The notes under the pieces are model-generated. The model searched no databases, was not told the origin of the DNA, and worked only from the letters and a program-made list of their open reading frames with translations. From positions 7,972-71,971 of the forward strand of contig NZ_JBKBQG010000017.1 in the NCBI RefSeq assembly GCF_046292825.1: a stretch of 64,000 bases of DNA. Reading direction: 5' to 3'. Shown here piece after piece: positions 1 through 64,000 of the stretch. The DNA is from Salinarimonas sp. (GTDB lineage: Bacteria; Pseudomonadota; Alphaproteobacteria; Rhizobiales; Beijerinckiaceae). The position numbers were made by a program, and so were the translations under genes. Position 1 is the first letter of the stretch; every line of letters begins with the position of its first letter.

Positions 1-16
1 CACAGGGAGACGCGCC

Positions 17-268
17 ATGGCCGACGAGAAGCGGGATCGCCCCAATCTGAAGGACGAGGACGTGAGCGTCCTGCGCAACCGCCAGCGCAACGACGGCAAT
101 CCGACCGTCGACGAGGGCGAAGGCCCGGAGGGCAACGCCACCATGCGCCGCGCCTGGAGCGAGCCGGGCGGCGAGGCGCAGGCCTACCGGTCCGCGACGA
201 AGGGCGCCGGCGGCGACGCCGAGGAGCACGGCGACCTCACCGACGAGGAGGCCCGCAAGAGCCGGTGA
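17..268 (+). CDS. small (83 aa) highly charged hydrophilic protein, hypothetical (stress-protein-like composition)
   Basis: Complete ORF in the track. Rich in D/E/R/K/G/N with no hydrophobic segment. Same compositional class as the small ORFs at 2429, 60906 and 61130. Its upstream region is cut by the window edge. Confidence 0.4.
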   Translation: MADEKRDRPNLKDEDVSVLRNRQRNDGNPTVDEGEGPEGNATMRRAWSEPGGEAQAYRSATKGAGGDAEEHGDLTDEEARKSR

Positions 269-278
269 GCGATCGCGA

Positions 279-1136
279 TCAGCTGCGCCCCTCGCCCGCC
301 GCGCCGATCGCCTCGATCCGCGAGCCGCCGCGTCCCTCGCGGCCGAGCCGCTCGGCGAGCGCGGGGAGGAGGCGGCCGGCGGTCTCGGCGAGCGTGTAGG
401 GCGGGTTGATCACGAAGAGCCCGCAGCCGACGAGGCGCGGCTCCGGTCCCGGACGATCGATCGTCAGCTCGAGCCGCAAAGCCGGCCGCGCGAGATCGGC
501 GAAGCCGGCGGCCGCGCGGTCGATCTCCTTGGGGTACTTGATCGGATACCAGCCCACATAGACCCCCGTCGGCCATTTGCGGGCGGCGGCGAGCATGCGC
601 TCGACGAGGCGATCGAGTTCGCCCGCCTTCTCGAAGGGCGGGTCGATCAGGACGAGGCCGCGCTTCTCCTTGGGCGGGATCAGGCTCGAGAGCGCCGTCC
701 AGCCGTCGAGATGCAGGACCTTCAGGTTGGCGACGCTGTTGAAGCGCACGGCGAGCACGTCCGCGTCGGCCGGATGCAGCTCGACGAAGACGCCGCGATC
801 CTGCCGGCGCAGCAGCTCGCGCGCGATCGCCGGCGAGCCGGGATAGGCGCGCGCGCCGTAGCGGGCCCGCACGGCGGCGAGCGCGGCGCGGTAGGGGGCG
901 AGCGCCTCCTCGATCGCGGGCGAGAACGGCGTCTCGATCAGCCCGACGCCGCCATCCGCCTCGCCCGTCCGCTGCGCCTCGTCCGCGTCGAGATCGTAGA
1001 GCCCGATCCCGGCATGGGTGTCGATCAGGCGGAACGGGGTCTCCTTGCGGCCGAGATAAGCGATCAGCCAGGCGAGGAGGGCGTGCTTCATCACGTCGGC
1101 GAAATTGCCGGCGTGATAGATGTGGCGGTAATTCAT
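279..1136 (-). CDS. rlmJ: 23S rRNA (adenine2030-N6)-methyltransferase RlmJ
   Basis: N-terminus MNYRHIYHAGNFADVMKH parallels the RlmJ/YhiR signature (E. coli MLSYRHSFHAGNHADVLKH). It has DTHAG and the N6-adenine methyltransferase motif LIDPPFE. Length 285 aa is typical. Confidence 0.85.
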   Translation of the reverse strand: MNYRHIYHAGNFADVMKHALLAWLIAYLGRKETPFRLIDTHAGIGLYDLDADEAQRTGEADGGVGLIETPFSPAIEEALAPYRAALAAVRARYGARAYPGSPAIARELLRRQDRGVFVELHPADADVLAVRFNSVANLKVLHLDGWTALSSLIPPKEKRGLVLIDPPFEKAGELDRLVERMLAAARKWPTGVYVGWYPIKYPKEIDRAAAGFADLARPALRLELTIDRPGPEPRLVGCGLFVINPPYTLAETAGRLLPALAERLGREGRGGSRIEAIGAAGEGRS

Positions 1137-1161
1137 CGCGGCGCCTTTCGGCCCGCGTCGC

Positions 1162-1662
1162 TCACGGACGCATCATGCGGCAATTGGGGGCGGCGTGGAG
1201 GTGGCGCTCGACGCCGGTGACGCACCAATCCACCTTCCAGGTCGAGCCGAAGAGATAGCCCGTCTCCTCGCGCACGATGTAGGCCACCTCGTGGCGGCGC
1301 ATATGCGGCCCCTCCTGGACGAGCGCGGTCGCCGAGCAGAAATTGCGCGGGACGAAGGAGCGGCTCCAAGGCCGGTGCGCGACGAGGCGGGGATGCTCGA
1401 AGCCGACGATCCGCAGGGGCGAATCCCAGAAGCGCGATTCGCGGCGGTCGAACGCGCGGTTGATCTCGGCGAGGACCGCGGGGGCGTCGCAGGTGGGAAT
1501 CACGCCGGAATAGGGGATCACGCGCTGTTCCGCCGGAGGGGTGCCGGAGCCGGTGACCGGGGCGCGCGTCGGCACCCGCGCGAGATCCGCCGCACTCGCC
1601 ATGCCGCCTGCGAGCAACGCGACCGCAGCCCCGAGAGCCAAAGCCATACGCATCGTGAGCAT
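1162..1662 (-). CDS. secreted hypothetical protein (signal peptide, about 166 aa)
   Basis: Internal start MLTMRMALALGAAVALLAGGMASA is a clear Sec signal. The upstream part of the 268-aa track ORF is Arg/Ser/Pro junk. Cys-containing mature part; no family recognised. Confidence 0.55.
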   Translation of the reverse strand: MLTMRMALALGAAVALLAGGMASAADLARVPTRAPVTGSGTPPAEQRVIPYSGVIPTCDAPAVLAEINRAFDRRESRFWDSPLRIVGFEHPRLVAHRPWSRSFVPRNFCSATALVQEGPHMRRHEVAYIVREETGYLFGSTWKVDWCVTGVERHLHAAPNCRMMRP

Positions 1663-1765
1663 CCCTTGTTCTGATTGCCCCAATGTGGCCACGATCGGGG
1701 AGGGCGCGCGCGAAATCAAGGCCCGCGCCGCGTGGCTTCGCCGTCTCCGAGCGATTTGCGGGAGC

Positions 1766-2311
1766 CTATGGCGCGCGGAACACGCGCAGGGACACGCGCG
1801 CGGGCTCGTCGAGCCAGATCGGCGGCCCGGCGACGAGGCCCGCCGCGTGCAGGAGCTCCTCGGCCGCGATCCCCGATTCGCAGGCGCGGAACAGGCCCCG
1901 CCCGCCGGGCAGTCGCGCGTCGTGCGCCCGCGCGAGGTGGAAGCTCGTAAAGCCGCCGGGACCGACATGATCGAACACGTCCTGCCCGCCCGGCACGCCG
2001 ATATCCCCGCCCTCCGGCACCGCTTGCGCCAGCGCCTGCGCGAGCGGGACGCGCGCGGGGTTCCACCAGAATCCGTCCGCGCGGCGCTCGAGACCGTCGG
2101 CCGAGCGCGACATCACGATGCGCAGGCGGTTTCGGTGATTGGGGCTCGCCTCGTGCGAGCGGCGCCCGAGCAGCGTCGCGCGCGCGGCGTCGAGGCCCGC
2201 CTGGAAATAGGCCCAGTCGGCGTCGTTGCGCAGGCAATCGGGAAAGCGCCCCTGCGCATCGGCGATGCGGTCGTCGGCGCTGACGATGGCGTAGGCGTGA
2301 AGGCGGTGCAT
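1766..2311 (-). CDS. dihydrofolate reductase-like / RibD C-terminal domain family protein
   Basis: Start chosen at MHRLHAYAIVSADDRIA. The pattern (IVSADGRIA-like N-terminus, GRRSHEA, PGGQDVF) resembles the RibD_C/DHFR-like family. Upstream ORF extension is low-complexity. Confidence 0.55.
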   Translation of the reverse strand: MHRLHAYAIVSADDRIADAQGRFPDCLRNDADWAYFQAGLDAARATLLGRRSHEASPNHRNRLRIVMSRSADGLERRADGFWWNPARVPLAQALAQAVPEGGDIGVPGGQDVFDHVGPGGFTSFHLARAHDARLPGGRGLFRACESGIAAEELLHAAGLVAGPPIWLDEPARVSLRVFRAP

Positions 2312-2365
2312 CGGGCTCCTCCGGCGGCGCCGATAGCAGAGGCGCGGACCTGCGTGAAGCGCGCG

Positions 2366-2391
2366 CGAACGCCGCGGGCGCTCCCGGCGTT
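2366..2391 (+). promoter_or_regulatory. candidate EcfG-type (general stress response sigma) promoter: cGAAC-N17-CGTT
   Basis: Sequence cgaac gccgcgggcgctcccgg cgtt lies 38 nt upstream of the ATG at 2429. It differs from the GGAAC-N16/17-CGTT consensus at one position of the -35 element. Confidence 0.35.
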
Positions 2392-2428
2392 GTTCCTCCG
2401 GCGACAGAACCCGCCAGGAGGGCGAGCC

Positions 2429-2623
2429 ATGCAGGACGAGCGCGAGAAGAACCAGAATTCGCAGACGCAGCCCGGACGGACGAAGGAGGACGCGGACCGC
2501 GAGCGGCCGCACCCCGCAGGACCGCATGCGCGGCGCGATCTCACCAACGAGGACGCCACCCCCGGCAGCGGCTCGCTGCCCGACGACGGCGCGAGCGGCG
2601 GGGTCGATCCCGCAGGCGGGTGA
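2429..2623 (+). CDS. small (64 aa) hydrophilic protein, hypothetical (stress-protein-like)
   Basis: ATG preceded by aggagg at 2416-2421. Sequence MQDEREKNQNSQTQPGRTKEDADRER... is charged and disordered. It is the 3' part of a longer spurious track ORF. Confidence 0.5.
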   Translation: MQDEREKNQNSQTQPGRTKEDADRERPHPAGPHARRDLTNEDATPGSGSLPDDGASGGVDPAGG

Positions 2624-2689
2624 GGCCCGCGCCGATGCGGACAGGGCCACCGCTTCTTCCGGTCAGCGTTCGAGAATCCTTGCCCGCTC

Positions 2690-2725
2690 GTCATTCCGGG
2701 CTTGGCTATCGCGCCCCGGAATGAC
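2690..2725. repeat. 36-bp palindromic mini-element resembling the termini of repeat families A/B
   Basis: gtcattccggg ... ccccggaatgac. The arms match the GTCATCCC(C)GG / CC(G)GGGATGAC termini of the 180-195 bp repeats except for one T/A pair. Confidence 0.5.
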
Positions 2726-2884
2726 GGCGATGAGAATCTCCGAAGGCGTTGCGATCCCTTTGGCGCGGAGAGGGGCGGCGCCTCGGAATCGGCGACGATG
2801 CGCAAATCGGATACCCCCCACGCGAGAGCGCCTCCCCCGTCGCCGGGAGAGGCGCTCGCATCGTCGTTGCGTTCGGGCTGCCGA

Positions 2885-3922
2885 TTACTCGGCCGGGACC
2901 GCTGCCGGGGTGGCGCCGCCGGGGCGGTCGGACTGCTTGCGGCGCGCCTCCTCGGCCCAGAGCGAGTGGTGCTCGCGCGCCCAATTGTAGTCGACCTCGC
3001 CCGAGCCCATCGCGTCGAAGGCGCCCTGCATGCCGATCGAGCCGATATAGATGTGGCCGATCATGACGGCGATCAGGATGGCCGAGACGAGCCCGTGGAC
3101 CATCTGGGCGATCTGCCAATTGGCATAGGTGCCGGCGAGATAGGGGAAGAGCAGCAGCACGCCGGTGACGGAGAGCGCCGCGCCGCCGATGATGACGGAC
3201 CAGAAGATGCCCTTCTGACCGGCATTGAACTTCTTCGCCTGCGGATGCACGCCCTTCGAGAACAGACCGCCGCCGGCCTTCAGCCAGGCGATGTCCGTGC
3301 GGTCGGGGATGTTGTCCTTGATCCACACGACGAGCATGAACACGAGGCCCGCCATGAAGGGGAAGGCGAGGTAATTGTGCGCGTACTTGCCGAGCTGGGT
3401 CGCGGCCGCGAAGGTCTCGGGCCCGAACAGCGGCAGCAGAACGTAGCGGCCGAAGACGAGGTTGAGCCCCGTGAAGGCGAGGATCAGGAAGGTCGTCGCC
3501 GTGAGCCAGTGCACGAAGCGCTCGAACGAGTTGAAGCGCAGGATCTTGATGCCCGACAGCCCGGAATCGACCGTGATCCTGCCGCGCATCAGGTAGAACG
3601 CGAGAACGATGGCGATCATGCCGACGATGGCGAGCGCGGACGCCCACAGCATCGTCGATTGATGGAACTGGCGCCATTCGGGGCCGCCGGGCTTGATCAG
3701 GCCGGTCGCCTTCTGGTCGGGGATCGTGACGCGACCCTCGATGCCCTGGCCGCGCTGGAGCTGCTGCAGGAGCTGCTGCTCCGTGACGGATTCGGCGCGC
3801 GGATTGACGGATTGGGCCTGCGCGATGCCCGGCAGCATCGTCGCGACGAGCGCGACGATCGCGAGCACGGCGAGCGCCGTGGCGAAATGTCTGGCGAAGG
3901 CGGAGAAGCTCGCGCGGAGCAT
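2885..3922 (-). CDS. fdnI: formate dehydrogenase gamma subunit (cytochrome b556, FdnI/FdoI family) with N-terminal signal/periplasmic extension
   Basis: Start MLRASFSAFARHF...AQA. Later there are four hydrophobic helices with conserved His (FERFVHWL, AHNYLAFPF, MVHGLV, IGHIYIG) typical of FDH-N cytochrome b. Last gene of the FDH operon. Confidence 0.85.
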   Translation of the reverse strand: MLRASFSAFARHFATALAVLAIVALVATMLPGIAQAQSVNPRAESVTEQQLLQQLQRGQGIEGRVTIPDQKATGLIKPGGPEWRQFHQSTMLWASALAIVGMIAIVLAFYLMRGRITVDSGLSGIKILRFNSFERFVHWLTATTFLILAFTGLNLVFGRYVLLPLFGPETFAAATQLGKYAHNYLAFPFMAGLVFMLVVWIKDNIPDRTDIAWLKAGGGLFSKGVHPQAKKFNAGQKGIFWSVIIGGAALSVTGVLLLFPYLAGTYANWQIAQMVHGLVSAILIAVMIGHIYIGSIGMQGAFDAMGSGEVDYNWAREHHSLWAEEARRKQSDRPGGATPAAVPAE

Positions 3923-4005
3923 GGGATATTCCTTCCCTGAACTGTGGTTTTCGAGGCGCGGGCGCCGCCGCAGGGCCGGACCCCGCGGCGGCGCGCAAAG
4001 CGACC

Positions 4006-4602
4006 TCAGATGGCGACGGTTTCCTTGTAGGCCGTCTGCCAGCCCCAGGCGCCCGAGCCGTAGCCGCGGGTGACGACGCGCTCGCGATAGATCTCGGCGA
4101 TGATCTCGCCGTCGCCGGCGAGCAGCGCCTTCGTCGAGCACATCTCCGCGCAGATCGGCAGCTTGCCTTCCGCGAGACGATTGGCGCCGTACTTCTCGTA
4201 CTCCACCGTCGACATGTCCGCTTCCGGACCGCCCGAGCAATAGGTGCACTTGTCCATCTTGCCGCGCGAACCGAAATTGCCGACGCGCGGGTATTGCGGC
4301 GCGCCGAACGGGCAGGCGTAGAAGCAATAGCCGCAGCCGATGCACAGGTCCTTCGAGTGCAGGACCACCTGATCGGCGGTGGTGTAGAAGCAGTCCACCG
4401 GGCACACGGCCGCGCAGGGCGCGTCCGTGCAGTGCATGCAGGCCATCGAGATCGATCGCTCGCCGGGCAGGCCGTCGTTGATCGTCACGACGCGCCGACG
4501 ATTGATGCCCCACGGCACCTCGTGCTCGTTCTTGCAGGCAGTGACGCAAGCGTTGCACTCGATGCAACGGTCCGCGTCGCAGAGGAACTTCATCCGAGCC
4601 AT
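4006..4602 (-). CDS. fdxH: formate dehydrogenase iron-sulfur (beta) subunit, 4x[4Fe-4S] ferredoxin type
   Basis: Cys clusters CIECNACVTAC, CMHCTDAPCAAVCP, CIGCGYCFYACP and CTYC...C. Sits directly downstream of the catalytic subunit. Confidence 0.9.
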   Translation of the reverse strand: MARMKFLCDADRCIECNACVTACKNEHEVPWGINRRRVVTINDGLPGERSISMACMHCTDAPCAAVCPVDCFYTTADQVVLHSKDLCIGCGYCFYACPFGAPQYPRVGNFGSRGKMDKCTYCSGGPEADMSTVEYEKYGANRLAEGKLPICAEMCSTKALLAGDGEIIAEIYRERVVTRGYGSGAWGWQTAYKETVAI

Positions 4603-4616
4603 AGTTCAAATCCCCC

Positions 4617-7568
4617 TTACGCGGCCGCGATCTGGCACAGAGTGACCTTGGTTTCCTGCATGCCGGTCACCGGGTCGTAGCCGTAGCTGGTCACGGTGTT
4701 CACGCTCTCGCCGAGAACGATCGGATCCGTGCCCAGCGGGTACTTGCCGCGCTGATCGGCGCCCTGGAACCAGCCGGCGAAGTGGAACGGCATGAACGCC
4801 ACGCCGGGACCCACGCGCTCCGTCACCAGCGCCTTGACGCGGGTGCGCGAGCGGTTCTCCGGACCGCTGACCCACACCCATTGCCCTTCCGAGATGCCGC
4901 GCTGGGCCGCGTCCGCCGGATTGATCTCGACGAACATGTCCTGCTGCAGCTCGGCGAGCCACTTGTTGGAGCGGGTCTCCTCGCCGCCGCCCTCGTACTC
5001 GACGAGACGGCCGGAGGTGAGGATGATCGGGAAGTCGCGCGCGATGTTCTTCTCGATCGCGGCCTTCTGCACCGTATGGCCGATATTCGGCATGCGCTGC
5101 TGGCGGAAATCGTCGCGGGTCGGGTACTGGGCGACGAGCTCCGTGCGCGGCGTGTAGATCGGCTCGCGATGGACCGGCACCGGATCGGGCAGGTTCCAGG
5201 CGACCGCGCGGGCCTTGGCGTTGCCGAAGGGCACGACGCCGTGCTCGAGGCAGACGCGCTGGATGCCGCCCGACAGGTCGGTCGACCAGGACACCGCGTC
5301 CACATTCTCACCGCCCTGACGCTCGATCTGGGCGAGTTCGGCGGGCGTGAGGTCCGCGTCCCAGCCGAGGCGCTTGAGGACGCCCATCGTGAACTCGGGA
5401 TAGCCGTCCGTCAGCTCCGAGCCGAGCGAGTAGGAACCCTCGGCCAGGAGGTTGACGCCGTCGCGCTCGACGCCGAAGCGCGCGCGGAAGGCGCCGCCGC
5501 CGTCCTTCACGTGCAGGTTCGTGTTGTAGAGGACGTGCGTGCCCGGATGGCGGATCTCCGGCTTGCCCCAGCAGGGCCAGGGCAGGCCGTAATAATCGCC
5601 GCCGACATCCGCGACGTCCCTGGGCGCGCGCAGTGTGACGAGGTCGAACGCCCCCTGGTTCGCCATGTGCGCCTTGATGCGCTCCGGCGACTGGCCGCAA
5701 TAGCCCGTCGACCAGCCGCCGGCATTGATCTCGCGAAGGATCGATTCCGGGGTCGGCTCGGGGCCGAACTTGCCGTCCACGAACTCGTAGTTCTTGAACA
5801 TCTCGTCGGCGAAGCCGAGGCGCTTGGCGAGCTCGAACATCACCCAGTAATCGTTCGAGGATTCGAAGATCGGCTCGACCACCTTCTGGCCCCACTGGAT
5901 GGAGCGGTTCGAGGCCGTGCGCGAGCCCTCGCACTCGAACTGGGTGCAGATCGGCAGGAGGTAGGTGTTGTCGCGCCGCTCGCCGAGCACCGCGAAGGTG
6001 GTCGGATGCGGGTCGGCGACGACGAGGAGGTCGAGGCGCTTGAGGCCCTCCGCGACTTCCGGCATGCGGGTGACGGTGTTGCCGCCGTGGCCGAACACCA
6101 TCATCGCCTTGACGTTGTCGCGCTGGTCGACGTCGTCGGCGGGCATCAGGACGGCGTCGAACCAACGCGTCGTGGTGATGCCGGGGGTCTCCATGTTCTG
6201 CTTCTGCGTGCGCGCCTCGCGGCCGCCCTTGGCGGGGACCTCGTCGAAGCGGGACTGCAGGTAGTCGTAGGAGACGCCCCAGACGCGCGCCCAATGGCGC
6301 CAGCCGCCCTCGGCGAGGCCGTAATAGAGGGGCAGCGTCGTGACGTCGAGGCCGAGATCGGTCGCGCCCTGCACGTTGCAATGGCCGCGGAAGATGTTGG
6401 CGCCCGTGCCGTCCGCGCCGACGTTTCCGGTGGCCAGCAGCAGCGTGCAATAGGCGCGCACGTTCGCGGTGCCGACCGTCTTCTGCGTCGCGCCCATGCA
6501 CCAGATGAGGGTCGAGGGCTTCTGCGTGGCGAAGAGCTCGGCGACCCGGCGCAGCTGCGCGCCCGGCACGCCGGTGACGCGCTCGACCTCCTCGGGCGTC
6601 CACTTCGCCACCTCGGCGCGGACCTCGTCCATGCCGTAGACGCGGCTCTCGATGAAGGCCTTGTCTTCCCAGCCGTTCTCGAAGATGTGCCAGAGCATGC
6701 CCCAGATCACCGGGATGTCGGTGCCCGGACGGATGCGGACGTACTCGTTGGCATGCGCCGCCGTGCGCGTGAAGCGCGGATCGATGACGATCATGTTGGC
6801 GCGGTTGATCTCCTTGCCCGTCAGCACGTGCTGGAGGGAGACCGGATGCGCCTCCGCGGGATTCCCGCCCATGATGATCATGGTCTTGGAATTGCGGATG
6901 TCGTTGTAGGAATTCGTCTGGGCGCCGTAGCCCCAGGTGTTGGCGACGCCGGCGACGGTCGTCGAGTGGCAGATGCGCGCCTGGTGGTCGACCGAGTTCG
7001 TGCCCCAGAAGGCGGCGAGCTTGCGGTAGAGATAGGCGCCCTCGTTGGAGAACTTGGCGGAGCCGAGCCAGAACACCGAATCGGCGCCCGACGTCTGACG
7101 GATCTCGCCGAGCTTCGCGGCGATCTCGTCGAGCGCCTCGGCCCAGATGGTGCGGACCCACTGCCCGTTGACCATCTTCATCGGATACTTGAGGCGGCGG
7201 TCGCCATGGACGAGCTCGCGCACCGCAGCGCCCTTGGCGCAATGGGTGCCGCGGTTGATCGGGCTCTCCCAGGCCGGCTCCTGGCCGACCCAGACGCCGT
7301 TCTGCACCTCGGCGATCACCGTGCAGCCCACCGAGCAATGGGTGCAGATGTTCTTCCTGCGCTCCACGGGAGCGCCCGGGATCATCGGGCCGGCCTCGGC
7401 CTTGCGGACCGCGCCGAGCGACAGGGTCGAGGCGGCGGCGATGCCGCCGACCGCGATCCCGGAGCGGCGCAGGAAGGTGCGGCGGTCCATCACCGCGCTG
7501 GCGGCGGCGGCGACGACGGCCGGGTGGCGGCCGCGGCGCGCCTCTGCGGTCTTGCGCTTGATCAGCAT
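4617..7568 (-). CDS. fdnG: formate dehydrogenase-N-type catalytic (alpha) subunit, molybdopterin oxidoreductase, Tat-exported, cysteine type
   Basis: Twin-arginine signal MDRRTFLRRSG. N-terminal Fe-S motif CTHCSVGC...C. Active-site region HQARICHSTTVAG has Cys where E. coli FdnG has Sec, and the ORF has no in-frame TGA. Start MLIKRK (7568) has ggagg 8 nt upstream; an alternative start is MDRRTF at 7490. Confidence 0.9.
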   Translation of the reverse strand: MLIKRKTAEARRGRHPAVVAAAASAVMDRRTFLRRSGIAVGGIAAASTLSLGAVRKAEAGPMIPGAPVERRKNICTHCSVGCTVIAEVQNGVWVGQEPAWESPINRGTHCAKGAAVRELVHGDRRLKYPMKMVNGQWVRTIWAEALDEIAAKLGEIRQTSGADSVFWLGSAKFSNEGAYLYRKLAAFWGTNSVDHQARICHSTTVAGVANTWGYGAQTNSYNDIRNSKTMIIMGGNPAEAHPVSLQHVLTGKEINRANMIVIDPRFTRTAAHANEYVRIRPGTDIPVIWGMLWHIFENGWEDKAFIESRVYGMDEVRAEVAKWTPEEVERVTGVPGAQLRRVAELFATQKPSTLIWCMGATQKTVGTANVRAYCTLLLATGNVGADGTGANIFRGHCNVQGATDLGLDVTTLPLYYGLAEGGWRHWARVWGVSYDYLQSRFDEVPAKGGREARTQKQNMETPGITTTRWFDAVLMPADDVDQRDNVKAMMVFGHGGNTVTRMPEVAEGLKRLDLLVVADPHPTTFAVLGERRDNTYLLPICTQFECEGSRTASNRSIQWGQKVVEPIFESSNDYWVMFELAKRLGFADEMFKNYEFVDGKFGPEPTPESILREINAGGWSTGYCGQSPERIKAHMANQGAFDLVTLRAPRDVADVGGDYYGLPWPCWGKPEIRHPGTHVLYNTNLHVKDGGGAFRARFGVERDGVNLLAEGSYSLGSELTDGYPEFTMGVLKRLGWDADLTPAELAQIERQGGENVDAVSWSTDLSGGIQRVCLEHGVVPFGNAKARAVAWNLPDPVPVHREPIYTPRTELVAQYPTRDDFRQQRMPNIGHTVQKAAIEKNIARDFPIILTSGRLVEYEGGGEETRSNKWLAELQQDMFVEINPADAAQRGISEGQWVWVSGPENRSRTRVKALVTERVGPGVAFMPFHFAGWFQGADQRGKYPLGTDPIVLGESVNTVTSYGYDPVTGMQETKVTLCQIAAA

Positions 7569-7582
7569 CTGGCTGCCTCCCC

Positions 7583-7798
7583 TCAGTACCGGTTGGTCCG
7601 GTAGAAATTCTCGACGTGCTCGGTCTTCTGGTAGCGGGCGCGACGCTTGTCGTCGGCGCCCTGCGCCTGAGCCGGGCTCGCGGCGATCGGCGCCACGACG
7701 GCGGCGGCCGCGACGGTGCCGACGCCGCCCACCGCCTTCAGGAAGCCGCGCCGATCGACCGCTTTCGGATCCGGCGTCTTGTCGTCGAACTTGCCCAT
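7583..7798 (-). CDS. small Tat-signal protein of formate dehydrogenase regions ('FDH region TAT target' family)
   Basis: 71 aa. Contains DRRGFLKAVGGVGTVAAAAV...AQA, a twin-arginine signal. Lies immediately upstream of the alpha subunit, as I recall for this family. Confidence 0.7.
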   Translation of the reverse strand: MGKFDDKTPDPKAVDRRGFLKAVGGVGTVAAAAVVAPIAASPAQAQGADDKRRARYQKTEHVENFYRTNRY

Positions 7799-7897
7799 GT
7801 CCGGGTCCTCCCAAGTCGCGGGCGCCGCGCGGCCCCCCGCTCGTACAAAGCCGTGGACGGTGCGGAACCGCCCGAATACGTCACCGGACGCGCCCGC

Positions 7898-8695
7898 TCA
7901 CGCGTCCATCGCGAAGGCTTGCGCCTCGATCTCCACGAATTCCCGCCCGAGCGTGCCCACCGTGCGGTAGAACCGCGAGGAGGGCGCGATCTCGAGATCG
8001 GCGAAGAATCGCGCCGCCCAAGGCTTCAGGTGGCGCTCGAAGAAGCCCTTCTGGGCGGTCTCCTCGGCGTCGAAGCGACCGGCGGCGAGGCCGGCCATCA
8101 CGTCGCAGAGGATGGCGATGTGGTCCTCGGGGTCCTTGAGCGTGTCGACCCGCTCGATGCCGAGCGAGGCGAGATCCGCGCGCACCGAGGCGAGCGGGCG
8201 CTCGTGCAGGAAGCCCGTCAGATAGAAGGAGGCGTAGGGCAGCAATTCGCCGCGCCCGAGCCCGATGAAGAGGTCGAAGAATTCGCGCTGCACCGCCTCG
8301 ACGCTCGTCGCGCGCGCGGCGTCCGCGAGCGCGAGATGGGCCATGCCGATCGGCGTCGCGTCGCCCTTCAGCGCGGCGAGGGCGGCGAGCGTCTCCGCAC
8401 CCGGCGCGCGGCCGAGGAGATGGGCGAGGAGGTCGTATTCGCGGGCGCGCAGGAGGTCGATCTCGTCGATCTCGGGGGCGGCGCTCTCGTTGTCGTCCAA
8501 CGCGTTCTCTTCCGGATACAGGTCTGGGCGCAACCGCGTGCGCGGAACTCCGGTCGCGGTCTCGACGGCGAGGACGCGCTCGGCGGGGATCTTCTGCCAA
8601 TTCGAGACGGAGGGCTGCGAGATGCCGAGCGACCGCGCGAGCGCACCGACGCCGCCGGCGGCGCGGATCGCCATGTCGAGCCCGTTCTCCCGCAT
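7898..8695 (-). CDS. fusion protein: N-terminal Cro/YdaS-like HTH domain + C-terminal TorD/DmsD-family redox-enzyme maturation chaperone
   Basis: N-terminus AIRAAGGVGALARSLGISQPSVSNWQKIP is a Cro/YdaS-type HTH. The C-terminus (REFFDLFIG...LPYASFYL...DPEDHIAILCDVMA...FFERHLKPWA) carries TorD-family motifs. Confidence 0.75.
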   Translation of the reverse strand: MRENGLDMAIRAAGGVGALARSLGISQPSVSNWQKIPAERVLAVETATGVPRTRLRPDLYPEENALDDNESAAPEIDEIDLLRAREYDLLAHLLGRAPGAETLAALAALKGDATPIGMAHLALADAARATSVEAVQREFFDLFIGLGRGELLPYASFYLTGFLHERPLASVRADLASLGIERVDTLKDPEDHIAILCDVMAGLAAGRFDAEETAQKGFFERHLKPWAARFFADLEIAPSSRFYRTVGTLGREFVEIEAQAFAMDA

Positions 8696-8740
8696 TCGTT
8701 TCCCCGAACCGCAACCGGCCGCCTTCTTCGGGACGGCCTC

Positions 8741-8801
8741 TTTCGAACGGGTTCATAGTAGAGGGCTATGGCGCGCCGGCCAAGTGTTTCGAATGGTTTC
8801 A
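8741..8801. promoter_or_regulatory. two 15-bp direct repeats (TTTCGAACGGGTTCA / TTTCGAATGGTTTCA) upstream of the HTH-TorD gene; candidate operator
   Basis: 13/15 identical, starts 46 bp apart. They lie in the 103-bp gap between the DUF3306-like stop and the HTH-TorD start. The second copy sits in a near-palindrome tgtttcgaatggtttcaaaca. Confidence 0.3.
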
Positions 8802-9533
8802 AACAGGCCGAGCGCGGCCGTGCCGGCGCGACTTTGGTCTAATTTCGCCCTCTTTTCGCGCGTTTTCCGCGTTTGCCGGCGAGCCCTCCGCCGCCTCGCG
8901 CAAATCCTTTGCGGGCAAGGCTTCCGGGGATTGCGACGCGGCAACCTCCCGCTGCGGGGTGTCGGCCGGGCCGTCCGCGGGTTCGGCGCGCTCGTGCGGA
9001 TCTGCGTCTTTTGGTTCCGCGTCTTCAACCGCCTGCGACGCGATGTCGCGATCCCCCATTGGCTCGCGCTCTTCGACTTTCGGCGAAGTGCCGCGGAATA
9101 TCTTCTCCGCCAAGGCCTTGGCGTCGAAGTCCGCCGGCAGCGGACCCGATCCGGGGACGCCGCCGGGCACGTTCCAGTCGTAGGCGTATTCGCGCGCGGG
9201 ATCGAGATAGCCGGCGATCTTCGGATCGCTCGCCCAGGCGCGCCGCAAGGCCGCGTTGCGCAGAACGGCGGGAACGCCCTTCCTGAGGAAAGCGGTGATG
9301 TCGGTCGAGGCGTCGATCGATTCGACCGGGGGGAGGGCGGCGAGCTCCTCCTCGGAGAGGGTCTCCTCGACGGGGGTCGGCGCGGCGGCCTCGGGCTCGG
9401 GCGCGTGCTCCTCCGCGGCTTGGTCTTCCGGCGCCTCGGCCGGCGCGGCGCGCGTCTCCTCCTCCGCGATCGCCCGCTTGCGGCGCGACCAGCGCGAGAG
9501 GAAACCCTCGCCGTCGTCCCCGCCGCCGCTCAT
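8799..9533 (-). CDS. DUF3306-like protein (acidic, Pro/Ala/Glu-rich; FDH-associated)
   Basis: Start MSGGGDDGEGFLSRWSRRKR. Conserved-looking block ITAFLRKGVPAVLRNAALRRAWASDP...DWN. The start overlaps the stop of the upstream gene (tcat at 9530-9533). DUF number assigned from memory. Confidence 0.65.
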   Translation of the reverse strand: MSGGGDDGEGFLSRWSRRKRAIAEEETRAAPAEAPEDQAAEEHAPEPEAAAPTPVEETLSEEELAALPPVESIDASTDITAFLRKGVPAVLRNAALRRAWASDPKIAGYLDPAREYAYDWNVPGGVPGSGPLPADFDAKALAEKIFRGTSPKVEEREPMGDRDIASQAVEDAEPKDADPHERAEPADGPADTPQREVAASQSPEALPAKDLREAAEGSPANAENARKEGEIRPKSRRHGRARPV

Positions 9534-10051
9534 CGCCCGCCCTCCTCGTCGTCGTCGAGGCCGAGCACGCGCGGTGCGCGGCGCGCGAGCGCCTCCGGAT
9601 CGGCCTTCTTGCGCTTGCGCTTGAAGAATTCGCGCTCCACGTGAAAGGCTTCGTAGAAGGCCCCGATCGCGCTCGCGATCTCGGGCGGCATCGGCACCGC
9701 CTCGAGGATCAGCCCGGCATCGCCCGCGAGCGCCTCGCCCTCGTAGGGATCGGCCGTGACGACGGCGATCGAGACGCCGTCGCCGGCCTCTCGCAGCGCC
9801 ACCCAGAGCGAGGGCCGGCCCGATTGCAGATTGTCGCGATAATGCGCCGTCTCGCCGGGATGCAGCGTCAGCTCGGCCGGGCCGACATACCAGGTCTCCT
9901 GCGCGCCCTCCGGCGTCAGCCGCGTCATCGGCGCCGTCGGCGGCGCGAGCGGCAGCACGGCGCTCGGCGCCCACGAGACCGGCGGCGCCCACTTGTTCGT
10001 CGACACCCGCCGCGTCGCGACGACGCCCAGCGTGAAGCGTGAGTTCGTCAT
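9530..10051 (-). CDS. DUF3305-like protein (FDH-associated)
   Basis: 173-aa complete ORF (MTNSRFTLGVVATRR...), translationally coupled to the next gene. DUF number assigned from memory. Confidence 0.65.
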   Translation of the reverse strand: MTNSRFTLGVVATRRVSTNKWAPPVSWAPSAVLPLAPPTAPMTRLTPEGAQETWYVGPAELTLHPGETAHYRDNLQSGRPSLWVALREAGDGVSIAVVTADPYEGEALAGDAGLILEAVPMPPEIASAIGAFYEAFHVEREFFKRKRKKADPEALARRAPRVLGLDDDEEGGR

Positions 10052-10083
10052 GGATTGCCTCGTGTTTCGAGCGCGAACTCCGG

Positions 10084-10264
10084 GGTGTCATCCCGGACGC
10101 CGAAGGCGATCCGGGACCCATACGCCCGACGGCTCAGTCGCAGCCTGTAGGCTGCGTTTCTCCGACGAAAGCTGCTCAAAGGGAGCGAAACGAGCGCGGC
10201 ATGCGCGCTCGAACGATGGTCGAGCGTATGGGTCCCGGGTCCGCTTCGCGGCCCGGGATGACAC
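10084..10264. repeat. family A intergenic palindromic repeat (MITE/REPIN-like), copy A1
   Basis: ggtgtcatcccggacgccgaaggcgatccgggaccca ... tatgggtcccgggtccgcttcgcggcccgggatgacac. Conserved core cagtcgcagcctgtaggctgcgtttc and gagcgcggcatgcgcgctc. Near-identical copies at 15902, 53178 and 63378. Confidence 0.85.
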
Positions 10265-10394
10265 TCTCCGAAGGATTCACGGACTTTCAGGGGATCGAGG
10301 CGGCGCGCCGTCGGCGACGGCGCGAGCGCGCTTTCCGCCCGCATTCCCTCACCCCTGCCCCTCTCCCTTCCGGGAGAGGGGTTCTCGCACCCCG

Positions 10395-11399
10395 TCACGA
10401 CGCATTCTCCCGCAACGGCAGCCCCATCACCAGGTTCTGCGGCTTCACGCGCACCACCTTGTCCGCGCTCATCGCGAGGATGAGCCAGACGGGGTGGCCC
10501 TCGACGCGCGGGTCGACCGGGGCGTGGCGGGCGAAATCGAGGCGGAAGAGGGCGAGCACGCGCATGCGGTCGTCGAGCGACACGGTCTCGCCGCGCCAGA
10601 GCCGGTTGCCGATCGCGGTCGCCTCGGCGTCGAGCCCGACGAACCAGCGCCAGTCCTGGTCCTCGATCTCGACCATCGGCTCGACCCGCGCCTCGATCCC
10701 CATGAGGTGGCGCAGGAAGATCTCGATCGCGCGCGCGAGCCCGGCCCGCGCCTTCTGCGCCGCGCCGATCGCCATCGCCATGGTGTGGGCGTCCGAGCGG
10801 CTCCAATAGGTCCAGGCATTGCCGTCGTCCATCACGTCGAGCTCGTCGGCGAGGGACTTGTCGAGCATGGCGACGAGGGGCGAGACCGGGGCGCGGCCCT
10901 CGAATTCCTCGATGAGTTCGGCATCCGCGAGGATCGCCCCGCCGTCGCCGGTCGAGACGCGCTGGGGGCGGAAGAAGAGCTCGGCCGCGCGCAGGACGTA
11001 AGGGTCGTCGCAGCCGTCGAGCGCGTTGCGCAGGATCAGATGCAGGAGCTGGTTCAGGAAGAGCGGCGGCACGACGGCGCCCGTCCGCACGAGCGAGAGC
11101 CAGGCCGCCTCGATCGAGCCCGCGGCGACGAGCCGGTCGCGATAATCGACGAAGAAGGTCCAGTTCTCCCGCGCGTCCGGATCGGCGATCGCGGCGATCT
11201 CGTCCGGCGAGACCGTGCGGCGGGGGCTCTCGAGGAGGCTCGCATGGAGCGCGCGCTCGGCCGGGCAGGCCTCCTCCGGGGGCAGGATCTCGGGGCGCGC
11301 GAGATAGGCGGTGAGGAGCTCGTCCGTCACGGCGAGCGTGCCGTCCGGCAGCCGGCGGGTGAGGTGGTGTCCGCTCGAGACCCAGAACTCGCGGCTCAT
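10395..11399 (-). CDS. conserved hypothetical protein (I recall PGAP naming homologs DUF6352)
   Basis: Start MSREFWVSSGHHL. Its ATG overlaps the stop of the upstream gene (ATGA at 11396-11399). 334 aa, soluble, no catalytic motif recognised. Confidence 0.6.
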   Translation of the reverse strand: MSREFWVSSGHHLTRRLPDGTLAVTDELLTAYLARPEILPPEEACPAERALHASLLESPRRTVSPDEIAAIADPDARENWTFFVDYRDRLVAAGSIEAAWLSLVRTGAVVPPLFLNQLLHLILRNALDGCDDPYVLRAAELFFRPQRVSTGDGGAILADAELIEEFEGRAPVSPLVAMLDKSLADELDVMDDGNAWTYWSRSDAHTMAMAIGAAQKARAGLARAIEIFLRHLMGIEARVEPMVEIEDQDWRWFVGLDAEATAIGNRLWRGETVSLDDRMRVLALFRLDFARHAPVDPRVEGHPVWLILAMSADKVVRVKPQNLVMGLPLRENAS

Positions 11400-11953
11400 C
11401 GCTCGCTCCCGTCCTTCATGAGACCCAACAGGTCGACATGTTCCTCCACTTCGTCCTCGCTCTCGACGACTATGAAGGCCTTGGCGTGGCTGTACAGGCG
11501 GTCGGCGCCCGGCGCGCCGGGCTCGCGATGGCGCAGCGTGCGGAACTGCTCGACGATGCGTCCGTCCTTCACGGTGCGGTGCATGGCGATGAGCGTGCCC
11601 TCGGCATGCCCCTCGCACAGGGAGGCCGCATAGGCGATCTCCTCCGCGGCGGCCGTGCGCGCGTGTTCGAGCGTCGGCGGCGCGAAGCGCTCGGCGATGT
11701 GCGCGGCGAGCGCGGCGATCGCCGCCTCGCGCTCCTCCGGGGTCGCGGGCGTCGCGACGACGAGCGTCGAGAAGCCGAGGCTGCCGACGCCGACGAAGCC
11801 CGCGCGGAAGGCCGCACGTTCCTTGTTGGAGAACGCCTCGATGTCCTTGTCCCAGAAGAGGAACGTCCCCGTCACCGCCCATTCGCCGGGCTCGGCCGGG
11901 TGCGCGAAGACGAAGGTGTCGGAGGGGTCGAGCCGGATCGTGCGCGGCAGCAT
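11396..11953 (-). CDS. conserved hypothetical protein (I recall PGAP naming homologs DUF6505)
   Basis: Start MLPRTIRLDPSDTFVF, five intervening nucleotides after the stop of the BPL-like gene. 185 aa, soluble. Confidence 0.6.
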   Translation of the reverse strand: MLPRTIRLDPSDTFVFAHPAEPGEWAVTGTFLFWDKDIEAFSNKERAAFRAGFVGVGSLGFSTLVVATPATPEEREAAIAALAAHIAERFAPPTLEHARTAAAEEIAYAASLCEGHAEGTLIAMHRTVKDGRIVEQFRTLRHREPGAPGADRLYSHAKAFIVVESEDEVEEHVDLLGLMKDGSER

Positions 11954-11958
11954 CGGGC

Positions 11959-12705
11959 TCACAGGCGCGGCCCCCGACGCGTCTCGTCGTACCAGGCGGG
12001 CGCGGCGAGCGCGGGCAGGAGCGCGCGTCGCTCGGCGCCGGTGACGCCGTGGCGGTGGACGAGGAGATCGCCGTTGCCGTCGATGCCCCGCCGCTCGCCC
12101 GCCTTCTCGCGCTTGAGGCGGGCGAGATAGACGTCCGCGACCTTTCGGAAGCCGCGATTCGCCCACGCATCGACATGCACCATCAGGTGGCGCGCGAAGC
12201 TCTCGATCAGAACGCGCGGCTCCCCGAAACCCTCCTCCTCGAGCGAGGTCGAGAGCGGCATCAGCCCGCTCTCCGTCAGCGCCATGCGGGCGGCGATGAG
12301 CTGGCACCCGAAGACGAGCCAATCGGGCACCGCGTCCTCGGGCGTCCCCTCGGGCCAGCCGAGCCGTCCGCCGCCGATCAGCGCGCCGTCGTAATGGATC
12401 GTGTCGGGCCACAGGAACTCGACCGATTTCTCCGGCGGGCAATGGGCCGCGATGGCGTCGGCGACCGCCGCCATGCCGGCGAAGAAGGCGCGGCGCGCCG
12501 ACACGAGCGGCTCCTCGGGCTCCAGCACGACGGCGAATTCGACGAGATCGTAGCGCCCGACATGGACGAGCGTGCCGGCGCCCGCTTCGCCTGCGATGGC
12601 GCAGGCATGCGCGAAGGCGTCCCCGCGCTCGCGCAGGCGCACGGGCGTGAACAGAGGCGGCAGATCGAGCGCGTCGGGCCCGCGCGCGGGTTGCGTCTGC
12701 GGCAC
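11959..12705 (-). CDS. biotin/lipoate protein ligase (BPL/LplA/LipB-fold) family protein, divergent
   Basis: 248 aa. The segment EFLWPDTIHYDGALIGGG resembles the KWPND(L/I)...G(I/L)G strand of BirA/LplA catalytic domains. No GRGRxGR biotin loop is visible. First gene of a three-gene coupled unit. Confidence 0.55.
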   Translation of the reverse strand: MPQTQPARGPDALDLPPLFTPVRLRERGDAFAHACAIAGEAGAGTLVHVGRYDLVEFAVVLEPEEPLVSARRAFFAGMAAVADAIAAHCPPEKSVEFLWPDTIHYDGALIGGGRLGWPEGTPEDAVPDWLVFGCQLIAARMALTESGLMPLSTSLEEEGFGEPRVLIESFARHLMVHVDAWANRGFRKVADVYLARLKREKAGERRGIDGNGDLLVHRHGVTGAERRALLPALAAPAWYDETRRGPRL

Positions 12706-12861
12706 GTTGGCTTTCCTCCCGTCACCGGCTTTCGGCGGACCGTCTTTGGGTCTATTCTAACATAAACCGATTTGCGACAAGAGCGACGGACGTGCCGGTG
12801 GGGTCGCGGGCACGCCGCAGCCGAAAGTCGATCCGCCTCGATCCACCGGGAAGAAGCGTCC

Positions 12862-14901
12862 GTGTCCGACACAAAGCGTATCGTTTTCGCCTGCTCGTGC
12901 GAAAAGACCATGCCGCTCGACGAGGCCGCGCTCGCCGCCGGCTGCGGCGGGCGGCTCGAGACGGCGACCCAGCTCTGCGTCTCCGAGATCGAGCGGGTCA
13001 CGGACGCGCTGATGCGCGGCGAGCGCGTCACGATCGGCTGCACCCAGGAGGCGCCGACCTTCGAGGACGCAGCCGAGGATGCCGGGCTCGAGGAGCCCGC
13101 TCTCGCCTTCGTCAACATTCGCGAGGCGGCGGGCTGGTCGCGCGAGGCGAAAGAGGCGGGGCCGAAGATGGCGGCGCTTCTCGCGGCCGCGTCCGTACCG
13201 GTCTCGCCCGTGCAGCTCGTCGCGATGGAATCGGAGGGCGTGATCCTCATCCTCGGCCGCGACGAGACCGCGATCGAGGCGGGCCGCCGCCTCGCCGATC
13301 ATCTCGACGTCACCGTGATGCTGGAGCGCCCCGGCGAGATCGCGCCGCCGCGCCGGGCGGACTTCCCCGTGGTGAAGGGGCGCGTGCGCAAGGCCGCGGG
13401 GCATCTCGGCGCCTTTGCGCTCGAAATCGACGATTACGCGACCGCCGCCCCGTCCTCGCGCGCGGCGCTCCGCTTCGGCGAGGGGCGCGACGGCGCGCGC
13501 TCGGAATGCGACATCGTGCTCGATCTGCGCGGCGAGCGCCCGCTCTTTCCCGCCGACGATCTGCGTCCGGGCTATCTGCGCGCCGATCCGCGCGATCCGG
13601 CCGGCGTCGAGCGGGCGATCTACGAGGCGCGCGACCTCGTCGGAACCTTCGACAAGCCGAAATACGTCGCCTTCGATCCGGGGCTCTGCGCCCATTCCCG
13701 CTCGAAGATCGTGGGCTGCACGCGCTGCCTCGATCTGTGCCCGACGGGCGCGATCGCGCCCGCCGGCGATCACGTCGCGATCGATCCCCATGTCTGCGCC
13801 GGCTGCGGCCAATGCGCGGCCGCCTGCCCGACGGGGGCGGCGAGCTATGCGATGCCCAATGTCGAGACGCTCGGCGCGCGCCTGCGCACGATGCTGCGGG
13901 CCTATGCGCAAGCGGGCGGGCGCGACGCCGTCCTCCTCTTCCACGACGGCGAGCACGGCGAGCCGATGATCGACGCGCTCGCCCGCTTCGGCGACGGGCT
14001 GCCGGCGCGCGCGATCCCCGTCCAGGTGAACGAAGTCACGCAGATCGGCCCCGAGATCTTCGCCGCCGCCTTCGCCTATGGTGCGGCCGGCGCGCGGGTG
14101 CTCGTGCGCGAAAAACCGAAGCACGAGATCGTCGGGCTCGAGCGCACGCTCGCCACCGTCGAGACGATCCTCGTCGCGCTCGGCTTCGGCGAGGCGCCCG
14201 TCGGCATCGTCTCGACCGACGATCCGGACGCGCTCGGCGCCGCCATGCGCGAGGCCTGCGCGGCGCGCGCGGGGCGGGCGGCGGCGGTGCCGGCCTCCTT
14301 CCTCGCGGTGCCGAAGAAGCGCGCGATGCTCGAACTCGCGTTTCGCGAATTGCACCGCGTCGCGCCAGCGCCCGTGCCGGTCGTCGCGCTCGAGCGGGGC
14401 GCGCCCTTCGGCGGGATCGTGGTCGACGTCGCCGGCTGCACGCTGTGCCTCGCCTGCGTCTCCGCCTGCCCGGCCGACGCGCTCTCCGACAATCCGGACC
14501 GCCCGACCGTGCGCTTCACGGAATCGAACTGCGTTCAGTGCGGATTGTGCGCGGCGACCTGTCCGGAAAAGGTGATCAGCCTCGAGCCCCGCCTCGATTT
14601 CGCCGCCTGGGCCGAGCCCAAGCGGCTGATCAAGGAGGAGGAGCCCTATCCGTGCGTCTCCTGCGGCAAGCCCTTCGGCACGCGGGCGACGATCGAGCGC
14701 GTGATGGCGAAGCTGTCGGGCACCCATTGGATGTTCTCCGGCCCCGACGGCGAGCGCCGCTCCCGCGTCCTGCAGATGTGCGAGGATTGCCGCGTCGAGA
14801 CGGTCGTCAACGACAGCTTCGACCCGCACGAGATCGAGCGCATGAAGCCGCGCACCACGGACGATTACCTGCGCGAGCGCAAGAGCGAGACGGAGCACTG
14901 A
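12862..14901 (+). CDS. large (about 680 aa) 4Fe-4S dicluster poly-ferredoxin-like protein
   Basis: GTG start (VSDTKRIVFACSCEKT) after gggaagaag. Two ferredoxin pairs: CTRCLDLCP + CAGCGQCAAACP and CTLCLACVSACP + CVQCGLCAATCP. A C-terminal Cys cluster CVSCGKPF...CEDC. Divergent from the BPL-like gene. Confidence 0.8.
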   Translation: MSDTKRIVFACSCEKTMPLDEAALAAGCGGRLETATQLCVSEIERVTDALMRGERVTIGCTQEAPTFEDAAEDAGLEEPALAFVNIREAAGWSREAKEAGPKMAALLAAASVPVSPVQLVAMESEGVILILGRDETAIEAGRRLADHLDVTVMLERPGEIAPPRRADFPVVKGRVRKAAGHLGAFALEIDDYATAAPSSRAALRFGEGRDGARSECDIVLDLRGERPLFPADDLRPGYLRADPRDPAGVERAIYEARDLVGTFDKPKYVAFDPGLCAHSRSKIVGCTRCLDLCPTGAIAPAGDHVAIDPHVCAGCGQCAAACPTGAASYAMPNVETLGARLRTMLRAYAQAGGRDAVLLFHDGEHGEPMIDALARFGDGLPARAIPVQVNEVTQIGPEIFAAAFAYGAAGARVLVREKPKHEIVGLERTLATVETILVALGFGEAPVGIVSTDDPDALGAAMREACAARAGRAAAVPASFLAVPKKRAMLELAFRELHRVAPAPVPVVALERGAPFGGIVVDVAGCTLCLACVSACPADALSDNPDRPTVRFTESNCVQCGLCAATCPEKVISLEPRLDFAAWAEPKRLIKEEEPYPCVSCGKPFGTRATIERVMAKLSGTHWMFSGPDGERRSRVLQMCEDCRVETVVNDSFDPHEIERMKPRTTDDYLRERKSETEH

Positions 14902-14990
14902 AGCCGGCGGCGGCATGACGCGCCGCCGCGCCCGAACGCCTCGCCCGCCGCGCCGTTGACCCTCCTCGACGACCCACCGAGGAGGCGATC

Positions 14991-15809
14991 TTGGGTGAGA
15001 CCGGCATCAGGCTCGATCTGACGGGCCAGACGGCGATCGTGACGGGCGCGTCTTCCGGCATCGGCGCGGGGATCGCGCGGCTGTTCGGGCGCGCCGGCGC
15101 GAACGTCGTGATCAATTACCGATCGAGCGAGGACGGCGCGCGCGAGACGCTCCGCGCGATCGAGGATGCGGGCGGCACGGGCCGCATCGTGCAGGCGGAC
15201 GTGTCGCAGGAGGGCGACGTGAAGCGCCTGTTCGAGGAGGCGTGCGACGCCTTCGGCACCGTCCACGTGCTCATCGCCAATGCCGGCCTCCAGCGCGACG
15301 CGCCCGCCCACGAGATGAGCCTCGCGGATTGGAAGACCGTTCTCGACGTCAACCTCACCGGCCAGTTCCTCTGCGCGCGCGAGGCGATCCGGCTGTTTCG
15401 CGCGCGAGGCCCGGTGCCGGAGGTATGCCCGGCGCTCGGCAAGATCGTGTGCATCTCCTCCGTCCACCAGTTCATCCCCTGGTCGGGGCGCGTGAACTAT
15501 GCGGCGTCGAAGGGCGGACTCCTCCTGATGATGCAGTCGCTCGCGCAGGAATATGCGGGGGAGAAGATCCGCATCAACGCCATCGCGCCCGGCGCGATCA
15601 AGACCGCCATCAACCGCTCCTCCTGGGACGACCCGGCCGAGCGCGAAAAGCTCCTGGATCTCATCCCCTATGGCCGCATCGGCGAGAGCGAGGACGTCGC
15701 CCGCGCAGCCCTGTGGCTCGCGAGCGACGCCAGCGACTACGTCACCGGCGAGACGCTGGTGGTGGACGGCGGAATGGCGCTCTATCCGGGGTTCCGGGAG
15801 GGAGGGTGA
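14991..15809 (+). CDS. short-chain dehydrogenase/reductase (glucose 1-dehydrogenase-like SDR)
   Basis: TTG start after gaggagg. Motifs TGASSGIG, NAG and SSVH...YAASKGG (catalytic Y-x3-K). Confidence 0.85.
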   Translation: MGETGIRLDLTGQTAIVTGASSGIGAGIARLFGRAGANVVINYRSSEDGARETLRAIEDAGGTGRIVQADVSQEGDVKRLFEEACDAFGTVHVLIANAGLQRDAPAHEMSLADWKTVLDVNLTGQFLCAREAIRLFRARGPVPEVCPALGKIVCISSVHQFIPWSGRVNYAASKGGLLLMMQSLAQEYAGEKIRINAIAPGAIKTAINRSSWDDPAEREKLLDLIPYGRIGESEDVARAALWLASDASDYVTGETLVVDGGMALYPGFREGG

Positions 15810-15901
15810 CGCCCCCCGCCAAGGCGAGGGACGTCCGTCGCGCTCCCTCGCTTTCGCTCGAGAAGCCTCTCCTTTCCCGGAGAGCTCGTACAATCTCCAA
15901 G

Positions 15902-16084
15902 GGTTGTCATCCCGGGCCGCGAAGCGGACCCGGGACCCATACGCTCCACGACCGCACGAGCGCGCATGCCGCGCTCGCTGCGCTACTTTGGAGCGTCGCT
16001 CGTCGGAGAAACGCAGCCTACAGGCTGCGACTGAGACGTGGTGGTTATGGGTCCCGGATCGCCTTCGGCGTCCGGGATGACACC
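15902..16084. repeat. family A repeat, copy A2 (inverted orientation relative to A1)
   Basis: The reverse complement aligns with A1 over the termini and the cagtcgcagcctgtaggctgcgtttctccgac core. Confidence 0.85.
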
Positions 16085-16101
16085 CCAAACGATGCAGTTT
16101 T

Positions 16102-17877
16102 CTATGGGGCCGGACGTCCGTCGCGCTCCTCCTCGGACAGGAGGGCGATGCGCTCCGGGGCGTGGAGGGCCAGCGTGGTGCCGGGGCCGGGGCCGAAGCG
16201 GTGGACGTAGAAGGCGGCGCTCTCGGCGGGGCTCATCACGGGGGAGGGGGCGGAGAGGATCCGCGTCTCGCCCGACGCGCCGATCCAGTCGATATGACGG
16301 TGGCCGTGCATCACGACGATGCGGCGCCCGAGCGGCTGCAGGAGGCGCACGAACGAGCTCGCGTTGATGAGCGCGGTCCCGATCCGCGCCGCGAAGCGCA
16401 CGGCCTTGGGGAATTCCACCACGTGGTGGTGCAGCGCGACGAGGAAGCGCGCCTTGGGGAACTCGCGCGTCGCGGTCACGAGGTCGCGGCTCTGCTCGGC
16501 CGAGATCAGCCCGAGCGCGTTCGTGAAGGAGAAATGCGTCTCGGCGTTCGAGTTGAGGAGGATCACGCCGAGCCCGTCCGGCCGCTCGGGCGGCAGCACC
16601 ATGGGGAAGATCTGGTCCCAGAGGGCGCCGAGCCGCAGCGAAAGCGCGTAGCTCCCCGTCTCCGCGAAGTCGCGCATCGCCTCGCGATGGGGCTCGAGCG
16701 CGGTCTCCAGCGTCTGGTCGAAGCGGCCGGTGTCGCGGTCGATCACGAGAACGCGCTCGCCCTGGATCGCGGCGATGGCCGAGAGCATGCGCATCTGGCG
16801 CAGCGTCTTGCCGGTGCTCGTCGGCAATTCGAGGCGGGCCGGGTTGGCGCGGTCCACGACGTTGAGATCGTGGTTGCCGGGGATCACGAGGGTGCGCGCG
16901 AGGAGCTCGGGATAGGCGCCGAGCGCCTCGTGGAAGGCGGCCCATTCGGTCGAGCGGCCGCCATCGGTCATGTCCCCGCTCATCAGGACGAGGTCGACCG
17001 GCCGCGCCGCGTGCGCCTGCGCGAGACGGGCGAGCGCTCGGGCGACCCGCTCGTTGCCGCGCGGCCCCGAGCGCCCGGCCTCGAGACGGAACTCGTAGGG
17101 GCCGCCGACGGCGTGGAGATCGGTCAGATGCGCGACGCGCCAGGTCTTGGCCCCCTCCGGGGGATCGTCGTCGAAACGGTCGAGCGCGCGCGCGGGCGGC
17201 ATCGTCGCGTCGGCAAGGCTCCAGAACAGGGAGGCGGCGGCGAGGAAGATCCCGATGATGACGACGCTGTTCGCCAAGGTCGGCACGATCAGGCGCTGGG
17301 GGAAGCGCAGGTCGAAGAAGTTGCCCGCCCAGCGCGATGACGGCCAGGCGAGGGAGACGATCCAGATCGCGAGCACGCACACGATCAGCCCGGCCGTCGC
17401 CGTGGCGAGCGAATGGAGATGGGCGCGCGTCCCCGGCGCGAGGCGCGAGGGCACGATCCGCTCGCCGAGATGGCGCAGGCTCTCGCGGAAGAGGACGTAG
17501 ACCGGCTGGACGACGAGCGAGATCAACGACCAGAAGCTGCGCTCCGTCGTGCGGTAGAGCGGGCGGCCGCCGAACCAGGCGAGCGCGAGGGCGAGCGCGA
17601 GCGTCACCACGGGCGCGAGATCGGAGACGATCTCGGCCGAGCGCCGGGACAGGAGCCCGTACCAGCCCGTGATGAGGAGCGGCGCGAGCCCCAGCAGCAC
17701 CGCCGGAAAGACGATCATGATGACGAGGGCGAGCGCGAGCTTCAGGAAGTTGAGCTCGACGATCATGCTCCCCGCGATCGCGAGGAGCGAACGGTGCCGC
17801 GGGCTCGACGCGTCGTCCTCGACGTCGCCGCGGCGCGGATCGATGATGAAGCGGTCTTGGCCGGCTCGCTCGGGCAC
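16102..17877 (-). CDS. membrane-anchored metallophosphoesterase
   Basis: N-terminal half has multiple TM helices. C-terminal half has calcineurin-like motifs LTDLH, SGDMTDGG, PGNHD and MHGHRH. Confidence 0.8.
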   Translation of the reverse strand: MPERAGQDRFIIDPRRGDVEDDASSPRHRSLLAIAGSMIVELNFLKLALALVIMIVFPAVLLGLAPLLITGWYGLLSRRSAEIVSDLAPVVTLALALALAWFGGRPLYRTTERSFWSLISLVVQPVYVLFRESLRHLGERIVPSRLAPGTRAHLHSLATATAGLIVCVLAIWIVSLAWPSSRWAGNFFDLRFPQRLIVPTLANSVVIIGIFLAAASLFWSLADATMPPARALDRFDDDPPEGAKTWRVAHLTDLHAVGGPYEFRLEAGRSGPRGNERVARALARLAQAHAARPVDLVLMSGDMTDGGRSTEWAAFHEALGAYPELLARTLVIPGNHDLNVVDRANPARLELPTSTGKTLRQMRMLSAIAAIQGERVLVIDRDTGRFDQTLETALEPHREAMRDFAETGSYALSLRLGALWDQIFPMVLPPERPDGLGVILLNSNAETHFSFTNALGLISAEQSRDLVTATREFPKARFLVALHHHVVEFPKAVRFAARIGTALINASSFVRLLQPLGRRIVVMHGHRHIDWIGASGETRILSAPSPVMSPAESAAFYVHRFGPGPGTTLALHAPERIALLSEEERDGRPAP

Positions 17878-17952
17878 GCGTCGAGATGATCCTCTGCGGG
17901 TCGCGAGAAGGTGCCCCGTGAGGCCCGGCGGAGCAAGCGCAATCGCGCGGGC

Positions 17953-18702
17953 TCAGGTGTCGAAGCGCACCCAACCCTGCGGCATCAGCCGCTCCTGGGG
18001 CAGGAAGCGCGCCTTGTAGGCCATCTTGCGCGAGCCCTCGACCCAATAGCCGAGATAGACGTAAGGCAGCCCCATCGCATGGGCGCGGGCGATGTGGTCG
18101 AGGATCACGAAGCTGCCGAGCGAGCGGTCGGACAGCTCGGGATCGTAGAACGAATAGACCATGGACAGGCCGTCCGCGAGGACGTCGGTCAGGCAGGTCG
18201 CGACGAGCGGCCCGGTGCCGCGCCCGTTGATCCCGCTGTCGGGCCCGCGGCGGCGATATTCGACGAGACGCGTGTCGATGTGGCTGTCCTCGATCATCAT
18301 CGCGTAATCGAGAACGGTCATGTCGATCATGCCGCCGTCGGAATGGCGGCTGTCGAGATAGCGGCGGAAGAGGGTGTACTGCTCGGAGCTCGGCTGATTC
18401 GGCCCGAGCGCGCCGATCAGGTCCCGATTCGCCTTGAGCACCCGGCGGAAGCTCGCGGAGGGGGCGAACTCCGCCACCGGCACGCGCACCGAGACGCAGG
18501 CCCGGCAGGTCTCGCAGGCGGGGCGGTAGGCGATCGTCTGCGAGCGGCGAAACCCGCCATGGGTGAGGATGTCGTTGAGCTCGCCCGCGCGGCGCCCAAC
18601 GAGATGGGTGAAGACCTTCCGCTCCTCCTTGCCGGGCAGGTAGGGGCAGGGGGAGGGCGCCGTCAGGAAGAATTGCGGCGTATCGCGGGAATGGCTGGTC
18701 AC
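17953..18702 (-). CDS. bpt: arginyltransferase / aspartate-glutamate leucyltransferase (N-end rule)
   Basis: [44 protein letters not shown] and the C-terminal YVYLGYWV motifs are typical of Bpt/ATE1. Confidence 0.85.
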
Positions 18703-18899
18703 GCTCGTCTCACCTCGCGGCCGGGCGGCCGGGCTCGTCTGTCATGAGGATAGCACCGGCTGCGCCGACGACAATGATCGCGGCCGTTGAAATCGCTGCC
18801 CGCGAGGGCGGTTTTTTGGCGCGCTGCGGCGTGACGCAGGGGAAGAGGCGGCGGAGCGCGAGGCCTTGCCCCGCCTGAACGGGGGGCTGAAGCCACCCC

Positions 18900-19094
18900 G
18901 TGTCATCCCCGGCCGGAGCACGCACAGCGTGCGCAGGGGAAGGGGACCCACCACAGGAAGGCGCTTGCGGAGCAAGCTCTCGCGCCGCCGACCAGGCGGC
19001 TCGTCGCCGCAATTATCGTGTGCTCCGCACACATCTTTGCGCTGGGTCCCCTTCCCCTGCGCACGCTTTGCGTGCTTCGGCCGGGGATGACACC
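18900..19094. repeat. family B intergenic palindromic repeat (MITE/REPIN-like), copy B1
   Basis: gtgtcatccccggccggagcacgc...aggggaccca ... tgggtccccttcccctgcgcacgc...cggccggggatgacac. Copies at 21702 and 36846. Termini and the GGGACCCA/TGGGTCCC subterminal boxes are shared with family A. Confidence 0.85.
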
Positions 19095-19117
19095 CTGGTG
19101 CTGGTTCTCGAATTCCC

Positions 19118-19624
19118 TTACGCCGCGTCGGCGCGCACGACGACGATGTCGACGAGAAGGTCGTGGCCGAGGCGCCGGTCGGAGCGGGCGAAGCCGATCA
19201 CGACGTCGATCACCCAGAGGAGGAAGGTCGAGGCTGCGAGCCAGAACAGGAGCGCGTGCACGCCCGCGGTGAGCACGTCGACGCGCTTCGGCGAGGCCGC
19301 GCGCAGGACCCTGAGGCCCGTGAGCCGCATGCCGATCGTCGCCTGGTTGGCGCCCCCGACGGTCATCGCGCTGTAGAGGAGGCCGACGCCGGGCACCAGG
19401 ATCGCGAACAAAGCCCAGGCGAGCCCGAAGGTGAGCACCCCGAGCACCAGGATCGCGAAGCCGAACATCATCACGAGGGCCGAGATGACGATGAAGTCGA
19501 CGCAGAAGGCGACGAGCCGGCGACCCAGCACGCCGTCCGTCGCGCGGTCGTAATCGACCGGGGGGTAGATCTCGATCGCAGCATCGGAAATGCGGCGCGG
19601 CTCGTTCACGTGTCGTCTCCTCAC
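19118..19624 (-). CDS. RDD family membrane protein
   Basis: 168 aa with three TM segments. RRLVAFCVDFIV and GMRLTGLRV are RDD-family-like. Confidence 0.65.
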   Translation of the reverse strand: MRRRHVNEPRRISDAAIEIYPPVDYDRATDGVLGRRLVAFCVDFIVISALVMMFGFAILVLGVLTFGLAWALFAILVPGVGLLYSAMTVGGANQATIGMRLTGLRVLRAASPKRVDVLTAGVHALLFWLAASTFLLWVIDVVIGFARSDRRLGHDLLVDIVVVRADAA

Positions 19625-20883
19625 AAGCCCGTCGTGGCCTGCGAGAGGCCGCGCGGATCGATGCGCATCGGCGCGTAGCCGTCCTCGGCCAGCGCCGCGA
19701 AGATCTGCCGCGTATGGGCGGCATCCCGCGTCTCGACCGTGACGTCCACCGTCACGCCCTTGGCGGGAACGTCTAGATAGAGACGACCATGCGAGACTTC
19801 CAGGATGTTGGCGCCGAGCGCGCCGAGCCGGCTCGCGACGCGGCCGAGGAGGCCCGGGCGGTCGTCGGACGTGATGCGGAAGGAGACGATGCGCTCGTCG
19901 CGCTCGAGCTCGCGCACCATCACCGAGGCGAGGAGGCGCGCGTCGATGTTGCCGCCGCAGAGCACCACGCCGACGCGCTGCCCTGCGAAGAGATCGGGCC
20001 GCGCCAGCATCGCCGCGAGGCCCGCCGCGCCCGCGCCCTCCGCCATGGTGCGCAGGAGCGTCGCCGAGAGGTTCACCGCCCGCTCGATCTCCGGCTCGTC
20101 CACGACGACGATGGTCTCGACGAGGTCGCGCACGATGGGGATCGCGAGCCGACCGGCATTCTTCACCGCGATGCCCTCCGCGAGGCTCGCGCCGCCGACG
20201 GCGAGGCTTTCGCCGGTGAGCGCGTTGTGCATGGAGGGGTAGAGCCGCGCCTCGACGCCGACGATTCGGATCTGCGGCCGCAGCGCCTTCGCGGCGACCG
20301 CGATCCCGGAGATCAGCCCGCCGCCGCCGATCGGCACGACGAGCATGTCGAGATCGGGCGCCTCCGCGAGCATCTCGAGCGCAATGGTGCCCTGGCCTGC
20401 CATCACGAGCGGGTCGTCGTAGGGGTGGACGAAGACGAGGCCCTGCTCGGCCTCGAGCCGATGCGCCTCGGTCTCCGATTCGGACAGGGTCTCGCCGACG
20501 AGGACCACGTTCGCGCCATAGCCGCGGGTGTTCTCGACCTTCACGAGGGGCGTCGAGGCGGGCATCACGATGGTGGCGGGCACGCCGAGGCGCTGGGCGT
20601 GGTAGGCGACGGCCTGGGCGTGGTTGCCCGCCGACATCGCGACGACGCCGCGGGCGCGCTCGTCGGCGTCGAGCGCCGCGAGCCGGTTCGCCGCCCCGCG
20701 CTCCTTGAACGAGCCCGTCGCCTGCAGCGTCTCGAGCTTGAGGGACAGGCGCGCGCCGAGCCGATCGGAGAGCCGCGGCGCGGCGACGAGGGGCGTGCGC
20801 GCGACATGGGCCGCGATCGTCGCCGCCGCCGCCTCGACGTCGGCGAGGGAGATGGCGTGGGAGAGGGGAGTTTCGTCGCTCAC
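19621..20883 (-). CDS. threonine ammonia-lyase (threonine dehydratase), PLP-dependent, with C-terminal ACT-like domain
   Basis: Motifs LKLETLQATGSFKERGA (PLP lysine), MSAGNHAQAVAY and GGGGLISG. GTG start VSDETPL chosen; the upstream part of the track ORF is junk. Confidence 0.85.
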   Translation of the reverse strand: MSDETPLSHAISLADVEAAAATIAAHVARTPLVAAPRLSDRLGARLSLKLETLQATGSFKERGAANRLAALDADERARGVVAMSAGNHAQAVAYHAQRLGVPATIVMPASTPLVKVENTRGYGANVVLVGETLSESETEAHRLEAEQGLVFVHPYDDPLVMAGQGTIALEMLAEAPDLDMLVVPIGGGGLISGIAVAAKALRPQIRIVGVEARLYPSMHNALTGESLAVGGASLAEGIAVKNAGRLAIPIVRDLVETIVVVDEPEIERAVNLSATLLRTMAEGAGAAGLAAMLARPDLFAGQRVGVVLCGGNIDARLLASVMVRELERDERIVSFRITSDDRPGLLGRVASRLGALGANILEVSHGRLYLDVPAKGVTVDVTVETRDAAHTRQIFAALAEDGYAPMRIDPRGLSQATTGL

Positions 20884-20906
20884 GTTGGCCCGCGCCGAGG
20901 CGCCTC

Positions 20907-21560
20907 TCAGACGAGGAAGGGATTGGTCGTCCGCTCGTGACCCATCGTGCTCATCGGGCCGTGGCCGCAGACGAAGGCGACGTCGTCCCCGAGCGGCAGG
21001 AGCTTCTCCTTGATCGAGGCGATCAGGAGATCGTGGTCGCCGCCGGGGAGATCGGTGCGACCGATCGAGCCGGCGAACAGGGCGTCGCCGACGATCGCGA
21101 GCCGGTCGGCCTCCGAGACGAAGGCGACGGAGCCCGGCGAATGGCCCGGCACGCGGCGCACGGAGAAGGGGATGCCGCCGACATCCACGACGTCGCCCTC
21201 GTCGAGCCAGCGATCGGGCGAGACCGGGCGCGCGGGCGGCAGGCCGAAATTTCTCGACATCTGCGTGAGGAGCTCGCCCATCATGAACGCGTCCTCGTGA
21301 TGCGGCCCCTCGACCGGCACCGGCAGCGCGTCCAGGAGGTCCGCGACGCCGGCGACGTGATCGACATGGCCGTGGGTGAGGAGGATGCGCTCGACGGTGA
21401 TTCCGACCTGGGCGATCGCCTCGAGAATCGCCGGCACGTCGCCGCCCGGGTCGATCACCACGCCGCGCATCGTCTCGCGCGCGAACAGGACCGTGCAGTT
21501 CTGCTCGAAAGGCGTCACCGGCACGATCACGGCGGACAGCCGCGGCTCTTTGTCGGACAT
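20907..21560 (-). CDS. MBL-fold metallo-hydrolase (glyoxalase II-like)
   Basis: LTHGHVDHVAG metal-binding motif, VPGHSPG, and a C-terminal GHG. 217 aa. Confidence 0.8.
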   Translation of the reverse strand: MSDKEPRLSAVIVPVTPFEQNCTVLFARETMRGVVIDPGGDVPAILEAIAQVGITVERILLTHGHVDHVAGVADLLDALPVPVEGPHHEDAFMMGELLTQMSRNFGLPPARPVSPDRWLDEGDVVDVGGIPFSVRRVPGHSPGSVAFVSEADRLAIVGDALFAGSIGRTDLPGGDHDLLIASIKEKLLPLGDDVAFVCGHGPMSTMGHERTTNPFLV

Positions 21561-21606
21561 GAAGCTCTCCTCGTCTCGCCGAGCCTTGTGCCACGGGGGA
21601 GGGGGC

Positions 21607-21627
21607 GTGTCATCCCCGGCGGGGATG
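21607..21627. repeat. solo terminal palindrome of repeat families A/B
   Basis: gtgtcatccccggcggggatg: the two termini abut with no internal segment. It lies 75 bp from copy B2. Confidence 0.5.
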
Positions 21628-21701
21628 TCCGTTCCCTCAGGGGACGGTGGCTGCCGCGGCTGTCATCAAGTCAGTCGCGCCGACAGGGTGAGCGCTCCAC
21701 C

Positions 21702-21896
21702 GGTGTCATCCCCGGCCGGAGGTCGCTTGCGACCGGAGGGGAAGGGGACCCAGCGTGAAAATTGCTTGCGGAGCAAGCGCTTGCGGCGGCGTCTAGCCGC
21801 CTGGTCGGCGGCACGATCGTGTGCTCCGCACACGTTTTGGTGCTGGGTCCCCTTCCCCTGCGCACGCTATGCGTGCTCCGGCAGGAAATGACACCG
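21702..21896. repeat. family B repeat, copy B2 (central segment inverted relative to B1/B3)
   Basis: Same termini and GGGGACCCA/TGGGTCCCC boxes. The central gccgcctggtcggcggc is the reverse complement of gccgccgaccaggcggc in B1/B3. Confidence 0.85.
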
Positions 21897-21949
21897 CCCT
21901 GTCGAACCCCTCGCGTCGCAATCGCCCCCGCGCGCGGGGGCGGTTCGCG

Positions 21950-23824
21950 TCAGCTCTTGTTCGCGGCGGCGGGCTTCTTGGCGAACATGCTCTTGAGGTT
22001 CGACCACAGCTCGATCTTCACGCCGTGGCGGCGCATGATCCAGCCCTGCTGGATGACCGAGAGGAGGTTGTTCCAGGCCCAGTAGATCACGAGGCCGGCC
22101 GGGAAGGACGCGAGCAGGAACGTGAACAGCACCGGCATCCAGGTGAACACGGCCTTCTGGATCGGGTCCGGCGGCTCGGGGTTCATCTTCATCTGGACGA
22201 ACATCGTGATGCCCATCAGGATCGGCCACACGCCCACCGTGAGGAAGAGCGGCACCGACCAGGGCAAGAGCCCGAACAGGTTGAAGATCGAGGTCGGATC
22301 GGGCGCGGCGAGGTCCTGGATCCAACCGAAGAAGGGCGCGTGCCGCATCTCGATCGTGACGAACAGCACCTTGTAGAGCGCGAAGAAGACCGGGATCTGG
22401 ATCAGGACCGGCCAGCAGCCCGCCACGGGATTGATCTTCTCCCGCTTGTAGAGCTCCATCAGCTCCTGCTGCTGCTTCATGCGATCGTCCTTGTAGCGAT
22501 CGCGGATGGCAACCATCTCCGGCTGCACGGCCTTCATCTTCGCCATCGAGGCGTAGGACTTGTTGGCCAGCGGGAAGAAGAGGAGCTTCAGGAGCACCGT
22601 GACGATCAGGATCGACACGCCGAAATTGCCCGTCACGCCGGCAAAGAAGCTCAGCGCGTAGAAGAGCGGCTTCGTGATGAAGTAGAACCAGCCCCAATCG
22701 ATCAGGAGGTCGAACTTCAGGATGCCGTAGCGCGACGCGTAGCCGTCGACGACGTCGACCTCCTTGGCGCCGGCGAAGAGCCGCTTCGTGTTGGTGAGCG
22801 TCTCGCCGGGCGCGACCGCCGTGCCGGCGCCCATCACGTCGGCCTGGAAGATCGGGCGGGTCGGATCGGGCTGGACGGTGAAGCGGCCGGTGAAGGGCAG
22901 CGTCTGGTCCGGGATGATCGCCGCGGCCCAGTACTTGTCGGTGATGCCCGCCCAGCCGCCGACGACCTCGCGCCAGGCCTCGCCGAGCACGCCGGGCGCG
23001 AGCGTGCGCGCGCCCTCGACGTTCGAATAGGTCCATTCCTGCAGGCCCTGCTCGCCGAGAACGCCGATGAAGCCCTCGTGCAGGACGAAATAGCCGAGCA
23101 CTTCCGGGCGACCGTGGCGGGAGACGAGGCCGTAGGGGAAGAGCGTCAGCGTCTCGCCCGACGCGTTCTCGACGCTGTCCTCGATCGTGAACATGGCGTC
23201 CGCGTCGACCGCGATCGTGCGCCGGAAGACGATGCCCGCCTCGTTCTCCCAGGAGAGCGTGACCGGGTTGCCGGGGCCCATGCGGTCGGCGCTCGCCGTC
23301 CACACGGTGTCGAGGCCCGGCAGGCCGCCAGGTACGGCGCCCGAGGCCACCCAACCGAACTCGGCGTAATAGGGCTCGGCCGTGCCGGTGGGCGCGAACA
23401 GCACGATGTTGGGCGAATCCGGATCGACCGTCTCGCGGTAGTCGCGCAGGACGAGGTCGTCGATGCGCCCGCCGCGCAGGTTGATCGAGCCGACCTTCGA
23501 GGGCGTGTCGACGATCACGCGCGGCGACTGGGCGAGCACCGCCTCGCGGGCGGCCGGCATGCCCGGCATCCCGGGGATCGTGGGGATGTCGGTCGCCGGC
23601 GCGCCGGGGCTCGTCGCGGCCTCGCCCGGCAGGGGCAGGTTCGGCCGGGCGGGATCGCCGAGCTGCTGCTGCTGCTGGAGGCGCTCCTCCATCGCGGCGC
23701 GCTGCTGCGCCTCGCGCTCCGCCTGCGGCGCGGCGTAGAAATACGTCCAGGCCACGAACACGATCACCGAGAGGACGATCGCGAGGAGCATGTTTCGGTT
23801 GTCTTCGGCGCGCATGGGTCCCAC
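21950..23824 (-). CDS. yidC: membrane protein insertase YidC
   Basis: N-terminal anchor [15 protein letters not shown], a large periplasmic domain, and a C-terminal 5-TM core ([26 protein letters not shown]). Sits in the rpmH-rnpA-yidC context. The true start may be a few codons inside. Confidence 0.9.
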
Positions 23825-23842
23825 GGTCCGTGAGGTGTCGGG

Positions 23843-24370
23843 TCAGGTCTGCGATGTGGGCGGCTTGCGCCGACCGTCCGATGCGGCGCGCGGCGCACGG
23901 GTGTCCTCCCGCGCCGGGCGCCGGGCGGGACGAGACCCGCCGGGTTTCGTCACCACGTGGAGGGCGCGGACGAAATCGTCAATGAGACTCGCATACGCAG
24001 CCTCGAGCGCGGGGCGCCGCGCGATCACGACCACGTCCGCCTCCGGCAGCGGATCGGGCGGCGTCGCCAGGGCCACGGCCGATTCCGCCCCCGGCGAGTC
24101 GTTCCCGGGCGCGGCGTCGTGTCGCGCGAGCGCCTCGCGCGTCGCGTGCCGAAGACGCCGCTTGATGCGGTTGCGCTCGGTGGCGTGGCCGACCTTCTTC
24201 GTCACGGTCAGACCGATGCGAAGCCCCGCGCCCGGCGCTTCGGCCGGATCGCGCAGGCGACCCTGCACGGTCATCCGCTCGGAATGAAAGCGGCGGCCCG
24301 TGGCCGCCGCGACGAACTCGTGCCGTTTCGTCAGGCGACCGGCCCGCCCCGCAGGAGCGTCGGTGAGCAT
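23843..24370 (-). CDS. rnpA: ribonuclease P protein component
   Basis: GLTVTKKVGHATERNRIKRRLR is the RnpA signature. Located between rpmH and yidC. It has an unusually long basic C-terminal tail. Confidence 0.8.
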   Translation of the reverse strand: MLTDAPAGRAGRLTKRHEFVAAATGRRFHSERMTVQGRLRDPAEAPGAGLRIGLTVTKKVGHATERNRIKRRLRHATREALARHDAAPGNDSPGAESAVALATPPDPLPEADVVVIARRPALEAAYASLIDDFVRALHVVTKPGGSRPARRPAREDTRAPRAASDGRRKPPTSQT

Positions 24371-24392
24371 CGGCCCGGCCGCCCGCGCCGCC

Positions 24393-24527
24393 TCAGGCGG
24401 AGAGCTTCTTGCGGCCGCGGGCGCGGCGCGCCGCGATCACCTTGCGACCACCCACCGTCGCCATGCGCGCACGGAAACCGTGGCGGCGCTTGCGAACGAG
24501 CTTGCTGGGTTGATACGTCCTCTTCAC
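24393..24527 (-). CDS. rpmH: 50S ribosomal protein L34
   Basis: [44 protein letters not shown] is canonical L34 (44 aa) with a GTG start. The longer track ORF is spurious. Confidence 0.95.
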
Positions 24528-24792
24528 GGCCTTCACTCCGGTCGGGTCTTCGAGGGCTGACGCGGGGCCCCTCGCGGGAGCCGCGCCGACGCCGTCACGT
24601 GTCGGATGTCGAAATACAAGGGGCCGCCGCCCGCGCGGAGCGTCGTCCTCGGTCGCGCGGCTTATGACGGATGGCGCCCCACAAGTCAACGCAAAGCGTC
24701 GGGCGCCGTCGCGCGGGTGTTCACGACGCCCGCATTGGGTTAGCAACGACGCGGCGGCCGCCTGGGACGCCGCGCGTGACGGGTGGAGACGC

Positions 24793-26232
24793 ATGACGAA
24801 GACCCTCGAGCCGGATCTGTGCGTGGTGGGAGCCGGCGCGGCCGGCCTGTCGGCGGCCTCGATCGCGGCCTCGCTCGGCGCGTCGGTCGTGCTCGTCGAG
24901 CGCGGCACGATGGGCGGGGATTGCCTCAATCACGGCTGCGTGCCCTCGAAGGCCCTCATCGCCGCCGCCGAGCGCGCCCACGCGCAGGCGACGAGCGCAC
25001 CCTTCGGCGTCAAGGCCCGCGAGCCGGAGGTCGACATGCTCGCGGTGCGCGAGCACGTGCGCGGCGTCATCGCGGGGATCGCCCCCGTCGATTCGGTCGA
25101 GCGCTATCGCGCGCTCGGCGTCGCGGTCCTGCAGGAGAGCGCGCGCTTCGCCGATGCGCGGACCCTTCTCGTCGGCGAGACGACGATCCGCCCGCGCCGC
25201 GTGGTCCTCGCCACCGGCTCGCGCCCGGCTCTGCCGGAGATCCCCGGGCTCGACCGCACGCCCCACCTCACCAACGAGACGATCTTCGATCTCGGCCGCC
25301 GGCCCAAGCACCTCCTCGTGATCGGGGCGGGGCCCGTCGGCATGGAGCTCGCCCAGGCCTTCCGCCGGCTCGGCTCGGCCGTGACCGTGATCGCGAACGG
25401 CGAGGCGCTGCCGCGGGAGGATCGCGAGGCGGCCGGGATCGTCGTGGCCGCCCTGCGGGCCGACGGCGTGACGATCCACGAGGGCGCCGCGATCGACCGC
25501 GCGGAGCCCGCCGAGGAGGGCGTGCGCGTCGCCTTGCGGCTCGCGAGCGGGCACGAGCGCCTCCTCGACGGCTCCCACCTCCTCGTCGCGGTCGGGCGAC
25601 GCCCCGTGGTCGAGGATCTGGGGCTCGAGGCGGCGGGCATCGCGCACGGGCCGGACGGCATCCGGGTCGACGCGCGGCTGCGCACCTCGAACAAGCGCGT
25701 CTACGCGATCGGCGATTGCGCGACCGGCGGGACCGGGGGCCTGCGCCTCACCCACGCCGCCGGCCAGCACGCGAGCCTCGTGGTGCGCCAGGCCCTGTTC
25801 GGCGTTCCCGCCCGCTTCGACCCCGCCCTCGTGCCGCGCGCGACCTATACCGACCCGGAGATCGCGTCGGTGGGGCTTTCCGAGGAGGAGGCCTTCGCCA
25901 AGGACGCGCGCGCCCGCATCCTGCGCTGGCCGCTCGCCGAGAACGATCGCGCCCGCGCCGAGCGGACGACGTCCGGCCTCATCAAGGCCATCGTCGCGCG
26001 CAATGGTCGAATCATGGGCTGCACGATCGTCGCTCCGCATGCGGGCGAGCTGATCGCGCCGTGGACGCTCGCGCTCGCCAAGGGACTGACCGCGCGCGAT
26101 CTCGCGGGGCTGGTGATGCCCTATCCGACGCTGTCCGAGATCACCAAGCGGGCGGCGGTGGAGGATTTGAAGGGGCTCGCGCTCAATCCGTGGCTCGGAC
26201 GGTTGCGTAATCTCGTACGCTGGCTCGGCTGA
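24793..26232 (+). CDS. FAD-dependent pyridine nucleotide-disulfide oxidoreductase (dihydrolipoyl dehydrogenase / mercuric reductase-like class I)
   Basis: [15 protein letters not shown] (FAD), [13 protein letters not shown] (redox-active CxxxxC), a second [10 protein letters not shown] Rossmann motif, and a C-terminal dimerisation domain. ATG lies after ggtggag. Confidence 0.85.
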
Positions 26233-26252
26233 AGGAGGACGCTGGAGGCGCG

Positions 26253-27779
26253 ATGGACGACGGCGGCAGGCGAGGTCCGGCGACGCACGGAACGATCGCG
26301 GCGGAGGTGCTCCCGGCCGCGGCCGAGCGCGCGCCCTCCGCCCGCCGCGGCATCGGCCTCTCGGGGCGGCTCCTCGTCCTCACCATCGCCTTCGTCATGC
26401 TCGCCGAGGTGCTGATCTACGTCCCCTCGGTCGCGCGTTTCCAGAATTCCTGGCTCTCGGACCGCCTCGCCGCGGCCCAGATCGCCGCGCTGGTGCTCGA
26501 TGCCGATGCGGAGGGGCCGGTGGGAGAGGCGGTCGAGCGCAAGCTGCTCGAGGGGGTCGGCGCGGAGCTCGTCGCGGTGCGCGGCGGCGGCACGCGGCGC
26601 CTCCTCGCGATGGACACGATGCCGCCTGCGATCGACCGCACCGTCGACCTGCGCGACCAGAGCCTCGTCGATTCCGTCCGCGCCGCCTTCGCGACGCTCA
26701 CCCGCCCGAACGGCGGCGCCATGCGGGTGATCGGGCCGGGCACCGGAGCGCAGGCGCAGGAGATCGACTTCGTCGAGATCGTGATCGACCCCGCGCCCCT
26801 GCGCACGGCCCTGATCGGCTTCTCGATCAACATCCTGATCCTCTCGCTGATCATCTCGGCGATCACGGCAGGGCTCGTCTTCCTCGCGCTCGAGCTCGTG
26901 ATCGTGCGGCCCGTGCGGCGACTGTCGACGAACATCGCCCGCTTCTCCGAGGAGCCGGAGGATGCCGCGCGCATCATCGTGCCGTCCGATCGCACCGACG
27001 AGATCGGCGTCGCCGAGCGGGCGCTCGAGCGCACCGAGCGCGCGCTCGCCCAGGAGCTGCGCGCGACGCGCCGCCTCGCCGAGCTCGGGCTCGGGGTCGC
27101 CAAGATCAACCACGATCTGCGCAACATGCTCGCCTCCGCCCAGCTCGTGGCAGACCGGATGGTGGAAGCCTCCGACCCGACGGTGCAGCGCTTCGCGCCC
27201 CGCCTCGTCGCGACGCTCCAGCGCGCGATCGACTTCTCCGAGGCGACCCTCGCCTATGGCCGCGCCGTCGAGCCCGAGCCCGACCGCCGGCCGGTGCGTC
27301 TCCTCGACGTGCTCGCCGATCTCGACGACGTGCCGGGGCTGTCGCGCGCGCGCGAGGACGGCGAGGGAACGGACGAGAGCGGCGAAGGCCCCGTGCGCCT
27401 CGTCCTCGCCGTGCCCGACGATCTCCTCGTCGACGCCGACCGCGCCCAGCTCGCGCGCGTCTTCGTCAATCTCGCCCGCAACGCCGTGCGCGCGCTCGCC
27501 AAGGCGCCCTCGGGCGCGCGGGCGCTCACGATCGAGGCCTGGCGGGAGGAGGGGGCCTGCCACGTGCGCGTCTCCGACAACGGCCCCGGGCTGCCGGCGC
27601 GGGCGGTGGCGCACCTCTTCGAGGCCTTCAAGGGCGCCTCCGGCGGCACCGGCCTCGGCCTCGCGATCTGCGCGGAGATCGTGCGCCTGCACGGCGGACG
27701 AATCGCCCACGAGCCGGACCGCCCCGGCGCCTGCTTCCTCGTCGTCGTGCCCGATCGGGAAAAAACCGTGGCTGCGTAA
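26253..27779 (+). CDS. sensor histidine kinase (orphan, membrane-bound)
   Basis: Two TM segments. H-box KINHDLRNMLA, N-box NLARNAVRA, G-boxes DNGPGL and GTGLGLAI. No response regulator gene is adjacent. Confidence 0.85.
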   Translation: MDDGGRRGPATHGTIAAEVLPAAAERAPSARRGIGLSGRLLVLTIAFVMLAEVLIYVPSVARFQNSWLSDRLAAAQIAALVLDADAEGPVGEAVERKLLEGVGAELVAVRGGGTRRLLAMDTMPPAIDRTVDLRDQSLVDSVRAAFATLTRPNGGAMRVIGPGTGAQAQEIDFVEIVIDPAPLRTALIGFSINILILSLIISAITAGLVFLALELVIVRPVRRLSTNIARFSEEPEDAARIIVPSDRTDEIGVAERALERTERALAQELRATRRLAELGLGVAKINHDLRNMLASAQLVADRMVEASDPTVQRFAPRLVATLQRAIDFSEATLAYGRAVEPEPDRRPVRLLDVLADLDDVPGLSRAREDGEGTDESGEGPVRLVLAVPDDLLVDADRAQLARVFVNLARNAVRALAKAPSGARALTIEAWREEGACHVRVSDNGPGLPARAVAHLFEAFKGASGGTGLGLAICAEIVRLHGGRIAHEPDRPGACFLVVVPDREKTVAA

Positions 27780-27830
27780 CGATCGCGCCCTCTTCCCGCG
27801 AAAAAAACGCGCGATCCTCGAAAAACCCGC

Positions 27831-27859
27831 TTGCCAAGCGTCCCGCGATTTTCTATTCC
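27831..27859 (+). promoter_or_regulatory. possible sigma70-type promoter for tRNA-Arg (TTGCCA-N17-TATTCC)
   Basis: Hexamers read directly, about 40 nt upstream of the tRNA 5' end. Weak evidence only. Confidence 0.3.
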
Positions 27860-27900
27860 ACCGGCCTCGCCGGAAGGCAACGCCCTCCCGGTTCCGGCAA

Positions 27901-27977
27901 GCGCCCGTAGCTCAGCTGGATAGAGCACCAGACTACGAATCTGGGGGTCAGAGGTTCGAATCCTTTCGGGCGCGCCA
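27901..27977 (+). tRNA. tRNA-Arg (anticodon ACG)
   Basis: Cloverleaf by hand: acceptor GCGCCCG/CGGGCGC, D arm GCTC-AGCTGGATA-GAGC, anticodon arm CCAGA-CTACGAA-TCTGG (ACG), T arm AGAGG-TTCGAAT-CCTTT, discriminator G, encoded CCA. Confidence 0.95.
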
Positions 27978-28098
27978 TTCTTCTCTGCGATTACACGAGA
28001 GTGCGATTCGTCACCGGTCGCGTCCGCCGACGTCGCGGCGCGTTATTCGGGGACGTGAGCGAGCCGTCGGGCGAGGCCCGCGTGCCGCCTCCGCATCG

Positions 28099-29175
28099 TC
28101 ACGCCCGCGCGAAAACCTCGCCGCGCATGAGCATGCGCGCGGTGCGCACCGCGCCTCCCGAGACGACCTCGAGCGCGGTGCCCGAGCCGCGCGTGAGGAG
28201 GGCGACGTCGAACAGGCCCACGGGGTGCTCGACGAGGATCTCGCGGTCGTCGCCCGCGGGCCGGATCGCGAGCCCGTCGGCGACGGAGCCCTCGAGCATG
28301 GCGGCGGTCGCGATGCACAGGCCCCCGGTCACGGCCATCGCCGCATGGGTCTTGTGGGGGACGAAATAGCGGGCGCGGACATGGCCGCCGGCGCTCGGCG
28401 CCGACAGGATCGCCGCCTTCGGCACGACCTTGTCCGCCACCTCCCCGAGCCCCATCAGCCGCCCCGCTTCCCGCCGCAGCGCCTCGAGCCGGGCGAAGAA
28501 GGCGCGGTCCGCGTCGAGCGCGGCGGGGGTCTCGTCGCCGGACTTGCCGAGATCGGCGGCGCGCAGGATCATCATCGGCACCGCGACGTCGATCAGGGTC
28601 GCCTCGACCCCGTCGATCACGTCAATCGCGTTCCCTGTCGGCAGGAGGCGGCCCGTCTTGGAGCCGACGATGTCCATGAAGGACAGCCGCACCGGCGCTG
28701 CCGTCCCCGGGACGCCGTCGATGCGCGCCTCCCCGCCATAGGCCACGCGCCCGCCCGGCGTGCGCACCCGCGCCTCGATCAGGCTGTCGGTGTTGATGTT
28801 GTAGATGACGACCCGAGTTTCGCCGTCCCGCGCCGGCACGAGACCGGCCTCGATCGCGAAGGGCCCGACGCCCGCGAGGATGTTGCCGCAGGAGGGGCCG
28901 GTGTCGACGATCGGCTTGTCGACCGAGACCTGCGCGAAGAGATAGTCGACGTCGACGCCGGGGCGGCTCGAGCGCCCGACCATCGCCACCTTCGAGGTGA
29001 GCGTGTCGGCGCCCCCGATGCCGTCGATCTGCCGCACGTCCGGCGAGCCCATCACGGAGAGGAGGACGCGATCGCGCTCGGCCGGGTCCGCGGGCAGGTC
29101 CTCCATGCGGAAATAGGGCCCCTTCGAGGTGCCCCCGCGCATGAGGATGCAGGGAATGGCGATCTGGTCGGACAT
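28099..29175 (-). CDS. PrpF / 4-oxalomesaconate tautomerase family isomerase
   Basis: IPCILMRGGTSKGPYF, GGADTLTSKVAMV and PSCGNILAGVGPFA are PrpF/GalD-family hallmarks. Confidence 0.8.
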   Translation of the reverse strand: MSDQIAIPCILMRGGTSKGPYFRMEDLPADPAERDRVLLSVMGSPDVRQIDGIGGADTLTSKVAMVGRSSRPGVDVDYLFAQVSVDKPIVDTGPSCGNILAGVGPFAIEAGLVPARDGETRVVIYNINTDSLIEARVRTPGGRVAYGGEARIDGVPGTAAPVRLSFMDIVGSKTGRLLPTGNAIDVIDGVEATLIDVAVPMMILRAADLGKSGDETPAALDADRAFFARLEALRREAGRLMGLGEVADKVVPKAAILSAPSAGGHVRARYFVPHKTHAAMAVTGGLCIATAAMLEGSVADGLAIRPAGDDREILVEHPVGLFDVALLTRGSGTALEVVSGGAVRTARMLMRGEVFARA

Positions 29176-29195
29176 GGCGCGGTCTCTTTCTTTTT

Positions 29196-29338
29196 CCCTC
29201 CCCGTAGGGGAGGGTGGCCTCCGAGGCGAAGCCGAAGGAGGTCGGGTGGGGCCCGACGCTCGAAGGCTATTCTCCACCCGGGCCCCACCCGGCCACGCTC
29301 GCTTCGCTCCCGTGTCCACCCTCCCCTCCGGGGAGGGA
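29196..29338. repeat. family C structured intergenic repeat, copy C1
   Basis: ccctccccgtaggggagggtgg ... gtcgggtggggccc ... gggccccacccgg ... ccaccctcccctccggggaggga. Terminal hairpins plus long-range complementarity. Copies at 40658, 40814, 49108, 49251 and 49408. Confidence 0.85.
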
Positions 29339-29342
29339 TTTT

Positions 29343-31322
29343 TCATCGCAATGGCCAGGGCAGGTCGTAGGCTCCCTGCAGCCAGCCTCCCGGAAAGACG
29401 AGGTTCAGCGCGTTGGCGAGGACGAGGATGAAGCCGATGCCGAGCACCGTGAGCAGCACCGTCGTCACCCACGACGCCCGCGCGTAGAGCCTCAGGAACA
29501 CGAGGAAGAAGCCGAGGATCGCGAGGAAGAAGCCGACGAGCGCGGTCGCGACGACGAGGCCGGCGATCCAGGCGAAGATCCGCCAAGGCGATGTCGACCC
29601 CTCGTCTCCGGGCGTCGTCTCCCCGTCGAAATTGGCGCTCGACTCGCGCCGCCCCAAAGCGAGCGGGGCCAGCACCAGGAGCGTCGCGAGGAAGCCCACC
29701 ACCGCGACCCCCGTCGGGAACACGCCTCCCAGGAAGGAGAGCCGCCAGACCTGGGTGAAGGCCCAGACGAAGAGCGCGAGCACCGCCGCCGTGAAGAGGA
29801 GCTGCGGCCACAAGACCCGCGCCCTCGCCGCCTCGGCCGAGCCCTCCGTCGCCACCGCCCCGCCGCCCCCGGGGCCCTTGCGGGCGCCGAGCCAGATCGA
29901 GACGAGGGTGAGGACCGCGATCGCGATCACGAGCGGGCGCGTGAGGAAGTCCCAGCCCGCGAACTGGACCGCCTGATAGAGATAGCGCTCGCCCTGGAGC
30001 GCGAGCACGAAGCCGATCAGGAAGGCCGGGCGCGGCCAGCCGAAGCGCTTCAAGAGGATGCCGAGCGCCCCCATCGCGACGAGCGCCACGAGATCGTAGA
30101 GCGAGCGCGTCGCCTGGAAGGCGGCGAACGAGATCACCATGATCATGAAGGGCGCGACCAGCGTGTAGCGCACGGTGGTCAGCCGCGCGATGCCCGGCGC
30201 GAGCGCGATGCACAGAGCGGTGCCGATGACGTTGGCGAGCGCGAGCGACCAGACGATCGTATAGGTCACGTCGAGATTGCGCCCCGCCATCGCCGGGCCC
30301 GGCTGGAGCCCGAGCAGAATCATGCCCGCGAGGAAGATCGCCATCGAGCCGGAGCCCGGAATGCCGAAGAGCAGCGTCGGCACCAGCCCGCCGCCCTCCT
30401 TGGCGTTGTTGGCGCTCTCGGGCGCGATCACACCGCGGATGTCGCCCTTGCCGAATTGCGAGCGGTCCTTCGAGGTCTGGACGACGTGGCCATAGGCGAT
30501 CCAGTCGACGACCGAGCCGCCGAGCCCCGGGATCGCGCCGATCACGGCGCCGAGGCCCGAGCAGCGCAGCGCGAGCCATTTGTGGCGCCAGGTGTCGAGG
30601 ATGCCCTTGTACCAGCCCGATCCGAGCCGGTTCGTGCGCGCGATGGTCGGCCCCCCGCGCAGGAGGTCGACGATCTCGGGCACGGCGAAGAGGCCGAGCG
30701 CCACGATCACGAGCGGCACGCCGTCCATGAGGTAGAGCGTGCCGAACTCCATCCGATATTCGCCGGTCGCCGGCGCCGCGCCGACCGCGCCGAGGACGAG
30801 GCCGAGCGCCGCGGCCGCCACGCCCTTGGCGAGGTTCGTGCCCGCGAGCACGCCCACCATCGAGAGGCCGAACAAGGTGAGCATGAACAATTCGGCCGCC
30901 CCGAAGGACAGGATCAGCGGGCGCGCGACCACCACGAAGCCGGTCAGGATCGCCGCGCCGAACAGGCCGCCGATCAGCGAGGCGAAGAACGCCGCCGAGA
31001 GCGCGCGCGCCGCCTCGCCCTGCTTGGCGAGTGGGAAGCCGTCGAGCACCGTCGCCTGCGAGGCCGAGGAGCCGGGTATCCCCATCAGGACCGAGGTGAA
31101 CGTGTCGGACGTGGGGATGATCGCCACGAGGCCGATCAGCATCGCGAGCGCGGAGATCTGGTCCATGCCGTAGAGGAAGGGCAGGAGCAGCGACAGGCCG
31201 GCGATGCCGCCGAGCCCCGGCAGCACGCCGATGAGGAGGCCGAGCACGACGCCGAGCGTCATGAAGGCCATATGCTGCCAGGTCATCAGATTGGCGAGCG
31301 CGTCGAAGAGTGCCTCGATCAT
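29343..31322 (-). CDS. tctA: tripartite tricarboxylate transporter permease TctA with C-terminal TctB-like extension (apparent TctA-TctB fusion)
   Basis: N-terminal about 500 aa is typical TctA (GVLPGLGGIAGLSLLLPF, IPGSGS). The extra about 150 aa C-terminal region has four more hydrophobic helices. No separate tctB gene lies between tctC and tctA. Confidence 0.8.
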   Translation of the reverse strand: MIEALFDALANLMTWQHMAFMTLGVVLGLLIGVLPGLGGIAGLSLLLPFLYGMDQISALAMLIGLVAIIPTSDTFTSVLMGIPGSSASQATVLDGFPLAKQGEAARALSAAFFASLIGGLFGAAILTGFVVVARPLILSFGAAELFMLTLFGLSMVGVLAGTNLAKGVAAAALGLVLGAVGAAPATGEYRMEFGTLYLMDGVPLVIVALGLFAVPEIVDLLRGGPTIARTNRLGSGWYKGILDTWRHKWLALRCSGLGAVIGAIPGLGGSVVDWIAYGHVVQTSKDRSQFGKGDIRGVIAPESANNAKEGGGLVPTLLFGIPGSGSMAIFLAGMILLGLQPGPAMAGRNLDVTYTIVWSLALANVIGTALCIALAPGIARLTTVRYTLVAPFMIMVISFAAFQATRSLYDLVALVAMGALGILLKRFGWPRPAFLIGFVLALQGERYLYQAVQFAGWDFLTRPLVIAIAVLTLVSIWLGARKGPGGGGAVATEGSAEAARARVLWPQLLFTAAVLALFVWAFTQVWRLSFLGGVFPTGVAVVGFLATLLVLAPLALGRRESSANFDGETTPGDEGSTSPWRIFAWIAGLVVATALVGFFLAILGFFLVFLRLYARASWVTTVLLTVLGIGFILVLANALNLVFPGGWLQGAYDLPWPLR

Positions 31323-31417
31323 GAAGCGTCAGGCTCCGGTCCGGCGCGGCGGGCGCGGGTGCACAGACGCCGCCGCGGCTGCGTGCCGCGACGGCTTCGG
31401 CGAACGGCGTGCGCCGG

Positions 31418-32515
31418 TCAGAGCTCGACCTGGTGCGTCTCGCGCAGGAATGTGCGCACCCATTCGCGCGCGTCCGGGTCGATCGAGGTCGCGACGCGGT
31501 AGAGCGGCTCGACGTCGTCGAGCACGGCCTGCTCGTAATCGCCGAGGACGTCCTCCTTGGCCGCCTGCAGCTCGGGATCGGCCACCGCGTCGGCGAAGGC
31601 CTGGCGATAGGTCTGGACGATGTTCTCGGGCGTGCCCTCGGGCAGCATGGCGGGCTTCTGGGCGGCGAAGCCCGAGCCGAAGAAGGCCATGTACGCGTCG
31701 AACTCGACGCCCGAGGGACGCGAGCCGTGCATCATCTCGTAGGCCTCGACGAAATGCGGCAGGTCCGGGAAGGTCGGATCGCGCTGGACGTTGCCCTGCG
31801 CGTCGAGCACGCCCCAGGAGAACATCGGCACGGCCTCGCCCGCCTCGACGAGCGGCATCACCTGGGTGAGATAGGCCGACGAGGTCTGGTAGTCGACCGT
31901 CGCCTCGCCGCGCTCGAAGGCGAGACGGCCCTCTCCGCGCCCGCGCATGCCGAAGACGTAGCGCACGTCGAGCCCCATCACGAGGAAGGCGAGCATCGGG
32001 ACGAGGTCGAGCGAGGTCGCGCCCTGGCTCGCATAGACGAGCTCGGTCCCCTGCAATTGCCCGAGCTGCGAGGCGTCCTCGACGCCGAAGCGCGCCGGCA
32101 GATAGACGACGCCGCCCGTCGGCGAGACGAGCACCGGCTGCAGCCGGGCGTAATCGTAGCGCACGCGCGGATCGCCGAGGAGGAAGGGGAATTGCGTCGA
32201 GCCGGAGGTCCCGAGCAGCGCGAGCCCGTCGGGCCGGGCGCGGGCGACGAACTCGTTCGTGCCGGTGATCGAGCCGCCGCCGGGCACGTTGCGCACGATC
32301 ACGTTCGGATTGCCGGGCAGGTGCCTGGAGAGGAACGGCGCGAAGAAGCGCGCCCACACGTCCGAGCCGCCGCCTTCGGCGAAGGGGATCGTCCATTCCA
32401 CGGTGCGGCCGGAGAAATCGACGCCCTGCGCGCGCGCGGCGGCCGGCAGGAGCGTCGTGGCGGCGCCCGCGGCGGCGGCTCCGACGATGAATTGGCGGCG
32501 GTCGATCGTGGTCAT
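31418..32515 (-). CDS. tctC: tripartite tricarboxylate transporter substrate-binding protein (TctC/Bug family), Tat/Sec signal
   Basis: Start [29 protein letters not shown]. Motifs [10 protein letters not shown] and FAEGGGSD are TctC-like. Located upstream of tctA. Confidence 0.75.
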
Positions 32516-32754
32516 CGGCGTCTCCTCGCTTATGTTTACGACGCGTTCGGCGTCTGTGGCGCGATCTCTTGGCGTGACCGCGCTCGCCGAACAGACTACG
32601 TGCGCCGTCCCTTCATGTAAACTGCACTGTGTACAAAGGTATGCTGTCGACGCGAACGGCCGCCGGCCGCGGGCCCCCGGTCGCATCCGACATGACAGGG
32701 TGAGGGGGATGTGGCAGAGGGGAGGGGAGCCACGAGGCAGGAGAGACCGACCAG

Positions 32755-33666
32755 ATGCCGCGCCGCTACGCCGTCCTCGACGTCTTCACCGACACCCCGC
32801 TCGCCGGCAACCCCCTCGCGGTGGTCTTCGATGCGGAGGGGCTCGACGGGTCCGCGATGCAGGCGATCGCGCGCGAGACGAACCTCTCCGAGACGGTGTT
32901 CGTGCTGCCGCCGCGGGATGCGCGCCATCGCGCGCGGCTGCGCATCTTCACGCCGGGCCGCGAGCTGCCCTTCGCCGGCCATCCGACCGTCGGGACGGCG
33001 ATCGCGCTCGCGCTCGAGGACGGGGACGGCGGGGCGGACGCGCGCGCCTTCGGGCTCGAGGAGGAGGTCGGCATCGTGCCCTGCGTCGTCGAGGTGACCG
33101 GCGCGGGCCGCGGGCGGGCGCGATTCCGCCTGCCGAAGCTGCCGCTGTCCGTCGGCGAGCGCGACCCGGACGAGGCCGCCTGCGCGATGGCGCTCGGCCT
33201 CGAACCCGACGAGATCGGCTTCGCGCGCCATCGCCCGAGCCGCCATTCCGCCGGCGTGCCCTTCGATCTCGTCCCGGTGCGCTCGCGCGCGGCGCTCGAT
33301 CGGGCGCGGGCGAGCGAGCATTTCGACGCGGTGTTCGGGGGAGGCGACCACCCGGCCGTCTATCTCTACACCGCCGAGACCGAGGACCCGCGCGCCTCCT
33401 TCCAGACGCGCATGCTCAGCCGGCTCCTCGGCGCGGGCGTGCTCGAGGATCCCGCTACCGGGTCGGCGGCCGCCGCCTTCGCCGGCGCGCTGATGCAGTT
33501 CGAGCCGATGGGGGAGGGGGTTCACGACGTCCTGATCGAGCAGGGTTTCGCCATGGGCCGCCCGAGCCGCATCGCCCTCCAGCTCCAGATCGAGGCCGGC
33601 GCGCTCGTCGGGGCCGAGATCGGCGGGGAGGCCGTCGTGATCGCGCGCGGCGAGCTCTACGCGTGA
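32755..33666 (+). CDS. PhzF family isomerase
   Basis: [33 protein letters not shown] and the C-terminal EDPATGSAA match PhzF-family motifs. Confidence 0.85.
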
Positions 33667-34376
33667 GGCGAGCGACCGATTTCGTCGCCGACGTCGAGCG
33701 CATCGAGGCGCGCTTCGACGCCACCTGGCGCTGGCCCTTCGCGGACGAGAACGCGGCGGCGATCGCCGCCAATTGGCAGGCGCGGCTCGCCGAGAAGCCG
33801 CGGCTCTTCAACGGGCGCGTGCTCCTCGCCCGCGACATCGTGCGCGACGGCGACGTCCTGCGCGCGACCTACTTCCCCGTGGACTACGCGACGCTGCTCT
33901 TCTTCAAGACGCGCGGCTTCGAGGATGCGGACGTCGCCAACGGCTTCGCGCTCGCGGCCCTGCGCAGCGCCGACGGCGCGTATCTCGTCGGCGAGATGGG
34001 CCCCCACACCGCCAATTCCGGACGCCTCTACTTCCCCGGCGGCACGCCGGACATGAACGACGTGCGCGACGGGAGCACGGTCGATCTCGCGGGCTCGGCT
34101 CTGCGCGAACTCGAGGAGGAGACGGGGCTCGGCCCGGGCGAGGTCGCCGTCGAGGGGTGGACGGTCGTGCGCGACGGCGGCTATCTCGCGCTCCTGCGCC
34201 GCGTCGCCTCCCGCGAGCCCGCCGAGCGGCTCGCCGCCCGCATCCGGGCGACGCTCGCCGCGCAAGCCGAGCCGGAACTCGCCGACATCCACGTCGTGCG
34301 CGCGGCGGGCACCCTCGACCCCGCCCGCACCCCGCCCTTCATGGAGACCTTCCTGCGGCGCGCTTTCGCGGTCTGA
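33663..34376 (+). CDS. NUDIX hydrolase family protein
   Basis: GTG start overlapping the phzF-like stop. Nudix-box-like segment [31 protein letters not shown]. Confidence 0.65.
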
Positions 34377-34554
34377 TCGCGTCCCGCGCGCGAGCATCGC
34401 GAGCGCAAATGCTCAGCTTTTAGCTTATCAATTTTCTGCGCAGACGAGCGGCACGTAGAAATACGGACCTTTCGGTCCGTTGAGGGGAGCGTGCCGTGGC
34501 GTCCCGACAGTCGAGCTTCTCCGATCGTTCGCATGTCTCGCGCGAGGGGCGGCC

Positions 34555-35091
34555 ATGCGCGCGCTCGAGCTGACCGTTCACGGCATCGAGCGGCTCAATA
34601 CGCTCGTCGGTCGGATCGTGGCGCTGATGACGCTCGGGACGGTGCTCGTCTGCTTCGCGACCGTCTACACCCGCTATGCGCTCAACACGAACTTCATCTG
34701 GCTGCAGGAAGCCTATGTCTGGCAGCACGCGCTCGTGATCGTTCTCGGCGCGGCCTACACGATGATGAGCAACGGCTTCGTGCGGGTGGACATCTTCTAC
34801 GGGCGGATGAGCCCGAAGGGGCGCGCCATCGTCGATCTCGCCGGCACGATCGTCTTCCTGATGCCGTTCCTCGCGGTCCTCGCGGTGACCTTCGCCCGCT
34901 TCTTCTGGAACTCGTGGCTCGCCGACGAGGGCTCGCCCAACGAGAGCGGCCTGCCGAACTGGTGGCTCCTGAAGGGCGCGCTCCTCGTGTTCGTCGGGCT
35001 CGTCTTCCTCCAGGGCATCGCGCTGATGGCGCGCTCGGTCCTGGTTCTGCGCGGGCGTGAAGACTACGCGGCAAAGCCTGCCCACGGTTGA
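34555..35091 (+). CDS. TRAP transporter small permease subunit (DctQ family)
   Basis: 178 aa with four TM helices. YALNTNFIWLQE...VRVDIFY is a DctQ-like pattern. Immediately upstream of the large permease gene. Confidence 0.75.
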   Translation: MRALELTVHGIERLNTLVGRIVALMTLGTVLVCFATVYTRYALNTNFIWLQEAYVWQHALVIVLGAAYTMMSNGFVRVDIFYGRMSPKGRAIVDLAGTIVFLMPFLAVLAVTFARFFWNSWLADEGSPNESGLPNWWLLKGALLVFVGLVFLQGIALMARSVLVLRGREDYAAKPAHG

Positions 35092-35122
35092 GGAAACGCG
35101 ACGGCATAGCCGAGGAGGCGTC

Positions 35123-36778
35123 ATGTTCGATCCCCTGCTCGCCGGCCAGATCCTCGCCGGATTGTTCTTCCTCGCGATCCTCGTCGTGCTGCTCGGCGGC
35201 TACATCGTCGCCTGGACGCTCGGCGGATTGTCGATGATCTTCGCGCTGATCGGCTGGCAGCTCGGCGTGTTCGACCCCGCGCTCCTGCAGGCGCTCTCGA
35301 CACGCTTCTTCGGGGTGATCACGAACCCGGTCCTGATCGCGGTGCCGCTGTTCGTGTTCATGGGCGTGGTGCTCGAGCGCTCGAAGATCGCCGAGGTGCT
35401 CCTGACCACGATGGGCGAGCTCTTCGGCTCGATGCGCGGCGGCCTCGGGCTCTCGGTCGTCGTCGTGGGCGCGCTGCTCGCGGCGTCGACGGGCGTCGTC
35501 GGCGCCACCGTCGTCGCGATGGGCCTCCTCGCGCTCCCCGCCATGCTGCGCGCGGGCTACGACCCCAAGCTCGCCACCGGCGTGATCTGCGCCGCCGGCA
35601 CGCTCGGCCAGATCCTGCCGCCCTCGACCGTCCTGATCTTCACCGCCGACATCCTCCAGGGCGCGAACGCGGCCGCGCAGGCCGAGCTCGGCAATTTCGC
35701 CCCCGACACCGTATCCGTCGGCGATCTCTTCGCGGGCGCCTTCCTGCCGGGGCTGATCCTCGCCGTGCTCTACGGCGTGTGGGTGATGGTCCGCGCCGCG
35801 CTCGACCCTTCGGCGGCGCCCGCCATCGCGACCTCGCCCGAGCGGCGGCGCACGCTCGGCCGGCGCGTCGTCGTCGCGCTCATCCCGCCGCTCGCGCTCA
35901 TCGTCGCCGTGCTCGGCTCGATCGTGGGCGGCATCGCGACGCCGACCGAGTCCGCCTCCGTCGGCTCGCTCGGGGCGATCCTCCTGTGCCTCATCAAGCT
36001 CCTCGCCGAGCGGCGGGTGCGCGGCGAGGACGGCGTCGACCACGAGGAGAAGCTGTTCTGGTTCTGGATCGGGTTCCTCTGCGTGCTCCTCGCCATCGGC
36101 GCCTTCGGCGGCGCCTTCTGGCTCCTCACCTTCCTCGTCGGGGCGATTCTCGCCGCGCTCGTGCCGGTGCTCGCCTCGGCCAAGCTGCGGGCGAGCTTCC
36201 TCGACACGATGAGCGAGACCTGCCGCTCGACGATGACGATCACCTCGATGATCTTCATCATCCTCCTCGGCGCGACCGCCTTCGCCCTCGTCTTCACCCG
36301 GATGGGCGGCTACGAGCTCGTGCGCGGCTTCCTCGACGCCATGCCCGGCGGCCAGGTCGGCGCGGTGATGGCGGTGATGGCGATCATGTTCGTGCTCGGC
36401 TTCTTCCTCGACACGTTCGAGATCGTCTTCATCGTCGTGCCGATCACGGCGCCGATCCTGATCATCCTCGGCGTCGACCCGATCCTGCTCGGCGTGCTCA
36501 TCGGCCTCGTCCTGCAGACCTCCTTCCTCACCCCGCCCTTCGGCTTCGCCCTGTTCTACCTGCGCGGGGTGGCGCCGGCGTCCGTGAAGACGACGATGCT
36601 CTATGCGGGCGTCCTGCCTTTCGTGATCATGCAGATCGCGGTGCTCGGGCTCGTCTGGTTCTGGCAGGATCTCGCGACCTATCTGCCGAACTACCTCTTC
36701 CGCTCGCCCGCGGGCGTCTTCGAAGGCGCCCCCGCGCCGCTCCCCTTCGACGACGTGGAGGGCGACGAGTTCCTGTGA
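35123..36778 (+). CDS. TRAP transporter large permease subunit (DctM family, extended about 551 aa)
   Basis: ATG after gaggagg. Polytopic, with DctM-like motifs (PLFVFMGVVLERS, GTLGQILPPS, FLTPPFGFALFYL). No DctP/TAXI binding-protein gene on either side. Confidence 0.8.
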   Translation: MFDPLLAGQILAGLFFLAILVVLLGGYIVAWTLGGLSMIFALIGWQLGVFDPALLQALSTRFFGVITNPVLIAVPLFVFMGVVLERSKIAEVLLTTMGELFGSMRGGLGLSVVVVGALLAASTGVVGATVVAMGLLALPAMLRAGYDPKLATGVICAAGTLGQILPPSTVLIFTADILQGANAAAQAELGNFAPDTVSVGDLFAGAFLPGLILAVLYGVWVMVRAALDPSAAPAIATSPERRRTLGRRVVVALIPPLALIVAVLGSIVGGIATPTESASVGSLGAILLCLIKLLAERRVRGEDGVDHEEKLFWFWIGFLCVLLAIGAFGGAFWLLTFLVGAILAALVPVLASAKLRASFLDTMSETCRSTMTITSMIFIILLGATAFALVFTRMGGYELVRGFLDAMPGGQVGAVMAVMAIMFVLGFFLDTFEIVFIVVPITAPILIILGVDPILLGVLIGLVLQTSFLTPPFGFALFYLRGVAPASVKTTMLYAGVLPFVIMQIAVLGLVWFWQDLATYLPNYLFRSPAGVFEGAPAPLPFDDVEGDEFL

Positions 36779-36845
36779 GGGTTCGGGGCGGAGCAGGAGG
36801 GGTGGTCTCCAGCGTCCGGAAGACATGCCGGGAGCCGCCCGCCCC

Positions 36846-37036
36846 GTGTCATCCCCGGCCGGAGCACGCGCAGCGTGCGAAGTGAAAGGGGACCCAGCGC
36901 CCGAATCGGCGCCGAAGGCGCTCCTGCTGCCGCCGACCAGGCGGCTAGTCGCCGCCACAAGTGCTTGCTTCGCAAGCGATTCTCGTGCTGGGTCCCCTTT
37001 CCCTGCGCGCCTTCGGCGCTCCGGCCGGGGATGACA
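36846..37036. repeat. family B repeat, copy B3
   Basis: gtgtcatccccggccggagcacgcgcagcgtgcg...ggggacccag ... ctgggtcccctttccctgcgcgcc...ccggccggggatgacac. Confidence 0.85.
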
Positions 37037-37205
37037 CGGTTGGAGAACTGACCCTGCGAAGATCACTCTCGTGCTTCGCGTGACCGACTTGACGACGGCT
37101 TTCGGATTTCGTCCCCCCCTTCGACGCAGCGGCCCAACCTCGGCGTCCAGCCCCACGCAAGGCTCCATCCGCATCGTCCTCCCCGAGAGGCAAGCGGAGG
37201 CGAGC

Positions 37206-37985
37206 ATGCTGTCGACGGCCATGTCCCTGAGGCTCGTGACGAGCGACATCACGCGCACGCTCGATCGCGTGGCGAATTCGCCGCAGGCGGCGCGGGAGAT
37301 CGCGCATTACCGCGAGAACATCGGCAAGGTGAAGTCCATCGAGGATTTCCTCAAGGACGACCGCCTCTTCACCTTCGCGATGCAGGCCCACGGCCTCGGC
37401 GACATGGCCTATGCCAAGGGCTTCATGCGCAAGGCGCTCGAGGGCGGCATCGACGATCGCAACAGCTTCGCCAACAAGCTCGTCGACAAGCGCTACCGCG
37501 ACTTCGTCGAGACCTTCAACTTCGCACGTCACGGCGCGACGACGACAATCTTCTCCCGCGCCGTGCAGGGCACGATCGACCGCTTCGTGCGCCAGACGCT
37601 CGAGGAGCAGCAGGGCGCGCAGAACCAGGGCGTTCGCCTCGCGCTCTATTTCGAGCGCAAGGCGCCCGGATTGAAGACCGGCTACGACGTCCTCGCCGAT
37701 CCCGCGCTCGCCGAGGTCGTGCGCACGGCGCTCGGCCTGCCCGACGCCTTCGGGCAGGCGGACATCGATCGCCAGGCGCGGCTGATCGAGAGCCGGATCG
37801 ACTTCGCGGATTTCGCCGACCCGAAGAAGCTCGAGACCTTCCTGCAACGCTTCGCGACGCTCCACGACCTCAAGAACCCGCCGATGATGGCGCAGGCGCC
37901 CTCGATCCTGATCGGCCAGCCGATCAGCGCGCAGATCGGCGCCGACGTCCTCATGAGCCTCCAATCGATCCGCTTCGGCCGCTGA
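37206..37985 (+). CDS. DUF1217 flagellar-cluster protein
   Basis: Start MLSTAMSLRLVTSDITRTL after ggagg. YRENIGKVKSIEDFLKDDRLFTFAMQAHGL is typical of the alphaproteobacterial DUF1217 flagellar family. Precedes flgF. Confidence 0.7.
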   Translation: MLSTAMSLRLVTSDITRTLDRVANSPQAAREIAHYRENIGKVKSIEDFLKDDRLFTFAMQAHGLGDMAYAKGFMRKALEGGIDDRNSFANKLVDKRYRDFVETFNFARHGATTTIFSRAVQGTIDRFVRQTLEEQQGAQNQGVRLALYFERKAPGLKTGYDVLADPALAEVVRTALGLPDAFGQADIDRQARLIESRIDFADFADPKKLETFLQRFATLHDLKNPPMMAQAPSILIGQPISAQIGADVLMSLQSIRFGR

Positions 37986-37997
37986 CGCGAGTTCCCC

Positions 37998-38723
37998 ATG
38001 CAGCCTTCGATCTACGTCGCCCTCTCCGGTCAGATCGCGCTCGAGCGGCGCATGGAGACGCTCGCGCGCAACGTCGCCAATCTCGGCACGGTCGGGTACC
38101 GCGCCGACGAGGTGACCTTCGAGCAGATCCTCTCCACGCGCGGGCGGGACCCCGTCGCATTCGCGACCGCGGGCGAGACCTTCATCTCCCGCAATGCCGG
38201 GGGCCTGAGCCAGACCGGAAACCTCCTCGATTTCGCGGTGGACGGAGACGGCTGGATGGCCTTTCAAGGGCCGAACGGGCCCGTCTATACCCGCGACGGG
38301 CGCGTGAGCATCGATGCGGACGGCGTGCTGCGCACGGTCGCCGGATATCCGCTCCTCGATGCGGGCGGCGCGCCGATCCAGCTCGACCCCGATGCCGGCC
38401 CGCCGATCGCCTCCCGCGACGGCATGCTGACGCAGGGCGACGTTCAGGTCGGCGCGATCGGGCTCTTCCAGATCCCGAACGCGGCGCGGCTCTCGCGCTT
38501 CGAGAATTCGGGCGTCGTGCCCGATCTCCCCGCCGAGCCCGTGCTCGACTTCACCCGCAACGGCATCGTCCAGGGCTATACGGAGGGTGCGAACGTCAAT
38601 CCCGTCATGGAGATGACGAAGCTCGTGATGGTCACCCGCGCCTTCCAGGCGACCTCGACCGCCATCGAGGACGCCGAGCGTAGCCAGTCGAGCGCGGTGC
38701 GCACCCTGGGCGAGAGCTCGTGA
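37998..38723 (+). CDS. flgF: flagellar basal-body rod protein FlgF
   Basis: MQPSIYVALSGQIALERRMETLARNVANLGTVGYR is the rod-protein N-terminal signature. C-terminus NVNPVMEMTKLV...FQA is the conserved rod C-terminal domain. Confidence 0.85.
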   Translation: MQPSIYVALSGQIALERRMETLARNVANLGTVGYRADEVTFEQILSTRGRDPVAFATAGETFISRNAGGLSQTGNLLDFAVDGDGWMAFQGPNGPVYTRDGRVSIDADGVLRTVAGYPLLDAGGAPIQLDPDAGPPIASRDGMLTQGDVQVGAIGLFQIPNAARLSRFENSGVVPDLPAEPVLDFTRNGIVQGYTEGANVNPVMEMTKLVMVTRAFQATSTAIEDAERSQSSAVRTLGESS

Positions 38724-39316
38724 TGGTCGAGATCGTCGTTCCGGTCGCCGGCCCGCCCGTCGCGCTCGCGCCCGACGCGGACGCCCATGCGCGGCTCGAT
38801 CGGCTCGTCGCCGCGCGCGAGGCGCTGCGTGCCGCCCGCCAGCCGCCGGTCGCCGCCGGCCCGCCGTCCGGGGAGCCCGGCCCGCTGCCGCCGTCCTTCG
38901 AGGAGGCGCTGATCGCGCGCGCCGCCTTCGCCGCCGCGAACCTGCCCCCGCCGCCCCCGCCGCCGCCCCCGCCCGAGACGATCGACCCGACGATCTCGCT
39001 CTGGGGCAGCGAGCGCGACGATCCTCGCGCCGGGGAGGGGCCGCCCGTCGGGCTCGCGATCCCGCTCGACGATCTCGCCGCGATCTCGCCGGAGGCGGAA
39101 TGGCGCCCGCCGGATGCGCAGGCCGCGCGCGAGCCGCTGCGCGTCGACGCGCAACGCCTCGCCGCCGATCCGCGCTCGCTGTTCTCCGCCGAGATCATCG
39201 GCGCGCTCGAGGCGCGTCGTCTGGGCGCCCTGCCGCTGCGGCCCGAGCCCGTCGACCTCGCCTGGCCCACCGGCGACGGCGCCGATCCCGTCCGCGGCTC
39301 GGATCGCGCGCGATGA
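38720..39316 (+). CDS. proline-rich hypothetical protein in the flagellar cluster
   Basis: GTG start overlaps the flgF stop, and its stop overlaps the fliI ATG (ATGA at 39313-39316). Contains an 11-residue poly-Pro run. No family recognised. Confidence 0.5.
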   Translation: MMVEIVVPVAGPPVALAPDADAHARLDRLVAAREALRAARQPPVAAGPPSGEPGPLPPSFEEALIARAAFAAANLPPPPPPPPPPETIDPTISLWGSERDDPRAGEGPPVGLAIPLDDLAAISPEAEWRPPDAQAAREPLRVDAQRLAADPRSLFSAEIIGALEARRLGALPLRPEPVDLAWPTGDGADPVRGSDRAR

Positions 39317-40650
39317 TGCCCGCGCCCCGCCATCGGCTCGACGCGCTCGCGCGCGCGGTCGGCGATCTTGCCGCGCAGACGCCGCTCGTGCGCGAGGGCG
39401 GCGTCGTCACCCACGTCTCGCCCGGCCATTATCGCGTCGGCGGGCTCTCCGCCTTCGTGAAGCTCGGCGAGCGGGTCGCGATCCCCGCCGCGGACGGCGA
39501 CCGCATCGGCGAGGTGGTGCGCATCGACGCCGCCGGCGCGACGGTGAAACCCTTCGAGGGCGCGATCGACGCCCGCCTCGGCGCCCGCGCCTGGCGGCTC
39601 GAGCCCTTCGCGCTCGATCCGGACCCGTCCTGGAAGGGGCGGGTGATCGACGCGCTCGGCCGCCCGATCGACGGCCGCGGCCCGCTCGCGGCCGGTCCCG
39701 AGCCAGCGCTTCCCTTCCGCGAGCCGCCGCCCGCCATGCGCCGCGCCCGCACGGGCAAGCATTTCCGCACCGGCGTGCGCGCGATCGACCTGTTCGCGCC
39801 CCTGTGCGCGGGGCAGCGCATCGGCATCTTCGCGGGCTCGGGCGTCGGCAAGTCGACGCTGCTCGCGATGCTGGCGAACGCCCGCGACGTCGACACCGTC
39901 GTCATCGCCCTCGTCGGCGAGCGCGGGCGCGAGGTGCGGGAATTCCTGGAGGAGACGCTCGGCGAGCGCCGGGCGAAGGCCGTCATGGTGGTCTCCACCG
40001 GCGACGAGAGCCCGATGATGCGCCGCCTCGCCCCCAACACCGCGATGGCGGTCGCCGAATATTTCCGCGATCGCGGCGAGCACGTGCTGCTGATCGTCGA
40101 TTCGGTCACCCGCTACGCCCATGCCGCCCGCGACGTCGCGCTCGCCGCCGGCGAGCCCGCCGTGTCGCGCGGCTATCCGCCGAGCGTGTTCTCGGACCTG
40201 CCGCGGCTCCTCGAGCGCGCCGGCCCCGGCACGGAGGGGACCGGCACCATCACGGGGATCTTCTCCGTCCTCGTCGACGGCGACGACCACAACGACCCCG
40301 TCGCCGACAACATCCGCGGCACGCTCGACGGCCACATCGTGCTCGAGCGCACCATCGCCGATCGCGGCCGCTACCCGGCGATGAACCCGCTCGCCTCGGT
40401 CTCGCGCCTCGCGCGCGGGGTGTGGACCGCCGAGGAGCGCGAGCTCGTGCGCCGCTTCTGCGCGCTGATCGCCCGCTTCGAGGAAACCCGCGACCTGCGC
40501 CTCATGGGCGGCTACCAGCCCGGCGCCGACCCCGACCTCGACCAGGCGGTCGCGATCGTGCCGAAGCTCTACGACGCCCTGCGCCAGGACCCCTCGAGCC
40601 CCCGCAGCGAAGACCCGTTCCGCGAAGTCGCCGGCGCGCTGAAGGGATGA
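39313..40650 (+). CDS. fliI: flagellum-specific ATP synthase FliI
   Basis: Walker A GSGVGKST, Walker B LLIVDSVTR, and the T3SS-ATPase motifs GYPPSVF and SVLVDGDDHNDPV. Confidence 0.9.
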   Translation: MMPAPRHRLDALARAVGDLAAQTPLVREGGVVTHVSPGHYRVGGLSAFVKLGERVAIPAADGDRIGEVVRIDAAGATVKPFEGAIDARLGARAWRLEPFALDPDPSWKGRVIDALGRPIDGRGPLAAGPEPALPFREPPPAMRRARTGKHFRTGVRAIDLFAPLCAGQRIGIFAGSGVGKSTLLAMLANARDVDTVVIALVGERGREVREFLEETLGERRAKAVMVVSTGDESPMMRRLAPNTAMAVAEYFRDRGEHVLLIVDSVTRYAHAARDVALAAGEPAVSRGYPPSVFSDLPRLLERAGPGTEGTGTITGIFSVLVDGDDHNDPVADNIRGTLDGHIVLERTIADRGRYPAMNPLASVSRLARGVWTAEERELVRRFCALIARFEETRDLRLMGGYQPGADPDLDQAVAIVPKLYDALRQDPSSPRSEDPFREVAGALKG

Positions 40651-40657
40651 GTTTCGT

Positions 40658-40955
40658 CCCTCCCCGTAGGGGAGGGTGGACTTGCGAGCGTCAGCGAGAA
40701 AGGCCGGGTGGGGCCCGTGGCTTGAAGGATTATCTCCACCCGGGCCCCACCCGACCCCTGTCGCTTCGCTCCAGGGGCCACCCTCCCCTCCGGGGAGGGA
40801 TGTCGCCGCCCCATCCCTCCCCGTAGGGGAGGGTGGACTTTCGAGCGTCAGCGAGAAAGGCCGGGTGGGGCCGGTGGCATGAAGGACTATCACCACCCGG
40901 GCCCCACCCGACCCCTGTCGCTGCGCTCCAGGGGCCACCCTCCCCTCCGGGGGGG
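40658..40955. repeat. family C repeat, two tandem copies (C2 40658-40800, C3 40814-40955)
   Basis: Two near-identical about 143-bp units separated by 13 bp. They lie between the convergent fliI and yqaA-like genes. Confidence 0.85.
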
Positions 40956-40968
40956 GATCACTCGCCCC

Positions 40969-41412
40969 TCAAAGCACCCCCTGGGCCACGAGCGCGACGA
41001 CGACGTAGCGCGCGCCCTTGGCGATCGTCACCAGCACCAGGAACAGAGCGAGCGGGGTGCGCATCAGCCCGGCGACGACGGTGAGAGGGTCGCCGACGAC
41101 CGGCGTCCAGGCGAGGAGGAGCGACCACGAGCCCCAGCGGGCGAACATCGCCTGCGTGCGCGCGAGGCGCTCGGGCGAGACCGGGAAGCGCGGGTGGTCG
41201 CGGTAGCCCTCCAGGAAGCGGCCGATCAGCCAGTTCACGACGGAGCCCGCCACGTTCGCCGCCGTCGCGACCCCCACCGCGAGCCACAGCGCGACGTCGC
41301 CGAGCGCGAGCACGCCGACGAGCGCGACTTCGGACGTGCCCGGCAGCACCGTCGCGGAGGTGAAGGCGGAGAGCGCGAGGCCGGCGAGGGTGGCGAGGGT
41401 CGTGGTGTCCAT
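40969..41412 (-). CDS. YqaA/DedA-like (SNARE-associated) membrane protein
   Basis: Start MDTTTLATLAGLAL. LPGTSEVALV...NWLIGR...RWGSWSLLLAWTPVVGDPLTVVAG matches the YqaA-family pattern. Confidence 0.7.
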   Translation of the reverse strand: MDTTTLATLAGLALSAFTSATVLPGTSEVALVGVLALGDVALWLAVGVATAANVAGSVVNWLIGRFLEGYRDHPRFPVSPERLARTQAMFARWGSWSLLLAWTPVVGDPLTVVAGLMRTPLALFLVLVTIAKGARYVVVALVAQGVL

Positions 41413-41416
41413 CGGG

Positions 41417-42397
41417 TCAGGCGACGAGGAGCGCGATCGAGAGGGCGAGGGCGGCGAGGCCGAACAGGAGGCCGCAGGCGATGCGGTAGAGGGCGAGCGC
41501 CCGGCGGATGTCGCCCGCGCCCGCCTCCGCGCGCCCGTCTCCCATGTAAGCGTCGTCGACGCGGATGTTTCCGTAGACGCGCGGGCCGGCGAGCCGCAGT
41601 CCGAGCGCGCCCGCCATCGCCGCTTCCGGCCAGCCGGCATTGGGCGAGCGGTGGCGGCGCGCGTCGCGCCGCATCGCCCTCCACGCCGCGCGGGCGTCCG
41701 CCTTCGGATGCAGAGCCGCGGCGGCGACGATCAGGCAGCCCGTGAGCCGCGAGGCGGGGAGGTTGACGACGTCGTCGAGCCGCGCGGCCGCCCAGCCGAA
41801 GGCCTCGTGGCGCGGGGTGCGGTGGCCGATCATGCTGTCGGCCGTGTTGGTCGCCTTGTAGAGCGCGCCGCCGGGAAGCCCGCCGATTCCGATCCAGAAG
41901 GCCGGCGCGACGATGCCGTCGGAGAAGTTCTCCGAGAGGCTCTCGATCGCCGCGCGCGCCACGCCCGCCTCGTCGAGGGTCTCGGGATTGCGGCCGACGA
42001 TCATCGCGACCGCCCGCCGCCCGCCCGCGAGCCCGTCCCTCTCGAGGCCGTCCGCCACCGCGGCGACATGCTCGTCGAGGCTGCGCTGTGCGAGGAGGCT
42101 CGAGGCGAGGAGCGCGAGGACGACCTTGCCGAGGAGGCCGAGCGGCGTCAGCACCGCGGCGAGCGCGAGCGCCACGGCGCCCGTCGCCACGAGGAGCGCC
42201 ATCAGAGCCGCCACGCCGGCCGTTCGCCGCGCGGCGAACGAGGCGCTCTCGCGGTTGAGGCTGCGATCGAGCGCTGCGATCAGCGCGCCCATCCAGGTGA
42301 CGGGATGGCCCACGAGGTTGTACAGACGCGTCGGATAGCCGACCGCCGCCTCGATCGCGAGGGCGAGGACGAGGACGGCGAGCGCGGTCTCGATCAT
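41417..42397 (-). CDS. cbiB: adenosylcobinamide-phosphate synthase CbiB/CobD
   Basis: Start MIETALAVLVLALAIEAAVGYP. Motifs VGRNPETLDEAGVARAAIESLSENFSDGIVAPAFW and ADSMIGHRTP are CbiB hallmarks. Confidence 0.85.
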   Translation of the reverse strand: MIETALAVLVLALAIEAAVGYPTRLYNLVGHPVTWMGALIAALDRSLNRESASFAARRTAGVAALMALLVATGAVALALAAVLTPLGLLGKVVLALLASSLLAQRSLDEHVAAVADGLERDGLAGGRRAVAMIVGRNPETLDEAGVARAAIESLSENFSDGIVAPAFWIGIGGLPGGALYKATNTADSMIGHRTPRHEAFGWAAARLDDVVNLPASRLTGCLIVAAAALHPKADARAAWRAMRRDARRHRSPNAGWPEAAMAGALGLRLAGPRVYGNIRVDDAYMGDGRAEAGAGDIRRALALYRIACGLLFGLAALALSIALLVA

Positions 42398-42414
42398 GCG
42401 GGGCGGGAGGAACG

Positions 42415-43464
42415 ATGGACGGGGAGGGGATCTGGCACGGGGGCTCACTCGGCGCGGCGCGACGGCTCTTTCCGCGCGCGCCCGAACCATGGATCGACCT
42501 CTCGACCGGAATCAACCCCGTTCCCTACCCGCTGCCGCCGCTCTCCCCGGATCTGTGGACGCGCCTGCCCGAGCCCGGCGCGCAGGCCGCGCTCGAGGCG
42601 GTGGCGCGCGGGGCCTTCGGGGCGGTGGAGGGGGTCGACGTGCTCGCCGCCCCGGGCACCCAGATCCTGATCGGCCTCCTGCCGAGCCTGCTGCCCCCCC
42701 GGCGCGTCGCGATCCTGGGCCCGACCTATGCCGAGCATGCCGCCGCCTGGCGGGCGGGCGGGCACCGCGTCACGGAGGTCGCCGATCTCGCCGCCGCGGA
42801 GGGGGCGGACGTGGTCGTTCTCGTCAACCCGAATAATCCCGACGGCCGCCTGGTCGCGCCCGCGACGCTTCATGCCTTCGCGCAGACGCATGCCGGCCTC
42901 CTCGTCGTCGACGAGGCCTTCGCGGATCTGGAGCCCGGCGCGAGCCTCTGCCCGCAGCTCCCCGACGATGGGATCGTGCTGCGCTCCTTCGGCAAGACCT
43001 ACGGGCTCGCCGGCCTGCGGCTCGGCTTCGCGCTCGGCGGGGCGGGGGAGGGGGGCGCGCTCGTCGCACGCATGCGGGCGCTGATGGGGCCCTGGGCGGT
43101 CTCCGGGCCGGCTTGCGCGATCGGCGCCGTCGCGCTCGCCGATCGCGACTGGCGCGCGCGTGCCGCCGCCGCCCGCGCCGCCGACGCCGGCCGGCTCGAC
43201 GCGCTCCTCGCCCCGCACGCGCGCGCGCCGATGCGCGGGACGCGGCTCTACCGGCTCCTCGCGAGCGAGGACGCGCCGGCCCTCTTCGCCCGACTGGGCC
43301 GCGCCGGCATCTATGTCCGCCGCTTCGGGCACGATCCGAGCCTCCTGCGATTCGGCCTGCCGGCGGGCGAGGAGGCGTGGGCACGGCTGGAGGCGGCGCT
43401 CGCCTTCCAAGGGCCCCCCCCACACCTGCGACATTCCGTTCGCGGGGAGAAGCCTCGCCATTGA
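42415..43464 (+). CDS. threonine-phosphate decarboxylase (cobalamin biosynthesis; CobC/CobD aminotransferase class)
   Basis: HGGSLGAARRLFP...WIDLSTGINP, NPNNPDGR and SFGKTYGLAGLRLGF (PLP lysine region). Confidence 0.8.
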   Translation: MDGEGIWHGGSLGAARRLFPRAPEPWIDLSTGINPVPYPLPPLSPDLWTRLPEPGAQAALEAVARGAFGAVEGVDVLAAPGTQILIGLLPSLLPPRRVAILGPTYAEHAAAWRAGGHRVTEVADLAAAEGADVVVLVNPNNPDGRLVAPATLHAFAQTHAGLLVVDEAFADLEPGASLCPQLPDDGIVLRSFGKTYGLAGLRLGFALGGAGEGGALVARMRALMGPWAVSGPACAIGAVALADRDWRARAAAARAADAGRLDALLAPHARAPMRGTRLYRLLASEDAPALFARLGRAGIYVRRFGHDPSLLRFGLPAGEEAWARLEAALAFQGPPPHLRHSVRGEKPRH

Positions 43465-43474
43465 TCCCGATCAA
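43461..43474. promoter_or_regulatory. FixK/Fnr-type anaerobox TTGAT-cccg-ATCAA upstream of fixG
   Basis: Perfect match to the TTGAT-N4-ATCAA palindrome. Its centre is about 70 nt upstream of the fixG ATG, and it overlaps the cobC-like stop codon. Confidence 0.7.
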
Positions 43475-43536
43475 CGCGGGAGGACGGCCTTCGCGATTAG
43501 GGTCCGGTCAGGCGCGAACAGGCGAGTCCCCCAGCC

Positions 43537-45012
43537 ATGGCCGACACGGCAGCACCGAAGCCCGGCAGCACGACCGACGAGATCCCCATCGAGGCGCCTC
43601 TCTACGAGAAGCGGCGCCAGCTCTTCGTGCAGAGCGTGAAGGGCCGCTACCGCTCGATCAAGTGGGCGGTGCTCGTGCTCACGCTCGGCGTGTACTATCT
43701 CCTGCCCTTCGTGCGCTGGGATCGGGGGCCGAACGCGCCCGACCAGGCGGTGCTGATCGATTTCCCGGCGCGGCGCTTCTATTTCTTCTTCATCGAGATC
43801 TGGCCGCAGGAGGTCTATTACCTCACCGGCCTCCTCGTGCTCGCCGCCTTCGTGCTCTTCCTCATGAACGCGCTCGCGGGCCGCGTCTGGTGCGGCTATC
43901 TGTGCCCGCAGACGGTCTGGACGGACCTCTTCCTCGCCGTCGAGCGCTTCTTCGAGGGCGATCGGCGCGAGCGCACGAAGCTCTACCAGGGCCGCTGGAC
44001 CGGCAACCGCATCGCCCGTACCGGCGGCAAGCACTTCGTCTGGCTGATGATCGCCTGGTGGACCGGCGGCGCCTGGGTGCTCTATTTCGCCGACGCGCCG
44101 ACCCTGGTGTGGCAGCTCGCGACCCTGCAGGCGCCCCTCATCGCCTACATCTGGATCGGCATCCTCACCTTCACGACCTACGCGCTCGCGGGCTTCCTGC
44201 GCGAGCAGGTCTGCACCTACATGTGCCCCTGGCCGCGCATCCAGGCGGCGCTGACGGACGAGCACGCGCTCAACGTCACCTACAAGGTCGATCGCGGCGA
44301 GCCGCGCGTCTCGCTCAAGAAGAGCGTCGCCTTGCGGGAGACGGGCGAGAAGGTCGGCGATTGCGTCGACTGCAACCAGTGCGTCGCGGTCTGCCCGACG
44401 GGCGTCGACATCCGCGACGGGCTGCAGCTCGGCTGCGTGCAGTGCGGCCTGTGCATCGACGCCTGCAACAACGTCATGGACAAGATCGGCCGGCCGCAGG
44501 GGCTCATCGGCTACGATTCGGAGTACAATCTCGAGCGTCGCCTCGCCGGCGAGCCCGAGGAGAAGCCGAAGATCGTGCGCGCGCGCACCATCCTCTACGT
44601 CGTGCTGATCCTCGGCATCTCCGCCTTCATGGCCTTCCACCTCGCCACCCGCTCGACGCTCGACGTCGCGGCTCTGCACGACCGCAACCCGCTCTTCGTG
44701 CAGCTCTCCGACGGCTCGATCCGCAACGCCTACACGGTACGCCTCGCCAACAAGGCGCTCGAGGAGCGCGTGTTCACGCTCTCGCTGGACGGACTGCCGG
44801 CGGGCTTCGTGGAGGCGGTCGGCGCGGAGAACGTCTCCGCGCAGTCTCTCTCCGTCGCGGTCGGCCCGGCGCGGACCCGCGAGCTGCGCGTCCTCGTCAC
44901 GGTGCCGCGCGGCACCGACGGCCCCGCCTCGCGCGAGATCGTCTTCACGCTCGCCGCGCCGGAGGGCGAGAGCGCCTTCGTGCGCGACCACTTCATGATG
45001 CCGGCGAATTGA
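43537..45012 (+). CDS. ccoG: cytochrome c oxidase (cbb3) accessory protein CcoG/FixG
   Basis: RYRSIKW, GRVWCGYLCPQTVWTD, CTYMCPWPR and the ferredoxin motifs CVDCNQCVAVCP / CVQCGLCIDAC. Confidence 0.9.
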   Translation: MADTAAPKPGSTTDEIPIEAPLYEKRRQLFVQSVKGRYRSIKWAVLVLTLGVYYLLPFVRWDRGPNAPDQAVLIDFPARRFYFFFIEIWPQEVYYLTGLLVLAAFVLFLMNALAGRVWCGYLCPQTVWTDLFLAVERFFEGDRRERTKLYQGRWTGNRIARTGGKHFVWLMIAWWTGGAWVLYFADAPTLVWQLATLQAPLIAYIWIGILTFTTYALAGFLREQVCTYMCPWPRIQAALTDEHALNVTYKVDRGEPRVSLKKSVALRETGEKVGDCVDCNQCVAVCPTGVDIRDGLQLGCVQCGLCIDACNNVMDKIGRPQGLIGYDSEYNLERRLAGEPEEKPKIVRARTILYVVLILGISAFMAFHLATRSTLDVAALHDRNPLFVQLSDGSIRNAYTVRLANKALEERVFTLSLDGLPAGFVEAVGAENVSAQSLSVAVGPARTRELRVLVTVPRGTDGPASREIVFTLAAPEGESAFVRDHFMMPAN

Positions 45013-45028
45013 CAGGAGCAACCGGACG

Positions 45029-45550
45029 ATGTCCTCCCCCGCCTCGTCTTCCGATTACGTCCCCGGCGGCAAGCCGCTGACCGGCCGCAAGGTCCTGTTG
45101 ATCTTCCTCGCCTTCTTCGGCGTGATCTTCGCGATGAACTTCTTCCTCGTGAAGATCGCCGCCACGACCTTCCGTGGCCTGGAGACGGCGAGCTCGTATC
45201 AGCGCAGCCAGACCTTCAACGCCGAGCTCGCGGCGGTGGCCGCGCAGCGGTCGCGCGGTTGGGCGGTCGAAGCCCATGTCGGCCGCGGCGCGGACGGCGC
45301 CGTGCACGCGACCTACACGGTCCGCGATGCGGCCGGCGCCCCGATCGCCGGCCTCGTCGGCACCGCCCGCCTCGCCGCGCCCGCGAACGCGCAGCTCGAC
45401 GCGTCGGGCAGCGTCGTCGAGACCGCCTACGGCACCTACGAGGTCGTCTTCGCCGGCGATCCGGCGCCCGGCCGCTGGGATCTCGTCACCGTGCTCGAGC
45501 AGGACGGGATTCCCGTCTTCCGCTCCCGCAATCGCATCCTCGTCGACTGA
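45029..45550 (+). CDS. fixH: FixH family protein
   Basis: Single TM (LLIFLAFFGVIFAMNFFLV) followed by a periplasmic domain. Lies between fixG and fixI. Confidence 0.8.
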   Translation: MSSPASSSDYVPGGKPLTGRKVLLIFLAFFGVIFAMNFFLVKIAATTFRGLETASSYQRSQTFNAELAAVAAQRSRGWAVEAHVGRGADGAVHATYTVRDAAGAPIAGLVGTARLAAPANAQLDASGSVVETAYGTYEVVFAGDPAPGRWDLVTVLEQDGIPVFRSRNRILVD

Positions 45551-45571
45551 CAGCCAAGGACACCCCGTCTC

Positions 45572-47848
45572 GTGAGCGCTTCCCCCGCCGCTTCCGACCG
45601 CGTCGATTATTCCGCCTTCGTCACGCCCGGCCAGGACGGCCGCGGCCAGCTCGATCTCGCCATCGACGGCATCACCTGCGCCGCCTGCATCCGCGAGATC
45701 GAGGAGGGCGTCGCCGGCCTGCCCGGGCTCGCGACGGCACGCCTCAATTATTCGATGCGCCGCCTGCGCCTGACCCTCGACGGACAGGCCGTGGACCCGA
45801 CGCCCGTCGTCGAGCGGCTCGAGCGGCTCGGCTACCGCGCCTATCCCTTCACGACCTCGCGCGAGGAGGAGATCGAGGCGGCCGAGACGAAGGACCTGCT
45901 GAAGCGCCTCGGCGTCGCGGCCTTCGCGACCATGAACATCATGCTGCTCTCGGTGTCGATCTGGTCGGGCAACGTGTCCGACATCGATTCGGAGACGCGC
46001 GACCTCTTCCACTGGATCTCGGCGCTCATCGCGATCCCGACGGTCGCCTATTCCGGCCAGCCCTTCTTCCGCTCGGCGATCCGCTCGATCAAGGCGCGCG
46101 CGCTCGGCATGGACGTGCCGATCTCGATCGGCGTGACCCTGGCGGTGGGCATCTCCGTCTACGAGACGCTGCATTCGGCGACCCACGCCTATTTCGATTC
46201 GGCCGTGATGCTGCTCGCGTTCCTGCTCGCCGGGCGCGTGCTCGATCAGGCGATGCGCAAGCGCACCCGCGCGGTCGCGGGCAATCTCATCGCGCTGCGC
46301 GGCGACACGGCGCGGCGCGTCGATGCCGATGGCGGCATCACCGAGGTCCCGGTCCTCGCGATCAAGGCGGGGGACCGCGTCGCGGTGCGCCCCGGCGATC
46401 GGATCGCGATCGACGGCATCGTGGAGGAGGGCGCCTCGGAGGTCGATGCGAGCCTCGTCACCGGCGAGACGGCGCGCGAGCCCGTGGCGCGCGGCGCCCA
46501 GGTCCATTCGGGCACGCTCAACGTGACGGGCGCGCTCGTGGTGCGCGCGACCGCCGCCGCCGAGAGCTCGCTCGTCGCCGAGGTCAACAAGCTCCTCGAC
46601 GCCGCGCTCGTGCAGAAATCGGCCTATGTCCGCATCGCCGACCGCGCCGCCCAGCTCTATTCCCCCGTCGTCCACGCGACGGCGCTCCTGACCGCGATCG
46701 GCTGGGTGCTGTGGGGGGCGGACGTCCATTTCGCGGTGATCACGGCGGTGGCGGTGCTCATCATCACCTGCCCCTGCGCGCTCGGCCTCGCCGTGCCGGC
46801 GGTGCAGGTCGTCGTTTCGGGAGCGCTGTTCAAGGCGGGGGTTCTCGTCGGGGCGGGCGACGGCATCGAGCGGATCGCGGCCTGCGACACGGTCGTCCTC
46901 GACAAGACCGGCACGCTCACGACCCCCGAGGCGCGCATCGCCAACCGCGCGGGGCTCCCCGACGATCTCCTGCGCGACGCCGCCCGCCTCGCCCAGACCT
47001 CGAGCCACCCCCTCGCCAAGGCGCTCGGCCTGTCCCTGTCGCGCGAGGGGCTCGACACGAGCGCGCTCGCCGACGCGCGCGAGGAGCCGGGGCAGGGGGT
47101 CGAGGCGATGGTCGACGGCACCCGTCTGCGGCTCGGATCGCCCGCCTTCTGCGGGGCCGAGATCGAGGCCGCGATCGCGCTCGCGGAAGACCCGGACGCG
47201 ACCGCGATCGCGATCCGTCGCGGCGACCGCGTCGCGGTCGTGACGTTGCGCCAGACGCTCAAGGTCGACGCGGCCGAGACCGTCGCCGCCCTGAAGGCGC
47301 AGGGCCTGCACGTGATGATCGTCTCGGGCGATCGCGCGGGCCCCGTCGCGCGCGCGGCCTCCGCCGTCGGGATCGCCGATTGGCACGCCGGCGCCAAGCC
47401 CGCCGACAAGACGGCGATCATCGAGGCCCTGAAGGCGCAGGGGCGGCACGTGCTGATGGTCGGCGACGGCCTCAACGACGCGCCCGCGCTCGCCGCCGCT
47501 CACGCCTCGCTCTCGCCGATCTCGGCCTCGCACATCGCGCAGACCTGCGCCGACGCGATCGTGCTCGGCGAGCGCCTCGCGCCGGTGTCGGAGGCGGTGC
47601 GCCTGTCCCGGCGGGCGCTTCGGATCATGCGCGAGAATCTCTGGATCTCGACGATCTACAATCTGATCGCCGTGCCGATCGCGGTCGCGGGCTTCGTCAC
47701 GCCGTTGATCGCGGCGCTCGCGATGTCCGGCTCGTCGGTGATCGTGACGGTGAACGCGCTGCGCGCGCAGGGCGGCTCCGCCCCGGCGCCGACGCCCGCC
47801 CGCGCGGCACCGGCGCCCGCGCCACGTCTGAAGGAGGTGCGCCCGTGA
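45572..47848 (+). CDS. ccoI: copper-translocating P1B-type ATPase FixI/CcoI
   Basis: N-terminal HMA-like CAAC, transmembrane CPC (ITCPCALG), phosphorylation site DKTGTLT, and hinge GDGLNDAPAL. Confidence 0.9.
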   Translation: MSASPAASDRVDYSAFVTPGQDGRGQLDLAIDGITCAACIREIEEGVAGLPGLATARLNYSMRRLRLTLDGQAVDPTPVVERLERLGYRAYPFTTSREEEIEAAETKDLLKRLGVAAFATMNIMLLSVSIWSGNVSDIDSETRDLFHWISALIAIPTVAYSGQPFFRSAIRSIKARALGMDVPISIGVTLAVGISVYETLHSATHAYFDSAVMLLAFLLAGRVLDQAMRKRTRAVAGNLIALRGDTARRVDADGGITEVPVLAIKAGDRVAVRPGDRIAIDGIVEEGASEVDASLVTGETAREPVARGAQVHSGTLNVTGALVVRATAAAESSLVAEVNKLLDAALVQKSAYVRIADRAAQLYSPVVHATALLTAIGWVLWGADVHFAVITAVAVLIITCPCALGLAVPAVQVVVSGALFKAGVLVGAGDGIERIAACDTVVLDKTGTLTTPEARIANRAGLPDDLLRDAARLAQTSSHPLAKALGLSLSREGLDTSALADAREEPGQGVEAMVDGTRLRLGSPAFCGAEIEAAIALAEDPDATAIAIRRGDRVAVVTLRQTLKVDAAETVAALKAQGLHVMIVSGDRAGPVARAASAVGIADWHAGAKPADKTAIIEALKAQGRHVLMVGDGLNDAPALAAAHASLSPISASHIAQTCADAIVLGERLAPVSEAVRLSRRALRIMRENLWISTIYNLIAVPIAVAGFVTPLIAALAMSGSSVIVTVNALRAQGGSAPAPTPARAAPAPAPRLKEVRP

Positions 47849-48012
47849 ACGTGCTCGTCTATCTCCTGCCGGTCGCGCTCGGCCTCGGCTTCCTCGGCCT
47901 CGCCGCCTTCCTCTGGTCGATGCGCACGGGCCAATACGAGGATCTCGAGGGCGCGGCTTTGCGCGTCCTCGACGACGACGATCTGCCGGAGGGCCGCGAG
48001 CCCGATCGGTGA
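47845..48012 (+). CDS. ccoS: cbb3-type cytochrome oxidase assembly protein CcoS/FixS
   Basis: GTG overlapping the fixI stop, after aaggagg. VNVLVYLLPVALGLGFLGLAAFLWSMRTGQYEDLEGAA is the CcoS signature. Confidence 0.85.
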   Translation: MNVLVYLLPVALGLGFLGLAAFLWSMRTGQYEDLEGAALRVLDDDDLPEGREPDR

Positions 48013-48028
48013 GAATTCGGCGGCGCGC

Positions 48029-49036
48029 TCAGCCTGCGCTTGCCCCCTCCCAGAGCACCACCCCGTCGAAGGCGAAGACCGTCTCGCCGTGCTGGTTGAC
48101 GCCCTCGTTGCGCTGAAACACGAGCCCCCAGCCCGGGCGCGAGCCGCTCGGGCGGGTCTGGGTGATGGTGGAGGCGTAGGTGATCACGTCGCCGGCATAG
48201 ACGGGCCGCGTCCAGGCGAGATTGCGGAAGCCAGGCGAGGGGCCGAGCGCCGGAACGTGCAGGCCCGCTTCGCGCGCGGCCTCGGCGGCGCGGGTGCGAT
48301 GATCGACCATCGCCCGCATCCAGCCGGCGCCCGTATGCCAGCCCGACGCGCAGAGCTTGCCGAAATGGCTCGCGGCCGCCGCATCGGGATCGACGTGAAA
48401 GGGTTGCGGATCGAATTGCCGCGCATAGGCGACGATCTCGTCCGCCTCGAAGCGGCGCGCGCCCAGAACGACGCGCTCGCCGGGAACGAGCGCCTCGAAG
48501 GGCAGGAGCGGCGCGGCGGGGGAGGGGGCGGGCACGCGATCGGCGGGGGCGTGCGGCACGCTCGGTGCCGGCGGCTCGGCGCCGCGGCGGGCGAAGAGGA
48601 TCCAGTTCGTCTGCTCGAGGATGCGGGTGCCGGCATCGTCGTCGAGGTGGAAGCGGAAGCGCACGAGGCCGCGATCGGGCCGCGAGCGCGAGGCGCGGGT
48701 CTCGAGCACCTCGTGGCCGCCCGAGAGGACGGCGCCGGGCCGCAGCGGCGCCCGCCAGCGCACCTCCTCGATGCCCGGCGAGCCCATCGAGGCGGCGCGC
48801 AGGATGAAGCCGTCGGAGAGCATGCGCATCAGGAGCGCGCAGGTATGCCAGCCCGACGCGATCAGCCCGCCCGCCATGCTCGCCCGCCCCGCCTCCTCGT
48901 CGAGATGGAAGCCCTGCGGGTCGAACTCGCGCGCGAAGGCGACGATCTCCGCGCGGCTCACCGGGCGCGGCTCGTAGGAGAGCCGATCGCCGGGCCGGAA
49001 ATCCTCGAAATGGAGATCGGATGTCTCGCTTCCCAT
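48029..49036 (-). CDS. double MaoC-like (hot-dog fold) dehydratase protein
   Basis: Two tandem halves, each with FARxFDPQxFHxD...A...GLIASGWHT/KLCASGWHT MaoC-type motifs. Start MGSETSDLHFEDF. Confidence 0.75.
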   Translation of the reverse strand: MGSETSDLHFEDFRPGDRLSYEPRPVSRAEIVAFAREFDPQGFHLDEEAGRASMAGGLIASGWHTCALLMRMLSDGFILRAASMGSPGIEEVRWRAPLRPGAVLSGGHEVLETRASRSRPDRGLVRFRFHLDDDAGTRILEQTNWILFARRGAEPPAPSVPHAPADRVPAPSPAAPLLPFEALVPGERVVLGARRFEADEIVAYARQFDPQPFHVDPDAAAASHFGKLCASGWHTGAGWMRAMVDHRTRAAEAAREAGLHVPALGPSPGFRNLAWTRPVYAGDVITYASTITQTRPSGSRPGWGLVFQRNEGVNQHGETVFAFDGVVLWEGASAG

Positions 49037-49107
49037 CGCGCGCTCGCCTCGTCTGGTGTCCGGCGGCGACCTTAGGCGAAGAGGAGGGCGCCGGGGAGTG
49101 CGCGGAA

Positions 49108-49552
49108 TCCCTCCCGGAGGGGAGGGTGGACACGCGAGGGGAGCGAGCGTGGCCGGATAGAGATTTTCCTTCATGCGCCGGGCCCCACCCGACCCCTGTC
49201 GCTTCGCTCCAGGGGCCACCCTCCCCTGCGGGGAGGGAGGGGCGCGCGCATCCCTCCCCGGAGGGGAGGGTGGACTTGCGAGGCGAAGCCGAGAAAGGCC
49301 GGGTGGGGCCCGGGTGGAGGATTATCCTCCAAGTGTCGGGCCCCACCCGACCCCTGTCGCTCCGCTCCAGGGGCCACCCTCCCCTACGGGGAGGGAGGGG
49401 CGCGAAATCCCTCCCCGTAGGGGAGGGTGGACTTGCGAGGCGATAGCCGAGAAAGGCCGGGTGGGGCCCGGGTGGAGAATTCGCGTCGAGCCACGGGCCC
49501 CACCCGACCCCTGTCGCTTTCGCTCCAGGGGCCACCCTCCCCTGCGGGGAGG
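49108..49552. repeat. family C repeat, three tandem copies (C4 49108-49237, C5 49251-49397, C6 49408-49552)
   Basis: Three successive units read directly, separated by 10-13 bp linkers. They lie between the MaoC-like gene start and the amtB stop. Confidence 0.85.
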
Positions 49553-49616
49553 GATGAACGGAAAACGCCGCGCCCGGGGGGGGGCGGCGGCTCGATGTTT
49601 GCAATTCCGGTTCGGA

Positions 49617-50978
49617 TCAGGCGCGGCCGGCGCCGGCGAACTCGGGATAGGCCTCCACACCGACCTCGTGCTTGTCGAGGCCGACGCGCTCCTCTTCCTT
49701 GGAGACGCGCACGCCCATCGTGAGCTTCAGCGCGTACCAGACGATGGCGGACGCGACGACCGTGAAGGCGCCGTAGGCGAGAACGCCGATCGCCTGCACG
49801 CTGAAATACGTGTCGGCGTTCGAGATCGGAACCGCCATCGTGCCCCAGATGCCGGCGAAGAGGTGGACCGGGATCGCGCCGACCACGTCGTCGATCTTCA
49901 GCTTGTCGAGGAGCGGCACCGCGAAGACCACGATCGCGCCGCCGATCGCGCCGACGAAGATCGCGACCGGCACGGACGGCGCCAGCGGCTCGGCGGTGAT
50001 CGCGACGAGGCCCGCGAGCGCGCCGTTGAGCGCGATGGTCAGGTCGACCTTCTTGTAGATCGCCTGGCAGAGCAGCATCGCGGTGACGACGCCCGCCGCC
50101 GCGGCGAGGTTGGTGTTGACGAAGATGCGGGCGACGGACGAGGCGTCCTCGATCGTGCCCATCGCGAGCTGCGAGCCGCCGTTGAAGCCGAACCAGCCGA
50201 GCCACAGGATGAAGGTGCCGAGCGTGGCGAGCGGCATCGAGGAACCCGGCAGCGGGTTGACGCGGCCTTCCGCCGAGTACTTGTCGGCACGCGCGCCGAT
50301 GATGAGCGCGCCGGTGAGCGCCGCCCAGCCGCCGACCGAGTGCACCAGCGTCGAGCCGGCGAAATCGGAGAAGCCCATCTCGTAGAGCCAGCCCTCGCCC
50401 CACTGCCAGGAGCCGGTGATCGGGTAGAGCACGCCCGTCAGGATCGCGACGAAGATGAGGAACGGCCACAGCTTCGTGCGCTCGGCGATGGTGCCGGACA
50501 CGATCGAGGCGGTGGTCGCGGCGAACACCATCTGGAAGAACCAGTCGGAAGCCGCGGCGTAATCGCCCGTGTCGAGCGCCGGATCGGGAATGTCCTTCGG
50601 GATCGGCGTGCCGAAGAAGCCGCCGCCGACGCCCTCGTACATGAGGTTGTAGCCGATCACCCAGAACATCAGGCCCGCGATCGAATAGAGGGCGATGTTC
50701 TTCAGGCACTGCATGGAGACGTTCTTCGAGCGCACCATGCCGGCCTCGAGCATGGCGAAGCCCGCGGCCATCCACATCACGAGGAAGCCGCCGATGAGGA
50801 AGAGGAGCGTGTTGAAGACGAACTGGCCGTCGGCCGGCACGGCGGTCGACGCGGCGACCTCGACGGCCTCCTCGACGACCTCGGCGCCCGGAACGACGTC
50901 CTGGGCGACGGCCGCCGTGGCGAGGATCGCGAGGGCGGCGGTCGCGCCGATCGCCCGAGTCAGGATGGAAGACGACAT
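49617..50978 (-). CDS. amtB: ammonium transporter AmtB (with signal peptide)
   Basis: Start MSSSILTRAIGATAALAILATAAVA. Motifs AGFAMLEAGMVRSKN, DFAGSTLVHSVGGWAAL and GAIPVHLFAGIWG. Confidence 0.9.
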   Translation of the reverse strand: MSSSILTRAIGATAALAILATAAVAQDVVPGAEVVEEAVEVAASTAVPADGQFVFNTLLFLIGGFLVMWMAAGFAMLEAGMVRSKNVSMQCLKNIALYSIAGLMFWVIGYNLMYEGVGGGFFGTPIPKDIPDPALDTGDYAAASDWFFQMVFAATTASIVSGTIAERTKLWPFLIFVAILTGVLYPITGSWQWGEGWLYEMGFSDFAGSTLVHSVGGWAALTGALIIGARADKYSAEGRVNPLPGSSMPLATLGTFILWLGWFGFNGGSQLAMGTIEDASSVARIFVNTNLAAAAGVVTAMLLCQAIYKKVDLTIALNGALAGLVAITAEPLAPSVPVAIFVGAIGGAIVVFAVPLLDKLKIDDVVGAIPVHLFAGIWGTMAVPISNADTYFSVQAIGVLAYGAFTVVASAIVWYALKLTMGVRVSKEEERVGLDKHEVGVEAYPEFAGAGRA

Positions 50979-51016
50979 GCGAAAACTCCTGCGATGGTTC
51001 GGGGCGAGCGGGCGCG

Positions 51017-51355
51017 TCAGAGCGCGTCCGCGTCGGTCTCGCCGGTGCGGATCCGGACCGCCTTCTCCAGCGGCATGACGAAGATCTTGCCGTCGCCGAT
51101 CTGGCCGGTGCGGGCGGCAGCCGCGATCGCCTCGACGGCGGGCGCGACGAGATCGGCGGAGACCGCGACCTCGATCTTGATCTTCGGCAGGAAGCTCACG
51201 GCGTATTCGGCGCCGCGATAGATCTCCGTGTGTCCCTTCTGCCGACCGTAACCTTTGACCTCGGTGACGGTCAGGCCGTGCACGCCGAGAGCGGTGAGCG
51301 CGTCGCGCACCTCCTCGAGCTTGAACGGCTTGATCACAGCCATCACGATCTTCAT
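51017..51355 (-). CDS. glnK: nitrogen regulatory protein P-II (GlnK)
   Basis: MKIVMAVIKPFKLEEVRDAL...GYGRQKGHTEIYRGAEY (T-loop Tyr51)...GDGKIFV. 112 aa, directly upstream of amtB. Confidence 0.95.
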   Translation of the reverse strand: MKIVMAVIKPFKLEEVRDALTALGVHGLTVTEVKGYGRQKGHTEIYRGAEYAVSFLPKIKIEVAVSADLVAPAVEAIAAAARTGQIGDGKIFVMPLEKAVRIRTGETDADAL

Positions 51356-51454
51356 GGGCAAGCCCCCTTGCATGCCGACCTGCTCGACGCCTGTCGACCG
51401 GTTGCGCGAACCCGGGGCCGCGAGCGGACCCGTCGGGTGTCGGGCGGCTCCCAA

Positions 51455-51469
51455 TCAAAGGGCGTGCCA
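51455..51469 (-). promoter_or_regulatory. candidate sigma54 promoter for glnK-amtB (TGGCACG-N4-TTGA on the minus strand)
   Basis: The minus strand reads cTTGGCACGcccTTTGATt. The -24 element is perfect and the -12 element is TTGA instead of TTGC. About 100 nt upstream of the glnK ATG. Confidence 0.35.
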
Positions 51470-51826
51470 AGACCGGGGGGTTGGGTGAATAAATTGTTGC
51501 GACGCGAAAGCGAGAGCCCCGCGCCCATGGCTGCGCCTCGGCTCGGCCATGCGTGTTTCTCCTGATGCGCGACCCGGCTGACCGCTGGTTCAGGCCGGTG
51601 GAACGGCGCGCGATCGAGCAGAATGCACAAAGCACAGGCAATAACGATGCGGAGCGCCTCGCCTGCCTGCAAAGCGAGCAGATTCCGTGGCCCTCGCCGA
51701 TGCACCTCGTGCCCCGCTCGCCCGCGATCTTTCGCCAGGGCATCCGCACGAGCACGGATGCGCGCCCGTCGTGGTCCCGTCACGACGGGCCGCTAGGCCG
51801 GCTGTCGGGGAAGAAGGAGACGCGGG

Positions 51827-53122
51827 ATGACGGACGAGACGAGCCGACGGGAGCCGGACGCGGCGCGCGCGGACGCGCTCCTGAGAAACCGCACCTTCGA
51901 CGAACTCGCGATCGGCGAGGAGGCGCAGGTCACGCGCGTCCTGACGGGACGCGACATCGCGCTCTTCGCCATCGTGTCGGGCGACGTGAACCCGGCCCAT
52001 CTCGACCCGGCATTCGCGGCGAGCGACCTCTTCCACGACATCGTCGCGCACGGCATGTGGGCGGGCGGGCTGATCTCGGCGGTGCTCGGCACGCGGCTCC
52101 CGGGGCCGGGCACGATCTATCTCGGCCAGGACCTGCGTTTCCGGCGCCCGGTGAAGGTCGGCGACGCGATCACGACGCGGGTGCGGCTCGTGGAGAAGCG
52201 CGCGGAGAAGGCCGTGTGCGTGTTCGCGTGCGTCTGCGTGAACCAGCACGGCGAGAACGTCGTGACCGGCACGGCCGAGGTGATCGCGCCGACGCAGAGC
52301 CTCGTCGTGCCCCGCCCGCACCTGCCCTCGGTGAGCCTCCACGAGGGCGGGCCCGATCCCTTCGATCTCGCCGGCAAGAAGGGGCTCGTCGTCGGCATCG
52401 CCAACGACCAATCGATCGCCCATGGCTGCGCGCGCGCCTTCCGGGCGGCCGGGGCCGACCTCGCGCTGACCTATCTGAACGAGAAGGCGCGGCCGCATGT
52501 CGAGCCCTGCGCGCAGGCCCTCGGCGCCGACCTCTTCCTGCCCTGCGACGTGCGCGAGGAGGGGCAGCTCGAAGCCGTCTTCGAGGCGATCCGCGCGCGC
52601 TGGGGGCGGCTCGATTTCGTGCTGCACGCGATCGCCTTCGCCCCGCGCGAGGACCTGCACGGCCGCGTGGTCGACGCCTCCGCGGCCGGGTTCGGGCTCG
52701 CGATGGACGTCTCCTGCCATTCCTTCATCCGCATGGCGCGTCTCGCCGAGCCCCTCATGCAAGCCGGCGGGACGCTGCTCACGGTGACCTTCTACGGCTC
52801 CGAACGCGTGGTCGACCGCTACAATCTCATGGGGCCGGTCAAGGCCGCGCTCGAGAGCTCGGTCCGCTATCTCGCCGCCGAGCTCGGCCCGAAGGGCATC
52901 CGCGCGCACGCCCTCTCGCCGGGGCCGATCCGCACGCGCGCGGCGAGCGGCATCGACCGGTTCGACGCCCTCCTCGCCGCCGCCGCCGAGAAGGCGCCGC
53001 AGCACCACCTCGCCGATATCGACGACGTCGGCGCGCTCGCCCGCTTCCTCGTCTCGGACGCCGCACGGCGGATCACGGGAACGGTGATCCCGGTCGACGG
53101 AGGCGCGCACGTGATGGGGTGA
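51827..53122 (+). CDS. fusion protein: N-terminal MaoC-like hydratase/dehydratase + C-terminal enoyl-ACP reductase FabI (SDR)
   Basis: N-terminus FAIVSGDVNPAHLDPAFAA...HGMWAGGLIS (MaoC). C-terminus GKKGLVVGIANDQSIAHGCARAF...TYLNEK...YNLMGPVKAALESSVRYLA...SPGPIRT (FabI Y-x6-K). Confidence 0.8.
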   Translation: MTDETSRREPDAARADALLRNRTFDELAIGEEAQVTRVLTGRDIALFAIVSGDVNPAHLDPAFAASDLFHDIVAHGMWAGGLISAVLGTRLPGPGTIYLGQDLRFRRPVKVGDAITTRVRLVEKRAEKAVCVFACVCVNQHGENVVTGTAEVIAPTQSLVVPRPHLPSVSLHEGGPDPFDLAGKKGLVVGIANDQSIAHGCARAFRAAGADLALTYLNEKARPHVEPCAQALGADLFLPCDVREEGQLEAVFEAIRARWGRLDFVLHAIAFAPREDLHGRVVDASAAGFGLAMDVSCHSFIRMARLAEPLMQAGGTLLTVTFYGSERVVDRYNLMGPVKAALESSVRYLAAELGPKGIRAHALSPGPIRTRAASGIDRFDALLAAAAEKAPQHHLADIDDVGALARFLVSDAARRITGTVIPVDGGAHVMG

Positions 53123-53177
53123 GGCGGGAGCGGGCCCGCGCTCTCCTTCCCTTGGGAGTTTGAAAATCTTTCGTTGC

Positions 53178-53358
53178 GGTGTCATCCCGGACGCCGAAGG
53201 CGATCCGGGACCCATACCCGCAACGCATCAGTCGCAGCCTGTAGGCTGCGTTTCTCCGACGATAGCTGCCCGACGGTAGCGGAACGAGCGCGGCATGCGC
53301 GCTCGGGGTTGTCGTCGAGGTTATGGGTCCCGGGTCCGCTTCGCGGCCCGCGATGACA
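53178..53358. repeat. family A repeat, copy A3
   Basis: ggtgtcatcccggacgccgaaggcgatccgggaccca...cagtcgcagcctgtaggctgcgtttctccgac...gagcgcggcatgcgcgctc...tatgggtcccgggtccgcttcgcggcccgcgatgaca. Confidence 0.85.
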
Positions 53359-53410
53359 ACCTCCGAACGATTCACGAACGCCGAGGTGAAGCAGAGCGGC
53401 GCCGTCCTCC

Positions 53411-53950
53411 TCACTCCGCGAGCGGATAAGCCGCCTCGACGACGTACGGTCCGCCGCCGGTGCCGGGTTTGGCCGAGAACACCGCGATGCGGTCGACGGC
53501 GAAACGCAGCGGCGGCAGCGGTTCTCGGACGGCGATCCAGGCCGCGACGGCGCGTGCGTCGACGCCGCGCATGCGCGCGAGCGTCACGTGCGGCACGAAT
53601 TTGCGCGTCTCGGGCGCGAGCCCGGCGCGGCGCGCGAGCCGCTCGACCTCGCTTTGCAGATCGGCGAGTTCGCGATCGGCGGGCAGAGTCGCGATGAGCG
53701 CATGCGGCTTGTCGCCCCCGAAGCTCGCGAGGGCGTCGATCGCGAGCGCGATCGGCTCGCGCGGGCGCCGCTCCGCGAGGGCGGCGTAGAGGTCGTCCGC
53801 CACGTCGCCGTCGACGTCGCCGACGAAGCGGAGCGTGACGTGCAGATCCTCCCGCGCCACGAAGCGGGCGCCCTCGAGGCCTCCGGCGAGGCCGGAGAGC
53901 GTCTCGGCGACAGGCTCGGGCAGCTCGAGCCCCACGAACAGCCGGGGCAT
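53411..53950 (-). CDS. thpR: RNA 2',3'-cyclic phosphodiesterase (2'-5' RNA ligase family, ThpR/LigT)
   Basis: MPRLFVGLELP and two HxT/S motifs (HVTLRF and HVTLAR). 179 aa. Confidence 0.85.
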   Translation of the reverse strand: MPRLFVGLELPEPVAETLSGLAGGLEGARFVAREDLHVTLRFVGDVDGDVADDLYAALAERRPREPIALAIDALASFGGDKPHALIATLPADRELADLQSEVERLARRAGLAPETRKFVPHVTLARMRGVDARAVAAWIAVREPLPPLRFAVDRIAVFSAKPGTGGGPYVVEAAYPLAE

Positions 53951-54058
53951 GATGCGTCTCCTCTCGTCTGCACAACTCGTATGCGCGCGACGCCCGCATG
54001 ATTCGCCGACGATTTCACGTTTCTTCAAGACATTCGATGCGATTTTTCCAGTGCATTT

Positions 54059-55189
54059 GTGAAAAGGCGTGCGATGCCGGCCCTGCTGAGCGTCATCGAA
54101 GAGATCGACGAGATCGTGTCCTGCGCGGACCAACGCCGCCGCACGGCGGTCCTGCGCAAGGTGACGAACCTCTTCTTGGAGAAATCCGCCTCGATCGACG
54201 AGAGCCATGCGGACGCCTTCGACGAGGTGATCCTCCGGCTGTCGCGCAATCTCGAATTCCGCGCCCGCCTTGATCTGTCGGAGGCGCTCGCCGAGGAGGC
54301 GATGGCGCCGCGCCGGGTGGTGCGCGCGCTCGCCTTCGACGACGACGCCCGCGTCGCCGCCCCCGTGCTCGAACGCTCCCCGCGGCTCGACGAGGACGAC
54401 CTCGTCGCCATCGCCCGGGAGAAGGGGCGCGAGCACCTCCTCGCGCTCGCGCGCCGGGCCCGTCTGTCCGAACGCGTGACGGACGCGCTGATCGCGCGCG
54501 CCGACCCGCCCGTCGATCGCAGCGTCGCCGGCAACGACGGCGCCGTCTTCTCGGCGCGCGGCTTCGCCGAGCTCGTCGAGCGCGCCCGCGCCGACGAGAC
54601 GCTGCAGGCCGTGCTCGAAGCGCGCCGCACGCTGTCGCCCGAGCAGGTCGGACGCCTCGTCGCCGTCGCCCGCGAGCGGGTCCGTGAGACGCTCAAGGAC
54701 GAGCTCGGCTCGCGCATGGAGCGGGCGATCGACGCCGTCGTCGAGGATCTCGCCGCCGCGATGGTGCGCACGGATGGCGCCCGCGTCGCCCATCTCGACC
54801 TCTCCGCCTCCGCCGCCTTCGTGCGCGACCGCGCCCGCACCCGCCCGATCGAGGAGCGCGACGTGATCGAATGGGTGAAGGCCGGCCGCGTCGAGGACGC
54901 GCTCGCGGGCCTCGCCCAGGTCGGCAAGCTGCCGCTCGAGATGGTCGCGAGCGCCTATCACGCGCCCGATTACGAGGGCCTGCTCTTCGTGGTGCGCGCG
55001 GTGGGCTTCAACTGGGCGACGCTCAAGCTCTTCCTCGCCCAGAAGGCGGGCCGCACGCCGCCCGTCGAGCTCACGCGCGCGGCGTTCGAGAGCTTCGAGC
55101 GGCTCTCGATCGACAGCGCCAAGCGCGTCCTGCGCTTCGCCACCACGCGCGAGCGGTTCGGGCGCGGCGGGACGTCCCCTTCCCGCTGA
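54059..55189 (+). CDS. DUF2336 domain-containing protein
   Basis: Helical-repeat protein with VTNLFL...FDEVILRL... and repeated ARR..L. pattern, as I recall for alphaproteobacterial DUF2336. The start may be the second Met (54074). Confidence 0.55.
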   Translation: MKRRAMPALLSVIEEIDEIVSCADQRRRTAVLRKVTNLFLEKSASIDESHADAFDEVILRLSRNLEFRARLDLSEALAEEAMAPRRVVRALAFDDDARVAAPVLERSPRLDEDDLVAIAREKGREHLLALARRARLSERVTDALIARADPPVDRSVAGNDGAVFSARGFAELVERARADETLQAVLEARRTLSPEQVGRLVAVARERVRETLKDELGSRMERAIDAVVEDLAAAMVRTDGARVAHLDLSASAAFVRDRARTRPIEERDVIEWVKAGRVEDALAGLAQVGKLPLEMVASAYHAPDYEGLLFVVRAVGFNWATLKLFLAQKAGRTPPVELTRAAFESFERLSIDSAKRVLRFATTRERFGRGGTSPSR

Positions 55190-55309
55190 GCTTCTCCCAG
55201 GCTGCGCCGATCGTACGCAATCGGCCGAGCTTATGCCCCTCTGCGACATCGGCCACGCTACAGCTCGCTTCGGGAAGTGCGACGCTGGGTAAGGCGGTGG
55301 GACGTATCA

Positions 55310-56275
55310 ATGGCTGACCAAGTTTGCCAGATTCATCGTTTCGAAGAGCGGGACATCGATCTCTTGTTGGCGGAAGAGCTTCGCACGAATCCCGCTTTTG
55401 CTTCGTGGTTTGCCGAGCGCGCGGCTGGCCCGCCGAAGCTCAGGACACCCGCGTTGCGCACGCGCGTCTCCGTTGTGGAGGATGGAAGTGAGGCGGATCT
55501 GATCGCCTGTTTCGCAACCGAATCCGGCGGCACATTTAGAATGTTCGTGGAGGACAAGATTACGGCGGCGATGATGCCGGACCAACTCGGCCGATACGCT
55601 CGCCGTGCGCGTGCCGAGGTGGAGCGAGGGGAGATTGTCGGCTACGCGATCGTTCTCTTCGCACCCGCGAGCTACGTTGCTTCTCAACAGAAGGTTGAAG
55701 AAATCGTTTACATCACCTTTGAGGAGGCCGCTGCCGCTTTGAGAGACTTGTCGCCATCGCTCAGATCGGAATACCGCGCGTGCTTTCTGGAGGCGGCGCT
55801 GCCGATCCGGACCGCCCGAGGACGGGACGCCCGGACTCTTGAAGTCGAGCCATACGTGGCTGAGTGGTGGGAGGCCGTCTACCGCATGCTCGAGCGAGAG
55901 TTCCCAGGGTACTTCCTGCCTCCTCAGGTCCGATATCCGAAAAGCGTCTACATCGCACCCCGGACGAGCGGGATGCCGCCATACCTGAGGGTCGATTTCA
56001 AGGGGCATGTCGGTGAAGTGGACCTGGCGGTAAAGAACGTGCCGTTTGCGACTCTCGAGAGATCCCTCCGGGGGACGCACGTGCCAGGCCGGTTGATTAG
56101 TAACAAGCGCTCATCGGCTATACGCAGAGGCGATCTTCTCCCATTCACGATCGCCGACGGGCATTCGGTTATCGATGATCGAGTGAAAGCAGCGTACGCA
56201 GCGGCGAAGTCGTTACTTGATTACTGGTTTCAAAACAAGGAACTTTTCGATGCGGCGGTGTACGGTACAGATTGA
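55310..56275 (+). CDS. PD-(D/E)XK (RecB-like) nuclease-fold protein with unknown C-terminal domain, in a low-GC islet
   Basis: Ordered motifs: FEERDIDLLLAEEL (helix Glu), SEADLIACF (Asp), FRMFVEDKI (ExK), DQLGRY (QxxxY). Hand-counted GC of lines 55501 and 56161 is 31/60 each, versus 49/60 for line 54301. Confidence 0.6.
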   Translation: MADQVCQIHRFEERDIDLLLAEELRTNPAFASWFAERAAGPPKLRTPALRTRVSVVEDGSEADLIACFATESGGTFRMFVEDKITAAMMPDQLGRYARRARAEVERGEIVGYAIVLFAPASYVASQQKVEEIVYITFEEAAAALRDLSPSLRSEYRACFLEAALPIRTARGRDARTLEVEPYVAEWWEAVYRMLEREFPGYFLPPQVRYPKSVYIAPRTSGMPPYLRVDFKGHVGEVDLAVKNVPFATLERSLRGTHVPGRLISNKRSSAIRRGDLLPFTIADGHSVIDDRVKAAYAAAKSLLDYWFQNKELFDAAVYGTD

Positions 56276-56304
56276 AGTCCCCGCTTCCTACATTGCTTCC
56301 TCCC

Positions 56305-56805
56305 TCACCAGAACCGCGTCCCCGGCGGCCCCTTGAACGGACCGACCACCTTCGAGGTGATCCAGCCGCCGTAGAAGCCGCCCTCCTGCGGCACCACGCG
56401 CTCGCCGTCGACGAAGCAGGCATCCATCAGGCCGGGATAGACGGCGATGTAGCCCGCCATCGCGGCGAATTCCGGCGTCGGGCGCGGATAGGCCCAGGCG
56501 GCGCGCGGGGCACGCTTTCCACCCGCGAGGACGTCGAAATAAACCGCCTGCCCCTTCCATTCGCACAGAGAACCGCCCATCGTGGAGACGAAGGCGTCCG
56601 TGTCGCAATCGCCCGGCGGCAGGTAATAGGAGGGCGGATGGCTCGTCTCGAGAACGCGGTAGGCCGCGCGCGAGGACGCGATCGTGCGTCCGCCGAACAC
56701 GATCTCGACATGCGCGCTCGTCGGCTCGCAGCGGGCTGGGCGCGGATAGTCCCAGACGCTCTCCTGTCCGGGGCCGGGGGGTATCGGCCTGGGCCTCGGC
56801 AACAT
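56305..56805 (-). CDS. DUF427 domain-containing protein
   Basis: ESVWDYPRPP-like start (ESVWDYPRPARCE), YYLPPGD, CEWKGQAVYF and GWIT are typical DUF427 strings. Start chosen at MLPRPRP. Confidence 0.7.
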   Translation of the reverse strand: MLPRPRPIPPGPGQESVWDYPRPARCEPTSAHVEIVFGGRTIASSRAAYRVLETSHPPSYYLPPGDCDTDAFVSTMGGSLCEWKGQAVYFDVLAGGKRAPRAAWAYPRPTPEFAAMAGYIAVYPGLMDACFVDGERVVPQEGGFYGGWITSKVVGPFKGPPGTRFW

Positions 56806-56960
56806 CCTTCGTCCTCCTCCTCGGCGAAGCGCGGCCAGGTGCGCTCGCGTCGTTTTGGTTCCGAAGCATCTGCGCACGCTCCGGCGTGCGTCGATGCTCG
56901 TTGCGTCCGCCCATGCTCCCGCCTCTCATGGCACTCGGGGGCGAGGGAGGAAATGCGGCC

Positions 56961-57320
56961 ATGGCTTTTGCACCATCGACGTCCTGCAGATCGGCCTACC
57001 CGGTGCCCGGCGCCTTGAGCGGGACACGCCAGCGCATCGGCGGCGCGCTCGACCGCCTCGCGCCGCGCATCCCCGATTTCGAGCGGGAGGCCGTGCTCGA
57101 CCACGCCTGCGACAACCCGTCTCTCGCGCGCGCGACGCCCGAGACCGCCGCCTGGCTCTCGCTCACCGCCTACGTCCGCCACGTGCTGACGGATTACGAC
57201 GCCCTCCTCGCCGAAGGCTACGATCGCGACAGCGCCCGCTTCTTCGTCGCCGACCGGATGACCGACATCCTCGTCGCCTGGGGCTGCCGCCGCGCGCTCG
57301 ACGAAGGCGGGGAGGCCTGA
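56961..57320 (+). CDS. DUF2293 domain-containing protein
   Basis: AYVRHVLTDYDALLAEGYDRDSARFFV resembles the DUF2293 core (RH..T.YD.LL). Start at MAFAPST chosen; the upstream part has low coding quality. Confidence 0.5.
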   Translation: MAFAPSTSCRSAYPVPGALSGTRQRIGGALDRLAPRIPDFEREAVLDHACDNPSLARATPETAAWLSLTAYVRHVLTDYDALLAEGYDRDSARFFVADRMTDILVAWGCRRALDEGGEA

Positions 57321-57435
57321 GCGCGCGCTCCGTCGCGATCGGGCCTTTGCGCGGACGCCGCTTGACGGTGGCGCCCGCGCGTGGCCGCATCGGGGGCGCG
57401 CGAGGCCCCGCGCGATCCCCGAGAGGAGTCCCGAT

Positions 57436-58731
57436 TTGTCGAGCGTCCGCGACCGTCTGGAGAGCGTGCTCTCCCGCCTCGAAGCCCGTGCCGGCGACGA
57501 GCGCGTCTACACGAAGCTCTACAGGCAAGCCGCGCGCGTCGCCGCCGACGCCGCAGACGAGCGGCGCCGGGTGGGCGTGAGCCTCGGCCCGCTCGACGGG
57601 CGCATCGTCTCGATCAAGGACCTGTTCGACGTCGCCGGAGAGCCGACCTCCGCCGGCTCGAAGATCCTGCGCGAGGCGGCTCCCGCGGCTGCGGACGCGC
57701 CGATCGTCGCGCGCCTGCGCCGGGCCGGCGCGGTGATCCTCGGCAAGACGAACATGTCGGAATTCGCCTTCTCCGGCATCGGCATCAACCCCCATTACGG
57801 CACCCCCGGCAACGCCGCCGACCCGACCCGCGTGCCGGGCGGCTCCTCGTCGGGTGCGGGCGTGAGCGTCGGGGAGGGCTCGGCCGAGATCGCGATCGGG
57901 ACCGATACCGGCGGCTCGGTGCGCATCCCCGCCGCGCTCAACGGCGTCGTCGGCTTCAAGCCGTCCTGCGGGCGCGTGCCGACGACGGGCGCCTATGCTC
58001 TCTCGTACACGCTCGATTCGATCGGACCGCTCGCGCGCAGCGTCGCGGATTGCGCGGCGACGGACGCGATCCTGGCGGGGGAGGAGCCCCGCCCGCTCGC
58101 GCCGCGCCCGGTCGCCGGCCTGCGGCTCGGCGTGCCGCGCGGGCTCCTCACGAGCGGGCTCGAGGACGTCGTCGAGAGCGCCTTCGAGGCGACGCTCTCC
58201 CGGCTCGGCGCGGCAGGCGCGCGGATCGTCGAGATCGACATCGAGGATCTGGTCGGCGCGATGAACGAGGCGATGGCGGTCGCACCCCTCGTCGCCATCG
58301 AGGCGGCGGCCGTGCATGCCGACCAGCTCGAAGCGCGCGCCGCCGATTACGATCGCAACGTGCTCGCGCGCATCCGGCGCGGCGCGGGCTTCTCGGCCGC
58401 GCACTACATCCGGCTGCTGCGGCGCCGCGAGGGCCTGATCGCCGCGCTCGACGACCGGCTCGCCCCGCTCGACGGCCTCGTGTTGCCGACGACCGCGATC
58501 ACGGCGCCGCAGATCGCGCCGCTCGAAGCCGACGACGAGGCCTTCATGAGGGCCAACCTCACGATGCTGCGCAACACGACCTTCGGCAATCTCTTCGCGC
58601 TGACCGGCCTGTCGCTGCCGATGCCGGACACGCCGCGCCCGGCGGGTTTCATGCTGATGGGCCGCGGCGGCACGGACGCGGCCGTGCTCGCGATCGGGGC
58701 GGGGATCGAGGGCGTGGTGACGGGGGCGTGA
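57436..58731 (+). CDS. amidase (amidase-signature family)
   Basis: KDLFDVAG, and GGSSSGAGVSVGEGSAEIAIGTDTGGSVRIPAA, which is the AS-family Ser-cisSer-Lys signature. TTG start. Confidence 0.85.
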   Translation: MSSVRDRLESVLSRLEARAGDERVYTKLYRQAARVAADAADERRRVGVSLGPLDGRIVSIKDLFDVAGEPTSAGSKILREAAPAAADAPIVARLRRAGAVILGKTNMSEFAFSGIGINPHYGTPGNAADPTRVPGGSSSGAGVSVGEGSAEIAIGTDTGGSVRIPAALNGVVGFKPSCGRVPTTGAYALSYTLDSIGPLARSVADCAATDAILAGEEPRPLAPRPVAGLRLGVPRGLLTSGLEDVVESAFEATLSRLGAAGARIVEIDIEDLVGAMNEAMAVAPLVAIEAAAVHADQLEARAADYDRNVLARIRRGAGFSAAHYIRLLRRREGLIAALDDRLAPLDGLVLPTTAITAPQIAPLEADDEAFMRANLTMLRNTTFGNLFALTGLSLPMPDTPRPAGFMLMGRGGTDAAVLAIGAGIEGVVTGA

Positions 58732-58738
58732 GCCGCGC

Positions 58739-58957
58739 TCACATCGTCATCGCGCTCGCCTCGTAGCCGCCCTTGTCGAGGGCGGCCGCGATCTCGAGCG
58801 TGTCCGCGCTCGTGAGGATGCGGGCGCGCTTGTGGGCGAGGTCGACCGCGACCTCCGCCCGCGGGTCGACGCCCTGGACGATCCGCGTCACCGCCTTGAC
58901 GCACCCCTCGCAGGCCATGCCCTCGACCTGCATCAGAACCTCGTGCCGCTCGCTCAT
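58739..58957 (-). CDS. heavy-metal-associated (HMA) domain protein, CopZ-like
   Basis: 72 aa. VEGMACEGCVKAV is the GMxCxxC metal-binding motif. Confidence 0.8.
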   Translation of the reverse strand: MSERHEVLMQVEGMACEGCVKAVTRIVQGVDPRAEVAVDLAHKRARILTSADTLEIAAALDKGGYEASAMTM

Positions 58958-59158
58958 CGCGCATCGCTCCCGCAAAACCGAATGCAGCATGTGGACCCGC
59001 CCGCGCGAGCCCGCAAGTCGGGGCTCGCCCTGATCGGGCCGGAGGCGATTCCCTTGCGGCATCCGTACTTTCTCACAAGCTGTTGCGCTCGCGGCCTTGT
59101 GGGGGGACGGAACGTCGGCCAAAACTGGCGAAATCGTGTCGCGAGCGGAGTGTGACGG

Positions 59159-60898
59159 TTGGCCCGTCGGGAGACCAACGCGGAGGCAGGCAGGAAGGCG
59201 GCGCGCGTGCGCCCGGGGCTCGTCCACGCGGTGGTCGGGGCGGCGGCGCTCGGCTTCGTCGGCGCGCTCGTCGCGAGCCTCCTCGCCGGCGCCGGCCTCG
59301 CCATCGCCCTGATCGCCGGCGGCGCCATCGGCGCGCTCGTGCTCGGCGGCGGCGGGCTGATCGTCGCCGCGCGGGGTCGGGCCGCCGCTGAAAAGGCCGC
59401 CGACGATCTCGATTTCCTGGCTCGCCGGCTGCTGCGCGTCGAATCGCGCCTCGCCGAGGCCGAGCGCAAGCAACCCCGCGCAGCCGGTCCGTCCGAGACC
59501 GAGGAGGAGAACCGCCAGATCCTCGCCGAGGTCACCGGCGAGATCGCGCTGATCAGCGGGCTCCTGCGCGACCTCGCCGCCATGGTCGCGAGCCACGATC
59601 GCAGCCTCGCCACCATCGAGGAGGAGCGCGCCCGCGCGCCCGAACCGCGGTTCGAAGAGCCGCGCTTCGAAGAGCCCCGTTACGAGTCGCCTCGTGACGA
59701 GGCGCCCCGTTACGAGGCGCCGCGCTACGAGGAGCCGCGCTACGAGGAGCCGGTTTATCGGGACCCTCGCTACGAAGCGCCGCCTCCGCAGGCGCGTCCG
59801 CCCGAGCCCCCGCCGCGCGAGCGGACGGAGCCCGCGCCGGTGCCGTTCCGATTCATGCCGATCGTCGAGCAACCCGAGCCGGCGCCGCCGCCCGCGCCGC
59901 CGCCCGCGCCAGCGCCCATGCCCGCGCCGCGCGAGGACGTCGATCCGGCGCGCATGCGTGCGATCGTCGAGGCGTTGCGCGCGGACCGGATCGAGATCCA
60001 CCTGCAGCCGATCGTGTCGCTGCCCCAGCGCAAGACGCGCTTCTACGAGGCGCTTGCGCGCCTTCGGCTCGACGGAGAGACGCTGATCGGCCATGGCGAG
60101 TTCATGCCCGCGATCGAGCGGGCGGGCGTCGCGGCGGAGCTCGACGGCAAGGTCGCCGCGCGTGCGGCCGCGATCGCGCGACACCTCCTCGCCCGCGGCT
60201 CGGACGCGTTCGTGACCGTGAATCTCGCGCAGGACTCGCTCGAGACGCCGGGCTTCTTGCGCACGCTCCTGCGCCTCGTCGAGGCCTATCCGGACGTGGC
60301 CGGCAAGCTCGCCTTCGAGGTCTCGCAGCGCTCCTGGCGCATGCTCGACGCGGAGACCGCCGGCGCGCTCGCGGCTCTGCGGGCGCGCGGGATCGTGTTC
60401 GTGATGGATCGGGCAAGCGATCTTCGGGTCGACCCGATGGGGCTCGCCGATCGCGGGGTGCGCTACGTCAAGCTGCCCGCCCGGCTCCTGATCGCCGAGG
60501 CGGAGAGCCGCGCGAGCGGGCTCGACATCGCCGTCGCCGACCTCTCCGCGACGCTCGGCCGGGCCGGCATCCGCCTCGTCGCCGACGGGGTCGAGCGCGA
60601 GGAGGACGTGCCGGACCTCATCGATCTCGACGTGCCCCTCGGCCAGGGCTCGGTGTTCGGCGCCCCGCGCGCGGTGCGGCCGGACGTCGTCGGCGGCCCG
60701 CCGCGCGATCCGCCGCCCAATCGCGGCGGCGGCGCCGAGCCGCCCTCGCCCTCGCGACGCACCGAGGCCGCGGGGGAGGGCGCGCCCGGATCGGGGGGGC
60801 GGCCCGGCAACGGCCCCACCGCGACGACCGGGACCGGCGCCGCCTCCCGCGCCGAGCCGCGCGTGCCCTATCGCTCGGTGCTGCGGCGGGCGATCTGA
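59159..60898 (+). CDS. membrane-anchored EAL-domain protein (putative c-di-GMP phosphodiesterase) with coiled-coil and pentapeptide-repeat linker
   Basis: N-terminal TM pair. EAL-domain strings LQPIVSL...FYEALARL, AFEVS, VMDR, VKL and GQGSVFG. The start (TTG at 59159) is uncertain. Confidence 0.7.
   Translation: MARRETNAEAGRKAARVRPGLVHAVVGAAALGFVGALVASLLAGAGLAIALIAGGAIGALVLGGGGLIVAARGRAAAEKAADDLDFLARRLLRVESRLAEAERKQPRAAGPSETEEENRQILAEVTGEIALISGLLRDLAAMVASHDRSLATIEEERARAPEPRFEEPRFEEPRYESPRDEAPRYEAPRYEEPRYEEPVYRDPRYEAPPPQARPPEPPPRERTEPAPVPFRFMPIVEQPEPAPPPAPPPAPAPMPAPREDVDPARMRAIVEALRADRIEIHLQPIVSLPQRKTRFYEALARLRLDGETLIGHGEFMPAIERAGVAAELDGKVAARAAAIARHLLARGSDAFVTVNLAQDSLETPGFLRTLLRLVEAYPDVAGKLAFEVSQRSWRMLDAETAGALAALRARGIVFVMDRASDLRVDPMGLADRGVRYVKLPARLLIAEAESRASGLDIAVADLSATLGRAGIRLVADGVEREEDVPDLIDLDVPLGQGSVFGAPRAVRPDVVGGPPRDPPPNRGGGAEPPSPSRRTEAAGEGAPGSGGRPGNGPTATTGTGAASRAEPRVPYRSVLRRAI
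59642..59776 (+). repeat. nine tandem 15-nt (pentapeptide xPR[Y/F]E) repeats inside the EAL-protein gene
   Basis: EPRFE EPRFE EPRYE SPRDE APRYE APRYE EPRYE EPVYR DPRYE, read directly. It is 135 nt, exactly 9 x 15. Confidence 0.85.
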
Positions 60899-60905
60899 GC
60901 CGACC

Positions 60906-61127
60906 TCACCCCTTGTCCGAGCGCCGCACGCCCTGACCACGGCTCAAGCCGGGCTCGAATCCCTCCGCGTCGAGGGCGCCGGAGACCGGGCGCTCGGGCG
61001 GATCGTGGGGCTGCATGCCCTCGCCGGCCGTGCGGTGCTCGGGGATGTTGGGATGCGGATCGTTCTTCTTCTTCAGTTCGAGCGCCTTCTCGGCGTTCTT
61101 CTGCATCTCGCTCTTGTCGTTGCTCAT
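60906..61127 (-). CDS. small (73 aa) hydrophilic protein, hypothetical (stress-protein-like)
   Basis: MSNDKSEMQKNAEKALELKKKNDPHP... The ATG is preceded by ggagcgg. It begins 3 nt after the stop of the upstream small gene. Confidence 0.55.
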   Translation of the reverse strand: MSNDKSEMQKNAEKALELKKKNDPHPNIPEHRTAGEGMQPHDPPERPVSGALDAEGFEPGLSRGQGVRRSDKG

Positions 61128-61129
61128 TT

Positions 61130-61516
61130 TTACCGCTCCTGGTTCTTCAACCGATCCGGCAGGCCCTCGTTCGGATCGTCGCTGTTGGTGATCGTCCGCT
61201 CGAAATCGCCGACCTTGTCGGAATGGGAATGGCCCATGCGCGTATCGGCGTGGTGGTAGCCGCCCCGCGTCGGATCGTTCGGCTCGCCCGGACGCGTGCC
61301 CCGGCCGCCCTCGTCCGTGCGCGTCGGATTCGCTGCCTCCTCCTGGCGGATCGCCTCCGGAGGGCGGCCGGTATTGGCGCCGAAGGTGGCGTCGGTCACC
61401 GAGGGCTCGCGGGTCAGCGGGCTCTGCTTCGGCGCCATGCCCATCTCGGCGTTGCGCTTGAGATCGGCGCGGGCCTTCTCCTCCGTCGTGCGGGGATCGT
61501 GGCTGTCGCCCGGCAT
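61130..61516 (-). CDS. small (128 aa) hydrophilic, disordered protein, hypothetical (stress-protein-like)
   Basis: Start MPGDSHDPRTTEEKARADLKRNAE after gaggag. An EcfG-type promoter lies about 35 nt upstream. Confidence 0.55.
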   Translation of the reverse strand: MPGDSHDPRTTEEKARADLKRNAEMGMAPKQSPLTREPSVTDATFGANTGRPPEAIRQEEAANPTRTDEGGRGTRPGEPNDPTRGGYHHADTRMGHSHSDKVGDFERTITNSDDPNEGLPDRLKNQER

Positions 61517-61549
61517 ATCGTCTCTCCTCGTGTTTCGTGTCGGAGGGCA

Positions 61550-61575
61550 AACGCGCCGGAGCAAGGCCACGTTCC
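61550..61575 (-). promoter_or_regulatory. EcfG-type general-stress-response promoter GGAAC-N17-CGTT
   Basis: The minus strand reads GGAACgtggccttgctccggcgCGTT, an exact match to both consensus elements. The -10 element ends 33 nt upstream of the ATG at 61516. Confidence 0.6.
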
Positions 61576-61638
61576 GGCAAGCCCCCTTGCCGATGCGGCC
61601 GCGATGGGCGATCGATGGGCGCAAGAGGAGGCCCGATC

Positions 61639-62889
61639 ATGGATCTGACCGCGCAGGAGCGCGCTATCGCCGCGGGCGCGCAGGGGGAGGCCGCCGCGCT
61701 CGCCATGCGCCTCGTCTCGGAGACGGGGCGGCTCCTGGGCGCGCCCCGCCTGATCCCGGTCGCCTCCGCGCATATCGACGGCGCGCTCTACCACGGCGAT
61801 TCGGGCGTCCTGTTCGCCGAGCGGCTCGTCGCGGAGGGCGGGCGCGTGGCGGTGCCGGCGAGCCTCAATGTCGGCGCGCTCGATCTGATGCGCCCGGGCA
61901 ACGTGCGCCTGCCCGCCCATCAGCGCGACATGGCCAAGCGCCTGATGCGTGCCTACGAAGCGCTCGGCTGCCGGCCGACCTGGACCTGCGCGCCCTACCA
62001 GGCGGGGCACCGCCCGCGGGCCGGGACGGATGTCGCCTGGGGCGAATCGAACGCGGTCGCCTTCTGCAATTCGGTGCTCGGAGCGCGCACGAACCGCTAC
62101 GGCGACTTCCTCGATATCGCCTGCGCCCTCGTCGGCCGCGCGCCGCTGACGGGCCTGCATCTCCCGGAGAACCGCCGGCCGAGCCTCGTCGTCGACCTCA
62201 CCGCGCTCTCCGCCCGGCTGCGGCGCGAGAGCGCCTTCTTCCCCGTCCTCGGCGCCTGGCTCGGGCGGCGCGTCGGCTCCGACGTCGCGCTCCTCGTCGG
62301 TCTCGACGGCGCCTGCGGCGAGGACGACCTGAAGGCGCTCGGCGCGGCCGCGGCCTCGAGCGGCGCGGTCGGCCTCTTCCACGTCGCGGGGGTGACGCCG
62401 GAGGCGCGCGAATGGGACGCGCACGGCTTCCCCGATCTCCCCCGGATCGTCCTCGACGCCGCGGCCCTCCTCGAGGCGCGGGCGCGGCTGTCGAGCGCGG
62501 GCGCGGGGGTCGAGCGGATCGACGCGGTCGCGATCGGCAGCCCGCACGCCTCCGCCGACGAATGCGCGGCGCTCCTGCGCCGGCTCGCCGGGCGGCGCGT
62601 CGCGGTGCCCTTCTACGTCAATACCGGCCGTCACGTGATCGCGGCGCTCGACGAGACCGGCGCGCGCGCCGCGCTCGAGGAGGCGGGCATCACCTTCGTC
62701 GTCGATACCTGCATCGTGGTGACGCCGATCCTGTCGGGCGCGAGCGGGGTCCTGATGACGAATTCGGGCAAGTTCGCGCATTACGCGCCGGGCAATACCG
62801 GCTGGGAGACGCTCTACGGCTCGCTCGGCGATTGCGTGGAGAGCGCGGTATCGGGGCGCGTCGTGCGCGACGAGGAGCTGTGGCGATGA
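61639..62889 (+). CDS. aconitase X catalytic subunit (DUF521 / AcnX large subunit)
   Basis: Start MDLTAQERAI after gaggagg. Strings SAHIDGALYHGD, TCAPYQ, WGESNAVAFCNSVLGARTNRYGDF, CIVVTP and NSGKFAHY fit the AcnX family. Confidence 0.75.
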   Translation: MDLTAQERAIAAGAQGEAAALAMRLVSETGRLLGAPRLIPVASAHIDGALYHGDSGVLFAERLVAEGGRVAVPASLNVGALDLMRPGNVRLPAHQRDMAKRLMRAYEALGCRPTWTCAPYQAGHRPRAGTDVAWGESNAVAFCNSVLGARTNRYGDFLDIACALVGRAPLTGLHLPENRRPSLVVDLTALSARLRRESAFFPVLGAWLGRRVGSDVALLVGLDGACGEDDLKALGAAAASSGAVGLFHVAGVTPEAREWDAHGFPDLPRIVLDAAALLEARARLSSAGAGVERIDAVAIGSPHASADECAALLRRLAGRRVAVPFYVNTGRHVIAALDETGARAALEEAGITFVVDTCIVVTPILSGASGVLMTNSGKFAHYAPGNTGWETLYGSLGDCVESAVSGRVVRDEELWR

Positions 62890-63299
62890 GCGTGCGCGTC
62901 CTCTTCCCCGGCGCGGCGGAGGGCCCCGTCCTCGCGCTCGCCGCCCCCTTGAGCTTCTGGGGCGGCATCGACCCCGCGAGCGGGCGGGTGATCGCGCGCG
63001 GACACCCGCAGGAGGGGGCGAGCGTCGCCGGCAGCATTCTCGTCGTGCCCGCGCCGATCGGCTCGTCGTCGTCCTCCTCCGTCCTGCTCGAACTGATCCG
63101 CGAAGGCCTCGCCCCCGCCGGCATCGTGCTCGGCGCCGCCGACGCGATCCTCGTCGTCGGCTGCCTCGTCGCCCGCGAGATGGGCTGGCCGGCGCCGCCG
63201 ATCGTGGTGGCGGAGATCGCGAGCGTGCCGATGGGGGCCGCGCGGCTCGCGATCGAGGCGAGGGAGGAGGGGGAGGGGCGGATCGGCGGGGTGGGGTAG
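62886..63299 (+). CDS. aconitase X swivel-domain subunit (DUF126 / AcnX small subunit)
   Basis: ATG overlaps the stop of the large subunit (ATGA). LSFWGGIDPASGRV...GSILVVPAPIGSSSSSSVL is the DUF126 signature. Confidence 0.75.
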   Translation: MSVRVLFPGAAEGPVLALAAPLSFWGGIDPASGRVIARGHPQEGASVAGSILVVPAPIGSSSSSSVLLELIREGLAPAGIVLGAADAILVVGCLVAREMGWPAPPIVVAEIASVPMGAARLAIEAREEGEGRIGGVG

Positions 63300-63377
63300 G
63301 GGGTGAGCGGAATGCCTGGAGATCCCAGGGTTTCCATTCTTTCTTCTTGCCCCGAAAATGCGGAAATCTCTCTCTGG

Positions 63378-63558
63378 GGTGTCATCCCGGACGCCGAAGG
63401 CGATCCGGGACCTATATCCACGACGTGTCAGTCGCAGCCTGTAGGCTGCGTTTCGCCCACGATCGATGCCGAAAGGGGGCGGAGCGAGCGCGGCATGCGC
63501 GCTCGGACGATCGTTGTGGGTATGGGTCCCGGGTCCGCTTCGCGGCCTGGGATGACAA
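63378..63558. repeat. family A repeat, copy A4
   Basis: Same termini and core as A1/A3. The variable arms differ on both sides in positions that would pair in a long hairpin. Confidence 0.85.
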
Positions 63559-63600
63559 CCTTCGTATGGTCGTGAAACCCCGAGGTCCAGGAGAGGGAGC

Positions 63601-64000
63601 TCACCCGATCTGAATGCGCGTATCCATCTCGAGCACGCGGCCGAGCTGCTTGAGGCGGCCGGTGAGGCGCTCGCCGGCGAGGTCGGCCATGTCGTCGGGG
63701 AGAGACAGCACGATCTTGCCGCCCTTGACGATCAAGGCCGTCTTCGGCAGCACGCCCTCCATCGCCACCGAGATCGGATAGGCGACGCGGAAGAGCCCGC
63801 CGAGGATGCGCGCGAGCTCGATCAGGCGCGGCGTCGCAAGCCCCTTGAGCTGCGCGGACGCCTTCTCCACCGAGAGGCCCTCGTGGCGAAAATAGCTCGA
63901 CAGCGCCAGGAAGGCGCGGCCGGGATGGTCGAGCGCGACGAAGGCGCCGTTCGCGATCAGGTTGAGGCTCTGCTCGCCGCGATAATCGGGATGGGCGCGC
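63601..64000 (-). CDS. ppx: exopolyphosphatase / GppA family (Ppx), C-terminal part; the gene continues beyond the window
   Basis: The frame stays open to the window edge. Hand translation gives ...AHPDYRGEQSLNLIANGAFVALDHPGRAFLALSSYFRHEGLSVEKASAQLKGL..., which matches the Ppx HD-domain C-terminal region. Confidence 0.65.
   Translation of the reverse strand, partial: RAHPDYRGEQSLNLIANGAFVALDHPGRAFLALSSYFRHEGLSVEKASAQLKGLATPRLIELARILGGLFRVAYPISVAMEGVLPKTALIVKGGKIVLSLPDDMADLAGERLTGRLKQLGRVLEMDTRIQIG

Follow-up and report, generated by a model that had tools for sequence, protein, structure and literature searches.

The locus lies within a 64,000-nucleotide stretch of Salinarimonas sp. DNA (hereafter, the window) and consists of (i) the structural genes of a formate dehydrogenase (FDH), (ii) a gene for a TorD-like chaperone, (iii) a string of five genes encoding a BPL-fold protein and proteins of the DUF6505, DUF6352, DUF3305 and DUF3306 families, and (iv) a divergently transcribed poly-ferredoxin gene (Table 1). 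The last six genes are referred to below as the module. The coordinates in the original prediction are all correct, its five family assignments were upheld by a Pfam profile search, and its statement that the module genes have no established function stands. Missing from its list is the FdhX-like gene, which sits between the TorD-like gene and fdhA.

Table 1. Features of the FDH locus, with positions in the window.
Feature	Position	Strand	Evidence
Cytochrome b gamma subunit, 345 aa, N-terminal extension	2885–3922	-	PF01292; TIGR01583
FDH3-type beta subunit, 198 aa	4006–4602	-	Four Fe-S motifs; NF038355 FDH3_beta
FDH alpha subunit	4617–7568	-	Pfam Molybdop_Fe4S4, Molybdopterin, Molydop_binding; Tat signal DRRTFLR
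Small Tat-signal protein, 71 aa, FdhX-like, 'formate dehydrogenase region TAT target'	7583–7798	-	TIGR02811; DRRGFLK motif
TorD/DmsD-family chaperone (FdhT/FdhM-like), N-terminal YdaS/Cro-type helix-turn-helix	7898–8695	-	PF02613, PF15943; start ATG 8695
DUF3306 protein, 244 aa	8799–9533	-	PF11748, 81 bits (cut-off 25), residues 10–122
DUF3305 protein, 173 aa	9530–10051	-	PF11749, 110.1 bits
Inverted-repeat (MITE/REP-like) insertion	10085–10264		Arms 46 nt, 85% complementary, 88 nt apart
DUF6352 protein, 334 aa	10395–11399	-	PF19879, 180.4 bits
DUF6505 protein, 185 aa	11396–11953	-	PF20115, 178.5 bits
BPL/LplA/LipB-fold protein, 248 aa	11959–12705	-	PF16917 (BPL_LplA_LipB_2), 194.6 bits
Divergent control region	12706–12861		GC 0.622; conserved box TTTATGTTAGAATAGACC
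Cytoplasmic poly-ferredoxin, 679 aa	12862–14901	+	Pfam Fer4 families, residues 281–330 and 519–577 only

The module frames are favoured over the many overlapping open reading frames of this 71% GC DNA because their third-position GC is 0.82–0.95. Translational coupling of the string had been proposed, and its signs can be read directly: the DUF6505 gene begins after a 5-nt spacer (11954–11958) that follows the BPL stop codon, and ATGA overlaps join it to the DUF6352 gene (11396–11399) and the DUF3305 gene to the DUF3306 gene (9530–9533). Coupling does not extend along the whole string, however, which is broken by a 343-bp gap (10052–10394) between the DUF6352 and DUF3305 genes. The gap contains a dispersed inverted-repeat element, the core motif of which is present in six copies in the window (0.07 expected); the element has inserted where two sub-modules meet, and lies outside the system.

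The poly-ferredoxin gene diverges from the string across a 156-bp gap that is, as predicted, AT-richer (GC 0.622 versus 0.71 for the window), and is among the lowest 4.6% of 156-bp windows for GC. Within it, the box TTTATGTTAGAATAGACC (on the minus strand, complementary to 12749–12769) is a likely -10 element for the BPL operon; a TATAC/TT-type box is found at the equivalent position across Hyphomicrobiales loci. The GTG start codon of the BPL gene, at 12705, lies downstream of a GGAGG ribosome-binding site.

The enzyme itself is an FDH3-type FDH with the gene set FdhX-FdhA-FdhB-FdhC, rather than the FDH-N type first proposed. The FDH-N identity was rejected on two scores: the alpha subunit reaches 304 bits against the FDH-N model (cut-off 814), while the beta subunit passes the FDH3_beta model NF038355 (338.6 bits; cut-off 240). 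The alpha subunit carries an active-site cysteine (ICHSTT), not selenocysteine, and no membrane anchor was found in the beta subunit (maximum hydropathy 1.18). Model scores for the remaining proteins are 163.4 bits for the gamma subunit (TIGR01583; cut-off 115.85) and 48.2 bits for the FdhX-like protein (TIGR02811; cut-off 48.45). The TorD-like protein (PF02613, 114.4 bits, residues 112–232; PF15943, 57.4 bits, residues 6–62) is a genuine member of the TorD/DmsD/NarJ maturation proteins, to which FdhM of Campylobacter and FdhT of Shewanella belong. It is encoded directly downstream of DUF3306 and differs from its relatives in its added N-terminal helix-turn-helix (HTH), while the five proteins encoded upstream are unrelated to that family. 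In agreement with the original prediction, fdhD and fdhE are absent from the window: tblastn found no FdhD or MobA homologue, and a heuristic search for the four CxxC motifs of an FdhE-like protein was negative.

The association of some of these genes with FDH has been described before. Bay et al. (2015; PMC4464133) defined a TorD/DmsD-fdh operon class in which DUF3305, DUF3306 and a fer4 gene lie upstream in 60% of cases; the module is thus not wholly undescribed. We found no report in the literature linking BPL, DUF6505 or DUF6352 to FDH operons. Although Bay et al. considered DUF3305 and DUF3306 to be putative membrane proteins, none of the five proteins of the string here has a transmembrane-like segment, nor does any carry a signal peptide (maximum hydropathy over 19 residues ≤1.47).

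Gene-neighbourhood comparison across lineages verified a suggestion made with the original prediction: in other Alphaproteobacteria, too, the set is found repeatedly next to FDH genes. The ten-gene order polyFd | BPL-6505-6352-3305-3306-TorD-FdhABC is shared by related Hyphomicrobiales loci: 53 of the 54 with full flanks keep it. This arrangement is far beyond chance, and the module is a genuine conserved unit. Gene order is identical on Sinorhizobium and Bradyrhizobium plasmids (47–54% identity) and the same in a Rubrimonas fragment; among 72,556 plasmids searched, BPL-like (84) and DUF3305 (88) records share taxa and lie 4–5 kb apart. Elsewhere, FDH3 genes are accompanied by these families in at least four alternative orders, seen in Roseobacters, Azospirillum, Rhodospirillales and distant Pseudomonadota: (i) on Roseobacter plasmids, 3305-3306-TorD-FdhX-FdhABC diverges from polyFd-DUF6494-Mrp/ApbC-BPL-6505, (ii) Azospirillum carries BPL-3305-3306-TorD-FdhABC, with no DUF6505, DUF6352 or nearby poly-ferredoxin, (iii) Rhodospirillales carry polyFd | FdhD-MobA(::)3305-3306-TorD-FdhX-FdhABC (fused, or split with overlapping junctions) and lack BPL, DUF6505 and DUF6352, and (iv) in distant Pseudomonadota the set is downstream of fdhBC. 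A Saliniramus locus (L008) has polyFd-BPL-6505-6352, with no DUF3305, DUF3306 or FDH gene within 10 kb. The components are, then, not mutually obligatory across lineages, a point against a cofactor-loading role for the module.

The most constant partner is the poly-ferredoxin (75 of 80 loci). It comprises a Cys-bearing domain at the N terminus, two 2x[4Fe-4S] domains ~190 aa apart and, at the C-terminal end, a CxxC...CxxC knuckle with an invariant PRTTxDY tail (Cys conservation from alignment A8: eight orthologues, 43–62% identity); segments outside the Fer4 domains have no Pfam match even at E=10. A likeness can be drawn to the cytoplasmic NapF, which has four [4Fe-4S] clusters and which the Tat-exported NapA needs before export, both for assembly of its Fe-S clusters and for its stability (PMC10609526). 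Like NapF (with NapD), the poly-ferredoxin is cytoplasmic and associated with a Tat-exported molybdoenzyme, and it too bears four [4Fe-4S] motifs. However, it is about four times larger, with three extra unassigned domains and the C-terminal Cys4 knuckle, and because it scores 45 bits against the NapF model (cut-off 102) we consider it an analogue rather than a member. The knuckle also recalls rubredoxin-like FdhE (FDH-N/O), which has iron-binding CX2C pairs and is required only for Tat-exported formate dehydrogenases (PMC10609526). The resemblance is a motif-level lead: FdhE has four such pairs in ~300 aa, and no homology to the poly-ferredoxin was detected. At 679 aa and at least four clusters, the poly-ferredoxin is large for a mere cluster donor, which also counts against cofactor loading.

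One reading of this protein is that it and its DUF partners dock on the cytoplasmic face of the cytochrome b FdhC and link periplasmic formate oxidation to a cytoplasmic acceptor or donor, as a DsrMK- or Hdr-like electron-transfer arm. Its constancy, the unusual N-terminal extension of FdhC, and a wire-like complement of four or more [4Fe-4S] sites and two additional Cys sites—above that of most chaperones—fit such an arm. We nevertheless judge it unlikely. No flavin, NAD or CCG-type acceptor domain was found in the module by Pfam search, and the partners indicated by fusion or adjacency are cofactor-synthesis enzymes (MobA, FdhD) rather than redox enzymes. In Roseobacters, the poly-ferredoxin gene heads an operon that contains an Fe-S carrier ATPase. 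Finally, in one locus (L092) it accompanies FdhD-MobA::DUF3305 with no FDH or cytochrome b gene nearby, an arrangement more in keeping with a cofactor pathway than with a subunit of the enzyme. A Caenispirillum orthologue of the poly-ferredoxin, 47% identical over its full length, adjoins FdhD-MobA::DUF3305.

The BPL-fold protein shares its fold family with BirA, LplA and LipB (PF16917 is a member of the Pfam clan) and gives weak profile matches to BirA structures, in which a WP(D/N) motif aligns, but it has no repressor domain. Its nearest solved structure is PDB 3BFM (family profile, E 2.5e-66), itself a 'biotin protein ligase-like protein of unknown function'. In a weak alignment (E 0.03), the catalytic lysine of M. 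tuberculosis BirA (GGKLAGIL) falls on a hydrophobic residue, and no polar residue is invariant among nine homologues from five lineages, in which only Pro, Gly, Ala, Val and Trp are invariant. Given these two features, the protein is probably a non-catalytic pseudo-ligase, and the ligase-catalysed modification pathway raised in the original prediction is unlikely. In its most specific form, that pathway would have an active ligase modify a lysine of DUF6505 (K44) or of an FDH subunit with a carboxylate cofactor or new adduct, DUF6352 serving as an auxiliary enzyme. The fold is in keeping with this, as are the constant pairing and translational coupling with DUF6505, whose invariant lysine lies in GK.R.AF, and the many invariant polar, enzyme-like residues of DUF6352. 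Given the residue evidence, the absence of a lipoyl or biotinyl acceptor domain from every locus, and the occurrence of the Azospirillum BPL without DUF6505, we find an active ligase highly improbable.

Where present (Hyphomicrobiales, Roseobacters and loci L096/L097), DUF6505 always follows BPL. Its invariant residues are D9, S11, D12, E24, W25, K44, E104, E105, R126, E135 and R138, and it has no sequence relative in the PDB. The DUF6352 protein matches a Salinarimonas sp. protein at 100% identity, and C45 and H231 are among its invariant polar residues. AlphaFold2 models of DUF6352 (pLDDT 85.1, pTM 0.86) and DUF3305 (pLDDT 90.5) have no match in the PDB by Foldseek (best E 0.97 and 0.24, respectively; TM <0.2 for both); without such neighbours they offer no functional clue, which does not help the case for cofactor loading. 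The DUF3306 protein has a conserved N-terminal region of 120 residues and an acidic, low-complexity C-terminal half. The original suggestion of stoichiometric complexes gains support for the DUF3305/DUF3306 pair, because the two are fused as a single protein in other bacteria (P0271, P0374). DUF3305 (1053 clusters at 50% identity) is also often fused to MobA, in dozens of 90%-identity clusters spanning 40–100% identity.

Of the two readings first offered, maturation and electron transfer, the former is favoured by the company that the module keeps. In Rhodospirillales, FdhD—the sulfurtransferase and bis-MGD chaperone (FdsC), which binds and sulfurates bis-MGD (PMC10609526)—and MobA fill the slot of BPL-DUF6505-DUF6352, immediately upstream of DUF3305-DUF3306-TorD-FDH. 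Neighbours in 39 of 54 loci are a MoeA-PBP fusion and another MoeA-like gene, MoaA lies near locus L094, and TupA-like ABC transporters occur near related loci. FdhD and MobA have no sequence or predicted-fold similarity to the module proteins, and since Sinorhizobium has mobA and fdhD nearby as well as the module, the module adds to these enzymes rather than replacing them. The poly-ferredoxin operon of Roseobacter plasmids includes an ApbC-like gene (347.5 bits; ApbC cut-off 348) in translational coupling with the BPL-like gene, while the Salinarimonas window has no ApbC/Mrp (NBP35) gene. Mrp and DUF6352 are mutually exclusive among loci, one being absent where the other is present, which suggests an equivalent role.

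Some features raise the idea that the module senses molybdenum, tungsten or redox status and governs FDH3 expression, rather than acting as an assembly machine: the HTH of the TorD-like protein, HTH_17+PBP_like and LysR+PBP_like regulators near related loci, and conserved basic K/R-rich motifs in DUF3305 and DUF3306. Yet Pfam searches found no recognisable DNA-binding or signalling domain in any of the six proteins, six co-transcribed, translationally coupled proteins would be unusual for a regulator, and the MobA fusion indicates cofactor chemistry. Regulation is the least probable of the readings considered.

On balance, we lean towards a role in cofactor loading, a reading based on gene context and fusions: the six soluble, cytoplasmic proteins would act ahead of Tat export, supplying the FdhA/FdhB precursor with its five Fe-S clusters and its sulfurated bis-MGD cofactor (Mo or W). 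Loading may proceed as follows: (i) bis-MGD would be made by MoeA and MobA and sulfurated by FdhD, from genes elsewhere in the Salinarimonas genome, (ii) a DUF3305/DUF3306 heterodimer would act at the hand-over from MobA/FdhD to apo-FdhA, held by the TorD-like chaperone, (iii) the poly-ferredoxin would, like NapF, supply or insert Fe-S clusters or keep the cofactor reduced, and (iv) the BPL-fold protein, its ligase chemistry lost, may serve as a scaffold or ligand-binding subunit, forming with DUF6505 (and DUF6352 in this lineage) an add-on sub-module whose Roseobacter version would have the ApbC/Mrp Fe-S carrier instead. Active Shewanella FdhAB has been made from a plasmid with only fdhT, fdhX, fdhA and fdhB (PMC13066108); this does not test the need for the module, because the host retained chromosomal SO4503–4506. 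That the six genes stay with the FDH operon in many bacteria, despite repeated reshuffling, argues that their products are probably assembly factors for the FDH3 metal enzyme.

The formate dehydrogenase encoded beside the module was originally labelled FDH-N-type, a label that proved to be wrong. Firstly, the equivalog cut-offs of the FDH-N models are missed by a wide distance: the alpha subunit scores 304.3 bits against TIGR01553 (cut-off 814.2), and the beta subunit 52.3 bits against TIGR01582 (cut-off 334.7). Secondly, the FDH-N of E. coli (FdnGHI) has a beta subunit with a C-terminal membrane anchor and a selenocysteine at its active site, whereas here the beta subunit is an anchorless protein of 198 aa with no hydrophobic segment, and the active site of alpha reads ICHSTT, with Cys rather than selenocysteine. 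The beta subunit does score above the cut-off of the FDH3_beta model, and the gamma subunit above that of the formate-DH-gamma model (see table). Judged by these sequence features, the enzyme is a periplasmic formate dehydrogenase of the FDH3 type (fdh3ABC plus a small TAT protein), and an FDH-N identity is rejected.

Two further products of the operon have features of their own. A 71-aa Tat-signal protein, absent from the original gene list, is encoded between the chaperone gene and fdhA; it carries a DRRGFLK motif and a conserved, YRxTxHVxxFY-like C-terminal end, and corresponds to the FdhX of Shewanella workers (PMC13066108). The gamma subunit, at 345 aa, is much longer than the E. coli FdnI-type profiles that it matches (~210 aa; models of 211 and 217 positions): its cytochrome b domain begins at about residue 120, behind a hydrophobic, signal-like stretch and some 90 aa of soluble sequence.

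The window is 71% GC, which makes for crowded mechanical ORF lists; the true reading frames were picked by third-codon-position GC. All five DUF and ligase-fold proteins score above their Pfam gathering cut-offs, and the two ATGA overlaps and the 5-nt spacer that the original prediction described between module genes are borne out by direct reading. The DUF6352 protein is 100% identical to an NCBI entry, "DUF6352 family protein [Salinarimonas sp.]" (Hyphomicrobiales). The poly-ferredoxin gene (polyFd) diverges from the operon that begins with the BPL/LplA/LipB-fold protein gene (BPL), across a GC-poorer gap of 156 bp.

Features of the formate dehydrogenase locus and its surroundings, with family models and scores (window positions)
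Feature	Position	Strand	Model	Bits (cut-off)	Remarks
Cytochrome b gamma subunit	2885-3922	-	TIGR01583	163.4 (115.85)	
Formate dehydrogenase beta	4006-4602	-	NF038355	338.6 (240)	
Formate dehydrogenase alpha	4617-7568	-			
71-aa Tat-signal protein (FdhX)	7583-7798	-	TIGR02811	48.2 (48.45)	"formate dehydrogenase region TAT target"; borderline, just below cut-off
TorD-family chaperone with N-terminal YdaS/Cro-type HTH	7898-8695	-	PF02613	114.4 (22.2)	
DUF3306	8799-9533	-	PF11748	81 (25)	residues 10-122; profile positions 1-116 of 120
DUF3305	9530-10051	-	PF11749	110.1 (25)	residues 8-146; profile positions 2-140 of 140
DUF6352/DUF3305 gap					343 bp; holds inverted-repeat element
Inverted-repeat element	10085-10264				
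DUF6352	10395-11399	-	PF19879	180.4 (25)	residues 4-288
DUF6505	11396-11953	-	PF20115	178.5 (23.9)	residues 2-145
BPL_LplA_LipB_2 protein (BPL)	11959-12705	-	PF16917	194.6 (27)	residues 15-194; profile positions 1-182 of 183
AT-rich box	12749-12769				
polyFd	12862-14901	+			679 aa; divergent from BPL operon
SDR gene	14991-15809				
Further repeat-core copies	15932, 23810, 53207, 63518				

The expectation that these genes recur beside formate dehydrogenase genes elsewhere holds. A one-genome-per-species scan yielded 448 stretches encoding DUF6352 relatives, the closest 80 of which were retrieved; among these, all ten genes are present in the same order and orientation in 53 of the 54 loci with full 10-kb flanks. 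The sole exception (L008, 6557-11011) comes from a Saliniramus MAG, in which polyFd-BPL-DUF6505-DUF6352 lies beside a gene for a MoeA-PBP fusion and is followed by metallo-beta-lactamase, aminotransferase and HD-domain genes instead of DUF3305, DUF3306 and the FDH genes; this layout reflects either an assembly break or a true separation. The same order is also found in JGI metagenome contigs, in a Rubrimonas (Rhodobacterales) fragment, and on Sinorhizobium and Bradyrhizobium plasmids at ~50% identity, where the RefSeq annotation shows 4-nt overlaps at most junctions. A tblastn search of 72,556 plasmids gave BPL-like matches in 84 records and DUF3305 matches in 88; these are the same taxa, with the two matches 4–5 kb apart.

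Beyond this order, the genes keep company in four other architectures. These are (i) Roseobacter plasmids (Sulfitobacter, Sagittula), with DUF3305-DUF3306-TorD-FdhX-FdhABC on one strand and polyFd-DUF6494-Mrp/ApbC-BPL-DUF6505, without DUF6352, on the other; (ii) Azospirillum, where BPL is directly upstream of DUF3305-DUF3306-TorD-FdhABC and there is no DUF6505, DUF6352 or nearby polyFd; (iii) Rhodospirillales (a Thalassospiraceae genome, Caenispirillum and a MAG), with polyFd divergent from FdhD-MobA-DUF3305-DUF3306-TorD-FdhX-FdhABC; and (iv) two distant Pseudomonadota contigs, in which FdhB-FdhC-WD40/cytochrome c is followed, after intervening genes, by DUF6494-BPL-DUF6505-DUF6352, after which come polyFd, on the opposite strand, and DUF3305-DUF3306. 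Linkage that survives such rearrangement is the strongest evidence that the module is real, and excludes chance adjacency of its genes. The six candidate genes are conserved across Alphaproteobacteria; polyFd, DUF3305 and DUF3306 apparently reach as far as Shewanella.

The module's neighbours also point to a function. Across the loci, its company includes FdhD, MobA, a TorD-like chaperone, MoeA, MoaA, an ApbC/Mrp carrier and uptake genes of the tungstate/molybdate type; in Roseobacters, the Mrp gene product reaches 347.5 bits with the ApbC model of Fe-S carriers, and its gene adjoins one for a TupA-like binding protein. In the Rhodospirillales, MobA and DUF3305 are either fused into a single chain or split with overlapping junctions. 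An exhaustive profile search returned 1053 DUF3305 clusters at 50% identity, whose longer members include one MobA (NTP_transf_3)+DUF3305 protein and two DUF3305+DUF3306 proteins. In Rhodospirillales the MobA-DUF3305 fusion is a stable form of wide occurrence: it accounts for dozens of clusters at 90% identity, ranging over 40–100% identity, and is already curated at NCBI as NF011058; at one locus it follows FdhD, divergent from polyFd, with FDH genes absent nearby. Two other apparent fusions were discarded: an FdhD+MobA protein (P0471) lies on a short contig on which fdhD is in fragments, and a DUF3305+GSDH protein (P0388) appears chimeric. Because these neighbours are those that assemble bis-MGD and Fe-S clusters for an enzyme exported by Tat, we favour, with moderate confidence, a reading in which the module matures FDH3 in the cytoplasm before export, each step of which is read from gene context. 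A DUF3305/DUF3306 heterodimer would act at the hand-over from MobA/FdhD to the apo-enzyme, polyFd would be a NapF-like Fe-S or redox helper, and BPL-DUF6505(-DUF6352) would be a lineage-specific add-on sub-module.

No membrane-spanning segment or signal peptide was found in any of the five proteins BPL, DUF6505, DUF6352, DUF3305 and DUF3306, at odds with an earlier survey that labelled DUF3305 and DUF3306 putative membrane proteins (PMC4464133). Confident AlphaFold2 models were obtained for DUF3305 (pLDDT 90.5) and DUF6352 (pLDDT 85.1, pTM 0.86). A Foldseek search with both models found no neighbour in the PDB (TM < 0.2), and so their folds provide no functional clue; similarly, sequence profiles of DUF3305, DUF6505 and DUF6352 matched nothing among all PDB chains below E 0.06. 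In profile-profile comparisons, DUF6505 showed no sign of internal homology to either DUF3305 or DUF6352.

A true ligase or modification pathway would be a rival reading of the module, and the fold of the BPL protein invites it. In the PDB, the BPL family profile finds 3BFM (E 2.5e-66), a structural-genomics entry of unknown function that itself belongs to the family. Against M. tuberculosis BirA the alignment is weak (E 0.03): it aligns the WP(D/N) motif, but places Leu, Ile or Val opposite the catalytic Lys of BirA (GGKLAGIL), which binds the acyl-adenylate. In a comparison of nine homologues drawn from five lineages, invariance is limited to Pro, Gly, Ala, Val and Trp positions, and no Lys is invariant; DUF6505 and DUF6352, in contrast, keep many invariant polar residues. 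A lipoyl or biotinyl acceptor domain, borne by the substrate proteins of active BirA/LplA/LipB enzymes, is likewise absent from the window module and from every related locus examined, though acceptors may be encoded elsewhere in the genome. Since only Pro, Gly, Ala, Val and Trp are invariant and the catalytic Lys is missing, the BPL-fold protein seems to have lost ligase chemistry and to be scaffold-like rather than an enzyme.

A second rival, in which the module is a cytoplasmic electron-transfer arm, draws on polyFd. Besides two canonical 2x[4Fe-4S] domains, this protein has conserved Cys residues in its N-terminal part, a CxxC...CxxC knuckle at its C-terminal end and an invariant PRTTxDY tail; lenient Pfam scans of its three non-ferredoxin segments found no domain. 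It is not a NapF member, scoring 45.2 bits against TIGR00402 (cut-off 102.2) over the ferredoxin motif only, but by analogy may work in a NapF-like manner, a maturation role for which NapF provides a precedent (PMC10609526).

The module has an internal boundary. The gap between DUF6352 and DUF3305 holds an inverted-repeat element with arms of 46 nt, 85% complementary and 88 nt apart; the repeat core, GGGACCCATACGC, occurs six times in the window against 0.07 expected. Inserts of >150 nt are found at the same junction in 7 of 79 related loci and, together with that in the window, mark it as the boundary between two sub-modules. Upstream of the operon, a conserved AT-rich box of the TATAC/TT type lies ~55 nt before the BPL start (L001-L078, Hyphomicrobiales). 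A ModE-type Mo-box was considered for it and dropped: across loci the box resembles an ordinary -10 element (TATACT), and is probably that of the predicted operon promoter. The Methylobacterium version of the box is, in some loci, CGCTATATA, reminiscent of a Mo-box half-site. Scanning for consensus promoters and terminators gave no match on the strand of the operon, and an Rfam scan of positions 2000–16000 found neither a Moco riboswitch nor any other known RNA.

A third rival makes the module a regulator. The chaperone, a TorD/DmsD/NarJ-family member encoded two genes upstream of fdhA, carries an HTH at residues 6–62; its orthologues in Roseobacters and Rhodospirillales, at 189–223 aa, are without one. 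A DNA-binding chaperone could tie maturation to regulation.

Two observations concern the wider neighbourhood. Firstly, DUF6352 and Mrp/ApbC never occur together in the architectures seen, a small sample: the order is DUF6494-Mrp-BPL-DUF6505 in two Roseobacter loci (L084, L085), and DUF6494-BPL-DUF6505-DUF6352 in L096 and L097. This exclusivity may, within so small a sample, reflect non-orthologous displacement. Secondly, beyond polyFd, 39–43 of 54 related loci encode a MoeA-PBP_like fusion (NF011068), a second MoeA-like protein and a WD40 beta-propeller plus cytochrome c protein (loci L005-L033, L081, L082, L088, L096 and L097); the trio is absent from the window, where an SDR gene takes its place. 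Because the WD40-cytochrome c gene lies directly 3' of fdhC in L096 and L097, its product may be an electron acceptor of FDH3.

Published accounts of these families are few. A 2015 survey of NarJ-family chaperones noted a fer4 gene along with DUF3305 and DUF3306 upstream of dmsD/torD-fdh operons (PMC4464133), and a Shewanella transcriptome table has SO4503 (fdhD), SO4504 and SO4505 (hypothetical) and SO4506 (Fe-S) co-varying (PMC2535785). Our literature search found only these two sources, with no genetic, biochemical or functional study of any family member, and nothing on DUF6352, DUF6505, DUF6494 or the link of the BPL-like family to FDH. What is new, judged from gene context, would be the hitherto undescribed components of a maturation system dedicated to a molybdoenzyme.

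CO2 reduction has prime catalysts in the metal-dependent formate dehydrogenases, whose heterologous production often fails when suitable maturation factors are missing. Questions still listed as open in reviews of how molybdoenzymes mature include (i) the proofreading of periplasmic FDHs without FdhE, (ii) the route of sulfurated bis-MGD to the apo-enzyme, and (iii) the identity of the Fe-S cluster inserter (PMC10609526). The locus supplies six concrete candidate maturation genes, all deletable in tractable hosts; two encode proteins with confidently predicted folds that have no solved relative, and one a ligase fold seemingly without ligase chemistry. In the most far-reaching version of the proposal, which we regard as unlikely, DUF3305/DUF3306 would represent a new protein class that hands over or carries bis-MGD between MobA/FdhD and apo-FDH. 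A step hitherto unknown, either cofactor processing or Fe-S delivery, would fall to BPL, DUF6505 and DUF6352; it would draw on two folds without a solved relative and on a ligase fold turned to a role other than ligation. If this is true, Tat-exported formate dehydrogenases would have a second maturation route, independent of FdhE.
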